Part shown: piece by piece, positions 1-64,000 of the stretch
Position numbering within the stretch: the stretch's first letter is position 1
Layout of the letters: the number at the start of each line of letters is the position of its first letter
Assembly (NCBI GenBank): GCA_965214835.1
Contig: CBDCCK010000002.1
Location: forward strand, 64,001-128,000
Reading direction: 5' to 3'
DNA length: 64,000 nucleotides
From: Nitrosopumilaceae archaeon
GTDB lineage: Archaea > Thermoproteota > Nitrososphaeria > Nitrososphaerales > Nitrosopumilaceae
Position numbers and translations under genes: made by a program
The notes under the pieces: generated by a model
Database searches by the model: none
The model's input: only the letters and a program-made list of their open reading frames with translations
Told to the model about the DNA's origin: nothing

Positions 1-866
1 ACGTTATCATCGCTTATCTGGACGAATATGCTGCCCTCCTCGTGCAGTAGCGTCCTAGACAAATGCAGTCGGTCTCGCATGTACGTCAGATAGGAGTGTA
101 TCCCGAGCTCCCATGTGTCACGAAACGCCCTTATAGTCTCCGGATCCTTTGACAGATCCTCGTCCTTATCGCCCACCCCCTTCTTGTTGACATCGGACTG
201 AAAGTTTGACTTGTAATCAATCCCGTACGGGGGATCAAAGTATATCATCTTGACCTTGCCTTCCATCCCCTCCTTTTCTATCAGCGAGTTCATTATGTTC
301 AGCGAGTCACCTGCAATGAGCCGGTTGGTCCAGTCGTACTCGTGCTCGTAAAAGGATATGGCCTTGGAATATGGAAGCGTCCTCTGTCCGTCGTCGAAAA
401 AATCCGTCATGCTGGACTGCTCCTGAAGATCCCTTCTTGTAAGGTTCAGAATCAGGGTCATCGGATCCACCTTCTCGTGCATGTGTAGTGGCACGGTATC
501 CACGTCAAACTCCTGCCGTTCTTCCCTACCTGCCCAGTACAACGCAGGACTCTGGTTGGGGTCGTACCGGTACCGTTGTGGCCTGTCATCATCCTTAAAG
601 TTTGCAAAAAGCCCGGTTTCAGGAATGTTCTTGCGCTTCTCGTTGCTGTGGACATATCTGCCGGCTTGGACTCTGGTCTTTCCAGCGAGCTTGGATCCAT
701 CGGATCGTCGGGATTTTTTTCTCTTACCGGATGATCTGCCGTCTGGTGATCCTTTTTGATCAAAAGCTTGGGAATCGGGCGATTTGCCACTTCTACCCGT
801 TTTTCTAGAATTATAACTGTCTGTTTTTCGCGGTCTGCCACGGCCTCGGTACGAGGTCGTAGCCAT
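1..866 (-). CDS. Adenine-specific DNA methyltransferase (type III RM Mod-like), 3' part runs off the window
   Basis: Manual translation: MATTSYRGRG...WTNRLIAGDSL...GKVKMIYFDPPYGIDYKSNFQ. DPPY catalytic motif; AAGGAGG upstream of ATG at 866. Not in the supplied ORF track because it has no stop in the window. Confidence 0.9.
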   Translation of the reverse strand, partial: MATTSYRGRGRPRKTDSYNSRKTGRSGKSPDSQAFDQKGSPDGRSSGKRKKSRRSDGSKLAGKTRVQAGRYVHSNEKRKNIPETGLFANFKDDDRPQRYRYDPNQSPALYWAGREERQEFDVDTVPLHMHEKVDPMTLILNLTRRDLQEQSSMTDFFDDGQRTLPYSKAISFYEHEYDWTNRLIAGDSLNIMNSLIEKEGMEGKVKMIYFDPPYGIDYKSNFQSDVNKKGVGDKDEDLSKDPETIRAFRDTWELGIHSYLTYMRDRLHLSRTLLHEEGSIFVQISDDN

Positions 867-1000
867 CAGAAACCGGCCTCCTTAGAGGGATGGTGTGAGA
901 GTTGGGTTTTGGATTCGGATCTTATGCTGGGCGGTATGAGATCAAACGAACTGACTCCATAGGAATGCCTGCATCCGGGACGCATCCAATTTTCTGTATT

Positions 1001-1110
1001 GGAGTCTTGTGGAGTCTTGTGGAGTCTTGTGGAGTCTTGTGGAGTCTTGTGGAGTCTTGTGGAGTCTTGTGGAGTCTTGTGGAGTCTTGTGGAGTCTTGT
1101 GGAGTCTTGT
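1001..1110. repeat. Perfect 10-bp tandem repeat (GGAGTCTTGT) x11
   Basis: Directly visible; lies in the upstream region of the methyltransferase gene. Confidence 0.98.
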
Positions 1111-1292
1111 GGAGTTATCGAGCATACTACAATGGGGGATGAAATTGTCTGACATTTTAATCTTCAAAACCATACATGAACACAACATGTGTGTGTATTA
1201 AAATCTCCCTAGCATGACAGATTACCCTCTCTCACTGCAGTACACTGGTAAATCTTCGTGGTTTTTCAGCAGGGTGTTAAGTTGGGGGTTTA

Positions 1293-1382
1293 TAGCGGGG
1301 AGTAGATTTGAACTACTGATTTGCGGGTTATGAGCCCGCCGGGATGACTTAGCCCAAAAGCGTCTGACTTCCCCACCCCGCT
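1293..1382 (-). tRNA. Initiator tRNA-Met(CAT) with 15-nt D-loop intron (1349-1363)
   Basis: A1-U72, GGG/CCC anticodon stem, CTCATAA loop, TTCAAAT T-loop. Bulge-helix-bulge GA/TC - AGTC/GGCT with AGA and AAG bulges; splicing restores the D-loop GG and a 75-nt length. Confidence 0.92.
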
Positions 1383-1785
1383 GAATCATCAATTTGTTTG
1401 GGCAGTATATACTTTTTATCAAACCCTGTTATGTTTGTTTTATACAGAAATTTAGTCCAATATTTTGAGAAAAACTAATGAATACTTTGCCCTTTACCAA
1501 TCAAGAAAAACGATGAAAAAAGACCATCCCGCACAATCAGAAACCCATCCAGTGTCTTTCAAACCATTTGCCCTAGTCAACATGTATCAAACAACGTTTC
1601 AGATAAACCTGACGGCTTTTACCGTGTGATCAAGACCGTGATACACGTTGCCGGCGCCTGATTCGATCAGGGTTTTGAGAAAAACGGAGGTGGCGCCTCT
1701 CACATGCGTGCACACCAGCATCCCTCTGCCTGCAAGCGAGTCCGGACATACCTTCCGCATGGAATGAATGATCCTCATGCCATAA

Positions 1786-2508
1786 TCATCTCTTCCGCAT
1801 TACGGTCTCCCACTGCGACCACGTGCCCGTCTTTGGGCCGTCCCGCTCGGTCACCTGCTCGCATGGCGCGACCACGTACTCAAAGTCCGCGCACAGCCAG
1901 TCCAGCTCCCGGCGCGAATAGAAGTGTACGTTAAGCCCCCTCTTCGGGCCGTCCTTATACAGGACAGTAAAGCCCCCCACATCATCCCGCTCTGTCACCT
2001 CGTGATCAAAATAGACGTCCGTGGATGCGGAATTTACGCGCAAAAAGAACAGGCCGCCGGATCTCAGCATTCTTGAGACCTTTTCAAAGTATTCCCGGAC
2101 CTGTGCCCCCGTCCCGTGCTGGAACACCTGTATCGACACTATGTAATCCAGCAGTTTCTCCGGACAGTCTGCAAAGTCCATACAGGACAGCCTGCCTGCC
2201 AGATCCGGTCTCCGTTCGGACAGCTGCCTTATTGCCACAGGCGAGACGTCGATGCCGCGAATTCCCAGTCCAGCGTCGGCAAGAGGGACAAAATTCCTCC
2301 CATTGCCGCATCCCACATACAGTCCGTCTCCACAACCTGGCCCGGCGATGTCCTCGGCGGACCCGCCTACGAGCGTGTCGACTATCCTGTCGGTGAAAGC
2401 TATGCTTGGCACGTCTGAATATTTTCCATCTGCATACTGGGCATCCCATCTCTGCGACACCAAGTCGTCATCCACCACATACACTCTGCCGTGATGACTA
2501 TTTAGCAA
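1786..2508 (-). CDS. Class I SAM-dependent methyltransferase
   Basis: LYVGCGNGRN motif I, GIDVS motif II, LRSGG.F post-II motif. Confidence 0.85.
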   Translation of the reverse strand: MLNSHHGRVYVVDDDLVSQRWDAQYADGKYSDVPSIAFTDRIVDTLVGGSAEDIAGPGCGDGLYVGCGNGRNFVPLADAGLGIRGIDVSPVAIRQLSERRPDLAGRLSCMDFADCPEKLLDYIVSIQVFQHGTGAQVREYFEKVSRMLRSGGLFFLRVNSASTDVYFDHEVTERDDVGGFTVLYKDGPKRGLNVHFYSRRELDWLCADFEYVVAPCEQVTERDGPKTGTWSQWETVMRKR

Positions 2509-2616
2509 TTACATCCAACAGTCAGCAGGCCAAAACGCAAGCCACTCCCTCGCTCCATGACACGCCATTTCGTCAGGATGCAGTCTGACAGACAAACCGT
2601 CATGATTATGGGTTTG

Positions 2617-2687
2617 TGGACCCCCCGGGAATCGAACCCGGACCTCTCGGGTCTTAATCGAGCGTATTCCCATTATACTAGGGGCCC
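2617..2687 (-). tRNA. Atypical tRNA: anticodon AAG, short variable arm, G3-U70/A73 acceptor
   Basis: GGGCCCC TA GTAT AATGGGA ATAC G CTCGA TTAAGAC CCGAG AGGT CCGGG TTCGATT CCCGG GGGGTCC A folds as a cloverleaf with one A-C mismatch in the anticodon stem. Confidence 0.75.
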
Positions 2688-2719
2688 ACAAGGTTTAAAA
2701 TGCAACATTCTCTATAATC

Positions 2720-2736
2720 CTCGGGTCTTAATCGAG
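2720..2736. repeat. 17-bp direct repeat of the tRNA anticodon arm (copy of 2646-2662)
   Basis: CTCGGGTCTTAATCGAG is identical at both sites; adjacent TAGTACA/TGTACTA hairpin. Confidence 0.95.
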
Positions 2737-2749
2737 TAGTACAGCATTG

Positions 2750-3970
2750 TACTAGCCTTTTTTTCTAATTAAAAACAACAGGAAATTCCAGCCAAACCGC
2801 CCCCAAAAGTTCAAGGCATCATACTCCCAAAAACCAGAACGCCAAATCAAGCCACACAGTCGCGGCACAGGTCCAATCCTGCCGGCAGCCATGCAGTTCC
2901 CAAAACACCAGTTCTCCCTCCCCTGGCAGGCCCATACGGTGCACATCCCCCAAACCCGCCCCATAAAATTCAAAACACAAAACCAAAAACCGCGCCGCCC
3001 TGCAAAGCAGAAAACACGCATGACACGCCGCCGTCACGCCTCTGCCATACAAGTTCAAGCTCCAGTCAAAATTCAAAACAAAAAATTAAAAATTCAAAAT
3101 TCAAAAAGGCGGGCCCTGCGCGCAAAATTTCAGCCCGGAATGAAATTAAAATTTCAAATCAAATCAAAATTAAAAAAGGCGGGGCGCTGCGCCGCCAGTC
3201 AGAACGTATTCTGAAAAAGCCAGGGCTGTAACTTTAAGGCATAGGCAATCATACAAAGTCGTAACTTTAAGTCGCAGGCACCGTCTGGCAGAAAAACGGA
3301 ACCTGCCGAAAAATGGCATCCTGATATGGAAGGCTGCAGGAAGTCACAGTCTGGCATCCGGACTGAACGGGCACAAAGTCAAAACAAGACAGGATTAGGC
3401 AGGCCTGAAGCGTCAAATTCACTGCCCGGAATCGACAGATAAAATCAAACTTTTCAATAAAAGTCAGAAATGCGGGGGGCCTCCTCAATAAAATTGTATA
3501 ATAAATTGAATTTGAAGTGAAATTTTTGAAATGAAATTTTTGAAATGAAATTGGAATTTTGAATCTGGACGGGGCGCCTGGGGGCTGCTTCCAGTGCGGT
3601 GAAGTGCATCCCGGTATGAAATCAGCCTGCAGATGCCAGGACTTTCATGCAATCCTGGGAAATAGGGGAAAGGAAAAGTCAGAAATCAAACGGGGGTATA
3701 AAATTAAAAAAAATGAAAGCTGAGGATATTACAATTGTCGCAGGTGAGGCTGAAATCATACGCAATGGAGAAAATTCAAAATCAGGCGGGGGTATAAAAT
3801 TACAAAAAAAATAAAAAAATTCAAAATCAAACGGGGGTATAAAATTGCAAAAAAAATAAAATTTTTCAGAAAAGGCGCGCGGGGCCTGGAATTTTTACGG
3901 GGGTATAAAATTTTGATGCGGTAAAAATTGGAATGGGGGATAATTAAATTGGACGGGGGTATAACTTGCG
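2750..3970. other. AT-rich, A-skewed non-coding region with repeated GGGGGTATAA(AATT) motifs; candidate origin or control region
   Basis: Motif near 3692, 3788, 3833, 3899 and 3955 (variant near 3935); many AAATTCAAAA-type tracts; no credible ORF. Confidence 0.55.
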
Positions 3971-3998
3971 GACTATGACAAATTCAGCACCTAAAAAA

Positions 3999-4403
3999 TC
4001 AGGAGGCAGGCACCTGCAGTGTAACACGTCCGGCCTTTATACCGGCCTCTATTTTGTCCCCCCTGCCGGCCCCGAGGGCGCGTATGTACTCCACCGGAAT
4101 GGTCACCCTGGTGGTATAGTAGCTCTGGGTCTTGTAGGTGCGCGTCCTCTTTGTCCTTACGGTTACGGGGACGTATCCTGAGGATGCCGGTGGTTCTGCG
4201 TGCAGCGTGATTGTGCGGCCGCGCAGCACGGCATAGAGCGTCATGTCGTCATGCAGCCGGGCCTGTCCTGCCGTCTCTGACGGTATGGTGACCGTATACG
4301 TATCGTGCGTAAAGACGCCGGCAGGCTCTGTCTTTTTCTTGCGGTGGGCGCACAGCACTGGCATCACACATACGTGAATGCCGCAGGATTTAAGACTCGG
4401 CAT
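3999..4403 (-). CDS. AbrB/MazE/SpoVT-like DNA-binding protein (two repeats)
   Basis: TYTVTIPSETA... and TRVTIPVEYIRALGAGRGDKIE swapped-hairpin signatures. Confidence 0.7.
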   Translation of the reverse strand: MPSLKSCGIHVCVMPVLCAHRKKKTEPAGVFTHDTYTVTIPSETAGQARLHDDMTLYAVLRGRTITLHAEPPASSGYVPVTVRTKRTRTYKTQSYYTTRVTIPVEYIRALGAGRGDKIEAGIKAGRVTLQVPAS

Positions 4404-4848
4404 GGCAGGGCGGCTCCAGGGCCTCTACGATAATGTCGGTTTTCGTGTCGGCGTAGAGGGATGCCAGTAGCCTGACGTCTCTGATGAGGCGCCTTGCGCA
4501 GGATATGTGTATCCTGGAGGTGCCGGTGCGGCGCTTGAGGAACACGCTGACGGGCGCCCCGGGCATCGCGTCAGACAGGTGCGCCTTGAGGGCCTTGCTC
4601 CTGACTGACAGGTCAAGCGAGGAGACCTCGCCGCGCCTCTCCGGGTACCTGTCCGGAAGCGCCTCCAGGGGCGTCCCGGTCTGCCTTGAGGCGCGCCTCA
4701 TAGCGCGGCTGAGCCTGAAGCTGGCCCTGCCGCAGAACGGAACCTGCACGGCTCCGTTGCGGCTGCCCGCCGGTGCGGGCTGGCTGTGTGCCGTCCCAAG
4801 CTGGACGGTCGTCTGTTGCTGCTGTAGGTTTGATGATGATTTTTTCAT
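4390..4848 (-). CDS. Hypothetical protein
   Basis: 152-aa ORF, GGAGG upstream, overlaps the next gene start. Confidence 0.6.
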   Translation of the reverse strand: MKKSSSNLQQQQTTVQLGTAHSQPAPAGSRNGAVQVPFCGRASFRLSRAMRRASRQTGTPLEALPDRYPERRGEVSSLDLSVRSKALKAHLSDAMPGAPVSVFLKRRTGTSRIHISCARRLIRDVRLLASLYADTKTDIIVEALEPPCHAES

Positions 4849-5095
4849 ATCATCCTCCCGGCCTTTCGGCCTTTTGTCGTCTGGACCGCAGCATATTCTG
4901 CGGCCCTTGCGGGATCCCGCCTACGTATGGTGACGGGATCTGCGGCACGGCGTGATATATGTCATTCCGTGCCCGGTGTGGATCCGGCACGCGGGCCGGA
5001 GATTCCGTGGTGCGTATGGGGGATCGCCCCTGCGGCGCCGGACACTGTATGATGCCGGCGCAGTCTGTCAGGGGTGTGATTGCTTTCTTTCTTTT

Positions 5096-5280
5096 TCCCC
5101 GACCATGCGGTCACGTGCCGGAATGATCCGGCACGTGATACGGCGTGCACGGGTGCCTCCGCATGGAGGAATCACCGCGTGTACGCGCATGCATGGTTTC
5201 GGCAAGACCCTCAAGGGATCAAGCCAACCCGGCAGCCTGAGGCAGCCGAGCTTCCGGAATATCCGGAATCATCAGGAGGA
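5096..5280 (-). ncRNA. Expanded type I hammerhead-like ribozyme, copy 1
   Basis: UCCUC-CUGAUGA-[two inserted hairpins]-GGC..GCC-GAAAC-CAUGC..GCAUG-GUC-GGGGA. Confidence 0.65.
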
Positions 5281-5386
5281 TTTGTTCCTGTGACACAGGG
5301 GCTTGCACCCTGCAGCGGCCGGAACCTGGCAGTGTCCGGCCTGTTTGCGAGAAAAGACAACGTTGTACTTTTTGACGCTTCTCTTT

Positions 5387-5554
5387 TCCCCGACCATGCC
5401 GTTTCTGCCCGAATGAGATCCGGACAGAAAACGACCGCGCCGTCCCAGTAGGAGCGGTGCAGTCTGCATGGTTTCGGCAAGACCCTCAAGGGATCAAGCC
5501 ACCCGGCAGCCTGAGGCAGCCGAGCTTCCGGAATATCCGGAATCATCAGGAGGA
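5387..5554 (-). ncRNA. Expanded type I hammerhead-like ribozyme, copy 2
   Basis: Same core and stems as copy 1; the stem III interior is unrelated but the closing CAUGC/GCAUG is retained. Confidence 0.65.
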
Positions 5555-5849
5555 TTTGTTCCTGTGACACAGCGATGAATCGCTGCAATGCCGGCAAGTG
5601 CCGGCACAAGGTGGGGAGAGGCTAGTCTGCCATCCCCAAAAGGTATGAAGTACGGGATCATACCGCAGCCACGGTGGCGCGGATCATCCGTACAGTTGGT
5701 TTGTCGTATGCGACCAAGTTGCCATCAGGGTCAGCGACACAGGACTCCTACTCTGGGAGCGCGTCGCCGATGCCGTTCTGTATTGATACGGCATCAATCA
5801 GTGACGGCATCATCCAAACCAGAGTGGCCGCCATGTCCCACGTGTGCGT

Positions 5850-6134
5850 CTAAAGGTCGGACTCATTTGCCTCTAATGCCTTGGCAAGACGGTCGCCCAT
5901 GTCCATCACAGACCAGATCATTACAAGTCCAACTCCCCAGAGGGTGAGAAGGATGGATCCGCCCACTGCAAATGAGGGGTCGATACGGGAGAGGGACATC
6001 AGCATGACAGCCCCCGCAATGCCGATCACCACAAAGATGGCATTCCGTAGTCTGACAGTAGAGTCCCTGCCACTTTTTTCCGCCTTGCTTCCGGCTGCAT
6101 CATTCTTTGATTCTTGAGGCATTAGGTCATTCAC
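5850..6134 (-). CDS. Small two-TM membrane protein (paralog family)
   Basis: Two hydrophobic segments, GLVMIWSVMDMGD motif shared with neighbours. Confidence 0.7.
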   Translation of the reverse strand: MNDLMPQESKNDAAGSKAEKSGRDSTVRLRNAIFVVIGIAGAVMLMSLSRIDPSFAVGGSILLTLWGVGLVMIWSVMDMGDRLAKALEANESDL

Positions 6135-6152
6135 ACTCCAACATGCTTCCGG

Positions 6153-6320
6153 CTACAACTTGGCCTCTATCCTCTTGAGGATGGAGGTCATCTCAGTCAG
6201 CGACGACTTCATCTCAGCTTGAGAGGCCACTATCTCCTTTAGATACTTTCGGCTTTTGCGGCCATCTTTGAGTACTGACTTTTTGAGCTGGTTGCCTACA
6301 TCCATCGTCGTCCAGGACAT
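6153..6320 (-). pseudogene. Truncated paralog of the two-TM/coiled-coil family
   Basis: MSWTTMDVGNQL...IVASQAEMKSSL matches the C-half of 6390..6878; in-frame TGA where the paralog has GGA. Confidence 0.6.
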
Positions 6321-6389
6321 TACAAGTCATACACATGCGATGGTAATAAGGGGTTTGAGACCATGAAAAAGATAGATAACGGCCGGTAT

Positions 6390-6878
6390 TTACTTTCGAA
6401 GCAGGTCTCTGATGTCCTTCAGCGTCGAGGTCATCTCGCCCTGCGACGACTCTAGGTTCTTCAGCGTCGAGGTCATCTCGCCCTGCGACGACTCTAGGTT
6501 CTTCAGCGTCGAGGTCATCTCGCCCTGCGACGACTCTAGGTTCTTCAGCGTCGAGGTCATCTCGCCCTGCGAGGCAGCTATGGCCTTTAGGTACACCTCG
6601 TTCTTCAGGCCGACCCTCTCGACTGTCTCCATGAGCTTGTCACCTATATCCATCGTAGTCCAGGACATTACAAGTCCTACGCCACCGATGATAATAAAGG
6701 CTATTCCCTCGACTACGAGGAATTGGTTGCCAAGCCAGCCAATCCCCAGCATGGCAAACCCTGCACCGACGATCACCGAAAAGATCACGTTCTGGCGCCG
6801 GATGGCGTACTCCCTGATCCTTTCCTTCGTTTCCTGTCTCATTGCATCATCCTCCGTGATATCCTGCGTGTGCTGCAC
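6390..6878 (-). CDS. Two-TM membrane protein with 42-bp tandem coiled-coil repeats (SQGEMTSTLKNLES)
   Basis: Hydrophobic helices plus about 3.5 exact 14-aa repeats; the true start may be downstream (MRQETK). Confidence 0.8.
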   Translation of the reverse strand: MQHTQDITEDDAMRQETKERIREYAIRRQNVIFSVIVGAGFAMLGIGWLGNQFLVVEGIAFIIIGGVGLVMSWTTMDIGDKLMETVERVGLKNEVYLKAIAASQGEMTSTLKNLESSQGEMTSTLKNLESSQGEMTSTLKNLESSQGEMTSTLKDIRDLLRK

Positions 6879-6902
6879 GGCCGGAACCCGGCGACCGAGG
6901 CA

Positions 6903-7454
6903 TCAGTTTGCAGCCTCCGTCCCTTCTTCCTCCTTTTGGTCCATGTATTCGGCCATCTCATACTCGATGACCTCGTGAAACGACTCCCACAGGGACTCGG
7001 AATCATACAGGGCCTCCAGGCAGACGTCGAATATGGCAGACAGCTCGTCCTCTGTCGGGGCGCGATCGTAGGCGCGTCTGAACTTTTCGTCGATGTTCTC
7101 CCAGTACAGCCTCATTACGGGCCTTGATTCTGGCTTTCTCGTGCCGTCCTTTCCGATCTCCTTTTTACCTCCCCTTCCGGCAATGCCGCCTGCATCCATC
7201 GTAACCCATGATACCACGAGTCCTGCGACGCCGACTGCACTGCCGAAGATCCCCGCGATCATGGGCACGGGGCTGGAGGCATGGGGGGTCAGGGCCAGCA
7301 GGGCAATGCTGGCCGCGAGGGTGAATCCATAGAGGACGTTGCGGCCCCTGGTAACGTATGCCCTGACCCTTTCCTGAAGGCCAGGCACCGCCTCGTCGTT
7401 ACTGCCGGCAGTCAACAGCGTATGATGCGCGGCCCGACGCCGGTTCCCAGGCAC
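6903..7454 (-). CDS. Hypothetical: two-TM region joined to a small helical-family domain
   Basis: GLVVSWVTMD membrane motif followed by LYWENIDEKF..PTEDELSAIF; start uncertain. Confidence 0.55.
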   Translation of the reverse strand: MPGNRRRAAHHTLLTAGSNDEAVPGLQERVRAYVTRGRNVLYGFTLAASIALLALTPHASSPVPMIAGIFGSAVGVAGLVVSWVTMDAGGIAGRGGKKEIGKDGTRKPESRPVMRLYWENIDEKFRRAYDRAPTEDELSAIFDVCLEALYDSESLWESFHEVIEYEMAEYMDQKEEEGTEAAN

Positions 7455-8158
7455 ATCGCGCAGTCCTTGCCTTCTATCATGTCATCGTCGCCTGACACCT
7501 CGCAGTGGACGCATCCGGCCTGGTCGCCGTCGCACCGCGCGCACCGCTTGAACATCCCGTCACCAAGGCAGTTGGGACACGGCTCAAGCGGGCCGCCTGC
7601 AAATTCCGTGTGCTCAAGGCTGAACACCTCGGTTATCTTCTGGCGGCACCGGAGGCACGTGTACGTCTTGGTCATGATGTCATGCGTGCGGCTCCGCGTC
7701 CCGTCGTCGTCGGCAAAGTGGATTCCGGCGCGCAGTGCGTCTGCAGGCGAGTTGTAGCTGACCGTCTGACTGCGAGAGTCATACTCGTGGTTTTCCCCGC
7801 CATGGCACTGAGCGGGATCGTCGTTGTCAGGAAAGACGTACAGCGGGTCGTCGATGCCAAGCGCGGAGTTGATGTGCTCGTCGTTGGCATACCTGTCAAG
7901 GATTTCCCTGACTTCAGACGACAGGCCGCCGTAGCTGCACAGCTCCGAGTTGGAGTCCAGCAGCTCGGCCAGCAGCCGCGATCTCTCCGCGACGGTCATG
8001 TCGTTCCATCTGTCCTGAAGGCGGGCATCCATTACCGGCTGCCCCCTGCGTGTGTTTGTTTGCAATTCATGGTTTTTTCCTCCATTGTATGTGGTGAAAT
8101 GCGCCACCCCACAAGTGGGGGGGGCTCCCGGATGCGGCAGTAGCAGGCACCGATGCAT
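7412..8158 (-). CDS. Hypothetical protein with C-terminal CxxCxGxG zinc-finger repeats
   Basis: CPNCLGDG, CARCDGD, CAMCLGTG; likely start at MDARLQ. Confidence 0.65.
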   Translation of the reverse strand: MHRCLLLPHPGAPPTCGVAHFTTYNGGKNHELQTNTRRGQPVMDARLQDRWNDMTVAERSRLLAELLDSNSELCSYGGLSSEVREILDRYANDEHINSALGIDDPLYVFPDNDDPAQCHGGENHEYDSRSQTVSYNSPADALRAGIHFADDDGTRSRTHDIMTKTYTCLRCRQKITEVFSLEHTEFAGGPLEPCPNCLGDGMFKRCARCDGDQAGCVHCEVSGDDDMIEGKDCAMCLGTGVGPRIIRC

Positions 8159-8173
8159 CGATACTGCGGTCCA

Positions 8174-10339
8174 TTACCGGCCTGCATCCCGGCGCCGGGG
8201 CCGGGAGGATATTGCGCGGTCAAGGCCGGAGAACGCCTCACCTAGCGCGCTGCCGGAGAGGCAGGAGCGCACGGCCATGGCGTATGCCGACTGCACGTCC
8301 GCGTCACTGATGGTGCTGCACCAGCGCATGGCAGACGCCTTTTCTGCGGTGAGGGGGTCGTCCGGATCGCAGTGGCGGCTGATCATTCCGACCAGCCTTG
8401 CGCCCTCCACCGCAAGGTCTTCCACGCACAGCCGGTCTGGCACGTGCATGACAGACATGTACAGCTCAAACGAATGCAGGCCCGGGTGCACCGCTATCAC
8501 GCCGTCTTCTATGTGGAGGCCCTCGCACTCCCGAAAGTCCGGCGCGTCAAATATACGCACCCTGAGGCCGGTTTGCAGTATGCCGGTCCCGGAAAGGATT
8601 CCGAGGCTTGTCTCGTACAGTATACGGCCGCACCTCTCCACAAAGTCCGAAAGGGACACGGAGCCTGGAAGCGGCGGGCTGTGCACGCATACGGTATTCC
8701 TCTCAAGGCGGTGGATGTAGCGCCTGTACAGGTCGGGATCCCCGTGGCGGCCTCCCAGGGGGCTAAAGTCATGGTAGCACCATCTGCGCCGCTTCCACGC
8801 ATCCATGATCCACTCAAAGTCGTCCCGCCCGGGTGCGCAGATGACATCGCCGTCTGCCTCGTCATCGTATATGGACATCGCCCGTCTGCCGTCAAGCGCA
8901 TACAGTGCAGTCTTTCGCTGCGCGCGGGCGCTGGACTGGAGGGAGTTCCTCTTGACGTATGCTGACAGGGTCTCAAAGCCTGCCTCGGCCATCAGCAGGT
9001 CGTCGACGAGGCTCCGGTCGTCCGGCCGGAAGACTGGGACTGCGCGATCGTGGAGCTCGACTGCCTTGATCTTGCGGGAGTCAAGCGACTTTGTGAGCAG
9101 CGGCAGCCGCGCGTGGCGGCCGGGGCGGTTGAGCAGTGACGCAAGCGAATGCTGAGAGCCGTCGGCAGTCACGCCATTGCTGATGACGATCTCAGAGAAG
9201 CGCCGGTCGTGTCCTGGAACGTCAATGCCGTTTCTTGTCGCCGTGTCAAGCATCCAGTTTTCCCGCCGGCCTATGTGCTCGGCAAGCGAGGTGGCAGCCA
9301 TCGAGGAGAGCCTGTCTTCAATCATCAAGTCTATGCGCCCGTCGATCATCTTCTCGGTGGATGCGGAAAACCCGTCCCGGGTGGGCAGCGGAGGGATCGC
9401 CCGCTCGTCCTTGATGTGGACGACGACATAGGAGAAGACGTTCTTGTACCTGCCATTGTACTGGTAGTCTATCGGCATCCTTGCAATGAAGGACTTGGGG
9501 CCGCTCTTGTACGATCCGTTGTTGCATGCGGCAACATCCATGAGGCCGTCTGACATGTACAGCATGTGGCCGGGCTCAAACCGGTTATTGTACACGCCGC
9601 CTACGATGCCGCGGGCAATCCCCCTGACGGAGCTGCCGCGCACGTATTTGTCGGTGATGTCTCCGTCAGAGTCGGTGATGATGATCCTTGTCGGAATGCC
9701 GCTGAGCAGCGCGCAGCCCCTTACGTGGAAGGCGATGGGCTCCTTGGCCGCGTCCGGACGCATGGTCATCGTGATGCGCGTGCCGTACGAGTCCAGATCT
9801 GCAGGAGCATCCATGATCTGGAATCCGATCCCGCCCTTGCCCATTATTCCGTATTTCTCGCCGGTCTCGCGGGAATACGAGTCGACGATACACACGTCTG
9901 ATATGGTCATATAGCTGGCAAAGCCCATACCGAACTGGCCGGACTCTGACCCGTCAAAGTTGTCGCTGCGGCCGAGTACGGACACTATCTCAAGGAAGCG
10001 CTCCTGGGATATGCCCATCGAGTCTGTACCGTGAATGACCAGCTGGCGCGTCTGCTCGTTTATACTAATATGTATCTCGGGGCTGGCTCCGTGCTCGCGC
10101 ATTGCCGTCCGGCAGGCGCGCGCCTCGTTTGCGTACAGCTCGCGTATTCCCGACAGTGGTCCGGTGTACAGATCACGCGATATCCTCTGTATTATGACGT
10201 CATTTTCCATGCGGACAGGTATGAGTCCGGTTTTGCCGTCGACGGCATCTGCAAGCCTGCCTGCATACGAGGAGTCGATGTCGGCATCGCACGCGGACTC
10301 GGCGGCAATGACGGGCTTTGATACCCTGATCTTACCCAT
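8174..10339 (-). CDS. HSP90/GHKL-type ATPase domain protein, paralog 1
   Basis: LY..P.SGIRELYANEARAC (N box), DSMGIS (G1), GQFGMG (G2), GTRI. Confidence 0.88.
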   Translation of the reverse strand: MGKIRVSKPVIAAESACDADIDSSYAGRLADAVDGKTGLIPVRMENDVIIQRISRDLYTGPLSGIRELYANEARACRTAMREHGASPEIHISINEQTRQLVIHGTDSMGISQERFLEIVSVLGRSDNFDGSESGQFGMGFASYMTISDVCIVDSYSRETGEKYGIMGKGGIGFQIMDAPADLDSYGTRITMTMRPDAAKEPIAFHVRGCALLSGIPTRIIITDSDGDITDKYVRGSSVRGIARGIVGGVYNNRFEPGHMLYMSDGLMDVAACNNGSYKSGPKSFIARMPIDYQYNGRYKNVFSYVVVHIKDERAIPPLPTRDGFSASTEKMIDGRIDLMIEDRLSSMAATSLAEHIGRRENWMLDTATRNGIDVPGHDRRFSEIVISNGVTADGSQHSLASLLNRPGRHARLPLLTKSLDSRKIKAVELHDRAVPVFRPDDRSLVDDLLMAEAGFETLSAYVKRNSLQSSARAQRKTALYALDGRRAMSIYDDEADGDVICAPGRDDFEWIMDAWKRRRWCYHDFSPLGGRHGDPDLYRRYIHRLERNTVCVHSPPLPGSVSLSDFVERCGRILYETSLGILSGTGILQTGLRVRIFDAPDFRECEGLHIEDGVIAVHPGLHSFELYMSVMHVPDRLCVEDLAVEGARLVGMISRHCDPDDPLTAEKASAMRWCSTISDADVQSAYAMAVRSCLSGSALGEAFSGLDRAISSRPRRRDAGR

Positions 10340-10790
10340 GGTGCAACGTCACGGCAGGTGCAGTGCCGTCAGGCATGATCTCCATCGGGGAGATCACGTC
10401 AAAGGCCGCATCCGGAATCCCGGAGTCATACTGCGCATCAAGGATGCGCATCCCGCACTCGCTGCACAGGCACATGCTTTCGGTGACGATTCCCTCGACA
10501 AGCTGCGGGCAGTCGTCTGAGAACTCCTCGCCGCAGTGCGTACACCTGTCGGCGCTGCTGCCGGCGGCGATGGTGGTGGTGGTGCGCCGCTTCATGCCGT
10601 CGTCGTTTGATGATGATGATGATGACGTCATGTGCCTATCCCGTGCATGCAAGGCACGTGCAGCCGTGGCCGCATCGGCCGGTGCATATCGGAAGCATGC
10701 CCGCAGTCCTGGCAAACGAGCATTCTGGATGGTTACAGAACGCGGCGCTGCTGTGCGCCATCTCTATTCCACATTTTTTACATTTCATGG
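10332..10790 (-). CDS. Two small Cys-rich (Zn-binding) hypothetical proteins
   Basis: CTHCGEE..CSECG ORF, and a manually read MKCKKCG..FCNHPEC..CTCLAC ORF similar to 30194..30445. Confidence 0.55.
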
Positions 10791-10812
10791 TATTCCTCCG
10801 TTTGTTGTTGTT

Positions 10813-13137
10813 TCACGGCGTCTGCCGCGCGGTAGCATCATCAGCGGCATCAGCAGAAGCCGGACTGCCGCCGACTGTGATGGCAGCATCAAGCCGCCTG
10901 ATTATGTGCATCATCTCGATGCGGTCTGACACAGATGCGCCGCCGAGTCTGGAGTCCATCTCCATCAGCGCCCTCTTGCTGCCGCTGTTACTCACGGCAG
11001 ACAGCGCCGATATCAACTCCTGCAGGTACCGGCGGTCAAGATTGGCCCATCCGGCACGCCTGAAAAGGTGTGACGGAATCGCCGCCCTGCACTTTGCGTC
11101 CAGATCGGCCTTTGCGACGGGCTCAAGACTGCACGCGGCACCTGTCCTGAGGGACGCATATATCACGTACATGTCCTGCTCGCACACAACATCGCTGTCT
11201 CCTCTACGGTGCATATCCCTTCCAATGCCAGTCGATGTGCGGTCATACAGGACTAGAACCCGGTCTGAAAATATGCCGGCATCATGCCACGTCCCGTCAC
11301 CTTCCCCGTCAAGGTACGCGCCGCCTGCCCTTACTGGCCGCCCGTCAGCAAGCATGTCGCGGCCGCTGACAAGCCCGGCACTGGTGTGGTACATGTGATC
11401 TCCAAGTCGCTCGATCCACTGCTCAAGCGGGATCCCGACGCGCCCGTCAAGGCCGCCGGCACGCGCGCACAGGATCGTGCTGATCAGGTGCAGGCCCGAC
11501 AGCGCATCCCTGAATCTCTTCCAGGACTCCTTGGAAACGATCACCGTTCCCTGGGTGACGCGGGTGGAGGGAGCCGTATACTGCTTCTTCCAGCGGCCAA
11601 ACCGGCATCCGTGGACTGCGACGCTCCTTGCAGGCGCAGTCACGCTGCCCCCGGGTGGCCGTGCAAGGCGGTTCTGCCTTGCGTATTTGCCAAGAGTCTG
11701 GACTCCGAGCCTCTCATAATCGCCAACGAGGCGCACGTCATCTGGCCGGAACACGATGATCGACGGGTCATGCTTGTAGACGCGCATGACGAGGTCTGCG
11801 GTGAGCCTTTTGGTCACGAGTATGGGATGGTAGGAATCCTCGATCATGTGTGTGACGGGAAAGATGTATGGCTGGCCGGTAAAGCAGTTCATCTGCGTCC
11901 CGCGCGCCAGTGCCAGATCCATTACCTCGGCGTTGTGGGGCGATACCGGCATCATGACCGGCCCGCCGTGAGCACTCCGGCTGCACCGGCGGTACATGTC
12001 ATATATCACCATGGATCCCGGGCTTGCAAAGAACTCCGGAATGTCCATGTCTGGCAGCGAGAAGAGGCGCCTGTCTATTGCGGCATCTATCCGCGTGTCA
12101 AGCAGGTCAGACCCCGCATCGGACATCCTCTCCCTGTCAGGCGTCGGCTTGTACCTGCGCTCGTCAAGTATGTTGGCGTATATGTTCAGTGAACATCCGG
12201 CGTATTTGCCGCCATACATGTAGTTTATGGGGATCCCGCACAGGTATGACCTGGAGGGCGGGCATTCGTTGCCAGGCGCATAGGTCACGACCACGTCGAC
12301 GTCGGCGTCGCTGATCTCCATGACATAGCAGTCGCCAAACGTCTCGTCTGTTATCTTGCGCGAGTCATCTATTTGGCGGTTCTCGCGCGTCCAGTCGTTG
12401 TAGGTCGCAATGTCGAGGAGATCCTCTGCGCCGACCTTCGAGTAGCCGTCACTGCCACAGTCTCTGCCTGTCACCTTTACGTATGTCGGCACGCCGCTCA
12501 GCCTTGCACAGTCCTTGATCATCCCTATGATGTGGGACCCGGCATTCACGTCCTTTCTGTATGTCATGGTTATGCGCGTCCCGTAAAAGTCCATCTTCGG
12601 CTCAGGCAGGCCGGTCTGGAATCCCAGTCCGCCCTTGCCCATGACCGCATAGCAGTCGCCGCCGCGCGTCCTGGTCTCCAGGATCATGACGTCGGATATG
12701 CACGTATATGCGGCGCGCCCGAATCCGAACTGGCCGGACTCTTTTCCGTCAAAGTTCGTAGAGCGGCCAAGCACGCAGTATACGTCACGGAAGACCTCCC
12801 AGGACATGCCCAGGCTGTCACGGCCCTCAAGCACGATCCTACGCTCGTCAGTATCCACCGAAAGGAATATCTCAGGTGCGGCACCGTGCTCCCTTCTTGC
12901 GGTGCGGCACGCGCGGGCCTCGTTGGCATACAGCTCGCGAATTCCGGACGCAGGGCTGGCATACAGATCCCTGGATATCCTCTGTGCTACGACGTCGCTC
13001 TCAAGCGACGTGTCGATGAACCCGTCGCGTGTTCCTGGAGGGAGTGCTCCTCCGGCGTTTCCGGGGGCCTCCATGGCGACGGGGCCCTCGGTCGCGATTA
13101 CAGGGGTGTAGTATTTCTTCTTCTTCTTCTTGCTCAT
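10813..13137 (-). CDS. HSP90/GHKL-type ATPase domain protein, paralog 2
   Basis: IRELYANEARAC, DSLGMS, GQFGFG motifs. Confidence 0.88.
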   Translation of the reverse strand: MSKKKKKKYYTPVIATEGPVAMEAPGNAGGALPPGTRDGFIDTSLESDVVAQRISRDLYASPASGIRELYANEARACRTARREHGAAPEIFLSVDTDERRIVLEGRDSLGMSWEVFRDVYCVLGRSTNFDGKESGQFGFGRAAYTCISDVMILETRTRGGDCYAVMGKGGLGFQTGLPEPKMDFYGTRITMTYRKDVNAGSHIIGMIKDCARLSGVPTYVKVTGRDCGSDGYSKVGAEDLLDIATYNDWTRENRQIDDSRKITDETFGDCYVMEISDADVDVVVTYAPGNECPPSRSYLCGIPINYMYGGKYAGCSLNIYANILDERRYKPTPDRERMSDAGSDLLDTRIDAAIDRRLFSLPDMDIPEFFASPGSMVIYDMYRRCSRSAHGGPVMMPVSPHNAEVMDLALARGTQMNCFTGQPYIFPVTHMIEDSYHPILVTKRLTADLVMRVYKHDPSIIVFRPDDVRLVGDYERLGVQTLGKYARQNRLARPPGGSVTAPARSVAVHGCRFGRWKKQYTAPSTRVTQGTVIVSKESWKRFRDALSGLHLISTILCARAGGLDGRVGIPLEQWIERLGDHMYHTSAGLVSGRDMLADGRPVRAGGAYLDGEGDGTWHDAGIFSDRVLVLYDRTSTGIGRDMHRRGDSDVVCEQDMYVIYASLRTGAACSLEPVAKADLDAKCRAAIPSHLFRRAGWANLDRRYLQELISALSAVSNSGSKRALMEMDSRLGGASVSDRIEMMHIIRRLDAAITVGGSPASADAADDATARQTP

Positions 13138-13304
13138 CGTGTATGCGGTTCCTCCATGTCTGTGTCTCTATGTATCGTCATCCGGAAAGGGTGCGGCGGC
13201 GGGTGCAGGCCCCGGCCATGCAGGTACGGGTCAGACACCATATCCGGACTTGCCGCAAGGCATGCAGGCAGCGGCAGAAGCTGGTCCCGGCCATGCCGGT
13301 GCAG

Positions 13305-15443
13305 TCAGGGCTTTTCAAGCTCGGCCAGCACGTCTGCGACGAACCGCCTTATCTTGGAGGAGTCCAGCCTCTTGCCCATAAACTCGCCGGAGAATACAAA
13401 GTCCGGATCAGGACGCCTGTCCATGGTGTTATAGTTTACAGCCTCCCAGTTGCCGGGACCGCGCCGGTGCCACGCAACATCGTAACTGCCACGTATCGCA
13501 TCAGCGCATGCATCTGCCAGAAGGTTTATGGATTGTTCGAGTACCTCAGGCATCTTTTTCAGTCATCCCGCTTTTCATCCCGCACTTGTCGCATATTTCC
13601 ATGGTGTGGGGGATGCCGGCGTCTGTATAGCTGTATGTGGTTATGTCGGCACCGCAGCATTCGGACTTCCATGCCGGCGGAAGCCGGATGCCGCAGTCTA
13701 TCGGCTTTATCCTGTCAAGATCGGTGGCCATTGCTTTTCCTTCTTCTTTCCTTCAGTCCTCATCAGTCCTCATCCTCCTCTTTTTCCAGATATATGTGGA
13801 ATCCGTCATCCTTCTTTGTCGCGCCACGGACAAGCCAGCCTGGCACGTCAGGGAGACATTTGACAGGCTCGGGACCCTCAGAATGCCTTACGATCAGCGT
13901 CACGCGGCTCCGGCAACTGTCGTTTTTCACTGCCAGCAGTCTGTCCTGGAATGCCTTCAGGTACGCCTTTTGCACGTCTTCCAGTTCCCTCTTTGTCATC
14001 TTGGGGGTCACGACATCCTCCTCATCAAGTCCTTCCAGCCACATCTCAGGGTGATCACGAGATCCTCGCCGTCCGGCTTTACATCCGCATCCTTGACTGC
14101 ATCTGCCGGAAGTTTTACCCCGGCCTTCTTGATTGATTCCCAGATGATCCCCGGCAATACTACGGGCATCTCATCAGTCATTGCTTTCCAGCGCCTCCGC
14201 ACGCCTGCAGAATTTCAGATGCTGGTTGGGGCATGCCGGGTTTGCGCAGATGTTCAGGATTTCGGCATTTGCGCGATACGTGCCAGGCAGTGTCTTTTCC
14301 GTGCCGCATTCGACGCACTTGAAGACCGTGTCTGTCTCCCCGTCATTTTGCTTCATTCTTCAGCGGTCCCCCTGACCTTTCTTCCAGCCACCTTCTGCAA
14401 AAACAGCAGACAGAATGGCTGCATTATCCCCGGCGTGTCTCCAGATTCCAGTGCCGCACATAGTCGGTGCGGACAGACGGATTCCATCAGTCAATACTGT
14501 CAAGGTACACCATGACGGTTCCGGCATCGTGCCACTCAAAGTGCGCGTGGTGCCTTGCCAGAAGCTTGTTGATCTCCTCGGAGCCGTCATACAGGCTGTA
14601 ATAGTCCCACACGGGAACACCGTCCCTCAGGTTGCCGCCCTCTCCGGACATCCAGAGGCCGGAATACTCCTCCTCGTACCCGTAGAACTCGTCGATGGTC
14701 CCGGCTATATTGGGCTTTTCGAGGAACTTTTCCAGGTCGTCCCGGAGCCGGTCAAGTCTCTCCTCCATGGAGGCACATGCAAGATCGGACATTACCGGTC
14801 TCCGTCGGAAACAGTAGTAGTCGCCGCCACCGTCATGGCAGGGGACACCAAGGCGGCCGCCGGTACGACAATCCAGTTGCCGCCGCAGGGGATGCCTGCA
14901 ATCTCCCTTACTACGACGGGATACTCGTCAGGGGATCTCTCCCTTATGAGATATCTCTTTCCATGTTCTGTGTTGCCTGTCATGCACAGGACGACGGCGC
15001 AGCTCTGCCTGTCGTTTATCGCAAGTATCAGCCCGCGGTGCCCGGTTCCGTCAGGGCCGATGAACTTGTTGAGCTTCATGCCAAAGGCATCTACCGGATC
15101 GGATTCCGGCCTTTCTCCTATTCGAATCATTATATCATCACTCCTCCATGGGGTGTCTGTCGTTTTTTCTGACCACGAGATAGGTGCCGGTCCTGCCGTG
15201 CAGGACAAACCCCCTTGCGTATGCGCGGTCTCCATTGCCGTCGAGGCTGATCTCTGTGTATGCCTGTCCGTCGATCTCGTGTGCAAACTCGGCGGCGCCC
15301 ATGAGAGGATTCTTGTAATCACGCGGCATGAACCGGCGGGATACCATCCATCTGGAATCCTCGGAATCCTCGAGTGTCATCCTCTCAGGGTATGTCCAGC
15401 TTTCCATCACGCTGGAACCGGCGTACCGGTAGCTGACAGTCAA
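13305..15443 (-). CDS. Run of about 8 small hypothetical ORFs (13305..13553, 13546..13731, 13763..14044, 14008..14202, 14174..14356, 14487..14792, 14792..15322, 15138..15443)
   Basis: Head-to-tail packing with overlapping stop/start codons; several CxxC motifs; starts approximate. Confidence 0.55.
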
Positions 15444-15451
15444 TTATGCCG

Positions 15452-15715
15452 CTATCCGCCGGCGACTGCGGGAATGCCGCATACCTGGCCGGACTTGTCG
15501 CGGACAAGCTCTGCGTCTTCTGGGACAAGCTGTCCTAGCAGGCAGCCGTACACCTCTCCGCCATATTTGACGAATACTGCGGCGGTGTTCTTTTTGAGTG
15601 TTGTACAATCCCCCGTCTTTAGGAGGGATGCGGCCTTTACGGTCCTGGCCGCCCCTGGAATCGACGTTCCGTCAAGGAACCTTCCGTCGTATTTTGCTAC
15701 TGTTTTCTGGGTCAT
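15452..15715 (-). CDS. 'QKTVAKY' repeat-family protein, copy 1 (stand-alone)
   Basis: ~85-aa domain QKTVAKYDGRFLDGT..KNTAAVFVKY..VYGC.LGQLVPEDAELVRD..QVCGIPAVAGG. Confidence 0.75.
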   Translation of the reverse strand: MTQKTVAKYDGRFLDGTSIPGAARTVKAASLLKTGDCTTLKKNTAAVFVKYGGEVYGCLLGQLVPEDAELVRDKSGQVCGIPAVAGG

Positions 15716-15719
15716 TTTA

Positions 15720-16397
15720 TCATTCTCCCTTTCTGTCTTTTTTGCCGCGCATGCGCATGACGTCCCTGATGCGTCCGCTAGCAAGCATGCGCATCTCGTC
15801 ATCGGATATGACGGCATGATGCGAGTACAGGTACGCCGGCATCAGCCGCATGCCGTACCTGCGCGCAGCAGTCGCCCTGTGGCGTCCCTCGTGGCCGAAT
15901 ATGCGCCCGTCCTCGTCCATCATGAGGTACGGCGTGTCTATCGTCTGGCAGGCGCTCATCCTCTTGTAGAGCCTCTCGATGGTATGCTCGCGAAGGCTGG
16001 CAGTCCCGTGCGGATCGGCAAGCGATAAAAAGTCGCCGGGGCCGATGAGCATCACTGCGGCGCGCCCCTTGTAGGCGTCTGTCACAAAGCCCATGTTGTG
16101 GTCATCAAAGACCGTATACGGCGGGCCGCCTGCGATAAACGGCGAGAGCCACTGCCATCTTCCGGGCGTCCTCCCGGCGCGCCACCTGATCAGCGTCCGG
16201 ATGTTTCCGGCGCACATGGCGGCCATCCGCTGGACGGTATCATACTCGTCCAGGACGTCCTGTGCCGCAAGGCCTTGCCGGCCATAGTCGCCGTGGACAC
16301 CCTCCTCCTCCTCCATGCGGAGGATCTCGCGTATCACGGCCATTCCGTCCCGGCGCAGCACGGCAGGTGCCTGCATCGTAGATACCTGGCGCGTCAT
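15720..16397 (-). CDS. ParB/Srx-like N-terminal domain protein
   Basis: IDTPYL..GHEGRHRATAARRYG..MP resembles the ParB GxHR box. Confidence 0.6.
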   Translation of the reverse strand: MTRQVSTMQAPAVLRRDGMAVIREILRMEEEEGVHGDYGRQGLAAQDVLDEYDTVQRMAAMCAGNIRTLIRWRAGRTPGRWQWLSPFIAGGPPYTVFDDHNMGFVTDAYKGRAAVMLIGPGDFLSLADPHGTASLREHTIERLYKRMSACQTIDTPYLMMDEDGRIFGHEGRHRATAARRYGMRLMPAYLYSHHAVISDDEMRMLASGRIRDVMRMRGKKDRKGE

Positions 16398-16812
16398 GGG
16401 GCCTCCGCCGCGGATTTCAGCTCTTCTGCCTCCGTCGTCTTGCCGTCGTTGAGGCGCTGTGCCATCGCGTCAAACCGCTCGCACAGCCCGTTGTATGGCT
16501 GGCTTCCAAGCCGCACGGAGTCGCTGGCCTTTACGGACTTTGAGCTCCTGATGCAGCCGGCAGTCCCCCTCATGAGGACAAGGCGGTAATAGTCCCGCCC
16601 CTCAAACCGGTAGTCAAACTCTGCCGATACATAGTATTTGCCGGGCGAGGATCTCATAGTCCCGCCGGCATCATGCTTTGTCTGGTTCATTGTGTCATCT
16701 CCTGTTTCTTGTTTTGTCCCGCCGGATGTGGTGATGGCGGGCCGGGTCCCCGGAGGCAGCCCGGCCGGGCGGCACTGCGGGATCCCCTGTCTGACGGTCA
16801 TGCCCGTCAATT

Positions 16813-18228
16813 CAGTAGTTCCTCGATGTACTTTTGCAGGCACGATAATTACGCAATTTGCCGAGATTTTTTGACCATCATACTATAGATCAGGCGGTGT
16901 GCCAACCATCATCATGATACCAACACAAAACGACGTGTTTGCACACCAGTTTGACATAACATCGAGACAGTTTAAAACATTGCGACGGCGGTTTCCCAAG
17001 CTCGGGCTGGCCGTCTCAAAGAGTCGCAACGCAGTGTATGACCACATCGACGCACTGCGCGTTCTATATTTCATGTCTGAGAGGAGGATGTTTGCAGAAT
17101 CTGCCGTGACGCACCTTCGCAGGCGGGCCTCAAAATGCAGCAGGCAGCAGCATGACGACGGGGCTGCCTCCAAGGGCGGCGCGTATAGTTGCCGTACGCC
17201 TAGTCCGGACTGGATCCTAAAGGCGATCCGGGGCGTCAGCCTGGATGATGCGCAAAAGTGGTGCAGCTCCATGCTGCAGCATACGGTAAGGTGCGCCCGC
17301 AGGTCAGGCATGCTGCACAACACGGACGTCGTGGCAGTGGACGTTACCGACGTGGAATACTATGGCAAGGGCCTGGAGGATATCGCCAGAAAGTCAAAGC
17401 CCAAGAACGGCACGTCGACGTTTCTCTCGCACATTACCATGCACGGAATAGGATCAGATGACGGGTCTGACCTCGTGCTTTCCTCGCTGCAGCTTCCAAA
17501 AGAGGCAAAACTGGCCGATTTCGTGCCTAAAATGATCCGCAAGGCGTCCAGATCAGGGATGAGGATCAAGACGTTCCTGTATGACCGCGGGTTCTTTAAC
17601 GTGGACTGCATGAGGGCTGCAGAAACAAGCACGGGCAGCTACATCATGCCTGCCGTCAAGAACAGGAGGATAGTGGCGGCAATAGAGGAGCATGACCGCG
17701 GAGAACGCGGTGCGGTATCAAAATATACAATGACCAACAAGGACGGCAAGAGCGCCACATTCAGGCTAGTCATTGTGGAAAAGGACGAGGTAGAAAAGGA
17801 CGGCACGGCAGCAGCAAAGAAGGACAAGGCAGAAGAGACCATAGCCGACAGGTATCTGGTCTTTGCCACCAACATGTCTGCTAAAAGTGCAGAGGCAGTC
17901 ATTGAGCAGATACCGGAGGAGTACCGCAGTCGGTGGGGAATCGAGACCGGGTTCAGGGTGATCAAGGGGATAATGGGCAAGACGTGCAGCAATTCCCCGG
18001 TCGTCAGGCTGCTGCTGTTCTATATGTCTGTCATACTGTACAACCTGTGGAGGACTGCCGTGTTCATAGACGTGGAATCCAAGTGGGACGGATTTGCAGG
18101 AGGGAAGGGGTTTACCATGATGCTGTTTGTCGCGTGCATTGTCGATGCGGCCGACTCGTTTGTAAACGATCGCGGAAAGTAGCGGAGGTGCCGTGTCGGG
18201 TCTGCAAAAGTACATCTAGGAAGTACTG
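16813..18228 (+). mobile_element. ISH3-like (IS4 superfamily) insertion sequence
   Basis: ~27-bp terminal inverted repeats CAGTAGTTCCTCGATGTACTTTTGCAG / CTGCAAAAGTACATCTAGGAAGTACTG; AATT duplicated on both sides. Confidence 0.9.
16899..18182 (+). CDS. DDE transposase
   Basis: VAVDVT, LYDRGFF, YRSRWGIETGFR (YREK-type) motifs. Confidence 0.93.
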   Translation: MPTIIMIPTQNDVFAHQFDITSRQFKTLRRRFPKLGLAVSKSRNAVYDHIDALRVLYFMSERRMFAESAVTHLRRRASKCSRQQHDDGAASKGGAYSCRTPSPDWILKAIRGVSLDDAQKWCSSMLQHTVRCARRSGMLHNTDVVAVDVTDVEYYGKGLEDIARKSKPKNGTSTFLSHITMHGIGSDDGSDLVLSSLQLPKEAKLADFVPKMIRKASRSGMRIKTFLYDRGFFNVDCMRAAETSTGSYIMPAVKNRRIVAAIEEHDRGERGAVSKYTMTNKDGKSATFRLVIVEKDEVEKDGTAAAKKDKAEETIADRYLVFATNMSAKSAEAVIEQIPEEYRSRWGIETGFRVIKGIMGKTCSNSPVVRLLLFYMSVILYNLWRTAVFIDVESKWDGFAGGKGFTMMLFVACIVDAADSFVNDRGK

Positions 18229-18688
18229 AATTGGCGTATGTCTCATAGTACAGCTCCTGGGCGTCATGAATCTCGTCCTCTACAAAGTTCATGGTACGGA
18301 GGATGTCGGTGTTTGGTATGATCACCGCCCTGGCATCCTCCCTGAGCCCTGCTGCTAGCTTTTCCTCAGGCGATGCCGGGACGTACCCTGCAAACGCATC
18401 CTCCTCTTCCTTGCCGCCGCCGCCGGAGGTGATCTCGTGGATTACCTCGTATTTGCCGCAGGCGCGGCTGTTCTCCAGGTGATCCCCAAAGGAGAACCTG
18501 TCGCAGTCGATCTTGAAGAGGCGCGTGGTGCCGGGTATGGCATCATCAGGCCCAAAGAACACCGAGAGCCAGACGCGCCTCCCGTCGGTCTCCACGCACC
18601 GGAATCCGGTTCCGCCGTGCGCCAGATCGTCATATATCCCGCGTATCAGGGTGTCGATCTGCGAGTTTATCTCCACGATGTCGCTCAT
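18020..18688 (-). CDS. Hypothetical protein whose stop codon was hit by the IS
   Basis: Removing the IS restores ...TAC GCC AAT TGA; the frame currently reads into the IS end. Confidence 0.65.
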   Translation of the reverse strand: MSDIVEINSQIDTLIRGIYDDLAHGGTGFRCVETDGRRVWLSVFFGPDDAIPGTTRLFKIDCDRFSFGDHLENSRACGKYEVIHEITSGGGGKEEEDAFAGYVPASPEEKLAAGLREDARAVIIPNTDILRTMNFVEDEIHDAQELYYETYANSVLPRCTFADPTRHLRYFPRSFTNESAASTMHATNSIMVNPFPPANPSHLDSTSMNTAVLHRLYSMTDI

Positions 18689-19866
18689 GGTGCGAGGCCT
18701 CCTGCCGGGCACGCCTCGGCGGCATCCTGCAGCGGCAGGCCGTCGCGGGGGGCAAAGACTGCCGAGGCGTACGCGTTGAGGTACGCATACTGCAGTCTCC
18801 TTGTGGGAAGGGCGTCCCTCACGCTGTCAGTCGCGACCAGCGCGTCGCGGAAGCTCTGCCTGTCGGCACCCGTCTCGCGTACCAGCCTCCTCAGCGTCTC
18901 CATCTGAGGCCTTGTGGGGGTGCGGTTGACGCGTATATCCCCGTCTAGGTCGACGACTGTCATGCGCGTCTGGTTCTCCGCAATCCAGGTGTTGCTCACG
19001 CCGAACTCGCGCCGCGCGCGTGCAAGGGCGCGGACGTTCATGGATGCCATGCGCCAGGCCCCGCCGAATATGCGGTCGGTGTTTTTTCCGGCGCGTATGA
19101 TGGAGCCGTCGGGCATCAGGATGAACCTCCGCGCGCTTCTGGCAGGCAGCCCCCTGCGTGCGGCGTACACTGCCACGGCGTCGGTGAGGTTGTCGGCATA
19201 GTTTGAGAGCGAGTCGTTTGCCCCCTCGATTTCCACAAAGTCCAGCGCCATGCTGTCGGGAAACTCGCCATTGCACGGCTGCCAGTCCAGGCCGAGCATC
19301 CGCGACATGCCGAACCTGGCCGCAAACCACAGGAACGACGGATCCCTTGCCGGGGTCCTGTCGCTTCCGCCAGAGTACATGGCCCTGACGTGCTCCGAGT
19401 TGACGTCCTCGGGCCCGCGCCAGAAGCCAGGTGGCCGCCTTTCGGCCATGTCCGCGGTCTCATAGCCCTCTATGTCGGCCATGCGCTCCACGTGATCAGG
19501 CGGGGAGTCACCCACGGGATCCGGAACATAGTCGTCGGTGTATCCCATCCTGGGCCACGCGCGGCTGCCGGATCTGAGATCCTTGCCGGTTATCGCGGCG
19601 TACCCGTCGTACATCTCCTCGGTCCAGTCGCCAATGCTGCCAACAACGAATGCGACCCCGCCACCGCCGCCGGTGCTGCGCCTCGTGACTATCCAGTCGT
19701 GGTGGTACCTGTGGTCCGCCTCGTCCCTGACATATACGGCGCCGCCGTACCTGCGGCTCCACCGCAGCGCGTTGGACATGTTGCAAAAGTGCAGCAGGTC
19801 GTCGCGGCCGTACAGCTGACAGTCGGACATCCTTGCCGGCAGGGAGCCCGTCTGAATCGCGCTCAT
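18685..19866 (-). CDS. Hypothetical protein
   Basis: ~394-aa ORF coupled to its neighbours. Confidence 0.65.
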   Translation of the reverse strand: MSAIQTGSLPARMSDCQLYGRDDLLHFCNMSNALRWSRRYGGAVYVRDEADHRYHHDWIVTRRSTGGGGGVAFVVGSIGDWTEEMYDGYAAITGKDLRSGSRAWPRMGYTDDYVPDPVGDSPPDHVERMADIEGYETADMAERRPPGFWRGPEDVNSEHVRAMYSGGSDRTPARDPSFLWFAARFGMSRMLGLDWQPCNGEFPDSMALDFVEIEGANDSLSNYADNLTDAVAVYAARRGLPARSARRFILMPDGSIIRAGKNTDRIFGGAWRMASMNVRALARARREFGVSNTWIAENQTRMTVVDLDGDIRVNRTPTRPQMETLRRLVRETGADRQSFRDALVATDSVRDALPTRRLQYAYLNAYASAVFAPRDGLPLQDAAEACPAGGLAP

Positions 19867-19898
19867 TCCGGCAGGCAGGCCGGCCATGGATGCCGGGC

Positions 19899-20270
19899 TC
19901 AAAGCCTGTCCATGCCGCGTACCGGTGACGGGGAGTCGGTATGCGTCTCGGGTATCTCGCCATCGGGCCACTCCCTCCGGGCCTTCTTGGCATCGATGAA
20001 CGCCAGGGCGTCGCAGTCCTCCTCCAGGTATGCATAGCCGCCGCTGCGGTAGCTGCACACGGACATCTTGTCACGGATGCCGAGCCTGTCAAGCTCGGCC
20101 AGCGGGACTCTGAGCCAGCCGTGTCCGGGATCCGTATACCAGATGTATCTGACGTCGTCCGGAGCCGTTTCCTCTTGGCGTACATTGGGTGCCCAGTCGT
20201 ACGGCGACAGATTGGTGCGGGTTATGACGAATCCGGAATCCCGGATCTGGCCGGGTGCAGGATCGGTCAT
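19899..20270 (-). CDS. Conserved phage/plasmid-type hypothetical protein (DPGHGWL family)
   Basis: YTDPGHGWLRVP...SY...AYLEEDCDA, a motif I recall from MGE proteins. Confidence 0.65.
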   Translation of the reverse strand: MTDPAPGQIRDSGFVITRTNLSPYDWAPNVRQEETAPDDVRYIWYTDPGHGWLRVPLAELDRLGIRDKMSVCSYRSGGYAYLEEDCDALAFIDAKKARREWPDGEIPETHTDSPSPVRGMDRL

Positions 20271-20809
20271 TTCAGTTCCTCCAGGACAAAGCCGGCACCG
20301 TACCCCAGAAAGTGCTGGCACAGGAGCATTGCATCCTGCCAGTCATCCATGCCGCCGTCAGAGCCTATGCTGATGGCGTCTCCGAGATGGCGGTCTGCTA
20401 TTATCAGGCAGACCTTGACTGCAATGTCGTACGGCCGGCGTGCGGTCTTGCAGAACCTGAAGATCCTGCCGTTGTCGAGGCGCCTGGGATCTGACACGTC
20501 AGTCTTTTGCGCAAGCGCAAACGTCTCGTACGAGAGGTCGCCGTCACAGTCAGACTCCAGTATGCATCCGGCAGCCGTTCCCGGCCTTGGGGGCTCGTGT
20601 GGATGGACGCGCCGCCTGCTGCGCCCGTTGAACAGTACCTGCCCGCCTTGCCCGCCTCTTATGACAGGCCCGCCTTGCCCGTCGCCGCCGGCAAGATCAA
20701 CGCCGAGGTGCTCGATGGGGGCGGCCATGTCCTCAAAGTCGGCGGCAATCCTTGCAAACGCCGCCGGATCAAGCTCCGGCGCCACGCGCCAGTAGTGCGT
20801 GTATGCCAT
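20267..20809 (-). CDS. Conserved phage/plasmid-type hypothetical protein (YTHYW...FCKTARRPYD family)
   Basis: MAYTHYW N-terminus, FCKTARRPYDIAV, SDG motifs. Confidence 0.65.
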   Translation of the reverse strand: MAYTHYWRVAPELDPAAFARIAADFEDMAAPIEHLGVDLAGGDGQGGPVIRGGQGGQVLFNGRSRRRVHPHEPPRPGTAAGCILESDCDGDLSYETFALAQKTDVSDPRRLDNGRIFRFCKTARRPYDIAVKVCLIIADRHLGDAISIGSDGGMDDWQDAMLLCQHFLGYGAGFVLEELK

Positions 20810-20989
20810 GCCTATGACCGCCGTCCGGCAGTCGTGGCGGCAGTCGCTGCAATGTAGTGCAGGTACCACCTGCGCGCAGCTCCGATATCGTGGCCGCTGA
20901 TATAACAGCAGTCGTACGGTCTTTCCATTTCGTTGTGAATCATAGTTTGATCCTCCATTGTATGTTCCCATGTATCGCAGGCGGACATG

Positions 20990-23666
20990 TTCCTAGGCCC
21001 TCCTGCTCCTGTTCTTGCACCTGTTGCAGATGTTCATGCAGTGCGGCAGGCCGCCGTCGACGTATTCGTATTCCGTCATGCCGGCACCGCAGCATTCGGA
21101 CTTCCAGTCTGACGGGAGCCGCACGCTGCGGTCTACCGGCTGTATCTTCTCTAAATCAGTCGTCATCAGTCACCGGCCTCCTCATCCAGCGAGACGTAGA
21201 CCAGCAGGATCATCGCAAGGATGCCGCCATCCGCTGGGGAATATACCCCGCTCTGCTGTACCGATATGATTTCTGACGGCATTATCTTTTTATTTTTCAA
21301 AAATTCATCAAGTTCTTCCACGGCTGACACTTCTACCCCGTCCCGGAACTGGATGGCGTGTGTGCGCTCTCTGGTGACCATCAGCAGTCTGCCTCCGGTA
21401 CGTCTGCAAACATTCGCAGGAGATCCTTGACGGGATCTTCCAGGATGTCAAAGTTGCATAATTCGATGTTCTCGATTATGCCTTCCAGGAGTTCGTATTT
21501 GGCAGTTGACGTCATGCCGTTCCAGTATTCAGCAAGCCTGTCAGTCAATCTCGGTCGTCCTGCTCCAAGGCTTCTGCCTGCATTACCTCACGTTGTGCAG
21601 CTTCCTGCGCAAGGGCTTCCCTCCGCGCCTCTTTTTCGCGCAGCGTTCGTACGTACTTTATCGTATTGTCTTCTGCCCTGACGTAATCTTTGATCTTGTG
21701 ATAAAGTACCTTGGCTTTACGGAATTCGCCGTTTGCTACCAGTCTTTCGAACCTCCTTCCCATCTCTGCGACGTCCGGGTATCTGCCCATCAGTTTGTAG
21801 TCTGCGCCGTCCTCCATCTCGAGGATCTCGCCGACTGCGCATGTCTCCCACTCCTCGGCCAGGCGGACGGCGTCACTGTATTCGCCAAATCCCTCCTTGC
21901 CATAGTCGGAGTCAGTCAGTCTCTCCAGTCTCTCCAGTCTTTGAATCCATTTCATTTCTCATCTCTCCTGTTCTCGTCAATCACCATTCGTCCGGTCTGC
22001 AGGGATCCGGCATTCTCAGGGACACGCGAGCATGCCACATGCCTTGGATCGGACATCAGTTGTCTACCGCCTTGTAGATTATGCATGCCTTGGATTTCCA
22101 GCCATTAACCCCGTGGATCCTCCAGCCGGGGATAGCGTCGGGTATGCGCGTGGACTCTGCCATGACGGTTACCGTGTCGTCGTTGATCATGGAGACCTTG
22201 GCGCCAGGGAATGCCGTGGCAAAGACTGCCTCAGTCGCGCGGTACTGCTCCTCTGCTTTTGCCTCTTCCTCCTGTTCTAGAAGGCCCGTGCAGTCGGGAA
22301 AGAATACCGTGGGCTGGCCGCCGGTGATCCTCGCGATTCTTTCCTTCGGTGTGGGATGATCCGGTACCATGTCTGCGGCAGCAGCAGCAGTAGTAGTAGC
22401 AGCAGTAGTAGTAGCATCATCCTTCTGTCCGTCACATGGTGCCTTTGCAACGTCGATGTCGTATCTTCCGCGGGCAAGCATGTCAACGACGATCGCGTTT
22501 GCCTCCTCCTCGGTGTACGCACAGACTGGAGGCAGGATTATTTTGACATTCCACTTTCTGTGACTCATGGCGTTATCAGCTCCCGTAGTTTCTGTCTTCT
22601 TTTGCAGGCATGGTACAGCTCAACTGTTGTCAACCTTGTACCCTTCCAGCTTTACGACCCAGTATATTCCGGTACGGTTCACAAGCCGCAGTCCGCGTGA
22701 GTATAGCGTGCCGTCGCCCTTATCGTCATCAGAATCCACCTGCGTATAGATCTGCCCGCCGGTCTTTTTGGCAAACTTTAGTACATCACGCGCAATCTCG
22801 TCATTGTGCCTGGGATCATCAAGGCCGAACTGATCGTCTGCGGTCCAGCTGATCGAGTCAAACTCGGAGATGGTAAGCTCGACTGGATACTCCTTGAGGG
22901 AGCCAGTCAGCGCCTTTATCGCAGAGTCCGCATCAGGATATGATTCTGCGATCTCGTCCTCGCCTTTCTGAAACCTGTCCTCTTTTAGTATTTTTGTCAT
23001 TTTTTCCATTTACCTCTTGCTACGTTCTCGGGAATCCTGCGGTCCTGCCGGATTGCCCAGCTTATCTGCAGGTCCGGATCCCACATTGCGGGATTTATGT
23101 TATACCAGTCCTGCGGAATCTCTACGTCCTTGTTGCAGTGCTGGCATCTCACACCGTGTATGATACCTGTGGCCCTGCCGTCGTACTCCTCAGAGTCTGC
23201 AATGTGGTCGCCGACGCTGCCGTCGGAATCCAGATGATAGTCATGCTCCTCTATATGGTACGTGTGCATGACAAACGAGGGCTCCCAGACGTCGCGGCCC
23301 GGGCATTCCTCGTTGTTGCACTGCAGCCTTGCGTTATTGGACATTTTTATGCCGTCCCTATGCGAGGTCTGCCTTCTCTGCAAGCGTCACCGGCTGGAAC
23401 AGCTCAGAGTCCGGCGGACAGTACTCCTTGCAGTGTTCTGCAAGGGACTCGGGACTCTCGATGACGGGCCTTTTGAGCTCGATAAAGTCGATCGAGGCAA
23501 ACTGGTCGTTGGTGGCCCTGGCCAGCGCATATGCCTGGCATACGGTAACCTTGAGGCACATCTTGCATGACTTGTGGTGCGATTTGCCGGGATTCACGTC
23601 TGCCATCTTGATATCTGTGGAAGGCATGTTACGCGCCCCTCCTGCCGTGGGCGGCAAATATGGCAT
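20990..23666 (-). CDS. Run of small hypothetical ORFs (incl. 21166..21381, 21545..21955, 22056..22568, 22620..23009, 22997..23383, 23358..23666)
   Basis: Co-oriented, tightly packed; the ORF ending near 21.0 kb (WKSECCGAG) is a paralog of 13546..13731. Confidence 0.55.
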
Positions 23667-24543
23667 CGACGCGCCTCATCTGCTCCATGGTGGAGCCAAA
23701 GCTTCCGCTGCCATGCGAGATGGCCTGCGTCAAATCGTTGAACACCTTCCACTGCGAGACCTTTTGCGTTATGGCTACCTTGTTGTTTTCCGGGTCGACT
23801 TCTATGTAGGGCAGCTTGCCATAGACGCGCTTTGGCATGTGGCTTACGACCTTTGCTGCCTGTTTTTCGAGAAGCTCGGCCTTTTTCATGGCGCGGTAGC
23901 TGCGGATGACGGCATCAGCAGACTTTATGACCTGCTTGATTGCCGGCAGGACGGTCTTCGTGTTCAGGGACTTTGTGTGTCTCTTGGAGACGGATGCCAG
24001 TGTCTGCGTCTTGTTCAGCCCGAGGTTTGCAGTTATCTTCTCGCCGTTTACCACCTTGAGCATTTTTTCAGAGTGGAGGTGCAGCATAAAGTTGCTGCAT
24101 ACCTCCCTGAAGGTAAAGATGGCAACACTGAAGGATCTCGAGCCGTCGATCGCGTTTCCGACGCTGTATCCCAGGTTCACGCGGTCGCCCTCGCCGGTTA
24201 TGTCCACGCCCTCGCGGAACGTGTACAGCGCCGACATGCTTGCAAGGTTCTTGCTTGCAAGGACGTGATCGTGTACCTCGTACCTTGAGAACCACTGGCG
24301 GTCATCAAAGACAAACGGTTTGGCGTCAAGCTTTTCTGCCATGCGGTCTGCCTTTTCTATGACCAGCTCGTTTGGAAGCACCTGGTACTTGTCTGAGAGA
24401 ATGGCGATGGGCTCGCCCTTTCTCTCTATAAACTGGTATTTGCCCCAGTCCTTGCCGTTTGCATGTATGCCGTACGTCTTGATTCCGTACTTGCGGAAGC
24501 TCTCCCTCCTCTTGATGGAGAGCCTGCTTCGTGTCTGTGACAT
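23629..24543 (-). CDS. DUF932-like protein
   Basis: ILSDKYQVLPNE, NAIDGSRSF, REVCSNFM, RHT, WKVFNDLT signatures. Confidence 0.8.
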   Translation of the reverse strand: MSQTRSRLSIKRRESFRKYGIKTYGIHANGKDWGKYQFIERKGEPIAILSDKYQVLPNELVIEKADRMAEKLDAKPFVFDDRQWFSRYEVHDHVLASKNLASMSALYTFREGVDITGEGDRVNLGYSVGNAIDGSRSFSVAIFTFREVCSNFMLHLHSEKMLKVVNGEKITANLGLNKTQTLASVSKRHTKSLNTKTVLPAIKQVIKSADAVIRSYRAMKKAELLEKQAAKVVSHMPKRVYGKLPYIEVDPENNKVAITQKVSQWKVFNDLTQAISHGSGSFGSTMEQMRRVDAIFAAHGRRGA

Positions 24544-24556
24544 GCCTACAGGAGGG

Positions 24557-24820
24557 TTATCCGCCGGCAACTGCGGGAATCCCGCATACCTGGCCGGAAT
24601 CGTCCCGGACAAGCTCCGCATTCTCCGGGACAAGCTGTCTTAGCAGGCAGCCGTACACCTCTCCGCTGTATCTTACGAAGACGGCAGCCGTGTTTTTTCT
24701 GAGTGACTCTTCCTTCTTTTGCAGAAGAGAGTCTGCCCTGACCGTTCTTACGGTCTGGGGGATTGTCGTTCCGTCAAGGAAACTTTTGTTGTATCTTGAT
24801 ATGGTTTTTTGTTGGATCAT
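24557..24820 (-). CDS. 'QKTVAKY' repeat-family protein, copy 2 (stand-alone)
   Basis: Close paralog of 15452..15715. Confidence 0.75.
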   Translation of the reverse strand: MIQQKTISRYNKSFLDGTTIPQTVRTVRADSLLQKKEESLRKNTAAVFVRYSGEVYGCLLRQLVPENAELVRDDSGQVCGIPAVAGG

Positions 24821-24824
24821 TTTA

Positions 24825-26861
24825 TCATTCTCCTTTTTGTCTCTGTCTTCTGGACCGCACGGTTCCCGTGCGGCCGTACATCACGGATCTGAACTTCCGG
24901 TGCGTCCGGATGCAGATCCGATAGGCCCTCTTGGTGGCCTCGTCGTTCGTATGCAGCATTGCCAGTATGATATGCACGCATCCAAGGCTTGCCAAAACAT
25001 GCAGTATACGAACCATTATGGACACCTTGACTGCGTACGCGCCGGAGGGCGGGGCTGGCCCCAGTCCGTCAAGCGTGCAGCGCGTCGAGTCTTTGGCATG
25101 CATATATGACTCGCGGCCCCTGAATCCGGCCTTTAAGTAAAGACGCCTCAGAAGCGGCACGCGGCCGGCTGCCGCAAGCGCGTCAAGTATGCTGGCAATC
25201 AGGATGGCAGGCAGCGCCATCTATGACGCGCCTCCGAGTCTGGCAGCGAACCTGTTATGCATCACGGGATGCCGGGGCCTCGCGGGCCAGGTGGATGACG
25301 TGCTTTGCGCACATGCCGTCAAGCTGGCCCATGAACACGCCGTCTTTGGGATCCGGGTTGAGAAGGAACATCATCTTTGCGATGATGGTCATCGTTACCG
25401 CGTTTATCTTGACGTTAGTGCCATCTGCAAGCCCGATCCGGTTCTGCGCGCCATCGGTCCTGGCCACGAGGCACAGGTGGAGCCACGCGCTCCCGTCCCT
25501 GCGCCAGGACACGCCGTGGGAATCGACGCGGAACAGGTCGTCTATCTCGTAGCCGTCGCCGACGTGGTTGACGCGCCCCGGAAACGATCTGGCAACGATA
25601 TCTATGACTTCGGCCTGCATCTTGGCGTCGTACCACTTCTCAAACAGGTCGGCATACTGCTCGGAGCCGCCGGACTGGATTGCCCGGGCGATGCCGTCGC
25701 CGTCGGCTATCTGTATCTGCCGGCCGTGCAGCCAGCAGTTGAACACGCCGTCGTCATACGTCTCCTTTACGGCCCCGACCCCAAAGTCATAGAATATCCT
25801 GTTCCCCGAATAGTGCCTTATGCGGAGAACGTGGTATGCGGTCTTTGGGATTGTTGTAACGCCATTACTGTCCTGGATTATGAGGAGGTCGTCGCGCTCC
25901 TCAAGGATTACGGTGTTACAGTCCAACTATTTCACCACAAAGGCGCCGCCGTCAGGAGCACTATTCTCTGCAGGGCACCGGGCAGGCGAGTCGACAGTAT
26001 CCTTCTTGTGCAGGACTATCCGGTCGTCGGTGGCAGTGCACCTGGTGCAGACGTCATAGTAGCAGCCCCCGGGGCCGCCGGACTTTATCCTTTGTAGCAG
26101 GGCAATCAGGCCGTCAATGTCTTGTGCCGACAGGCTGAATCCCTTGGTCTTGCGTATCCCGACGTCGTTTTTGCCGGTGCGCTTGTCGCTTCCAAGGCGG
26201 TAGGTCGTATTGATATAGTACTGCCTGCCGTCTATCTTGGGGCCGGTCATCTCCGAGACGGTAAGAACCGTGTCTGCAAGATGCCGGAGGCCCATTATCT
26301 CTCGTATTGCGAATCTATAGTCTTCCATCGCGTATACCTCCAATCATTCTGGTCTGTATTTAAGCCTGGGACGGGCCACGGGTGCTATAGTCGCCATCCG
26401 TGATGATGAGGATGACGGCGACTGCATCTGCCGCAGACAGCGTACAGGCATCATTTCTGCAGGGATCAGGCGCCCTGCCGTTCCATTGGGTTCGGTTGTA
26501 GTAGTCATCACTACTGGTATGGACTCAGGCCGTCAGAGGCCGAGACGTGTCTTGCAAAGACGTCCTCCAGCCGGAACATGCCGGAGTGGCACGACTCGTT
26601 CCACCGGTGGCAGGCCACGTCACCGACAAACTCCTTGAGGGTGCGGCCGGTCTTTTCGGCGGCAGCCGACACGTCCCCGGGCTCTGCGCATGCGACAAAC
26701 AGCTCCCGGCGGCTCCGGAAGCATCCGGTATTCCACGCCCTGATGATGTCGTCCATCCCGCACTTGCCGACCATGAGCCGGATGCCGCATATCTTGCGCA
26801 TGACGGGATCGCGCAGATAGTCAGCATTGCAGGGATCAGTGTCACTCGTGTGGAAAACCAT
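24825..26861 (-). CDS. Hypothetical ORFs 24825..25220, 25255..25926, 25927..26343, 26511..26861
   Basis: Co-oriented open frames with protein-like composition. Confidence 0.55.
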
Positions 26862-27264
26862 CAGAGTATTCCCTCCAGAGAAGTGGCCCGAACTTTCTGC
26901 CGGCCGAGTCTGCTGCGCGCCTTAAGGCATTCTTGATCCTGATGCCTGCCCAGGCGGTTCCCCGTTCGATGCGGTCCCCTATTGCGAGCGTCGGATCCAC
27001 GACCCTTGTGCCTCTGACCAGAAACGCGTGATCTATGGGAATCCCGAGTGATGGAACCATCACCAACCCCTCATAGTAGTCAAGCCCGCCGAACTCGTTT
27101 CTTGCGCAGTTGGCATAGCACTGTTGCATCTTGCACAAGCGCGCCAGGCGGCTGCTCTCCTCGGAGTCGACCTCGGTGAATACCGTGGCGCGCTCCTCAA
27201 ACCACCGTCTGTAGTCGTCCCTCATTGGAAGGGGTCCGAACAGCTCGCCGATTGTCGCAGTCAT
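26842..27264 (-). CDS. Possible papain/transglutaminase-like Cys-His-Asp fold protein
   Basis: QCYANC...YYEG...IDHAFLV...VVDPT pattern. Confidence 0.5.
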   Translation of the reverse strand: MTATIGELFGPLPMRDDYRRWFEERATVFTEVDSEESSRLARLCKMQQCYANCARNEFGGLDYYEGLVMVPSLGIPIDHAFLVRGTRVVDPTLAIGDRIERGTAWAGIRIKNALRRAADSAGRKFGPLLWREYSDGFPHE

Positions 27265-27429
27265 TGGGACATGCCAAACGCGACGCGGTCGCCGCACCCG
27301 GAACACCTGGCCCACGACTCCGGGAACGCACCGCCGGCGCCAAACTCCATGGACGTCAGCTCACCTGCCCTCACGTACACGCTCCCACATTCACACGAGG
27401 CAAAGGTCTCGGTCACAGAATCCAGCATG

Positions 27430-28206
27430 CTAGTGCTGATGCATGTCAAACCAGACACGCTCGCCGCACTCTGTACATACGGCATTCCTGCCGTCCCGGA
27501 TCCATGACTCTGGGAACCCGTCCTCCTCAAGGTCATCGGACTCCAGGCAGCCGGAATACAGGTATACTGTTCCACACCTGCATCCTGCGGAGGCAGAGTC
27601 CATGGCCGACAGGAAGCAGTCCATGTCATTTACGCGGAACGCCCTGGGCCTCGTGTATCCGGCGCGCAGGTCGCACCCGCCGTGGTACTGCAGCAGTATG
27701 CCCGTCTCGCCGTCCTCGTCGGTGAACCGGACAAACTGCACGACATCCATGAGGCTGTGCTCGTCGTTGCAGGTGTTGCACACGCCGTACTCCGAATCAA
27801 CAGAGTCGGCAAACTCCTCCATGGATTCCAGCCACGCCTTCTGGTTGTCGGGATCAGTCCTGGCGCACCAGCGCATGAACCGCTTCTGAAGCGCGTCGTC
27901 ATAGTCCAGATAGTCGCAGAGCAGCGCAAACGTGTTTACGCATATTCCGTCGATTTTCCCGTCGTGATCAAACGACGGCCAGGCGTTCGGGGCAGTATCA
28001 AACCCGTTCTTGCGGTTTGACTGCCACTTTCTGCCATAGTATTCTCCAGAGTCCAGGAGTGATGCCCCGGTGCTCTCCGTCATCATGTTGAATACCACCC
28101 TGGCCGTTCCCTTGTGGGGGTTGTACGGCCTGGGGTGGGAGGACTCATGCCGTCCCTCCAGCATGGAGTCTCCAATCTGCATCAGCAGTTTTACATTTTC
28201 TTTCAT
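27430..28206 (-). CDS. Conserved MGE-type hypothetical protein
   Basis: MTESTGASLLDSG..YGRKWQ.N ... HGGCDLRAGYT.PR motifs. Confidence 0.65.
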   Translation of the reverse strand: MKENVKLLMQIGDSMLEGRHESSHPRPYNPHKGTARVVFNMMTESTGASLLDSGEYYGRKWQSNRKNGFDTAPNAWPSFDHDGKIDGICVNTFALLCDYLDYDDALQKRFMRWCARTDPDNQKAWLESMEEFADSVDSEYGVCNTCNDEHSLMDVVQFVRFTDEDGETGILLQYHGGCDLRAGYTRPRAFRVNDMDCFLSAMDSASAGCRCGTVYLYSGCLESDDLEEDGFPESWIRDGRNAVCTECGERVWFDMHQH

Positions 28207-28572
28207 AGTATCTCCTCCGGTTGTGTCATGTTTTTTCGCGCCGCGTGTTCGGTCAGGCGCAACGATTGGATGTCAGGCAGGGGCCTCATTTGCGGGCCTC
28301 TGGCCGGACTTTTTCTTTCTTCTCCACTGCGCTGCCAGCCTTTCGGCCCTTTCGATGTATTTTATTTTGGACTGGCAGGTCTTGTAGGCGGCAAGGCGCC
28401 TCCTGCAGTCGGGGTGTCTGCAGGTGACAAGGTGCTGCGCGTTGATCCACAGCTGGCCCTCCCTCTGCTTTCCGGGCTCCATGGGTACGCCGCCAAGACA
28501 GAACGTCCATATGTTACACACCATGTGTGATCAGCCTCCCTTCTTCCCATACCGGGATGTTTTTCCGGCCCA

Positions 28573-28917
28573 TCAGAGCTTTTTCTCTATCCTTTCCAGA
28601 ACGCCCATCATCTCACCGTGGTTTCGATTCATGGATGATGTCATTTCCTTGAGGATTTCGGTGTGGGATTTCAGCGTATCGTCAAGCTTGTCAAAGCGCT
28701 CGTAGATCTTCTGTGCCACATCAGATGTCGTAAACATCATGTATATTGCTACGGCACCGGCGATAATAAACGTCGCCCCGACGGCCACCTGTATCTCGGT
28801 GTACGGAGCCGCAACTCCAATGGCAAGAAGGAACACTCCTGAGATGACCAGCGCAATCAGGAAGCGGCTGGCAACTATCCTTCCTTTCCAGCTTTCAGTG
28901 TCTACCTTCAAGCCCAC
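28573..28917 (-). CDS. Two-TM membrane protein with coiled-coil tail (paralog family)
   Basis: Two hydrophobic helices; ERFDKLDDTLK tail. Confidence 0.75.
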   Translation of the reverse strand: MGLKVDTESWKGRIVASRFLIALVISGVFLLAIGVAAPYTEIQVAVGATFIIAGAVAIYMMFTTSDVAQKIYERFDKLDDTLKSHTEILKEMTSSMNRNHGEMMGVLERIEKKL

Positions 28918-29016
28918 GGTGCGGCGCCCTTCCTCACGCTGTCTGATGAGTACAGTCCGGCTAGGCGCTCTGCGGCGGAGATGATGACTGCCATCCCTGT
29001 TGCGTCAACGACCATC

Positions 29017-29640
29017 TCACACCTCGTCGCTTTCTGTGAACCCGGTCTCCTCAAGTATGTCCTCGATGCCATAAAAGCCGGCACACGAGTCCATCGAGAT
29101 TTCAGTCAACAGCTGGCCGCAGCCGCATGGCTCCTCCTTTGTGACCTCATAGCTGTACACCTCGCCGTTGAGGTACTGCGAGTATGTCTTGATCTCGGAT
29201 TTCAGGTGCCTGTCAATCTCCTCGTCGGCGGGGACATCATCATCGCCGTAGATCTCCCTGATCTTCTCGTCGGTCGTGAAGATATAGCCAACAAAGGACG
29301 TGTCCCATCCCTGCGGGTCAAGCCACAACTCCTCCTTCCTGGTGCTCAGTGCCACGCCGGAATGCTCGTACATGTACACGTGGTGTATGTTGCGCGCGCC
29401 GCGCAGCCATTCGGGCACGAACCTCTCGCACTCGCAGTCGCACTTGTACATGTCGCAGTTTGCGCACAGCGGGTGGGCAGCCGAGTTACGGTCAAGCTCG
29501 ACGTCGCCAAGGTTGTAGTCCGGGTGGTAGCACACCATCACTCCGAGGTTGCTCCAATCCCTCGGGGACTCGGCGCACTCGTCATGGAATACTGAGAGCT
29601 TTTCCCCCTTTTTGTTTACGTATGTTGCTATTGCTTCCAT
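29017..29640 (-). CDS. Conserved plasmid/phage-type hypothetical protein
   Basis: D..AESPRDWSNLG..YNLGD, YMYEHSG, WD..VGYI, Y.QYLNGEVY motifs. Confidence 0.7.
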   Translation of the reverse strand: MEAIATYVNKKGEKLSVFHDECAESPRDWSNLGVMVCYHPDYNLGDVELDRNSAAHPLCANCDMYKCDCECERFVPEWLRGARNIHHVYMYEHSGVALSTRKEELWLDPQGWDTSFVGYIFTTDEKIREIYGDDDVPADEEIDRHLKSEIKTYSQYLNGEVYSYEVTKEEPCGCGQLLTEISMDSCAGFYGIEDILEETGFTESDEV

Positions 29641-29655
29641 TGTATCTGCCTCCTC

Positions 29656-32600
29656 TTATTTTGGGATTTCAAGGGCGCCGCAGCCCTCGACATACTGGAC
29701 TATGGCCTCCGGATCCCACGATCCGTCTTCGTCAAGTCCTGCATTCTTTGCTATGTGGTTTGCCGAATCGCCCTGTGTAAAAAAGTCCATGTCCAGATCA
29801 GGATGCGATATGCCAAAGTAGCTCAGCGACTCGTTGTACACTATCTCGTATTTGTGTCCGCACACGGTGACTGCAAGCGTGTTCTCAGGCGGCGTCATGA
29901 TGACTGTGCCTGCACTGCAAACTCGGCATACTGGTCACGGAGGCGAATTCCGTCCCAGCCTTCGATCCTCACGGGATGAGCGGCTATCCCCTTCATGGAA
30001 TTGTCATAGAACTGGACGCTCACCCAGACGTGACGATCCGAGTCGGGTTTTACGCGGTGATCCAGGAATCCGAACACGTCGCCGTGCACGTCCCATTTGC
30101 ACAGTGCCAGGCATTTCTCCACGGTAGCCGCAAAGTCGTCTGCAAATGCCTGGGCAGGCGACCCGGCATGCGGGCCGTAAAAAAGTCTCGTGCTCATTGT
30201 GCAGCAGGTATGCCCTCGGCGCACGCCATGCACATGCAGTTGTGGTGTTTCCTCTCAAGGCATACCGCAGGCTGCCCGGCCGGCCTTGCCGACGAGCATT
30301 TTGGATGCGCGCAGAACACAGCAAAGTGATGCGTCACGTCTGTCTTGCATTTTATACATTCCATTTGTTTTCCTCCCTGTTTGTCGGATTCGCCGGTCGT
30401 TATGGGAATGGGGACCATTCCTTCTCGACCTTCATTTGGTTCCACCCGATGGCCTCAAGGACAAGCTGGCTAAGCAGGCGCTGGAATTGATCATTGTCAC
30501 TTCCATCGTCAAATCCATTGGCGGCGTGTTCGAACGCCGTCTTGACCTCGTCTTCAGTCGGCTTTCTTCTAAGCCGTTCCATCAGGTGCGCATAAACGTC
30601 CTCGCGACGCAGCCAGAAGGCCGCCCTAGGTTCCATTTGGTTTTCAAGTTTGCTCATTTTCTTCCTCCGTTGGTTTCTTTCAGTATGTCAGCGGCATGGT
30701 GCGCCCTGACATTTCACTTGGGCCTCAGGCAGCGTGCAATCGCAGTCTGCCTCGTCATAGTAGAGGATGATGCAGTCGCGACTCCTGCTGACTATGATGC
30801 CTCCAAGCTCGTATCCGCCAAGCTTCCTGTGCGGCGGCACAGAGTTGACGGTCTTGATGTCCAGATCCACGCGGACGCTGATGCGGTGTATGCCGTCGAC
30901 ATATCCGTAGTGGTCGCGTGCCACTATGTTCTGCGCGCCGGATCCAAACGCCTTTTTGAAGACCTCCTCGATCTCGTCGGCCTCCCTTGTCTTGTATTTG
31001 TCAGTCAGGCTCAATCCCGCAATCCCCCTGTTCTGGTCCAGCCGTCATCCTCAAGGCAGGCAGGACACCTGCGGTGGTGGTCTGTAGGTGATTCTATGGG
31101 AACAGAGTGGCCGCAGTTATCGCACATGAGGCTGCCGTACGTATCCGAACTCAATCCTCGTCATCCTCGGGATTAAAGTCGGCCGCCCTGTCTCCTATTA
31201 TATCCCAGAATACCTCGTGCAGGTACTCGTTGTCTTTGATGGACTTTTTGCAGTCATCGAACACCTCGATTATCTCCTCCCGCGTGGGCATCCTGTTCAG
31301 CCGGCCGCCGAGCTTGAGCACGACGTCCTCCCAGGACAGCTTGAGGACACAGGCGGGCTCGGGCATGTCCCTGTACTTTGAATCGTCTCCTCCGCTGATC
31401 CACAGGTCGACCCAGTCGGGATCCTTGCGTGTGTGGGAGTCCTTGTCCTTCATTTTCTTTCCTCCGGCATTTTATCCCACACGAACTGGTCTACGGCAAT
31501 GCGCAGGTCAACCCCATAGTGCTCGGTGAAATAGTCGTCCTTGAGACAGTCTTTGCAGTAGCCAAACGCCCGGATGATCTCCTCCCGCGAGGGCTCGCGG
31601 TCCAGCATGTCCCTCAGCTTTTCCTCCACGTCCTCCCAGGAAAGCGTCAGGACGCATACGGGCTTTGGCATGTTTTGGTGCTTCAATCCGAATGCTCCTG
31701 GCAGCACACCAGTGTGATGTAGACGTTGTCTGCCTCGACGTCCCAGACATGCAGTCCTGCCTGTCCTATGAGGATCAGATCGCCGGGAGTGATACCCTCC
31801 CCGATGGGGGCGCTGAACGCGTACCTTCCCCCTTCCCGGGGTGTCATCGTACAGGATTCCAGCTGGCACTCCAGGTCGGAGATCACAGTCAGAGACATGT
31901 CATATTCTCCCGGGACGGTTCCCCGCGTTGATCACGATCCTCCATGGAAGGCGCCAGGGCGTACACCGGCTCCGGCATGTCTGTGAGGCTCAAGATGCTA
32001 CACCCCCACGTGAGTGGAGCGCCTCGCCGACCTCATAGTCTATCATCTCCTCAAATCCCTGGCCGTACTCGCCAAGGACGGCATCAGGCAGCTTTTTCCT
32101 GAGGCGGTCAAACACCTTCAGGACTTGCTCTTGCGAAGGCTCCTGGTTTGTTCCGTCGCACGTCATGCGCTCATGGACATCCTGCCACGTAAGCGTCAGG
32201 ATTGGTACTGGTTCTGGCATGTTTTCATAATTCATTTTCTTCCTCCATTGGTTTTTTCTGCGGGGATGATCCCGCCGGTGCCATGCTGGTGGCACATAGT
32301 CTGACAGGGACAGTTGTCGGACCCCGTCATGGTGGCGCGGTCTCCTCTATCTCGGCTATGCGCATATGGCCTGCCTGCCCGTTGCCAATGCACATCAGGC
32401 AGCATCCGTTCGGATGCTGGCCTGTGTCAGTCGCACCAATTGTGGGCGCATGGGCGGCAGGGTATATCTTTACAGTGACATAGTCGCAGCTGTCGCATCT
32501 TGAGGTTGCCAAAAGGTTTGATGCAGGCCGGACTCTGCAGTCACGCGGTCCGGGAACATGGCAGTCGACTTTTTTCCCGGCCATCAGTCGAACTTGTCTC

Positions 32601-35600
32601 CTGCGTCGCTTGCCAGATCCGCGATCATCTCTGCCGCGTCTGCAATCCGCAGGGCCTGGACCCTGACGGCCCCGGGATCCGCGTCCTCCTTGAGTTTTTT
32701 CAGGTGTGACTCGATCTCCCCGATCTTCTCTGTCAGGTGCCTGTCATAATACTCCTTTTTCATCGGCTGCCGGCCTCCTGGTACACATAGACGGCGCTGC
32801 CGATGACGGCATCGTGCGCCTTGCCTGTCTTTGCGTACTCTGAGCAGTACATGTCGATGTTCCGGTATCCGGGTATCTTCTCCGGGAACGGCGTGTCCGA
32901 GTCGCGGCGCATCTGGTGCCTGACAAACACCTTGCCCCACAGCAGCTCGATCCTGGCGTCTGGAAACGCCTTGGAGAACGCCGCCATACATTTTTTTGAA
33001 TCCATCAGTATCCGGCCTCAGTCATCATCGGCGGATCCCTCGATTCCGAATCCTCTTCTGCCGCATCTTCCTCGACCCTTTCGCTGAAAAACCTTCCAGC
33101 CCAGATTGAATCTGGAACGAGTTTGTATTCCAGTTCAATCCCGTTGGCATTCCACTGAATTGCCGGACATTCGTAGCAGTGTATTGTCTTTGCAGCAAAG
33201 CAATTACGTTTATGCACCTGTACCTGTACATTCCCGTTCCTCGCAATGAAGATCTCAAAGTGTTTTCTGCCCAGCATTTCGTTGAACTCCCTTTCGAATA
33301 CCTTCTTGATCACTGCACGATCTGTTTCAACCAGTGAGGCCATTAAGAGTCGGCCTCCCTGATTCCAAATGCAGCAAGTCCGGCCTCTACCTCCTCGGCT
33401 GCCTCTTCTGCCTCAAACATGGTGATCGCCTCCAGGGTCAGCTCCTCTGCGTTCTTGCCGCACTTTATGCGGTCCCGGATCAGGACGTCGTGTGCCGACT
33501 TGCCGCCGGGGGTTTTCGGCTTTTGGAGCCGCTCCCAAAAGTCGACGCCCTTTCTGACTATAATCTCCGAGTCGATAACGAAGATCATGTCCTTGTTATA
33601 CTGCGTGAGGCGGCTCAATCCGTGTCGTCCCCGGCGTAGGAGAGGGTCACCACGTCCCCGGACTTGGAATTGCAAATCCCGGACAGCGTGTATGACCGTG
33701 CGCCGCGACGCACGCGGTACGGGATGTCGCGGATCTCGATTTCCGGGATTGTGACATCCACGGAGCTGCCGACGACATACACGCCTGACACGAAGCATCC
33801 GAACGATCTGCGAAAGAGACCCTTGACACCCTTCAGGTAGTCGTATCTCTCTTGCAAAACGTCGCCAATGCCTGGCAGTGCCGGCTGGACGCTCAATTCG
33901 CGTTCCCGGCTGCCGGTATCGGGTCTGCCACCTTCGGCAGGATTATGCCTGCGCTCTTTAGAAGGAACGCGGCAGGCCCGTAGCCTGACAGATGGCAAGT
34001 CATGCCAGGCGGCAGCCCCACGATTACGGCCCGAAGCCTGTTACAGGCATCGGCACTCCATGAGTATCTGGTGCGCCTGCCACGTGTGATGACGCGGCAG
34101 TCATCCTCTGATATGCAGGCCGGAATCATATGGTTGATGCGGCTTTTGGCGGCATCCAGTATGATCTGGTAGGCAGTCTCCGTCGGATCGGCATTGTCCA
34201 GCGAGCGAAAGGTGTCATTCTCCGCATGCAGTTTCTCTGCCAGATCAAACGCCGTCAATCCGGCCTCCTTGACGGCCCCCAGGGCCTCATTTACATCCTC
34301 TGGATCCCACGCGGGGTGGAACCATCCGTAAAAGTCCTCGATGTCCTGTTCTGATATCTCGTTCATTTTATCCCTCCAATGGTGGGTGGTTGTCACACAG
34401 ATGCAGTTCCGGTCTGTCGCCGGTGGCGCATCCGTGTCCTGCTTCCTTGGCATTCTCATGGCTGCTCCACGCCCTCCTGAGCCTGCCGATAAGCGACAGC
34501 TCAAGCCTGATTACGCCCCTCAAGGAGGCGTTGAGCATGGCAAGCTCCTGGTCCGAGGAGCAGACAGCCATCTCGCTGAGAATGCGGGTGCGCCGCCTGT
34601 ACGCGTCATATAGGCGCCCAAGCAGCTTTACGTTATCTGCCAGGAGATGGCGGCGTGGGTTGTGCGTCTCGCGGACGCAGGCAGATGACGCGCTCAATCC
34701 TGGCTGTTCCTGGTCATCGCTGTGACAAGGCACGTCTCCCTCTGGAACATCTCAAGGATACGCGCGTTGTGTCCTGCCAGCTCCTCATCGGCCAGCCTCA
34801 TGATGATCCCTCCAGCTGGCGCGAGTCATAGTCGGTATGGGTATTGACCTTGTAGGCCGTCCATTCCAGGTATTTTCTGCTCATCTTTGTCTCCTCGCCC
34901 ACGAGCCGGGCTGCCAGCTCGGCTGCCATGGAGGCGGGATTATCCGGCATGCGTAACAGTCCTGCCCACTCGGCCAGGCCGGATTTTGCGTCCAGGCCGG
35001 CACGGGTCAGATCCCCCTCGATCTTTTTGAGCCGGGAGTATCCGTCAGGATGTATAGAGCGGTGCAGAATGTCCCAGACGGCATACATGTATGCATTTGT
35101 ATCGGCCTGCCTTGCGGCAGACGTGCCAGTGCCATTGATGCCTCCGGCCTTTTTTCGGCCGGATGGCCGCCTGCTGCAGGGACAGCCGCCGTTTCCGGGG
35201 CCTCCTGACATGTTCTCCAGGGCGTCATGAATCCCGCATATGTCGTGGCCGCTCAATTCAGGACCTCCTGCAGCGTGTTGCCGATCACGTCAAGCTCAAG
35301 GCGGGCATTCCGGATGATGCAGTCGCATTCACCGCACTTCCAGACGAGTCTGGGGGAAGGCTCGCCTTCATTCAGCGGACCAATCTCCAGCTTTGCACTG
35401 ACGTTTCTGCCGCAGCCCGCGCAGTGCCGTGTTCTTACCGTATCCCCGGGGACATTGAGCGTCCTTTTCAGGGATCCGCCGGTGCCGTCAGTCGCGTATC
35501 CCCTTATCGTGCCAGTCAAGGCTTTTTCGCCTTCTTGTAGATGATGTACGCCTTTGGTCCGGCAGAGTCCACGGCGTAGATGCGCCAGCCCGGTATTCCG

Positions 35601-36739
35601 TCAGGCACGCGTATGGACGCGGCCGAAACGGTGACGGTATCCTCGTTGATCATGGAGATCCTGGCATTCGGATATGCCCTGGCAAAGGCGGCCTCCGTCT
35701 CTTTCCTGCCGGCAGTTGCATGGCCTATACCGATAGTGGCAAGATATGCCCTGGCAAAGGCGGCCTCCGTATGCCTCCGGTGTTCCTCTGTTTGTGTCAT
35801 GCTCATTCTGATTCCTCCTCATGTGTGGTTGCATATGTCGCGGGCATCTCACAGGACATGGCCCCATCAAAGTCAGACCAATACTCCTGCAGAAACGACT
35901 TTGGAAGCCTCCGCTTGAGGTGGTCAAACACGGTTATGACCTCCTCGCGCGTCGGCATCCCACCGCCTGTCTTGTGGCGCCTTATCTGATCGTAGACGTC
36001 CTGCCAGGTCAGCACCAGGACTGGTACCGGTTCAGGCATGTTCTCAAAGTTTTTCATGTCTTGTGGCTCCTCCACGGAATGTGGTGATCCTTCGGCATGC
36101 ATGCTCATTTTCCGGCCTCCCCAGCTTTTTGGGAAAGCGACTGCCTTTCTGCAAGATCAAGGTCGGCCTGCAGGACGTACTCCCGCAGGACGGGGTGGCG
36201 ATCGTGCGCCTTGAGGCGCGCAGCACAGCCCGGATGGGAGCACGTAAGGAGGTGCTCTGCGTTGCGCAGCCGCTGCGCGTCGCTCTGATCCTTGCTGAAT
36301 CTGCCGCCCTCGGCAAGCAGATGCTCCCAGACCGTGCATTCTTTGGTGCCGCTCATTTTTCCACGACCTCCCAGGCTGCAAAGTCGTTTACGGTATCGGC
36401 GACTATCAGATCTTCACGCTGCCGTAATTCTTGGTCGCCGCGCAGGGCTGTAACACAGCTGTTGAAGATGTGTGCGAGCTCAGCCTTGGTCGGCTCGCGG
36501 TGCAGTGCATCGGCAAGCGCGAGACGGATGCTCTCTGGATCCAGTACTCGGATCTGTGTTATTTCCAGGGTAATCGGTCGTCTGCCTCCGGCCAGGAATG
36601 AATCCCCGGCAATCTCGGCAGCATCGATGTCGTACCTGCCACTGGACAGCAGATCACTGGCATTCGAACACGCCTCCTCCCAGGTATCGGCAAGGATGTC
36701 CGGAAGGTCGATAGTAACTTCCCATTTTTTCTGGCTCAT
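29656..36739 (-). CDS. Dense run of about 20 small hypothetical ORFs, including six members of a helical paralog family (30400..30657, 31151..31453, 31450..31671, 31990..32235, 35803..36108, 36353..36739)
   Basis: Shared MPEP..L.L.W.DV...L.R.P.REE...F motif (partial in the last member); overlapping stop/start codons. Confidence 0.6.
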
Positions 36740-37050
36740 TGTATCAGCTCCGTTGATACTGTTCTTACAGGTACTGGCACGTGTGGCCGCAGACCTGATC
36801 CTCCGGCAACTGCCGGAATGCCGCATATCTGGCCGGAGTGGTCCCGGACAAGCTCGGCGTCTTCTGGGACAAGCTGTCCCAGCATGCAGCCGTACACCTG
36901 GTTGTCATATCTGACAAAGAGCGCGGCCGTGTTCTTTTGCAGGGCCTTCTCCTTTAGTAGGGAGCCGGCCATAACTTTCCTGACAGTCTGCGGGATCGCA
37001 GTGCCGTCCAGGAATTTTCCGTTGTATTTTGCTACTGTTTTCTGCCCCAT
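36736..37050 (-). CDS. 'QKTVAKY' repeat-family protein, copy 3
   Basis: Near-identical to the N-terminus of 40247..40894. Confidence 0.75.
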   Translation of the reverse strand: MGQKTVAKYNGKFLDGTAIPQTVRKVMAGSLLKEKALQKNTAALFVRYDNQVYGCMLGQLVPEDAELVRDHSGQICGIPAVAGGSGLRPHVPVPVRTVSTELIQ

Positions 37051-37099
37051 AACATCCTCTCCTTGTAGTCTATAAAAGCATCCTGTCCCTGCGACCATC

Positions 37100-39247
37100 T
37101 CATGATGATGATGCAGATGACAGCTTCCGGTCAAGCCCGGCCAGTATGTTCCCGATGGCGACATGATTGTTCTTTGCGTCAAGTATGGCAGCGTAGGCCT
37201 CCCTGATGTCCGCATTCGATATCGACTCGTATGCGTCAGACACCGAAAGCATGTGCCTTGTCACGCTGCCGCCATCCATCGCATCACCCCACATCCTTTT
37301 CAGAAGCGGGGGGCTACCGTCGGCAAGGTCGTCGACGCACAGTCTGTCGAGGAGCCTGCCGGCTGCCACGCACAGCTCAAGCGGGTGCGACCCAAGGTCG
37401 ACCAGTATCTTCCCGTCGGGGATCCGGAGATCCCCGCATTCTTCGAGGGAGACCTCGTCGAGTACGACGACCTCAAGGCCGGTCTGAGCGATATCCCATC
37501 CGGACATGACGCCAAGGCTGGTATTGTACAGTATCCTGCCGCACATCCTCCTGAACGCATCCAGGGTGATTGCGCGGGGAGGGGGGCTGTTGCGCACGCA
37601 CATTCTGTATTTTTCGCCATAGCTTGCGTCGAAAAACGGCGTTTTTCTGAAGTAGTCGAACCTGTGTGAAGAGTGTGGATAGCGGGTGTAATGGCTCTCC
37701 CATATCGATGACAGCATCTTCATCTCGTCATTTGTGACGCAGATGACGCCGTCATCCACGTCTCTCTCGTACTTGTCGCAAAGCTTGGCGCCCATCATGG
37801 AATACATCACTATCCTTCTTCCACCGCTAGCCGAAGGCTTTAGGCCGTGACGCCTGATATAGCCGTCAATGGTCTCAATCCCAGAGCCTGCAACGAGCGG
37901 ATCGTCTACGATTCCTGCGTCGTCCGGACGGAAGACGCGGACGTCAGGAGAGTGCTTGTAGACCGCAACAAGCTTGATGCGGCTCGGATTTTTTGCGAGC
38001 AGCAGGCGCCACTGGTGGCCGCCACGATCCATTAGATCCCCGAGACGGCAGGAGGTGCCGTCGACAACCCCGCCCTCGCACAGGACAATCTCCGAGTACC
38101 GGCGGTTGTGTCCCGGGATGTCAATGCCCTGGTCCACTGCCAGGTCAAGAATGCAGTTTTCAGGGCGGTTTATGTGCTCCCTGAAGGATGGGGCGGCCAT
38201 CGAGGACAGCTTTTCTGTGATCATAGAGTCGATGTGCCTGTCAATTCTCATGCCGGTATCTGCAGGAAACCCGTCCCTGTTTGGCAGCGGTCGAAACCTG
38301 CGCTCGTCCTTGACGTGCACTACCATGTCGCCTGCTATGTGCTCAAACGCGCCGGCATACGTGTAGTTGATCGGCATTCGCGCAAGAAACGACGCGACTG
38401 ATGATACGGGACGTCCGGCATCGGCTGCCACCTCGATCAGGTCGTCAGACATGTGAAGCAGCGGCCGCAGTTCAAGCCGTGAATTTGCAGGCGCCCTGCC
38501 GGAAGGACGCGCCATCTCCAGGACCGAGCTTGGCTGCGTGCACATATCAGACAGTATGTTTCCTGACGCGCCAGCCACGGTAATACTCGTTGCGACGCCG
38601 CTGAGCGCGGCGCAGTGGCCTATATACGACTCGAGGGGCTCCCCGACAGCATCAGAACGCATTGTCATCGTGATGCGCGTGCCGTACGAGTCAAGATCTG
38701 CAGGAGCATCCAGGATCTCAAAGCCGAGCCCGCCCTTTCCCATTACTCCGTATTTCTCGCCGGTCTCGCGGGAATACGTCTCGACGATACACACGTCTGA
38801 TATGGTCATGTAGCTGGCAAAGCCCATGCCGAACTGGCCTGACTCTTCCCCGTCAAAGTTGTCGCTGCGGCCCAGCACGGACACCACCTCAAGGAAGCGC
38901 TCCTGGGATATACCCATCGAGTCCACACCGTGTATTACCAACTGGCGGGTCTGCTCGTTTATACTAATATGTATCTCGGGACTGGCGCCGTGCTCTTTTT
39001 TTGCGGTCCGGCAGGCGCGCGCCTCGTTTGCATACATCTCGCGTATTCCGGACAGCGGGCCCGTGTACAGGTCGCGTGAGACGCGCTGTATCATGACGTC
39101 GTGCTCCATGCGGACCGGTATGAGCCCCGTCTTTGGATTTACGGCGCCTGCAAGCCTTTTGGCATGCGAGGAGTCAACGCCAGCAACACATGCGGACTCG
39201 GCGGCAATTACGGGCTTTGATATCCTGATGCCGCTCATTGCCTGCAT
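37100..39247 (-). CDS. HSP90/GHKL-type ATPase domain protein, paralog 3
   Basis: IREMYANEARAC, DSMGIS, GQFGMG; the N-terminal DNA is highly similar to paralog 1. Confidence 0.88.
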   Translation of the reverse strand: MQAMSGIRISKPVIAAESACVAGVDSSHAKRLAGAVNPKTGLIPVRMEHDVMIQRVSRDLYTGPLSGIREMYANEARACRTAKKEHGASPEIHISINEQTRQLVIHGVDSMGISQERFLEVVSVLGRSDNFDGEESGQFGMGFASYMTISDVCIVETYSRETGEKYGVMGKGGLGFEILDAPADLDSYGTRITMTMRSDAVGEPLESYIGHCAALSGVATSITVAGASGNILSDMCTQPSSVLEMARPSGRAPANSRLELRPLLHMSDDLIEVAADAGRPVSSVASFLARMPINYTYAGAFEHIAGDMVVHVKDERRFRPLPNRDGFPADTGMRIDRHIDSMITEKLSSMAAPSFREHINRPENCILDLAVDQGIDIPGHNRRYSEIVLCEGGVVDGTSCRLGDLMDRGGHQWRLLLAKNPSRIKLVAVYKHSPDVRVFRPDDAGIVDDPLVAGSGIETIDGYIRRHGLKPSASGGRRIVMYSMMGAKLCDKYERDVDDGVICVTNDEMKMLSSIWESHYTRYPHSSHRFDYFRKTPFFDASYGEKYRMCVRNSPPPRAITLDAFRRMCGRILYNTSLGVMSGWDIAQTGLEVVVLDEVSLEECGDLRIPDGKILVDLGSHPLELCVAAGRLLDRLCVDDLADGSPPLLKRMWGDAMDGGSVTRHMLSVSDAYESISNADIREAYAAILDAKNNHVAIGNILAGLDRKLSSASSS

Positions 39248-39254
39248 CCGGGTC

Positions 39255-39740
39255 TCACAGCTTTTTCCGGGAGGAGGCCGCCTCTTCGAACTCCTTTTTG
39301 CGCCGGGACGCGCCGTCTGCTACAAACCCGCAGCTCTCGGCGCATGCCTTCATGATCCTCACAAAGTCCTCGCCGTGGACGGTAAGCTCGCCGGTCGAGT
39401 ATACAATGCATGCTATCTCGTAGCTTACGGATCCTTCTATCATCAGGTACGCAAGGGCGATATCCTGAGAAAAGTCCGAACCGCAGGCAGTCAGCGCCAG
39501 ATAGTGCGCCTCGTCATTGAGGTTGTACACTACAGTCAGGTTTGTCCTCTCGTGTATGAGGGATATCGTCTTGCCGTCAGGCTTGTCTACCAGCCGGTAG
39601 GCAGCATTGTATATGGGAATGTACTCGTCGTACAGCTCGTCAATCTGCTCGTCGGTCATCTTTGACTCCTCGTGGTTTCTGCCGGTCATCTCCCATGTCT
39701 CGCTGTCTGACCAGTCATCTACTTCTATAATACGGTTCAT
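39255..39740 (-). CDS. Hypothetical protein
   Basis: 161-aa ORF, YLALTACGSDFSQDIALAY motif. Confidence 0.65.
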   Translation of the reverse strand: MNRIIEVDDWSDSETWEMTGRNHEESKMTDEQIDELYDEYIPIYNAAYRLVDKPDGKTISLIHERTNLTVVYNLNDEAHYLALTACGSDFSQDIALAYLMIEGSVSYEIACIVYSTGELTVHGEDFVRIMKACAESCGFVADGASRRKKEFEEAASSRKKL

Positions 39741-39771
39741 TGCATTTCCTCCATTTTTTTCATCATGCCGG

Positions 39772-40266
39772 TCATGCTATCATTCCGCGGCATCGAAGCT
39801 CCTCCCGGGACGGCTTGTGGATGTTATCCTCGGTGACGTCCCCGTTTGAGATGGTCATGCCGCCTACAAAAAAGCCGGCCTCCTCCTCAGAGTCTACTAT
39901 ACGTATGGTCACATCCGGATGGATGCGGCTCAGGTGCCTGAGGATCCCCACTGGCAGACTCCATGCGGTGACCAGGTCTGCCTGTATTTTGGTATCAGTC
40001 GAGTCGTGCATCTTGACTTCTGCGATCCACTTTGTGCCCCACTTTTCGAGCCTCCAGTCGTACCAGTTGTCATGCCCGTATTTGCTCGTGAGGGCGGCAC
40101 GATGCTCCGCCTCCTCGTCGGATTTGGGAGTCGAAAAGCCGTCTACCTCATCCAGCTCCGGCGGAGTCGGAAGTATCTTCTCAAAGTCAAGCCCGGTGGC
40201 CAGTATCTTTTCTATCTGTTCCTTGGGGCCCGTAATTTTTAGTTGGCTAAATACCCAGTTTGGCAT
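39772..40266 (-). CDS. DUF1281/YubB ferredoxin-like domain protein
   Basis: MPNW...LDFEKILPTP...NWYDWRLEKWGTKW...TAWS.P signature. Confidence 0.82.
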   Translation of the reverse strand: MPNWVFSQLKITGPKEQIEKILATGLDFEKILPTPPELDEVDGFSTPKSDEEAEHRAALTSKYGHDNWYDWRLEKWGTKWIAEVKMHDSTDTKIQADLVTAWSLPVGILRHLSRIHPDVTIRIVDSEEEAGFFVGGMTISNGDVTEDNIHKPSREELRCRGMIA

Positions 40267-40894
40267 TGTTTTTTCCTCCGTTTTTGTCGTTTGCTGCCGT
40301 CTTGCGGCAGGCGCACGCGGGGATGTTGTCCTCGCGATCATAGAAGAGCTTGGTGTCGTCTCCTTCCTCGATGCGTATGGTTGCAACCCTGTAGCCGTGC
40401 AGCTCGGCGGGAATGTCGATGAACTCGATTCCATCCTGCAGCGTGACGATTACGGAATCCTCATAGGCATAGACGCGCCGTGCAGTATCGCCGAATCTCT
40501 TACGGAACGACTCTTCTGCTGCAGTCAGGAACGTCTTTGCGCCGGAGCCGCAGCGATCGCCGCCTGTGGCAGGCTCCCGTACGCAGGGTGCGCACATGGT
40601 GCCGGCGACAGCGGGTACGCACGACAGGCCGGATCCTCCGGCAACTGCCGGAATGCCGCAGACCTGGCCGGAGTTATCCCGGACAAGCTCCGCATCCTCT
40701 GGGACAAGCTGTCCCAGCATGCAGCCGTACACCCTACCGTCATATCTGACAAAGAGCGCGGCCGTGTTCTTTTGCAGGGCCTTCTCCTTTAGTAGGGAGC
40801 CGGCCATAACTTTCCTGACAGTCTGCGGGATTGCAGTGCCGTCCAGGAATTTTCCGTTGTATTTTGCTACTGTTTTCTGGTCTATGATAACCAT
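40247..40894 (-). CDS. 'QKTVAKY' domain fused to a C-terminal domain, copy 4
   Basis: N-terminal repeat domain plus a unique ~120-aa extension. Confidence 0.72.
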   Translation of the reverse strand: MVIIDQKTVAKYNGKFLDGTAIPQTVRKVMAGSLLKEKALQKNTAALFVRYDGRVYGCMLGQLVPEDAELVRDNSGQVCGIPAVAGGSGLSCVPAVAGTMCAPCVREPATGGDRCGSGAKTFLTAAEESFRKRFGDTARRVYAYEDSVIVTLQDGIEFIDIPAELHGYRVATIRIEEGDDTKLFYDREDNIPACACRKTAANDKNGGKNNAKLGI

Positions 40895-40901
40895 CTCCTT
40901 A

Positions 40902-43181
40902 TTATTTGTCGTTTCCAAGCCTTGCATCGGCGTCAAGCGCCAGTGCAAGCATCTTCTCTACATTTTCGGTGTCGGCGTTGCGGTTTGCCAGCAGCCAGAA
41001 CATCCTGCTTATGGTCTTGTCGCGTATCCCGAGCTCCCCGTGAAGGTACAGCATCTTGTGGCGCGACGTGACATAACTCAGGCACTCGCCGGAGTGCTCC
41101 TTCATGTTATTACTCATGACGTCTTTGATGTCGCAGTACTTGTCGGCGGACTTGCCGGTTCTGTCATACCAGGCAGTAGAGATCTTGTAGGGGATGCGCC
41201 TGGCGCTGAGGCACGCCTCCAGTTCAAAGAGGCGGTCACCGGTCTCGATGACGAGCAGCTTTTTGTCTGATTTGACAAGCTCTGCAAGCCTGGGCCAGTT
41301 ATGGAGTACAAGGACTATGTCCTTGCCGGCAGCAGGCATATGCGCAGGGAGCATCGGCCCCTCGCTTGTGACATACGCCGAGCCTTCGGCAGTCCTGATA
41401 AGATCGTCCTCCCGTATGCAGGAGCCGGAGAGCGCACTGGAGGGCTTGGTCAGGCAGTATCCGGTGTCCCAGCGCCCGAGGATTTTGCGCATGACAGGCA
41501 TCCTGCCGTTGTTTACGACGACAGTCATCCTGCCAACGTCTGCAACGCCCCTTCTCTCAGAGAGTACCACGCCTTTTTCCCCGGCCCTTTCCCTGTGGAA
41601 GTGGACTGGGACCTCGGTGACCGCAGGCGGCGCCATACGTTTGACTGCCAGGCCGTGCCTTTTGATGTACCCGTCAAGCGTCTCAATTCCAAGACCCGTG
41701 AACCTGTCCATCCAGACAGACGGATCATCGGGCCGGACGACCTCGATGCCGGGATCATGGCAGCGTACGGCATCGACCTTGGACTTTTCCATCTTTTCGG
41801 CTGCCAGGAACCGGCTGCCGCTGCAGAGTCCGAGCCTTGTGCGGCCGCCTCTGCTGTTACGAACCTGGTGTCTTGCGACTGCCAGGATCTCCTGCATCTG
41901 CTGATCGGACTCACTCCAGAGATTCTCGTCAATGCATGTCATCAGCGTCCGTTTTGGGTGGGAGAGATACTCCTCAAGCGTACCAACGCAGAACTGCTCT
42001 TTGAAGCATTTCTTGAATGCGGCATCAATGCCTGCGGTGATCCTTTTAGACGAGCCGTCGCTGAGCCTCTCCCGGTCAGGGGTAGGCGGGTACTTGCGCT
42101 CGTCAAGTATGTTGACAAACATCCTGGCGCAGTGGTATTTCAAGAAGCCGCCATAACCGTACTCGATTGGAATCCTTGCAAGAAACGTCTGCGCCGCAAA
42201 ATTGTAATGTGGGGTCTCGATTTTGCCGTTCTTCGTCCGTATGATTCTGAACACACAGGCAGCATCAAAGTCGTCATCGCCGAACTCAAAGACGTATGAT
42301 CCCAGAGACTGGTTGCCATTACAGGAGTTGAACAGGGGCTCGTCTTCCGCGCATCTTCCGGCCATCCCGGATATGGTTTCGGGCAGATAGGAGTGCGTTC
42401 CCTCCTCATACGTGTTGGCATACTCGGCACTGACGCGGGATCTGAGGTTCAGGATTGTGGGAACCCCGCTGAGTCGTGAGAGGAACTTTATCATGTCGCA
42501 TAGATGCACCATGTCGATCTTCTCGTACAGGGTGAGGCTTATCCTGGTTCCAAAGTGATCCATGTCAGGCTCCGGCAGCCCCGTCTGGAACCCCATCCCG
42601 TTCTTTCCCAGGACCGAGTACTTTTTGCCGGTCTCCCTAGAGTGGACGTCCATGATCATTATCTCTGACAAACACAGGTATGCGGCGCGTCCGAACCCGA
42701 ACTGCCCGTTCTCCGTTCCCTCAAAGTTGGTGGAGCGGCCAAGGACGGTATACACGTCGGTAAACGTCTCCCAGCTCATACCCATCGAGTCGATGCCCTC
42801 TATTGCCAGGCTGCGGTTTACAGGATCAAGGGTTATCTCTATGCGGGAGTCGGCGCCGTGATGTTTCATTGCGTGGCGGCACGCGCGGGCCTCGTTTGCG
42901 TACAGCTCCCGCAGGCCCGAACTGGCATGCTCGTACAGGTCGTGCGATATCCTCTGGATTACCACGTCCTCCTCCAGGGACGTCCTGATGAACCCGTCCT
43001 TTGTGCCGTCAGGCAGGGAGCCTGTACTGCCGGGGTTTGGGATAGGAAGCGGCTTTTCTGATATTATCTCCGGCTTGTAGTATTTTGTCCCGCTCAAGCC
43101 AGAGCAGTCATCAGAGTCACCCATCGTACGGCACCGGTCCGGATCGCGGGATCGTGGTGCGGCCAGGGGACTTTCCGTCAT
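40902..43181 (-). CDS. HSP90/GHKL-type ATPase domain protein, paralog 4
   Basis: LRELYANEARAC, DSMGMS, GQFGFG motifs. Confidence 0.88.
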   Translation of the reverse strand: MTESPLAAPRSRDPDRCRTMGDSDDCSGLSGTKYYKPEIISEKPLPIPNPGSTGSLPDGTKDGFIRTSLEEDVVIQRISHDLYEHASSGLRELYANEARACRHAMKHHGADSRIEITLDPVNRSLAIEGIDSMGMSWETFTDVYTVLGRSTNFEGTENGQFGFGRAAYLCLSEIMIMDVHSRETGKKYSVLGKNGMGFQTGLPEPDMDHFGTRISLTLYEKIDMVHLCDMIKFLSRLSGVPTILNLRSRVSAEYANTYEEGTHSYLPETISGMAGRCAEDEPLFNSCNGNQSLGSYVFEFGDDDFDAACVFRIIRTKNGKIETPHYNFAAQTFLARIPIEYGYGGFLKYHCARMFVNILDERKYPPTPDRERLSDGSSKRITAGIDAAFKKCFKEQFCVGTLEEYLSHPKRTLMTCIDENLWSESDQQMQEILAVARHQVRNSRGGRTRLGLCSGSRFLAAEKMEKSKVDAVRCHDPGIEVVRPDDPSVWMDRFTGLGIETLDGYIKRHGLAVKRMAPPAVTEVPVHFHRERAGEKGVVLSERRGVADVGRMTVVVNNGRMPVMRKILGRWDTGYCLTKPSSALSGSCIREDDLIRTAEGSAYVTSEGPMLPAHMPAAGKDIVLVLHNWPRLAELVKSDKKLLVIETGDRLFELEACLSARRIPYKISTAWYDRTGKSADKYCDIKDVMSNNMKEHSGECLSYVTSRHKMLYLHGELGIRDKTISRMFWLLANRNADTENVEKMLALALDADARLGNDK

Positions 43182-43245
43182 ATATGGTTGCTGTTTTCTG
43201 GTTCATAACATCATCTCCTTTGTTTTTTGAAATGGCGGCAGACAT

Positions 43246-44688
43246 GCTGCCGGGACATCCGGTGCCGTGTGGCACTGGCTGATCCGGCAGGCGCGGCCGA
43301 CGCGCTGGAAGGGAGGAGTTCGTTGTGTATGAAACATTTCCTCACCTTCCATACATGCGCTGCAGCCGTCTGGTGGCTGTGGGCGCATGTTTCGGCCTTC
43401 CCCTTTTTCAGAGAAGGAGAAGGCCAACCCGGATTGCTACTCCGAGCGTTCCACATGACACGCAAAGGTGCCGTGGAACTCATCAGTGGAATTTTCCCTT
43501 TTTGACTTGTGGCCGGCATGGATGCCGGACGGATTGGGCGCACCGCCGCCGCCGTCATGGCAATGGCCGGTGCTGGCTTGGCGGACATTTACCTGTCTGC
43601 CACGTACCACAGGGTATTCCTGTGGCGGCCAGACATCGGCCACGGCATGCCGGATCGCGAAACCGTAACACCGCAGCCGGGTGCCTGCCAGCTGTCAAGC
43701 GTGAACCGGCCTATCCTTTCCGGTGCCTGTCCGTGATTTGCAGCCCGTGTCAGGTCTACTGTGACGCCGCTGCTGGTTACGACCATCGTGTCAATCCTGT
43801 CGCCAAACACGTCCTCAAAGAGGTGTCTGGTACGGGCCTCGTCGCACAGCTCGTAGTACAGGTTCACGTGGCGGCTGCCAAGTACCCAGTAGTCAAGCTT
43901 GTACAGGCCTATCACTTCAGGAATCCGCCGGTGGCCTGTCACGCGATGCAGCTTTTCAAGGAATTCCTCGGCAGAAGCAAACCCCCTGCTGGGAAGGTGA
44001 TCGATGCTGCCAGCCGGTTTCAGGGTTACATGGACGCCCCAGCCGCGTATGTCGATGTAGGTGCAGAGGGGGTTGTCGCCAAACTCGGCCTCAAAGAGGC
44101 GCCGGGCACAGGCCTTTATGTCGTCTATGACACGCGACCCTCCGGGTGCGGCTGGAACGCCGCACACCCTGCCGTGCCTGTCACGGACAAGCTCCGAGCC
44201 CGCTGGAACGTACATGCCTAGGTTGCAGCAGCCGTACACCTTTCTGCCGTATTTGATAAAGAGCGCGGCAGTGTTCTTTTTCAGGGCATGCTGCTTCCCA
44301 AGAAGTGAGCCTGCAGCGATACACTCGGCAGTATCCGGTACCGAGGTTGATGGCAGGAATTTGCCGTCATACATTGTCACTGTTTTTTGGTCCATGATCA
44401 TCTCCTTTTTTGCAGGTGCGGCAGTCACGCTGCCGGGACATCCGGTGCCGTGCGGCACTGGCTGATCCGGCAGGCGCGGCCGATGCGCTGGAAGGGAGGA
44501 GTCCGCTGTGTGTGAAACATTTCCTCACCTTCCATACATGCATCCACTGCCGTCTGACGGCTGTGGGTGCATGTTTCGACCTTCCCCTTTTTCAGGGACG
44601 GAGAAGGCCAACCCGGATTGCTGCTCCGAGCGTTCCACATGACACGCAAAGGTGCCGTGGAACTCATCAGTGGAATTTTCCCTTTTGA
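43246..44688. repeat. ~260-bp imperfect direct repeat (about 43246-43505 and 44429-44688)
   Basis: GCTGCCGGGACATCCGGTGCCGTG...GGAATTTTCCCTTTT at both sites, bracketing 43589..44395. Confidence 0.9.
43589..44395 (-). CDS. 'QKTVAKY' domain fused to a different C-terminal domain, copy 5
   Basis: MDQKTVTMYDGKFL..KNTAALFIKY..VYGC. Confidence 0.72.
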   Translation of the reverse strand: MDQKTVTMYDGKFLPSTSVPDTAECIAAGSLLGKQHALKKNTAALFIKYGRKVYGCCNLGMYVPAGSELVRDRHGRVCGVPAAPGGSRVIDDIKACARRLFEAEFGDNPLCTYIDIRGWGVHVTLKPAGSIDHLPSRGFASAEEFLEKLHRVTGHRRIPEVIGLYKLDYWVLGSRHVNLYYELCDEARTRHLFEDVFGDRIDTMVVTSSGVTVDLTRAANHGQAPERIGRFTLDSWQAPGCGVTVSRSGMPWPMSGRHRNTLWYVADR

Positions 44689-45080
44689 TTCATGACCGGC
44701 AGAGGCGCCGGTTCAGGCTGTCTGTTCTGGCGCGATGCCTGAATCATGGCACGCGCATCCGGACTGCACCATCCTGCGATGCGTCCGAGGTTTCCTATAC
44801 TGGAGGCGCACATGGCGCGCACCAGATCGACGCGGTCGTCCCGCGCAAGCGCGTTGAGAACGCGCACTGCGACGCGGGGGTCCACCCTGTTCTTATGGGT
44901 GACGCACCCGGCTACTGCCAGGGACGCGTTCCCGGAAAGGGACTTGCGCGCGCCCTGCCAGTTGTGGCCGCAGCAGGAATAGAACTCGGCTGCAAGGCCG
45001 GAGTGGCCGTTAATGACCAGGGCGTTGATGATGCCCGATACGTTCTTTGCGCTTAGCAATGCCAGGTGGTGCTGCAGCAG

Positions 45081-46976
45081 TTATACTGCAGGCATGGCAC
45101 TGTGAACCGGGCCCTGGCGGCCGTCCTGCGGAAGCGTTCTGCGACTGGAACGGCCGGCATGACTGCCGCGCTTGCCGCCGGCACCACTGCCGGAGCCCCT
45201 GGACTTTAGGAGGGTCCTGGCAAGACCGGCCTCCGTGCCTTTGCGGTCCACCGATTCCAGGGCAGATGACAGCTGCCTGAGGGATCCGGTGTCAAGCGAC
45301 CTCATCGAGGCGAGGACGTCGACTGTGGAGGAGTGTGTGTCCGGATAATCCGAATCCTCCGGCAGGGGCAGATCCATTCCGGACTCTGCCACATATGCGC
45401 CGTACTCCTTGACAAGCCTGTCGACTGCGCCGTTTTTGTGGCCACTTGCGGGCCTGCCGGCAGAATCCCTTGCGGGCCTGCCGCCGAGGATGCGGTATGC
45501 AAGCTTTGCCTCGGTTCCGCGACAGCCGGAGTTACGGAGATCGGCTGCCAGCCTCTTCAGGGAGTCCCTCTCAAGGCTTCTCAGTGATGCCATCGTCTCC
45601 TCGATGGAAGACTCGACGTCAGGGTATGCGTACTCGAACTCTGACTCTGTAGAGTCGATTCCGGATTCCGTCACATACTTGCTGCATTCGGCAATCGCTG
45701 CCGCGTTGGCATTCATTGCAGAGCCGTGGCGGCTGCCTGCAGCGGTCTTTTTGGCCCTGCCGCCTGCCGACTGCTTTCGGGCTGCCGGCGCGGTGCCTTG
45801 GCATCTGGCATGCGCGATTATGGCAGACGGATCAAAGGTTCTTTTGCCGCCCAGTCCTGCCTTTGACTTGGCGCGACTGAGAGTGCCCCATCCGGAGCGG
45901 CCGTCAGCAGAAGATGACGGCGACCGGTTACTGCGACTTTTGGATCTTGCCGCCATAGGCTGGTGCACCCTGCGTACGGGGAGCTCCTCCGGAGAGTCGT
46001 CCATGACCTCGGAGTAGAACTGTACCAGTGAGGCCTGCTCGTCGAGCTCAGAGGCGCTTGCCTTGAGATACTCGGCAGTTGCGGCGTCCTTTTCTTCTGC
46101 CAGTATGCCGGAGAACGTCTCGCGAACCTCATCAGACATCTCTGCCACGCATGCAAGGCTGCACACGCTGTCCTGCACGGCAGGATCAGCCGCCGTTGAC
46201 ACGACGGAAGGCTCGCAGGTCTTGACAGACATCCTGTCAAACTTGGATCCGGTACTGCTGATCTTTCTCCAGGATCCACTGCGGTCGCGGATTGCAAACG
46301 CTATCTCCGCTTTCCTGCAGCTGTCAATGTATTGCTGCCACGGTGATGCGGAGCGTTCGCGCCTTGTAAGCAGTGCCTGGCCGGCCGGCACCATTCCGTC
46401 AACGCCTGATGCGTGAGACGGGGTATCGGCATGAGATGACACGTGGGAGTGCACATCGTTGATGCCTGCAAGGACGCCGGTGTCGGTGACTGTGCTCACG
46501 GAGCCGTCATCCATGCGGGCCGCAAGGAGGGACAATCGCCTGTGACAGTCCTCCATGGCGTAGATCTCGCCGGGACACCCGTCGTCTGCAGGGTTCAGTG
46601 CAGATGATACCGTCTCATCGAGCATGCACTCTGCTGTAAGCTCGGTCCACTCGTCGCACATTGACTGTGCAAGCGATTTGGCCCGGGCTATCCTTACGTG
46701 GCGCGGTTCCCGCATCCTGACGGGGTTGCCAGTGTCCACAAGGATTATACTCCCGTTGGACATGACTGCGACAATCTCGCCACGTGACATGAACATATGC
46801 GTTTTACCGCCGCCTGCACCGGACGTCTTGTAGTAGACGGCCCCGCGGACGTTGGCGGATCTTCTCACCTGTCGGCAGACGCTGTTCACGTCGTGTTTTT
46901 TGCCGTCGACACTTATCGCGTCGAGGCGCGTATCTGTTTGTTTTGGTTTTTGTTTTTGTTTTTGTATTTGACTCAT
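45081..46976 (-). CDS. Large hypothetical protein with low-complexity linker and duplicated C-terminal motif
   Basis: Start at MSQIQK; two copies of YV.ESG.D...YPD..S......S.RSL...SL..L...L......GTEA.LA. Confidence 0.7.
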   Translation of the reverse strand: MSQIQKQKQKPKQTDTRLDAISVDGKKHDVNSVCRQVRRSANVRGAVYYKTSGAGGGKTHMFMSRGEIVAVMSNGSIILVDTGNPVRMREPRHVRIARAKSLAQSMCDEWTELTAECMLDETVSSALNPADDGCPGEIYAMEDCHRRLSLLAARMDDGSVSTVTDTGVLAGINDVHSHVSSHADTPSHASGVDGMVPAGQALLTRRERSASPWQQYIDSCRKAEIAFAIRDRSGSWRKISSTGSKFDRMSVKTCEPSVVSTAADPAVQDSVCSLACVAEMSDEVRETFSGILAEEKDAATAEYLKASASELDEQASLVQFYSEVMDDSPEELPVRRVHQPMAARSKSRSNRSPSSSADGRSGWGTLSRAKSKAGLGGKRTFDPSAIIAHARCQGTAPAARKQSAGGRAKKTAAGSRHGSAMNANAAAIAECSKYVTESGIDSTESEFEYAYPDVESSIEETMASLRSLERDSLKRLAADLRNSGCRGTEAKLAYRILGGRPARDSAGRPASGHKNGAVDRLVKEYGAYVAESGMDLPLPEDSDYPDTHSSTVDVLASMRSLDTGSLRQLSSALESVDRKGTEAGLARTLLKSRGSGSGAGGKRGSHAGRSSRRTLPQDGRQGPVHSAMPAV

Positions 46977-47410
46977 TAAAACACCTTTTTTTGGTTGTCT
47001 CTTGGCACTGTCGTCATGACAGTGCAACGGCACGGCATTCTTTCCCGCGCCCGGTGTGATGCTGTAAAAAAACACATGATATGGGCCAGGTGACATCCGG
47101 CCCAAATGACACATGATAGAATCTTCATGCGCCGCTATACTGCGGAAAACTGTTCTCGGACTCCCACACCTGCCTGCCTGTCAGCCTACAATAGTAGGTA
47201 ATGCAGGATTTGGAGGCCGCTGTCAGGTCACGAAAAAATTGGGGTTTGGACCGTCTACATGCGGCCCGTGTTCAGATACGCACAGTTGGGACATGCCGTC
47301 ACATGCCTCCTGCCTTCCACACCTGCCTGCCTGTCAGCCCTTTCGGGTATTGCAGGGTTTGAAAACAGTTGCCAGGTCACTAAAAATGTTGGATGCGTGC
47401 AGCCCCGAGG

Positions 47411-47758
47411 TCAGTTGCTCTTTCTCAGATACCCGGCGATCTCCCTGAGAATTGCCGTGATGTCATCCAGCTTGTCCAGCTTGGTGTCGATTCGATCCAG
47501 CTTGTCCAGCTTGGTGTTAATCCGGTCAAACCGCTTGTGTATCTTGGAGACCTCGTCATGTGTAAGAAGCAGCATCGTAATCCCTACGATCGCAGGCATT
47601 ATAAAGACTCCGTACACGGGCCACTCTCTTAGCAGCTCCAGCACGTCAGATTCCCCGCCAAACATGAGGAAGAATCCGAACAGAAGCATGCTTACAAATA
47701 CGACTCCCATCGGTCTTCTGAAGAGGAGCTGTACCTTTGCAGTAACGTGTTTGTTCAT
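47411..47758 (-). CDS. Two-TM membrane protein with LDKLDRID repeats
   Basis: Tandem near-duplicate of 47877..48191 with extra heptad-like repeats. Confidence 0.78.
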   Translation of the reverse strand: MNKHVTAKVQLLFRRPMGVVFVSMLLFGFFLMFGGESDVLELLREWPVYGVFIMPAIVGITMLLLTHDEVSKIHKRFDRINTKLDKLDRIDTKLDKLDDITAILREIAGYLRKSN

Positions 47759-47876
47759 GTTGTTTGTTCCTTCGGACTCCCACACCTGCCTGCCTGTCAG
47801 CCTACAAAGTAGGTAATGCAGGATTTGGAGACCGCTGTCAGGTCACGAAAAAATGTTGGATGCGTTGCCCTTGATG

Positions 47877-48191
47877 TCAGTCCTTCTTCAGATACCCTGC
47901 GATTTCCCGCAGAACGGCGGTAATCTCGTCAAGCTTGTCAAGCTTGGTGTCAATCCGGTCAAACCGCTTGTGTATCTTGGAGACCTCGTCATGTGTAAGA
48001 AGCAGCATCGTAATCCCTACGATCGCAGGCATTATAAAGACTCCGTACACGGGCCACTCTCTTAGCAGCTCCAGCACGTCGGACTCCCCGCCAAACATGA
48101 GGAAGAATCCGAACAGAAGCATGCTTACAAATACGACTCCCATCGGTCTTCTGAAGAGGAGCTGTACCTTTGCAGTAACGTGTTTGTTCAT
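47877..48191 (-). CDS. Two-TM membrane protein (duplicate)
   Basis: Near-identical DNA to the preceding gene. Confidence 0.78.
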   Translation of the reverse strand: MNKHVTAKVQLLFRRPMGVVFVSMLLFGFFLMFGGESDVLELLREWPVYGVFIMPAIVGITMLLLTHDEVSKIHKRFDRIDTKLDKLDEITAVLREIAGYLKKD

Positions 48192-48312
48192 GTTGTTTGT
48201 TCCTTCGGACTCCCACACCTGCCTGCCTGTCAGCCTACAAAGTAGGTAATGCAGGATTTGGAGCCCTTGTCAGGTCACTAAAAAATTTATGGTGTTTGAA
48301 GGAACAGGATTC

Positions 48313-48741
48313 CTACGGCACCCGCCTGTCCATGGCCGACTTTATGCCTCCCAGAACAGACAGTATTTCCTTTAGCACGACGCGCGTCATCTCGCCGTCG
48401 TCTTTGAGTGTCTTGCGCGTCATCTCGCCGTCGTCTTTGAGTGTCTTGCGCGTCATCTCGCCGTCCTTTCTGATGGCCTCCGTGAGTGTCTTGCGCGTCA
48501 TCTCGCCGTCCTTTCTGATGGTATCCTTGATTCCGGATGCGACATCGGCCGTAAGGAATGACATTATCAGTCCTACGAAGCCGGCGATAATAAAGGCTAT
48601 GCCCTCGCCGATCATGTCGATTCCGTCATTGATATGGGAGGACACGGCCATGACGACGCCGGTGCCGGTTATCCATCCGAACACGATGTTGGCGCGCCTG
48701 ATGATCCTGTCCTTGATTCTCTTCCTCATGTTCACGTTCAT
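48313..48741 (-). CDS. Two-TM membrane protein with DGEMTRKTL repeats
   Basis: Hydrophobic helices; 33- and 45-bp internal repeats. Confidence 0.78.
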   Translation of the reverse strand: MNVNMRKRIKDRIIRRANIVFGWITGTGVVMAVSSHINDGIDMIGEGIAFIIAGFVGLIMSFLTADVASGIKDTIRKDGEMTRKTLTEAIRKDGEMTRKTLKDDGEMTRKTLKDDGEMTRVVLKEILSVLGGIKSAMDRRVP

Positions 48742-48883
48742 TTTTTCTCCATTTGGCGTCTCACTCGCCGTGCATTTCCCACACCGGCCTGCCTGTCAGC
48801 CCCGTGCCGCAATGGGACGGGATGATGCCGGTTTGGAATGGTTGGCAGGTCATAAAAAAAATAAAGGGGTGTTACGGCCTTTT

Positions 48884-49555
48884 TCAGCAGCCGTATGACT
48901 GTGCCCACGCTTCTCGCGCGAACTCGCTTTTTGTGCAGAACCTTTCCAGTATCTCGGCATGCCCGGAGGTGACAAGCATCTCGTTGATCGAGACCGCATC
49001 GGAGCTGTAATGACAGATCACCTTTGCTATCACCCTGTCATACGAGCCGCCGGGCTGGCCGTCGTCCACGTCGTATACCGCGACGCTTCCGACCGGGCAC
49101 TTGGAGCTGACGTATGCCGTGGCATCCTTGTACCCGAACTCCCCCCTCTCGGGGGTGTTGACTAGTGCAAGCCTGACCCGCTTGCCCTCAACGTCCAGCG
49201 TGTCGCCGTCGATGATCCTCGTTACCGCACCGGCCTTCAGGCCGATTACCGATGACAGCCCGGTGCCGCTCTGGTTGAGATACACCTGGTGACGCCCAAG
49301 GGGGTCTGCAGGCCTGTCCTTGTCGTCTGCCTGCTGGCTGTCTGGCGTGCTGTGCCAGTTGCCGGATCCGCGGCGGCTTTCTGCTGCGCCTGTGAACTGG
49401 GAATCAACGGCATGGCCTATGCTGTCAACAACGCTGTCCACGCCGCCTGAAACGACTGGCGTGAAATGGGCCGAGATTGCCGGCGCCACAACGATGATGG
49501 CCATCATAAGCACCATTCCGATGATGATGGTTCCTGTTGTTCTTAGTTTGGTCAT
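48884..49555 (-). CDS. Thermonuclease (SNase-like) with N-terminal membrane anchor/signal
   Basis: VTRIIDGDTL, VRLALVNTPE, YDRVIA, INEMLVTSGHA motifs. Confidence 0.9.
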   Translation of the reverse strand: MTKLRTTGTIIIGMVLMMAIIVVAPAISAHFTPVVSGGVDSVVDSIGHAVDSQFTGAAESRRGSGNWHSTPDSQQADDKDRPADPLGRHQVYLNQSGTGLSSVIGLKAGAVTRIIDGDTLDVEGKRVRLALVNTPERGEFGYKDATAYVSSKCPVGSVAVYDVDDGQPGGSYDRVIAKVICHYSSDAVSINEMLVTSGHAEILERFCTKSEFAREAWAQSYGC

Positions 49556-49623
49556 AGACGCCCAAAAATTTGGCGTTTCGGGTCTGCATAGCCCAGTCGG
49601 GCTGACCCAATCCTCAGTATGAC
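49551..49623 (-). ncRNA. Type I hammerhead ribozyme upstream of the thermonuclease AUG
   Basis: GUCAUA CUGAGGA UU GGGUC..GACCC GAAAC GCC..GGC GUC/UAUGAC. Confidence 0.9.
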
Positions 49624-49673
49624 TGCGTTGAGTGGAAATGAAAACAAGAAAAAAGAAGGGGCGGGCGTGAGCC

Positions 49674-49919
49674 CTAGTGGAAGTCGCATCGCCGGCGGTG
49701 AAAACCGTCCCAGCGGCAGCGGGGGCATGGCAGAATCTCCGGATCGCTCAGTACCCACCGGGCAATCCAGAGATAATCGTACCTGATCAGCCAGCGTACG
49801 GCCATCCGCATGCCGCCCCTGCGGACTGCGGAGCCAAAGCACCTGAACTCCTTGAGGATGTTCCAGAGCACGCGCGCCGAGACGTGCGTGTATACGCTGC
49901 TGTTTTTGCTAGAAGTCAT
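49674..49919 (-). CDS. Small Cys-containing hypothetical protein
   Basis: 81 aa, CPRC..CDFH end, similar to the end of 50262..50636. Confidence 0.6.
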   Translation of the reverse strand: MTSSKNSSVYTHVSARVLWNILKEFRCFGSAVRRGGMRMAVRWLIRYDYLWIARWVLSDPEILPCPRCRWDGFHRRRCDFH

Positions 49920-49991
49920 AGACGCCCAAAAGTTTGGCGTTTCGGGCTTGCATGAACCCCTGGAGGGGGCTGGCCCAATCGTCAGTATGAC
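49915..49991 (-). ncRNA. Type I hammerhead ribozyme
   Basis: GUCAUA CUGACGA UU GGGC..GCCC GAAAC GCC..GGC GUC/UAUGAC. Confidence 0.9.
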
Positions 49992-50063
49992 CGTTGAGTG
50001 AAAGGAAGAAAAAGAATGGGTGGGGAGGACTTGAGGATCCTCCCGGATCGAGGAGCGAATGAC

Positions 50064-50192
50064 TCACCGGTCTGCCGGTACAGTACGTCCCAGGTTCCTG
50101 AGATAACATTCGTCCTTGAAATCTGCTATGGCTGCCAGCTCATCGGAGGTCTCAAAGTCCTCTGCTGCGCCTGTATCATAGATGTAATCCAT
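50064..50192 (-). CDS. 42-aa acidic micro-protein (also 50791..50919 and 52601..52729; truncated at 51709..51759)
   Basis: MDYIYDTGAAEDFETSDELAAIADFKDECYLRNLGRTVPADR; frame kept in three copies. Confidence 0.6.
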   Translation of the reverse strand: MDYIYDTGAAEDFETSDELAAIADFKDECYLRNLGRTVPADR

Positions 50193-50261
50193 GAGTGTAA
50201 TGTGGAAATTCTTGCAAAGTGTAAATTGTAAAAAGAAAAAAGGGGGTTGTGACTGCGGCCG

Positions 50262-50636
50262 CTAATGGAAGTTACACCACGTCCAGTACGAGCCCCAGTT
50301 CTCATCTTCCTGAACCCAGACTTTGTAACAATGGGGACACTTCACGTCAAACGGCGCCTCACGAGCCAATCGGAGAACCTCCCGGGTGCAATCCCAGAAA
50401 CGGCGCCATTTGGTTCTCAGGCTACAACCATAGCCATACCAGAGGCGCAGTTCGCAAAGGCGTTCTGCATGGCGCAGGGTACAACCGTGCAGACATGCAC
50501 ACGACTCAGGCCTGAAATTACGGTAGAGTTGATAGCAGACGCGCACCCACAGGTGTGAATAGATGCCTCTTTTTTTCACACGAGGGTATTTTGCCAGTGC
50601 TGTCTTTTCGTCGTAATAGATGCTTTTCGAAGTCAT
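50262..50636 (-). CDS. Cys-rich hypothetical protein
   Basis: Starts MTSKSIYY at the hammerhead cut site; CPHC..CNFH end. Confidence 0.62.
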   Translation of the reverse strand: MTSKSIYYDEKTALAKYPRVKKRGIYSHLWVRVCYQLYRNFRPESCACLHGCTLRHAERLCELRLWYGYGCSLRTKWRRFWDCTREVLRLAREAPFDVKCPHCYKVWVQEDENWGSYWTWCNFH

Positions 50637-50707
50637 AGACGCCCAAAAATCTGGCGTTTCGGGCTTGCGTGAGCCCCTTGCGGGACTGGCCCAATCATCA
50701 GTATGAC
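50632..50707 (-). ncRNA. Type I hammerhead ribozyme
   Basis: GUCAUA CUGAUGA UU GGGC..GCCC GAAAC GCC..GGC GUC/UAUGAC. Confidence 0.9.
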
Positions 50708-50978
50708 CGTTGAGTGAAAGTAAGAAGAAGGAAAAAAGAATGGGAGGGGAGGCCATGAGAGGGCCATCCCCGATCAAAGGTTCGAACGGCTCACCGGTAT
50801 ACCGGTACGGTACGCCCCAGGTTCCGGAGGTAGCATTCATCCTTGAAATCTGCTATGGCTGCCAGCTCATCGGACTTCTCAAGGTCCTCTGCTGCGCCTG
50901 TTTCATAGATGTAATCCATGAGCGTAATGTGGAAATTCTTGTAAAGTGTAAATTGTAAAAAGAAAAAAAAAGGGGGGA

Positions 50979-51533
50979 TCAGTCTCTGCCGAAGAGACTG
51001 TTCCATTGTGCCAGGAGGCGACCAAAGACAGGCCACGAATACCCGTCGTCGTGACAAGGATGCGCGCCATACCTTCCAACGAAGAGATCGGCCCATACCT
51101 CGCTGGCAAAACTCTCACGATTCATGAGTCCATCGGCCATCTCCCGATGGCAGTGCCTCGTGAGCGCAGAGAGGTTCATGCCGTGTTTGATGGCGTGCCC
51201 TATCCACTCGGGATCGCCGGAGCGCGGCAGCAGGTTGGCCTCGTGATGCCCAAGCTCGTGGTAGAGTGTGTTCCTGACACACGCGCCGCAGTGCTGAATG
51301 CCGCAGATGGCAATCTCCATTGAGGAAGGGTCATAGTACCCGTAACAGTCAGGTCTCGAATCTTCCACGTAAAGGAGGCAGACGCCGCGCCTCAGGTACG
51401 ACGGTATGCGAAAATACTCCTCACGGATCATCTCGACTTCGTGGACGTACGGGCGCATCTCCGCGCAGACGGACACTGCCGTCTGTGGTTGCTCGCGGGG
51501 TCGGCTATTGAAGTGGTGAACAGATGTGTTCAT
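50979..51533 (-). CDS. Zinc metallopeptidase-like protein (HExxH), copy 1
   Basis: GYYDP...LYHELGHH...SEVWADLF. Confidence 0.75.
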   Translation of the reverse strand: MNTSVHHFNSRPREQPQTAVSVCAEMRPYVHEVEMIREEYFRIPSYLRRGVCLLYVEDSRPDCYGYYDPSSMEIAICGIQHCGACVRNTLYHELGHHEANLLPRSGDPEWIGHAIKHGMNLSALTRHCHREMADGLMNRESFASEVWADLFVGRYGAHPCHDDGYSWPVFGRLLAQWNSLFGRD

Positions 51534-51601
51534 TGTAATGTGTAACATGGAAAAAATGGGGGATGGGATGCGACAAACAGCCGCATCCGGATGAGGGGAC
51601 T

Positions 51602-51691
51602 TTAGTCCCAGATTTCCCGGTCTTCGGGATCCTCTTCGAACTCGCGGATTATGCGAGGGTAAAAGGGTGTCTTTTTCTTTTTGGAATTCAT
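51602..51691 (-). CDS. 29-aa micro-protein (duplicate at 53411..53500)
   Basis: MNSKKKKTPFYPRIIREFEEDPEDREIWD followed by a hairpin and T-tract. Confidence 0.4.
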   Translation of the reverse strand: MNSKKKKTPFYPRIIREFEEDPEDREIWD

Positions 51692-51817
51692 TACTGAAAT
51701 TTCTGGAATCAGGAAATGCCAAAGTCCTCTGCTGCGCCTGTTTCATAGATGTAATCCATGAGCGTAATGTGGAAATTCTTGTAAAGTGTAAATTGTAAAA
51801 AGAAAAAAAAAGGGGGA

Positions 51818-52375
51818 TCAGTCTCTGCCGAAGAGACTGTTCCATTTGGGGAGCAGGCGCCTGTAGGTGTCCCACGAATAGTGGAAACAGCTCCATCTGG
51901 ATCCGTGCCTTCCAACGAAGAACTCTGCAAAGACTTCCCCTGCGAATGTGTGCGTGTCCATCTCGCCGCGCTCCATCTTCTGATGGCAGAACTCAGTGTA
52001 CCACGAAAGGCTCCTGCCAAACTCAAGGGATGCAGCAGTCCAGTCCGGGTGTGCCCAGAGCTTGTGCGTCTTGGAGCAGTGGTGCCCGAGCTCATGGTAG
52101 ATGAGAGACCTTACGCATCTGCGACAGTGCTGCAATCCACAGACGGTGATCGTCTGATCCGTCCAACAATAGAACCCTCCACCTTCCGGTCTGGGCCCTG
52201 CAATGTGCAGACAGCGGATACCGCGCCTGAGATCAGGGCGGACGCGAAAGTACTCCTTGCGGATTATTCTGACAGCATGCTCATGTACGAGCATTTCCTT
52301 GCTGACAGTGAACTTCGGCGTGTAGCGCTCCGGAGAGCGTCGGCATTTGAAGATGTTTGTAAACATGTTCACCAT
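51818..52375 (-). CDS. Zinc metallopeptidase-like protein (HExxH), divergent paralog
   Basis: GFYCW...IYHELGHH...GEVFAEFF. Confidence 0.75.
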   Translation of the reverse strand: MVNMFTNIFKCRRSPERYTPKFTVSKEMLVHEHAVRIIRKEYFRVRPDLRRGIRCLHIAGPRPEGGGFYCWTDQTITVCGLQHCRRCVRSLIYHELGHHCSKTHKLWAHPDWTAASLEFGRSLSWYTEFCHQKMERGEMDTHTFAGEVFAEFFVGRHGSRWSCFHYSWDTYRRLLPKWNSLFGRD

Positions 52376-52787
52376 AATGTAGAAAAATCGGGGTATCGTA
52401 GTGAGAGGTCTTGAAAAAACCTGTCACTCTGCGTTCTAGACTTTGGATTCGCGGAACCTGCGGCGGCCGGGACACTTCACACCAGCGCCGGTGCCACAGG
52501 GATTGTTGGAGGTTGTGATTCTGGAAAATCCTGAAAAACTGAAAGAAAAAGAATGGGTGGGGAGGACTTGAGGATCCTCCCGGATCGAGGAGCGAATGAC
52601 TCACCGGCTGGCTGGTACGGTACGTCCCAGGTTCCTGAGATAACATTCGTCCTTGAAATCTGCTATGGCTGCCAGCTCATCGGAGGTCTCAAAGTCCTCT
52701 GCTGCGCCTGTTTCATAGATGTAATCCATGAGTGTAATGTGGAAATTCTTGTAAAGTGTAAATTGTAAAAAGAAAAAAAGGGGTGGA

Positions 52788-53342
52788 TCAGTCTCCGCCG
52801 AAGAGACTGTTCCATTGTGCCAGGAGGCGACCAAAGACAGGCCACGAATACCCGTCGTCGTGACAAGGATGCGCGCCATACCTTCCAACGAAGAGCTCGG
52901 CCCATACCTCGCTGGCAAAACTCTCACGATTCATGAGTCCATCGGCCATCTCCCGATGGCAGTGCCTCGTGAGCGCAGAGAGGTTCATGCCGTGTTTGAT
53001 GGCGTGCCCTATCCACTCGGGATCGCCGGAGCGCGGCAGCATGTTGGCCTCGTGATGCCCAAGCTCGTGGTAGAGTGTGTTCCTGACACACGCGCCGCAG
53101 TGCTGAATGCCGCAGATGGCAATCTCCATTGAGGAAGGGTCATAGTACCCGTAACAGTCAGGTCTCGAATCTTCCACGTAAAGGAGGCAGACGCCGCGCC
53201 TCAGGTACGACGGTGTGCGAAAATACTCCTCACGGATCATCTCGACTTCGTGGACGTACGGGCGCATCTCCGCGCAGACGGACACTGCCGTCTGTGGTTG
53301 CTCGCGGGGTCGGCTATTGAAGTGGTGAACAGATGTGTTCAT
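52788..53342 (-). CDS. Zinc metallopeptidase-like protein (HExxH), near-identical duplicate of copy 1
   Basis: Part of an ~850-bp near-identical duplication (about 50884-51725 vs 52693-53535). Confidence 0.75.
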   Translation of the reverse strand: MNTSVHHFNSRPREQPQTAVSVCAEMRPYVHEVEMIREEYFRTPSYLRRGVCLLYVEDSRPDCYGYYDPSSMEIAICGIQHCGACVRNTLYHELGHHEANMLPRSGDPEWIGHAIKHGMNLSALTRHCHREMADGLMNRESFASEVWAELFVGRYGAHPCHDDGYSWPVFGRLLAQWNSLFGGD

Positions 53343-53537
53343 TGTAATGTGTAACATGGAAAAAATGGGGGATGGGATGCGACAAACAGCCGCATCCGGA
53401 TGAGGGGACTTTAGTCCCAGATTTCCCGGTCTTCGGGATCCTCTTCGAACTCGCGGATTATGCGAGGGTAAAAGGGTGTCTTTTTCTTTTTGGAATTCAT
53501 TACTGAAATTTCTGGAATCAGGAAATGCCAAAGTCGG

Positions 53538-55195
53538 CGGAGTTATATGGTGGGATAATTGTACAGGAAATGGTGATGAGGGCTCAGACTGCTCCCTGTC
53601 TTCATTGCATCGCAGTGATGCTCAGAATGAATGGTGTCTCATCATCGCCCTCGTTTGTGTAGCAGAATAATGCGGGAATCTAATCGGCAAAGCAGGTTGG
53701 AGTTATATTACAGAATAATGATTCAGGAAATGGTGATGAGGGCTCAGACAACGCCAGATTCATCATGAATCAGACTGGGGGTGTCTCATCATCGCCCTCG
53801 TTTGTGTAGCAGAATAATGCGGGAATTTTCAAAGTCAGAATGGCTGGAGTTATATGGTGGAGTGTGGTACGAAACATGGTGATGAGGGCTCAGATGTCAC
53901 GGCTTTCTTCATAGCCACGACAGGCTCGGAGATTATTGCTGATCTCGGCCCTTTGTTCTTCATCATCGCCCTCGTTTGTGTAGCAGAATAATGCGGGAAT
54001 TTTCAAAGTCAGAATGGCTGGAGTTATATGGTGGAGTGTGGTACGAAACATGGTGATGAGGGCTCAGACAACGCCAGATTCATCATGAATCAGACTGTGT
54101 GTGTCTCATCATCGCCCTCGTTTGTGTAGCAGAATAATGCGGGAATTTTCAAAGTTGGAATGGCTGGAGTTATATGGTGGAGTGTGGTACGAAACATGGT
54201 GATGAGGGCTCAGACAACGCCAGATTCATCATGAATCAGACTGTTGGTGTCTCATCATCGCCCTCGTTTGTACAGCATAATTTGCAGAAGTTTCTGCTTC
54301 AAAGTTGGCTGGAGTTATATGGTGGAGTGTGGTACGAAACATGGTGATGAGGGCTCAGACTGATCTCTGTCGTCATTGCATCGCAGTGATGCTCAGTATG
54401 AATGGTGTCTCATCATCGCCCTCGTTTGTGTAGCGGAATAATGCGGGAATCTAATCGGCAAAGCAGGTTGGAGTTATATTACAGAATAATGATTCAGGAA
54501 ATGGTGATGAGGGCTCAGATAGGTAGCTGTCTTCATTCACGAAGTCAGAATAACAGGCTGTCATCATCGCCCTCGTCTGTGTAGCGGAACAATACGGGAA
54601 TCTCGGCGGCAAATCAGGTTGGAGTTATATGGTGGGATGATAATTCAGGAAATGGTGATGAGGGCTCAGACTGACTCGACCGTCATTGCATCACAATGAT
54701 GCTCCGGATGAATGGAACTCATCATCGCCCTTGTTTGTGTAGCGGAATAATACGAAAATCAAAAGTTAGAATGGCTGAAGTTATATGGTGGAGTGTGGTA
54801 CGAAACATGGTGATGAGGGCTCAGAATGCTAACTGTCTTCATTCGTGAAGTCAGTATAACAGGCTGTCATCATCGCCCTCGTTTGTGTAGCAGAATAATG
54901 CCGGAATGACCGGGTTGGAGTTATATTGCAGAATGATGATTCGGGAAATGGTGATGAGGGCTCAGACCTATAGCTGTCTTCATTCGTGAAGTCAGAATGA
55001 ATGGAACTCATCATCGCCCTCGTTTGTGTAGCAGAATAATGCGGGAATCTAATCGGCAAAGCAGGTTGGAGTTATATTGTGGAATGATAATTCAGGAAAT
55101 GGTGATGAGGGCTCAGATAGGTAGCTGTCTTCATTCGTGAAGTCAGAATGAATGGAACTCATCATCGCCCTCGTTTGTGCAGCGTAATAATGCCG
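53538..55195 (-). ncRNA. Tandem array of 11 box C/D guide RNA units (53578-53652, 53738-53799, 53884-53973, 54058-54119, 54204-54265, 54349-54423, 54509-54574, 54660-54732, 54815-54880, 54956-55021, 55107-55172)
   Basis: Each unit reads GAGGGC-G-AUGAUGA(C)-guide-CUGA(D')-loop/stem-AUGA(U/A/C)GA(C')-guide-CUGA(D)-GCCCUC, with K-turn geometry and roughly 10-13-nt guides; D' is variant (CCGA, CGGA) in units 3 and 8. Confidence 0.93.
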
Positions 55196-55271
55196 GGATG
55201 GATCTGTATCTCAATCAAGTCGGACAGTCAGTTGCAGGGGGGTATAATGCTCAAAAAATGGCTGGTTTTGC

Positions 55272-55508
55272 CGTCCTCGAATTCGGGGACGCTTGGCGGA
55301 TTTTTCGGCGTTTTTGAAGAGTTGTCTTAAAGATAGAGATTTTTCCTAATGTTGCAGTTCTGTTTTGTTTGGGATTATTCCCGGTTTTTTGTGCCTACCT
55401 CTGGATCTTTTGTATTAAGGACGTTTTGCGGGGGTATACTATCCAGTTTTTGGGGGCGTCCCCGATACCGGGGACGGAGGGGCAAAAGCGTCCCCGAATT
55501 CGGGGACG
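55272..55508. promoter_or_regulatory. Three 20-bp palindromes CGTCCCCGAATTCGGGGACG (55272-55291, 55457-55476, 55489-55508); candidate centromere/operator
   Basis: One perfect and two near-perfect copies directly upstream of the actin-like gene. Confidence 0.7.
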
Positions 55509-55547
55509 CCTTTTTGGCCATTAAATGCAAACCGTGCTGCGGTATGC

Positions 55548-56459
55548 ATGGGAAGAAGCACAGAGTCCACGCCGGCCGGCGGGAAGGCGGCATCTCTAGG
55601 AGGCGCCGACATCGCCGTCGGGCTGGACATCGGGACAGGATCAGTCAAGGTCGCGACCAGAAGGCACCGCTTCAAGTTCCCGTCGGTCGTGGCAAGGGGC
55701 CGGGCAATATCCGTCGACGGCTCGGAGCCCGAGTCCGTGTTTGTCGGGGAGCAGGCAATGCGGCAGGAGCACGTCAGGTCCATGCTGCTCAAGACGCCAG
55801 TATACCGGGGGGTGCCGACTGCGATGGACGACTATATCGAGCTGGTGCGGCACGCCCTCGACCTGGTGATCAGGGCCGACAGGAACACGGTCTGGCACGG
55901 GCCGTCAGGATACTCGGAGATGGCAATAGTGGCAGGCATCCCGTACAACTCGCGGGACAGGGTGGAGGCCATAAAGAAGGCAGTGCAGGCCGAGTTTGCC
56001 CCGCACAGGTTCGGCGTGATGTTCCAGGCCAGGGCAACGCTTGAAAACGAGGGGATGAGGGACGGAATAGTGTGCCATATCGGCCACGGGACGACAGAGA
56101 TGATGGCGGTAATCGGCGGGAACACCGCATACGGGGAGACCGTGCCTCACGGCGTGGGAGACGTCGTCATGGCAGTCACGGGATCCAGGACAGGATACAC
56201 CGACCACTCGGTGTTTGCTTCGGGCTCGCAGCTGCTGGCAGAAAACAGGCGCATACTTGCCGGCCACATAGCCGACAGCCTTGAGAAGATAGTCATAGAC
56301 TATCCGGGGCTGGACGTGGTGTTTGCAGGCGGCGGGGCGCTTGTACCGAAGCTGGTAGGCGAGATACGGGTCAGGACGTCGGGGACTGTCAGGACGGCAG
56401 ACGAGCCGGTGTTTTCAAACGCCCTGGGAATGCTGAAGAAGGCGACGGGGCTGTGCTGA
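55548..56459 (+). CDS. Actin-like ATPase (ParM/StbA/MreB superfamily)
   Basis: GLDIGTGSVK (phosphate 1), HIGHGTTE (phosphate 2), FAGGGA (adenosine), F.NALG. Confidence 0.85.
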   Translation: MGRSTESTPAGGKAASLGGADIAVGLDIGTGSVKVATRRHRFKFPSVVARGRAISVDGSEPESVFVGEQAMRQEHVRSMLLKTPVYRGVPTAMDDYIELVRHALDLVIRADRNTVWHGPSGYSEMAIVAGIPYNSRDRVEAIKKAVQAEFAPHRFGVMFQARATLENEGMRDGIVCHIGHGTTEMMAVIGGNTAYGETVPHGVGDVVMAVTGSRTGYTDHSVFASGSQLLAENRRILAGHIADSLEKIVIDYPGLDVVFAGGGALVPKLVGEIRVRTSGTVRTADEPVFSNALGMLKKATGLC

Positions 56460-56707
56460 CGCCGCGAGACCGCCGGTACCTGGAGTCCCCGGGATCGCTG
56501 TCAGGCGAGGCAAGGAGGAAGGCAAGGTACAGGATGAGGGCTAGGATTGCGGCAGTGATGGATGATGCGCGGCTGCTCATGAGCAATGCCGAGACGGTGA
56601 GGCGGGAGTTTGGAATCGACGTGCGCGGGATCCTGCAGGACGGGGCTGAGGAGGCGCAACAGGAAAAGGAAGCCGTGGAGGCCGGAGGGGATCCGGATCT
56701 GCTGTAG
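56453..56707 (+). CDS. Small basic/acidic protein coupled to the actin-like gene
   Basis: Overlaps the upstream stop; LTPRDRRYL...RYRMRARI. Confidence 0.65.
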   Translation: MLTPRDRRYLESPGSLSGEARRKARYRMRARIAAVMDDARLLMSNAETVRREFGIDVRGILQDGAEEAQQEKEAVEAGGDPDLL

Positions 56708-56720
56708 CGGGGATGCCGGA

Positions 56721-57578
56721 ATGCGGGAAATGACTGCCGGATCCGGGGATCGTGGCGCCGGAGGTGCCAAAAAACTTGAGACGGTAAGGGAGAGGGTAGG
56801 CAGGCCGTATTACGGGGATGACAGGGTGCTGCTGTACAACCTTGACTGCCAGGAGCTGATGCGCAGGATAGGATCACCGGTAGTCGACCTGACGGTGACA
56901 TCCCCGCCGTACAACATCGGAAAGGAGTACGAGCGCGTTCGGAGGCCGGAGGACTATCTTGCGTGGTGCGGCGCATGGATGAGGCAGATCTTCGAGATAA
57001 CGGACGGGCGCGGTGCCTTCTGGCTCAACCTTGGGTACTTTGAGCTGCCGGGGAGGGCAAGGGCGGTCCCCATAAGCTACCTACTGTGGGACAGGACACC
57101 GTTTTACCTGATGCAGGAGATCGTGTGGCACTACAGGGCCGGGGTGTCGGCAAAGAGGCGCTTTGCGCCAAGGAACGAGAAATACCTGTGGTATGTCAAG
57201 AACGGGGACTCGTACACGTTCAATCTGGACGCCGTAAGGGATCCGGACGTGGCGTATCCTAAACAGAAAAAGAACGGCAAGCTAAGGTGCAACCCGCTCG
57301 GGAAGAACCCGACAGACGTGTGGGAGATTCCAAAGGTCACATCAGGCAGAAACAGATCGTCCCCGGAGCGGGCTGAACATCCGGCGCAGTCGCCCCTTGC
57401 CGTCCTTGACAGGATAATAAGGGCCTCAAGCAATATCGGCGACCTTGTCTTTGATCCGTTCGTCGGCTCCGGCAGTACGGTTATCTCATGTGTGGCCAGC
57501 GGCAGGAAGGTGATAGGATGCGATACCAACGCGGGATACCTGGACGTGGCCGTGGAGCGGATCCGGGCTGCGGGCTGA
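56721..57578 (+). CDS. DNA methyltransferase, N4-C/N6-A, beta-type motif order
   Basis: TSPPYN precedes HPAQ and DPFVGSGST. Confidence 0.92.
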   Translation: MREMTAGSGDRGAGGAKKLETVRERVGRPYYGDDRVLLYNLDCQELMRRIGSPVVDLTVTSPPYNIGKEYERVRRPEDYLAWCGAWMRQIFEITDGRGAFWLNLGYFELPGRARAVPISYLLWDRTPFYLMQEIVWHYRAGVSAKRRFAPRNEKYLWYVKNGDSYTFNLDAVRDPDVAYPKQKKNGKLRCNPLGKNPTDVWEIPKVTSGRNRSSPERAEHPAQSPLAVLDRIIRASSNIGDLVFDPFVGSGSTVISCVASGRKVIGCDTNAGYLDVAVERIRAAG

Positions 57579-57939
57579 CTGCCGCCCTCGGGGAATAATG
57601 CGGCATCCGGGCCTGAAACTGCAGGACACGGAACGTCAGGCAGCGCCTGTATCCGGGGCGCCAACCGGATCCACTGCAAGCTCAAAACCGGACTCTTCCA
57701 TGGACGCGGCGATCCTCTTTGAGGTATCCACGCAAAGCATGCACGTCTCGTCGGATATGACGCCGAGCCCCCCTGCGCGACCTTTTTCCATAGACCCGTG
57801 ACGATGGCACGTCATACGGCGGGGCCATCATATCGTCCACGTCGCGATCGCATTTCCGGCTACGGCGGTATCCTGCGCGCCGGGCGGTTCCGGTGCCTAC
57901 GAGCCAGGCCATGTTGCAGATACCCTGAACTCCTTTAGT

Positions 57940-58050
57940 GTAACAGGTCGGGCTCTGGAAGTTCAGGCATGAATTTTACCACCAAAGAGGCCTCCGCAGA
58001 TGTAATTCGTGCCTAAAATCACAAGTCACTTCCAAAGTCCGAGCTGTTAC
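57940..58050. mobile_element. 111-bp MITE with GTAAC termini and 8-bp target duplication (IS66-like ends)
   Basis: GTAACAGGTCGGGCTCTGGAAGT...ACTTCCAAAGTCCGAGCTGTTAC flanked by CCTTTAGT on both sides. Confidence 0.85.
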
Positions 58051-59218
58051 CCTTTAGTTCCTTTTTCGAGTTTCGCTTTCTGATTGCCGTTGTCGTGACG
58101 TCGCAAAAACCGTAATGCGACATCATGTCTGCATAAATCCTCTCGGTCGGAACTACGGTCCCGTAGAACGTGGAGTTTCCTATTATATAGTGGGCCCTGG
58201 CACCCGGCCTGAGTACGCGTCGCACGGACTCAAAATGCCTCGACATGTCGTCGCAGTACTTGCCCACGTAGTTTGACAGGACCTTCCCGCTGCGGTCGTT
58301 TCCTGCAATGCTGCGCAGTATCTTCCCGACATATTCAGGGATCCACGACCTTCCACCAGTCCAGCCTGCAAGCCTGCTGGTGGCAATTCCCCACGTCCCG
58401 CCGATGGTACGCCAGTCCATCTCGCCTGCATCGCGCCCGCTTGAAAGGTGGCCAAGCCAGTACATGAACGGACGCAGTTCGCGTATGTATGACATTCTGT
58501 TGGCGTACGGCGGGGACGTAATTATGACGTCAAACATGGATGCGGCGTCCGAAAACTCGCGGGAATCCCCGAGCATGACGCTTACCTTCCCGTATACCGG
58601 CCGTCCAGCGCCGGCGATGACAAAGTCCAGGTTACGCAGAAAGACATCCCTCATCCCGGCACTGGACTGCACGCTGTTCGGCGCGTCCTTGAACGACATG
58701 GACTGGTGGCCGAAATCGGCGCAGGAGAGCTGGATCAGCGTCCTGCAGAATGCGACGTAAAGCAGGTCAGACACGCCGCCCCCGGTCCGCATTATCCCGG
58801 TCTTGAGGCGCCTGATGAACATCTCGGCGTCACATGACCACCACCGGCGCATGTTGTGGATCGGGGGGGACGGCTCTGGCTGTACATGTGGCCCGTCTTC
58901 CAGGATGAGACGTCCAGCCCTTTTGGCGGATCTTATCGTGTCTGCACCGTAATGCCCCGTCTTTGCTCTGGCCAGCCACACCAGGAACGGGTTTACGTCT
59001 ATCGTGGTCGCATCATGACCCCGGTCTGCCGCACATAGTGCAGTAGTACCCACGCCGCAGAACGGATCAAGTATCAGACTGCCTGCAGGACACCGTGATA
59101 TGATCTCGTCGACGATCCTGACAGAATATGCCGGGGTAAGACGCAGCCATCCGTGTCTGCCTGCATCCGTGTTGAATTTGTAGGTATAGTCGCTTCTCTG
59201 CTCTAGCGCAGCCATCAC
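58019..59218 (-). CDS. DNA methyltransferase (FxGxG before SPPY); C-terminus altered by the MITE
   Basis: LDPFCGVGTT, ITSPPYAN; without the MITE the frame ends KELKEFRVSATWPGS* at 57897. Confidence 0.88.
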   Translation of the reverse strand: MMAALEQRSDYTYKFNTDAGRHGWLRLTPAYSVRIVDEIISRCPAGSLILDPFCGVGTTALCAADRGHDATTIDVNPFLVWLARAKTGHYGADTIRSAKRAGRLILEDGPHVQPEPSPPIHNMRRWWSCDAEMFIRRLKTGIMRTGGGVSDLLYVAFCRTLIQLSCADFGHQSMSFKDAPNSVQSSAGMRDVFLRNLDFVIAGAGRPVYGKVSVMLGDSREFSDAASMFDVIITSPPYANRMSYIRELRPFMYWLGHLSSGRDAGEMDWRTIGGTWGIATSRLAGWTGGRSWIPEYVGKILRSIAGNDRSGKVLSNYVGKYCDDMSRHFESVRRVLRPGARAHYIIGNSTFYGTVVPTERIYADMMSHYGFCDVTTTAIRKRNSKKELKGNSSDFGSDL

Positions 59219-59383
59219 TTGTCCCTCCCCAGCAATCCCCTCAATACAGACCGCGTTCCGTCTCTCAGCGCGGATTGATTGCGCCTGAAGAACCCGGCCA
59301 GATCATACCCCGTAATGTGATGTATAAAGTCAAACGTGGATGATGTCGGCTCCTGTATCCCGGCTCCGGCAGTCCCGTCCGGC
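59215..59383 (-). pseudogene. Possible 3' remnant of a gene (cognate endonuclease?) coupled to the methyltransferase
   Basis: STFDFIHHITGYDLAGFFRRN... ends overlapping the MTase start; no 5' part present. Confidence 0.35.
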
Positions 59384-59659
59384 CTACGGCCTATCCCGCC
59401 CATCCCCCAGCCTGTCCCTGAGGATGTCACGAATTTCATCGAGGGTAGATGACATACGGTCCAGCTTGTCCAGCTTGGCATCGATACGGTCCAGCTTGTC
59501 CAGCTTGGCATCGATACGGTCCAGCTTGCCTCCAAGCAGCTCCTCGGTCTTTCTGATTCTCCTTTCGCTCAACCACAAGTTGATTCCAAATAACGGCAAA
59601 GCAAATAAAGCCGAAAAGAACAGCCACGTCCGGATGGCCTCGCCGTAGACGGCATGCAT
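59384..59659 (-). CDS. Membrane protein with LDKLDRID repeats
   Basis: Paralog of 59696..60223; 30-bp repeats. Confidence 0.7.
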   Translation of the reverse strand: MHAVYGEAIRTWLFFSALFALPLFGINLWLSERRIRKTEELLGGKLDRIDAKLDKLDRIDAKLDKLDRMSSTLDEIRDILRDRLGDGRDRP

Positions 59660-59695
59660 GCCCCTCGCCCTGCCTGCCAGAGCACGGATTCACGT

Positions 59696-60223
59696 CTATT
59701 TCAGCTTGCCGCTTATCTCATTCAGCTTGCCGCTTATCTCATTCAGCTTGCCGTTCATCTCCCTGAGGGTGTCGCGCATCTCCTTGAGGGTCTCTGATAT
59801 GTCGTCCAGCTTGTCCAGCTTCTTGTCCATCGTCTCAAGCTTGTCCAGCTTGTCCAGCTTCTTGTCCATCGTCTCAAGCTTGTCCAGCTTCTTGTCTATT
59901 ACGTCCAGCTTGCCTCCAAGCAGCTCCTCGGTCTTTTTAATCCTCCTTTCGCCCAACAACAAGTTGAATATGAAAAGCGGCAAAGTAGATAAAGCCGAAA
60001 CTGGGGCCGCAATCTGCACTGCCCAGTCATATGCGGCCGCTATCTCCGGGAAGAATCTCACGACAATGGCGGTTCCTACCAGTGTGGAGATTGATCCTGC
60101 CAGGAATGCTCGCACTATTCTCAATGCAATATCCAGCCGATCGCGCTTGGCCATGACACATTGCCGGTATGGGAGCCAATTAAGGTGGCGATCACTGCCG
60201 GCCAGATTGCCACCTTGTTTCAC
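59696..60223 (-). CDS. Two-TM membrane protein with long coiled-coil repeats
   Basis: LDKLETMDKK and KLNEISG repeats; likely start at MAKRDR. Confidence 0.75.
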   Translation of the reverse strand: MKQGGNLAGSDRHLNWLPYRQCVMAKRDRLDIALRIVRAFLAGSISTLVGTAIVVRFFPEIAAAYDWAVQIAAPVSALSTLPLFIFNLLLGERRIKKTEELLGGKLDVIDKKLDKLETMDKKLDKLDKLETMDKKLDKLDDISETLKEMRDTLREMNGKLNEISGKLNEISGKLK

Positions 60224-60537
60224 ATGTGCCTGCTGCGGCCTTCAAATCCGCGCGATGCCATCCGGCAGGGCGTGCAAGAGGACGGAAGTTCAAAAGAGCG
60301 CAGGTCGTACCATATACAAACCTCTGTTTAATAGCAAACGGCAGTAAATATGACATGTCGTTGACGGCAATGCATGGGGACATATCCACGCTTGCGATAG
60401 CTGCCGGCGTAGCCGCACTGCTGGCAGGTTACGCGGTTCACATACTTGGGATAGGCCCGCACAGCTGAAGATGTCACACCAATGGAGGTGTCACGATATC
60501 CGGCATTCTGCTAGGGGCAATCCGGTCACCATCAAAG

Positions 60538-63324
60538 TCATGGGCATGATACAGTCGTGTTGTATGCCGATATCATACTGTTTATCTGCTCATGCTGTAC
60601 GGCATCGGCATCATCAAGCATCCGGCACACTTGGTCGGCATTTGCATTTGCAACAGCAAGTGACAGTTCTTGAATCGATGTCATTGCATGCCGAGCCGAG
60701 CCTTGAGACTCGTCAGACGCAGGAGGGGTGGTGCCAAGATAAAAGTTGTCAAAATATGCCTTTTGTCGCCAGTCGGCAATCCATGAATCAGTCAATCCAA
60801 GCCACACAGAAACGTCGTCATGTCCGGACACCGCATCAGTCACATTGGCACTGAATGACTGCCAACCGGTGTTAAACGTGCCGCCCCGGTTAAGCCATGT
60901 GGTGTATATGGAACTTCCATGAGAATCAAATATCTGCAGCATGGCATTAGTCACAGACGAAGAAGCAAAGTTGGAAGTGGCCTTGTAGTCAACTCCGATA
61001 AACAGGGAATCATCTTCATCCAGGTTGCGCAGATCAACAGTCTGTTTCATGCCGGCAGTGGCAACAAAACCGTCACCGCTGATGAGGCCCGAAGGTGCCG
61101 GATTGCCATCGTTCGAATCCAGCCCCAATACATACCGGTTATTGGAAGTGTCATAGTCAGACGAAGCAGTCCTGTGCAGGGTCCAGGAATCAACATCTGA
61201 ATAGTCATCAGTTATGGCCTCAAAAGATGGGGTGGGCTCGGTTGCAACCCTGACAAAGTTAGACTGATCAGACAGTCCAGCGCTGTTGATTGCCTTTACC
61301 CTGTACACGTATATGGCATCTGCAAGTACGTTCACATCAACAAATGTGGTGTCGGTGTTTTGCGTGTTTTCAACATAAACGGAGAGGGCAGCCTGTGCCG
61401 GTACGGCCCGCTTGAGTATCTGATATCCTGAAACATCTCCATCAGGCGCATCCCAGCTGAGTGTCACCGAATTGTGAGATGAGACGGCTTTAAGGTTCTG
61501 GGGTGCATCAGGTATGGTGGTAGCACTGGCAGGCAAAGTCATGACACGAATGAACGCAGAGCGGGGCGAATCGCCAAAATCATTTGACGCAACCACACGA
61601 TAGACGTATTCCGTGTCTGAATTTACGTTTCCATCAACGTAGGAGGGAGCAGAAACAGTGTCAATGACGGCAAGATCAGGGGTTCCAACCAGCTTTCTCA
61701 AGACATCATACGAGGTGGCTGACTCGGATGGAGACCAGCGCAAATTCACGGAATCAAAAGCTACAGATTCTGCACGCAGGTCAAGGGGAGCATCAGGTGC
61801 GGCAGGCTGCACAGAAACGACAACATCAAAGCCCACGCTGGCAGAGTTGTCATGATCGTCAGTTGCAGTACAGGTGACAGTGGTGGTACCGACAGGGAAC
61901 ACAGAGTTTGGTGCCGGAATGCAGGACACGTCGACATCATCATCTGTAAGATCCGTGGCAGCCGGAATGGCATAGTCGACTGCAAGAGAGCCGGACTCGG
62001 TCATAACAGATACATCATCAGGCGTAGAGTCAAATACAGGGGGTGTCGTATCTTGGACCGTGATTATCTGGGAATCAGTTGCAGAATTTCCAGAGGCATC
62101 AGTTGCAGTCCACGTGACCGTGATGGTGCCAAGCGGGAAGGATGCGGGGGCATCATTGGTTATGGTCGGAGATAAATCCTGATTGTCATCTGCGGTGGCA
62201 GTACCAAGGGATACCTGTGTAAGTGTGTCTGAGGCCTCAACTGTAATGTCATCAGGCGCAGTAATGGTTGGCGGAGTACTGTCGATACCGGAAGAATATT
62301 GCAGGGTAATGACGCCGTTGTCTGAGAATTCGCCGTCAGATACGGAATAGGTAATGGAATCAGTATCAGTCAGGCTGACAGGCGTGTAAACCAGCTGTGA
62401 GGACTCGGGGCCCTGATTCGGGATTTCCTGGGCCCTGTTGTTGTGATCCAGGGTACCGTATGTCGGGAAGCTGATCAGGTTGAACTCGATGTGCTGGCGG
62501 TTGGGCTGGGCCACCTCCAAAGGTATGGTTACAGGCTGGTCTTGGACCTGAACCGTCTTGTCAACTGCGACAGGGGCCGTATTCTGGGAAGGCAGGTCGT
62601 CACAATCCAACTCCGTCACGATTCCTGCAACAAACGTATTGTGAGAACCGCATTTTGTCAGCTTGTAGCCCTGGGACGTCGAAATACGGGTATTGTCCAA
62701 TCTGTTATCAGACCATTCCCCGTCTTGCAGTTTTTCTGAATCTGCGAATTTGGCAACCCCGATGGAAGAGTACTGGTCAGACCGCAGTGTTCCTTCCAGA
62801 CCAGATTGGATGTCATTTCCCTTGTCACCAAACATATCAAAACTGGCTATTGGAAGGGAGGAATACTCGTGTAGGTACAGCAGCCAATTGTGGTCTTGCG
62901 TGCCGCGTCTAATCTCAAAATTCAACGTGTCGCCAACATCAAAGTCATGTGAAATGGTATATTCAGAATATTGTGTAGTCATTTCCATCATATAATAATA
63001 ATTAAAACCATAATACACGCGTTCATCTGAAATACAGACATCTCCGGTTCCATCACCGTCTGAATCTTGCAAGCCGCCTTGTGTAACTCCCAATTCAATC
63101 CATTCGTTTTTAGGTAAGATAATCCATTGCGTAGCCACTGCAACATTAGTCAGACAGTCATCTGATTTGATAAACATGTCAGGCACATGGAGTTGATATT
63201 TTATTCCCTGATAAGAAGCAGGAACATCTGATTGGCTTACTTGGGCATAACAATGAGGAGACACACAAAGAGACGCATCTGCATATTGCAATCCTACAAG
63301 AGTGGAGGAAACCACAAACATCAA
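60538..63324 (-). CDS. Large secreted/surface protein with HYR-like and fibronectin type III domains
   Basis: Signal-like N-terminus; DSTPPTITAPDDITVEA...FPLGTITVTWTATD (HYR x2); PDAP.DL...V.L.W...YVYRV.A.N (FN3 x2). Confidence 0.88.
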   Translation of the reverse strand: MMFVVSSTLVGLQYADASLCVSPHCYAQVSQSDVPASYQGIKYQLHVPDMFIKSDDCLTNVAVATQWIILPKNEWIELGVTQGGLQDSDGDGTGDVCISDERVYYGFNYYYMMEMTTQYSEYTISHDFDVGDTLNFEIRRGTQDHNWLLYLHEYSSLPIASFDMFGDKGNDIQSGLEGTLRSDQYSSIGVAKFADSEKLQDGEWSDNRLDNTRISTSQGYKLTKCGSHNTFVAGIVTELDCDDLPSQNTAPVAVDKTVQVQDQPVTIPLEVAQPNRQHIEFNLISFPTYGTLDHNNRAQEIPNQGPESSQLVYTPVSLTDTDSITYSVSDGEFSDNGVITLQYSSGIDSTPPTITAPDDITVEASDTLTQVSLGTATADDNQDLSPTITNDAPASFPLGTITVTWTATDASGNSATDSQIITVQDTTPPVFDSTPDDVSVMTESGSLAVDYAIPAATDLTDDDVDVSCIPAPNSVFPVGTTTVTCTATDDHDNSASVGFDVVVSVQPAAPDAPLDLRAESVAFDSVNLRWSPSESATSYDVLRKLVGTPDLAVIDTVSAPSYVDGNVNSDTEYVYRVVASNDFGDSPRSAFIRVMTLPASATTIPDAPQNLKAVSSHNSVTLSWDAPDGDVSGYQILKRAVPAQAALSVYVENTQNTDTTFVDVNVLADAIYVYRVKAINSAGLSDQSNFVRVATEPTPSFEAITDDYSDVDSWTLHRTASSDYDTSNNRYVLGLDSNDGNPAPSGLISGDGFVATAGMKQTVDLRNLDEDDSLFIGVDYKATSNFASSSVTNAMLQIFDSHGSSIYTTWLNRGGTFNTGWQSFSANVTDAVSGHDDVSVWLGLTDSWIADWRQKAYFDNFYLGTTPPASDESQGSARHAMTSIQELSLAVANANADQVCRMLDDADAVQHEQINSMISAYNTTVSCP

Positions 63325-63343
63325 TGAAAAAATGAAAAAGAGA

Positions 63344-64000
63344 TCATTCAGGTATGATCACACCTTGAATCGAATTGGCAATTTTTATGCCCTCGTCATA
63401 AGGCAGGGCTTCACTTTTATAGCCCAAATCAACATAATATGTTTCAAAGTGCAATTTGGTATGGAATCCAAGGTATTCGTTATCAGGTTTCTTCATACCG
63501 AAATAACCATTTGTCTGATTTACAACCGTATCTGAGATAGTTTGTTCAGAATAATTGCCTGGCAAGCGATACAGAAGAGAACGCATTTCATCATATGTCA
63601 GATGAGAAGTCGCCGTGGAATCATGAGGGGATACATAATAAATTATCCCTCCGGTGTTTCTAACATCATTTTCAGTGGTTGAATTTGTATAAACAAATGA
63701 CACGGGTACAAAGTGCATGATCAATCCGTGCTTGGTAGAATTGGCAGAGGTATGCCAGCCATGTACGGAATAACCAAGCTTGTATCCCGTTGGAACATAG
63801 TCAGGTACCCAGTCAGTCACCACAAACTCGTCAGAGGTTGTATGTCTGGCTGACAGCTGTGATATCTGCTTGGCAGTCTGCAGTTCCTTTAGTGTCTGGG
63901 TCATGATTTCGTGCGGGTTTGAAAAGTTCTTTTGCAGTATTGGTATGTCAATCGGCCCTCTTCGAAGAACAGTAGACTCTTCCCTTTGTATCTGCAACGG
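63344..64000 (-). CDS. Hypothetical protein, 5' end outside the window
   Basis: Open frame to the window edge, DWVPDYVPTGY motif, lower GC. Confidence 0.6.
   Translation of the reverse strand, partial: PLQIQREESTVLRRGPIDIPILQKNFSNPHEIMTQTLKELQTAKQISQLSARHTTSDEFVVTDWVPDYVPTGYKLGYSVHGWHTSANSTKHGLIMHFVPVSFVYTNSTTENDVRNTGGIIYYVSPHDSTATSHLTYDEMRSLLYRLPGNYSEQTISDTVVNQTNGYFGMKKPDNEYLGFHTKLHFETYYVDLGYKSEALPYDEGIKIANSIQGVIIPE

Follow-up and report, generated by a model that had tools for sequence, protein, structure and literature searches.

A tandem array of eleven putative box C/D guide RNA genes in a probable accessory island of a Nitrosopumilaceae archaeon

Introduction

What is a regular string of guide RNA genes doing in an archaeal genome, and whose machinery would it use? 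The question is raised by a locus of a Nitrosopumilaceae archaeon lying in a stretch of 64,000 nucleotides that was analysed as a whole and is called the window below. A sequence-only reading had described, between positions 53538 and 55195, 11 units of ~140–175 bp with a constant scaffold and variable guides, and had interpreted them as a CRISPR-like, programmable cassette at the end of a mobile-type gene block, of a form not known from any described system. It had also held that archaeal C/D genes are normally dispersed, in agreement with a review according to which they are dispersed or else grouped in twos and threes (PMC7994747), and had proposed Infernal searches, an HMM search for Nop proteins and a search of related genomes. 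We have followed up these points. The explanation that we favour, and consider probable with some reserve, is that 11 C/D sRNA genes, functional by their appearance, stand in tandem in an accessory island and would use the methylation machinery of the host.

Results

Organization of the array

Reading the minus strand and extracting the units gave 11 box C/D sRNA units, head to tail (Table 1), all of them within the borders drawn earlier. Their start-to-start spacing is 141–174 bp and the cores measure 62–90 nt. Tandem Repeats Finder reports a repeat at 53960–55198 (period 151, 8.3 copies, 76% matches, score 911). When both strands of the 3.22-Mb genome are searched, a strict dual-box pattern (box C, 10–14 nt, CUGA, loop, C′ box, 10–14 nt, CUGA) matches nine times, and all nine sites fall inside the array, a concentration far beyond chance.

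Table 1. Predicted units of the array and genes next to it, with positions in the window.
Feature	Position	Strand	Remark
Whole array, 11 putative box C/D sRNA genes with 75–85-nt G-poor linkers	53578–55172	−	
U11, type C, 66 nt	55107–55172	−	model R1, 75.3 bits
U10, type C, 66 nt	54956–55021	−	model R1, 73.9 bits
U9, type C, 66 nt	54815–54880	−	
U8, type B, 73 nt, most degenerate unit	54660–54732	−	
U7, type C, 66 nt	54509–54574	−	
U6, type B, 75 nt	54349–54423	−	
U5, type A, 62 nt	54204–54265	−	RF00095 match
U4, type A, 62 nt	54058–54119	−	RF00095 match
U3, 90 nt, two internal hairpins	53884–53973	−	
U2, type A, 62 nt	53738–53799	−	Rfam RF00095, 45.7 bits
U1, type B, 75 nt, last unit of the array	53578–53652	−	
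31-aa ORF directly after the array, same TATA-like motif in front	53405–53500	−	
Three paralogous genes for HExxH proteins of roughly 185–190 aa	50979–53357	−	same strand as the array
Gene for actin-like (ParM/ALP-type) protein, divergent from the array	55548–56459	+	Pfam ALP_N 29.8 bits (cut-off 26.3)
Two DNA methyltransferase genes	56721–59215	+ and −	56721–57578 (+), 58019–59215 (−)

The predicted RNAs have the full architecture of archaeal L7Ae/Nop5/fibrillarin guide RNAs, and the terminal stem, C/D boxes and C′/D′ motifs described in the sequence-only reading were recovered, the last of them mostly intact. Box C (AUGAUGA, with a G in front) and box D (CUGA) are present in 11/11 units, and the terminal stem GAGGGC/GCCCUC has 6 bp in 10/11; U8 has AAGGGC, so that its outermost pair is lost and 5 bp are left. 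D′ is CUGA in 9/11 units, CGGA in U8 and not identifiable in U3. C′ reads AUGAUGA, AUGAAGA or AUGACGA in 10/11 units and AUGACGG in U8, the decay of which touches three motifs (first stem pair, D′ and C′). U2 consists, exactly as it had been quoted, of two AUGAUGA...CUGA halves with uuc between them. The guide slots of the ten units of types A–C span 12–13 nt from C to D′ and 11–12 nt from C′ to D, and an internal GCAUC/GAUGC stem occurs in U1, U6 and U8.

Among Rfam families, RF00095 (Pyrococcus C/D sRNA) matches U2 over its gathering score of 45, and U4 and U5 under it with 40.7 and 39.8 bits, the remaining units giving only sub-cut-off matches to C/D-type families, nearly all on the minus strand; in the Infernal check one unit of 11 reached a gathering score, the other 10 all staying under the cut-offs. 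The 6-bp terminal stem formed in the MFE folds of all four cores that were folded. In the five units of the array of a relative, G004, the two outer stem pairs are changed on both sides (GC to AU and AU to UA), and pairing is kept in 96% of 126 cells, against 11–69% in slid controls. The stem covariation in G004 represents one inherited event.

The linkers (53653–55106, minus strand) come in two sequence variants, all starting AUCACCAU. In each of the ten, a TATA-like AUAUAACU precedes the following unit by about 56 nt; this motif may act as a promoter. Most linkers end in an almost constant stretch of roughly 27 nt, with more divergent versions before U5, U7 and U8. The two linkers folded are unstructured (−2.3 and −6.6 kcal/mol, not below shuffles).

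Scaffold and strain variation

Aligned with each other, cores and linkers show a mosaic structure. The scaffold resembles a conserved, predicted single-copy host sRNA: the singleton at C2:1620630–1620701 shares its stem and boxes (52.6 bits), and the D′ guide of this singleton is found again in L107, a marine metagenome contig, and in a genome from another family (L160). U3 has a homologue in the chromosomal singleton C2:1121377–1121469. The array was seen, in fragmented form, in DNA contigs from other samples. A related strain, X5, keeps the boxes and differs at 8 core positions, and the 213 bp common to the array and the relative G002 contain 4 differences, 3 of them at D-guide positions. 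Guide hypervariability was considered and dropped, as just 4/8 of the core differences of X5 lie in guides and the flanks differ as much.

Host machinery

Genes for fibrillarin (C2:360409–361068), Nop5 (C2:361373–362029) and L7Ae (C2:1297221–1297493) lie outside the window, each scoring above its Pfam cut-off. It had been claimed that no Nop or fibrillarin gene adjoins the array; scans of the window indeed gave neither, the genes being far off in the same genome. Pfam detected no Nop domain among the 47 window ORFs, and the HMM search for Nop proteins, extended to six frames of the whole genome, returned the host Nop5 only.

Guides and their predicted targets

Eight of the 22 guide slots (D′ of U7–U11, D of U2, U4 and U5) can form 10–11 bp with 23S or 16S rRNA. 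When the 17 distinct array guides were compared with 60 shuffles each, six scored at levels met by ≤10% of shuffles and 11 had no target better than shuffles. U10 and U11 share a D′ guide that pairs over 11 bp with the helix-71 region of 23S rRNA (LSU 2073–2083), which 2–3% of shuffles match; their D guides differ and are both orphan. Despite its degenerate boxes, U8 has a D′ guide forming 11 bp with LSU 2073–2083, and the D′ guide of U6 is chimeric, with a type A 5′ half and a 3′ half from the helix-71 guide (8 bp to LSU). The same helix-71 guide stands in the D slot of a unit of the G004 array.

The D′ guide of U9 forms 10 bp with the peptidyl-transferase loop of 23S rRNA (LSU 2551–2560, N+5 being LSU A2554), and that of U7, whose D guide is identical to the D guide of U11, pairs with this loop through 10 Watson–Crick pairs and one G-U. 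The score of the peptidyl-transferase guide, 10–10.5, is equalled by 5–7% of shuffles. The D guide of U5 pairs over 10 bp with 16S 906–915 (helix-31 loop region), a match reached by 17% of shuffles and not significant alone, and the D′ guide of this unit is an orphan; U4 has the same D guide, and the D′ guides of the two units differ at 2–3 central positions. Archaeal guide targets are known to concentrate in helices 68–71 and in the peptidyl-transferase centre (PMC7994747, PMC4644070).

For both U7 and U9 the N+5 residue is the equivalent of A2451. Since a methylated 2′-OH at this residue is expected to damage peptidyl transfer (PMC13215694), the guide may act otherwise, be inactive or escape the N+5 rule. 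The open-access literature searched yielded no report of 2′-O-methylation of A2451.

Elsewhere, the anticodon loop of tRNA-Asp can form 10 bp with the D guide of U3, which also pairs with an internal look-alike of it. A 1636-bp insertion sequence is complementary to the D guides of U1 and U6, over 10 contiguous nt in each case; the two sites lie 272 nt apart on one strand, which is antisense to the 516-aa transposase-like ORF of the element. This element is present in about 10 copies at roughly 99% identity, in addition to diverged ones. By a hand estimate that allows for many families, two of the 17 guides would fall by chance on the same strand of a repeat family with a probability of around 0.1. 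Guides outside the three families predicted to pair with rRNA have no convincing target. Orphan guides are common among archaeal C/D sRNAs.

The island

The 31-aa ORF has a second exact copy in a 136-bp repeat (51591–51726), and a homologous small ORF lies ahead of the first guide unit in the relative G019. The HExxH proteins (genes at 52788–53357, at 51818–52375 and inside 50979–51896) match no Pfam family; the actin-like protein has a weak NCBIfam MamK-like match. The island also has a gene for a DUF932 phage/plasmid-type protein, an IS and a number of orphan genes. Among 5.8 billion proteins, a 677-aa island protein matched, besides itself, a single metagenome protein (88% identity). The island is single-copy, with 55–62% GC against 52.6% for the genome.

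Pfam recognised no integrase in the 47 window ORFs nor in the ORFs of the relatives' loci. Between the tRNA end (1000–4200) and 50000–64000 there is no att repeat of ≥14 nt, the longest having 13 nt, and no virus hallmark, capsid, terminase, conjugation or replication gene was recognised in the scans. PHROGs gave only matches of unknown function, and PADLOC, run on 10 nearby ORFs, methyltransferase matches only and no cas model. By tblastn the 677-aa protein found nothing in phages and the actin-like protein nothing in plasmids; IMG/VR protein scans returned nothing for the 677-aa and 189-aa proteins. Nucleotide synteny within the genus was too weak to set the island borders. Of the mobile-type gene block proposed earlier, the orphan genes, the actin-like protein and the methyltransferases hold up, and integrase, att site and virus hallmark genes were not found, which is why we can only infer that it is mobile. 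The island is probably accessory and horizontally acquired, the two indications of a horizontal origin being its composition and its patchy distribution.

Relatives and public collections

The search of related genomes found multi-unit clusters with the same scaffold in 5/121 family genomes (G000, G002, G004, G019 and G059) belonging to 2/27 genera and, among 141 order-level genomes, none outside the family. Two of the four same-genus genomes, G001 (98% complete) and G003 (96% complete), gave no array. At least one match is present in 44/121 family genomes, the only tally that the unpublished genomes G108 and G109 enter, and relatives generally have 0–3 matches with the same model. Each cluster adjoins homologous orphan genes, as seen for G004, G002 and G019. 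In G002 the first methyltransferase gene also adjoins the array, and the flanks are different. In the other genus (G019 and G059) each guide RNA is followed by a predicted hammerhead ribozyme and a small ORF, in operon-like strings; the genome of the array itself has no hammerhead at E≤1.

The exact 18-nt pattern gave 9 loci in genome contigs, 8 of them chance bacterial matches and one a G002 contig. In IMG/VR there were 4 single matches to the degenerate unit pattern, none matched by R1 at E≤0.01. The degenerate pattern occurs in at least 120 metagenome stretches (80 listed as L037–L116), and among the matches listed R1 gave 19 single-unit matches and no further array of the same scaffold. 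A different array, with 83–85-nt units, was noticed in the metagenome stretch L087; R1 has no match there and the gene context is dissimilar by eye. The open-access literature searched contained no description of C/D sRNA arrays or hammerhead-linked sRNAs in Nitrosopumilaceae.

Discussion

We have combined these data in a model for the array, in which transcription, processing, L7Ae binding and methylation are inferred from sequence. The minus strand would be transcribed from the TATA-like motifs of the linkers or as a read-through precursor, and each unit would fold into a terminal-stem kink-turn (C/D) and an internal C′/D′ motif. Host L7Ae, Nop5 and fibrillarin would bind the folded units, the unstructured, G-poor linkers being trimmed off, and the resulting sRNPs would 2′-O-methylate the residue opposite the fifth nucleotide of the guide, counted upstream from box D or D′. 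The predicted targets are LSU A2076 in helix 71 (five units with the guide or a derivative), LSU A2554 in the peptidyl-transferase loop (two units) and, weakly, SSU C909 in the helix-31 loop (three units). The array may have grown by tandem duplication, with recombination reshuffling guide, loop and linker modules.

It is unlikely, in our view, that the array is the cargo of a plasmid- or virus-like element which takes over host fibrillarin and, to its own advantage, reprogrammes or protects RNAs of the host, even if much of the neighbourhood would suit such an element: an actin-like segregation protein, two DNA methyltransferases, a DUF932 protein, an IS and orphan genes, the orphan genes having homologues beside the same scaffold in G004, G002 and G019. 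PIN and Fic toxin-type genes adjoin the G004 array, and in G019 and G059 the units belong to small-ORF strings with hammerhead ribozymes. In a variant of this idea that takes up the N+5 residue of U7 and U9, methylation of the A2451 equivalent could modulate or shut down ribosomes, or block RNases that need the 2′-OH or ribosome-binding compounds. Against it, integrase, att, replication and capsid genes were not recognised, the phage, plasmid and IMG/VR collections gave no match, and the benefit to the element is conjecture. Moreover, a strongly toxic constitutive activity is disfavoured by the stable presence of the array in a genome that is 99.95% complete.

A bolder proposition is that the array is a transferable guide-array programme, commandeering the host fibrillarin sRNP to methylate chosen ribosome residues, the A2451-equivalent ribose included; we hold this to be rather doubtful. 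If it were true, the programme could serve to tune or disable translation, or to make rRNA and tRNA sites immune to 2′-OH-dependent RNase toxins or ribosome-binding compounds. Such a programme would be an RNA-targeting counterpart of TIGR and CRISPR arrays without an effector gene of its own, and the array a living intermediate between dispersed C/D sRNAs and TIGR arrays.

An ordinary housekeeping cluster, in which the lineage's own rRNA guides have been amplified in place and the odd neighbours are a coincidence, is improbable in our judgement. The predicted targets are conserved host rRNA sites, the scaffold probably derives from a conserved sRNA of the host, the G004 array includes the homologue of that sRNA, and archaeal clusters of 2–3 sRNA genes are known (PMC7994747), all of which would fit. 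Yet arrays were not found in 2/4 same-genus genomes and in 25/27 genera searched, the flanks of G002 differ, and from genome to genome the array is accompanied by deviant GC and orphan neighbours.

We regard it as very unlikely that the units guide an unrecognised DNA-targeting Nop-domain (Tas) effector in place of fibrillarin, as their likeness in form to TIGR stem-loop arrays (PMC12045711) could suggest: the Pfam searches of the window ORFs and the six-frame genome found only the host Nop5, the genes next to the array encode an actin-like protein and HExxH proteins, the L7Ae-type kink-turn boxes of the units are complete and their 12-nt slots resemble those of host sRNAs, unlike 36-nt tigRNAs, and the best targets are in rRNA. 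Least credible of all is that the array is an inert satellite, in which a C/D sRNA pseudogene has been multiplied into 150-bp tandem copies that lie idle; linkers as conserved as cores, the many orphan guides and the decaying U8 agree with it, but boxes C and D are intact in every unit and the terminal stem in all save U8 while guide and loop modules differ strongly, rRNA-matching guides are kept in several copies and across genomes, and strain X5 retains the boxes.

Coming back to an array of C/D sRNA genes that use the host machinery, it would, if expressed, be larger than any other regular array of archaeal methylation guides of which we found a description, and would show how a guide repertoire can grow by tandem duplication followed by the swapping of guide, loop and linker modules. 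Patterns of rRNA modification may thus belong to the accessory, possibly transferable genome; if so, ribosome modification would be a strain-level variable trait in ammonia-oxidising archaea. That U7 and U9 appear to aim at the A2451-equivalent ribose would be surprising in either case, whether a catalytic 2′-OH is modified and this is tolerated or the guides bind without methylating. The sRNA–hammerhead–ORF modules of the other genus would be a new way for one transcript to yield both a guide RNA and an mRNA that is nearly leaderless.

Comparison with known systems

The predicted units are closest to archaeal box C/D sRNAs (RF00095 and the sR families), with which they have in common the terminal stem with its C/D kink-turn, the C′/D′ motif, two guides of roughly 12 nt, complementarity to the rRNA hotspots in helix 71 and the peptidyl-transferase centre, and a host that has the machinery. 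A dispersed, MITE-like family of C/D sRNAs is known from Pyrobaculum (PMC7994747, PMC6009581). Unlike the known archaeal genes, the array comprises 11 of them in regular head-to-tail order, with conserved linkers and in a mesophilic lineage.

Clusters of C/D snoRNA genes, polycistronic or in tandem, occur in eukaryotes (plants, trypanosomes and the mammalian SNORD115/116). The array is like them in having many tandem guide genes, identical and diverged copies and, probably, processing from longer transcripts; it differs in being archaeal, in lacking introns and host genes, in its much smaller scale and in its accessory island.

The likeness to CRISPR is superficial and confined to the alternation of constant and variable parts. 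Each unit would be a complete structured RNA gene with two guides in a composite repeat of 141–174 bp, and there is no leader-polarised novelty. The constant scaffold and the variation of guides between units were seen correctly in the sequence-only reading; its CRISPR-like, programmable cassette is not supported, since guides are duplicated and shuffled between units instead of being unique, their best targets are host rRNA, strain differences are not concentrated in them, and no acquisition signature, foreign target or Tas/Nop protein was found.

The assertion that no system of this form had been described needs qualification. TIGR-Tas arrays of the stem-loop type (Faure et al. 2025) are alike, although in form only: they have tandem palindromic stems and two 8–12-nt spacers flanked by box C/D-like motifs, are carried by phages, archaeal viruses and parasitic bacteria (PMC12045711), and thus share with our array the stemmed two-guide units, the box C/D-type motifs and a mobile-type neighbourhood. 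They have a Nop-domain protein of their own, and Pfam found no such Tas (Nop-domain) gene here, divergent Tas proteins being known through structure (PMC12045711). The dual-repeat type makes 36-nt tigRNAs from alternating 8–12-nt repeats and 9-nt spacers (PMC12045711), unlike our 62–90-nt units with 75–85-nt linkers, and the array differs from TIGR-Tas altogether in its full-size C/D sRNAs with best targets in rRNA and not in DNA. Because what would be bona fide C/D sRNAs stand here in a TIGR-like layout, the array bears on the link proposed between box C/D RNPs and TIGR-Tas.

Architecture of the guide RNA array

The array consists of head-to-tail units on the minus strand, numbered from U11 at the high-coordinate end, which is read first, to U1. 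Their cores (62-90 nt) open with GAGGGC, or AAGGGC in U8, then G and AUGAUGA, and close with CUGA and GCCCUC. Unit starts lie 141-174 bp apart, and Tandem Repeats Finder reports a period of 151 with 8.3 copies (score 911). The cores fall into four types with guide slots of 11-13 nt, and are separated by G-poor linkers of 75-85 nt that are predicted to be unstructured and occur in two variants. All ten linkers contain AUAUAACU, and most end in a near-invariant stretch of ~27 nt ahead of the next unit, which is more divergent ahead of U5, U7 and U8. Cores and linkers are paired in a mosaic fashion and an identical guide is found beside different partners, the mark of duplication plus recombination.

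The tandem array of 11 box C/D guides proposed in the sequence-only reading is borne out by the boxes and stem and by a strict dual-box pattern whose nine genome-wide matches (3.22 Mb) all lie inside the array. In the covariance-model check suggested by that reading, the Rfam Pyrococcus C/D model scored U2 at 45.7 bits (gathering threshold 45), U4 at 40.7 and U5 at 39.8; the remaining units gave sub-threshold matches only, every one to a C/D family and almost always on the minus strand. The 6-bp terminal stem was closed in the minimum free energy fold of all four cores folded. In the units of G004, a relative with its own cluster, both outer stem pairs are altered on either side, representing one inherited event. 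At the sequence level the units have the properties of archaeal C/D sRNAs. The array is real and its units are plausible guide RNA genes. A search for Nop-domain proteins, also suggested by the earlier reading, returned only the host Nop5 and none near the window; its gene adjoins that of fibrillarin and, like the L7Ae gene, lies far from the window, which spans C2:64001-128000.

Features of the array, its island and related loci (window coordinates unless a contig or locus is given; C2, contig numbering in the source genome)
Feature	Position	Strand	Remarks
Array, 11 units	53578-55172	minus	from minus-strand reading and unit extraction
Type A	U2, U4, U5	minus	62 nt; 3-nt loop between D′ and C′
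Type B	U1, U6, U8	minus	73-75 nt; GCAUC/GAUGC hairpin between D′ and C′
Type C	U7, U9, U10, U11	minus	66 nt; 8-nt loop between D′ and C′
U3 (own type)	U3	minus	90 nt; two internal hairpins
Three paralogous orphan proteins	8174-10339, 37100-39247, 40902-43181	minus	715-759 aa; weak N-terminal HSP90/GHKL-ATPase-like region
DDE transposase	block or flanks
DUF932 phage/plasmid-type protein	block or flanks
Staphylococcal-nuclease-like protein	block or flanks
Actin-like protein gene, two DNA methyltransferase genes	upstream of array
31-aa ORF, three paralogous HExxH proteins	directly downstream of array	array strand
Exact 136-bp repeat	53400-53535 = 51591-51726
ORFs with homologues near G004 array	45081-47114, 44667-45059, 29017-29640, 48313-48741
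~110-bp element	57940-58050
Over-long tRNA-Thr calls	23939-24034, 1293-1382		96 and 90 nt
tRNA	2617-2687		Rfam
Fibrillarin and Nop5 genes	C2:360409-362029
L7Ae gene	C2:1297221-1297493
Singleton sRNA	C2:1620630-1620701
U3 homologue	C2:1121377-1121469
1636-bp insertion sequence	C2:675078-676713
PIN-domain, Fic/DOC proteins	L020 (G004:C1), 5770-6381 and 13109-14269
G019 units with hammerheads	L021 (G019:C31), 130-2320	minus
G059 units with hammerheads	L157, about 9640-9830	minus
Other C/D-like array	L087, 10700-12400		metagenome contig

The surrounding gene island

The array region is an accessory island. From ~4 to 53.5 kb the window holds orphan genes, some of them paralogous to one another, in a single-copy block with a GC content of 55-62% (52.6% for the genome); it is broken up by one insertion sequence, of which over 47 copies exist elsewhere; the exact repeat marks a duplication downstream of the array. 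The three paralogues with the weak GHKL-like region, the first of which scores 35.4 bits in NCBIfam, match the same unknown PHROG and are confined to the island. Homologues of four window ORFs lie within 8 kb of the G004 array, the methyltransferase gene adjoins that of the relative G002, and the nuclease-like gene and the small ORF are interspersed with the units of G019; judged from these neighbourhoods, the gene association travels with the array across genomes. The mobile-type block of the sequence-only reading stands as an accessory island and did not gain the marks of a mobile element, a status we infer: neither an integrase nor an att repeat nor any viral or conjugative hallmark turned up, and the phage, plasmid and IMG/VR collections contained no relatives.

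The G004 array is flanked by a PIN-domain and a Fic/DOC protein, both toxin-type, and by DDE transposases. Within the window, the ~110-bp element recurs on G002 contigs in dozens of scattered copies of 73-92% identity (about 40 places) and looks like a MITE-like dispersed repeat. ARAGORN called two over-long tRNA-Thr genes; the Rfam tRNA model at its gathering threshold reported only the tRNA listed in the table, and the 96-nt call, which lies within the island, may be an artefact or a gene with an intron.

Distribution among related genomes

A covariance model, R1, combines 21 units: ten from the array (all but U3, omitted for its length), five of the seven of G004, four of G019, one of G002 and the singleton. 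In the source genome, G000, it found the array, the strong singleton (52.6 bits), the U3 homologue and two weak candidates. At least one match at E<=1e-3 occurs in 44 of the 121 family genomes, mostly a single one of ~30 bits; this common match is a different sRNA with another stem. Multi-unit clusters are limited to G000, G002 (at a contig end), G004 (6-7 units, 140-bp period), G019 and G059, that is, to two of 27 genera among these 121 genomes. R1 had no match in the same-genus genomes G001 and G003 (98% and 96% complete), and among 141 genomes sampled from 20 families of the order, multiple matches were seen only in G000 and G004. The D′ guide and stem of the singleton are shared with L107, a contig from a marine metagenome, and with L160, from a genome outside the family, which suggests that an old host sRNA gave rise to the array scaffold; a homologue of the singleton is located within the G004 array.

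In G019, a type-I hammerhead lies ~40 nt downstream of each of four units; two score 35.4 and 33.8 bits with RF00163 (gathering threshold 34), the other two were recognised by eye, as was a like layout in G059. The predicted cut in G019 falls 1-2 nt ahead of the AUG of a small ORF, and cleavage in both genomes would yield sRNA-ribozyme-near-leaderless-mRNA modules. As a hammerhead follows each G019 unit and none was matched in G000, the two genera appear to differ, ribozymes excising guides from mRNA leaders in one and guides being stacked as a pure array in the other.

L087 carries a different tandem array, made up of 83-85-nt C/D-like units at intervals of ~140-290 bp and located upstream of a protein-coding gene. 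It gave no R1 match and probably represents a snoRNA cluster with no relation to the present one, possibly of eukaryotic origin.

Predicted guide targets

Guides were scored against the 16S, 23S and 57 ARAGORN tRNAs of the source genome with 60 shuffles per guide, requiring a helix through N+5, the residue paired to the fifth guide nucleotide upstream of box D or D′ and predicted to be methylated. The D′ guide of U8, U10 and U11 forms 11 bp with LSU 2073-2083 (helix 71), as do 2-3% of shuffles, with A2076 at N+5; a chimeric version in U1 and U6 retains 8 bp, and the guide also occupies the D slot of one G004 unit. The D guide of U2, U4 and U5 forms 10 bp with SSU 906-915 (helix-31 loop; C909 at N+5), a match weak alone (17% of shuffles), and one G019 guide matches an overlapping site four nt off, also weakly. 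The D′ guide of U7 and U9 forms 10-11 bp with LSU 2550-2560 in the peptidyl-transferase loop (5-7% of shuffles), placing N+5 at A2554; this second adenine in the conserved UAAC is taken to be E. coli A2451. This predicted target would be odd, since the A2451 2′-OH is described in PMC13215694 as the critical group in peptide-bond formation. Helices 68-71 and the peptidyl-transferase centre are archaeal guide hotspots according to PMC7994747 and PMC4644070. Overall, 6 of 17 distinct array guides have a match reached by at most 10% of shuffles and 11 have no convincing target; the guides of relatives, scored on the RNAs of the source genome, attain this level in 7 of 16 cases, one on the helix-69 region.

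The best target of the U3 D guide is the anticodon loop of tRNA-Asp, where it forms a 10-bp helix reached by 5% of shuffles. The guide is also predicted to pair internally with a stretch closely resembling that loop, possibly a built-in target mimic; the chromosomal homologue has both U3 guides in common.

The 1636-bp insertion sequence, which has terminal inverted repeats and about 10 near-identical copies, contains on one strand two sites, 272 nt apart, that are complementary over 10 contiguous nt to the D guide of U1 and to that of U6, respectively. This strand is antisense to its 516-aa transposase-like ORF, and the matches may be due to chance.

Comparison with known systems

The array most probably acts on host rRNA by way of the host's own methylation machinery, and we regard it as carried into, or amplified within, the accessory island. 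It is unlikely that it would represent a transferable RNA-modification programme, the one bold reading. It is of solid interest for archaeal RNA biology. The label CRISPR-like, applied in the sequence-only reading, does not fit: the array is unlike CRISPR in any mechanistic sense. [quoted passage not shown]
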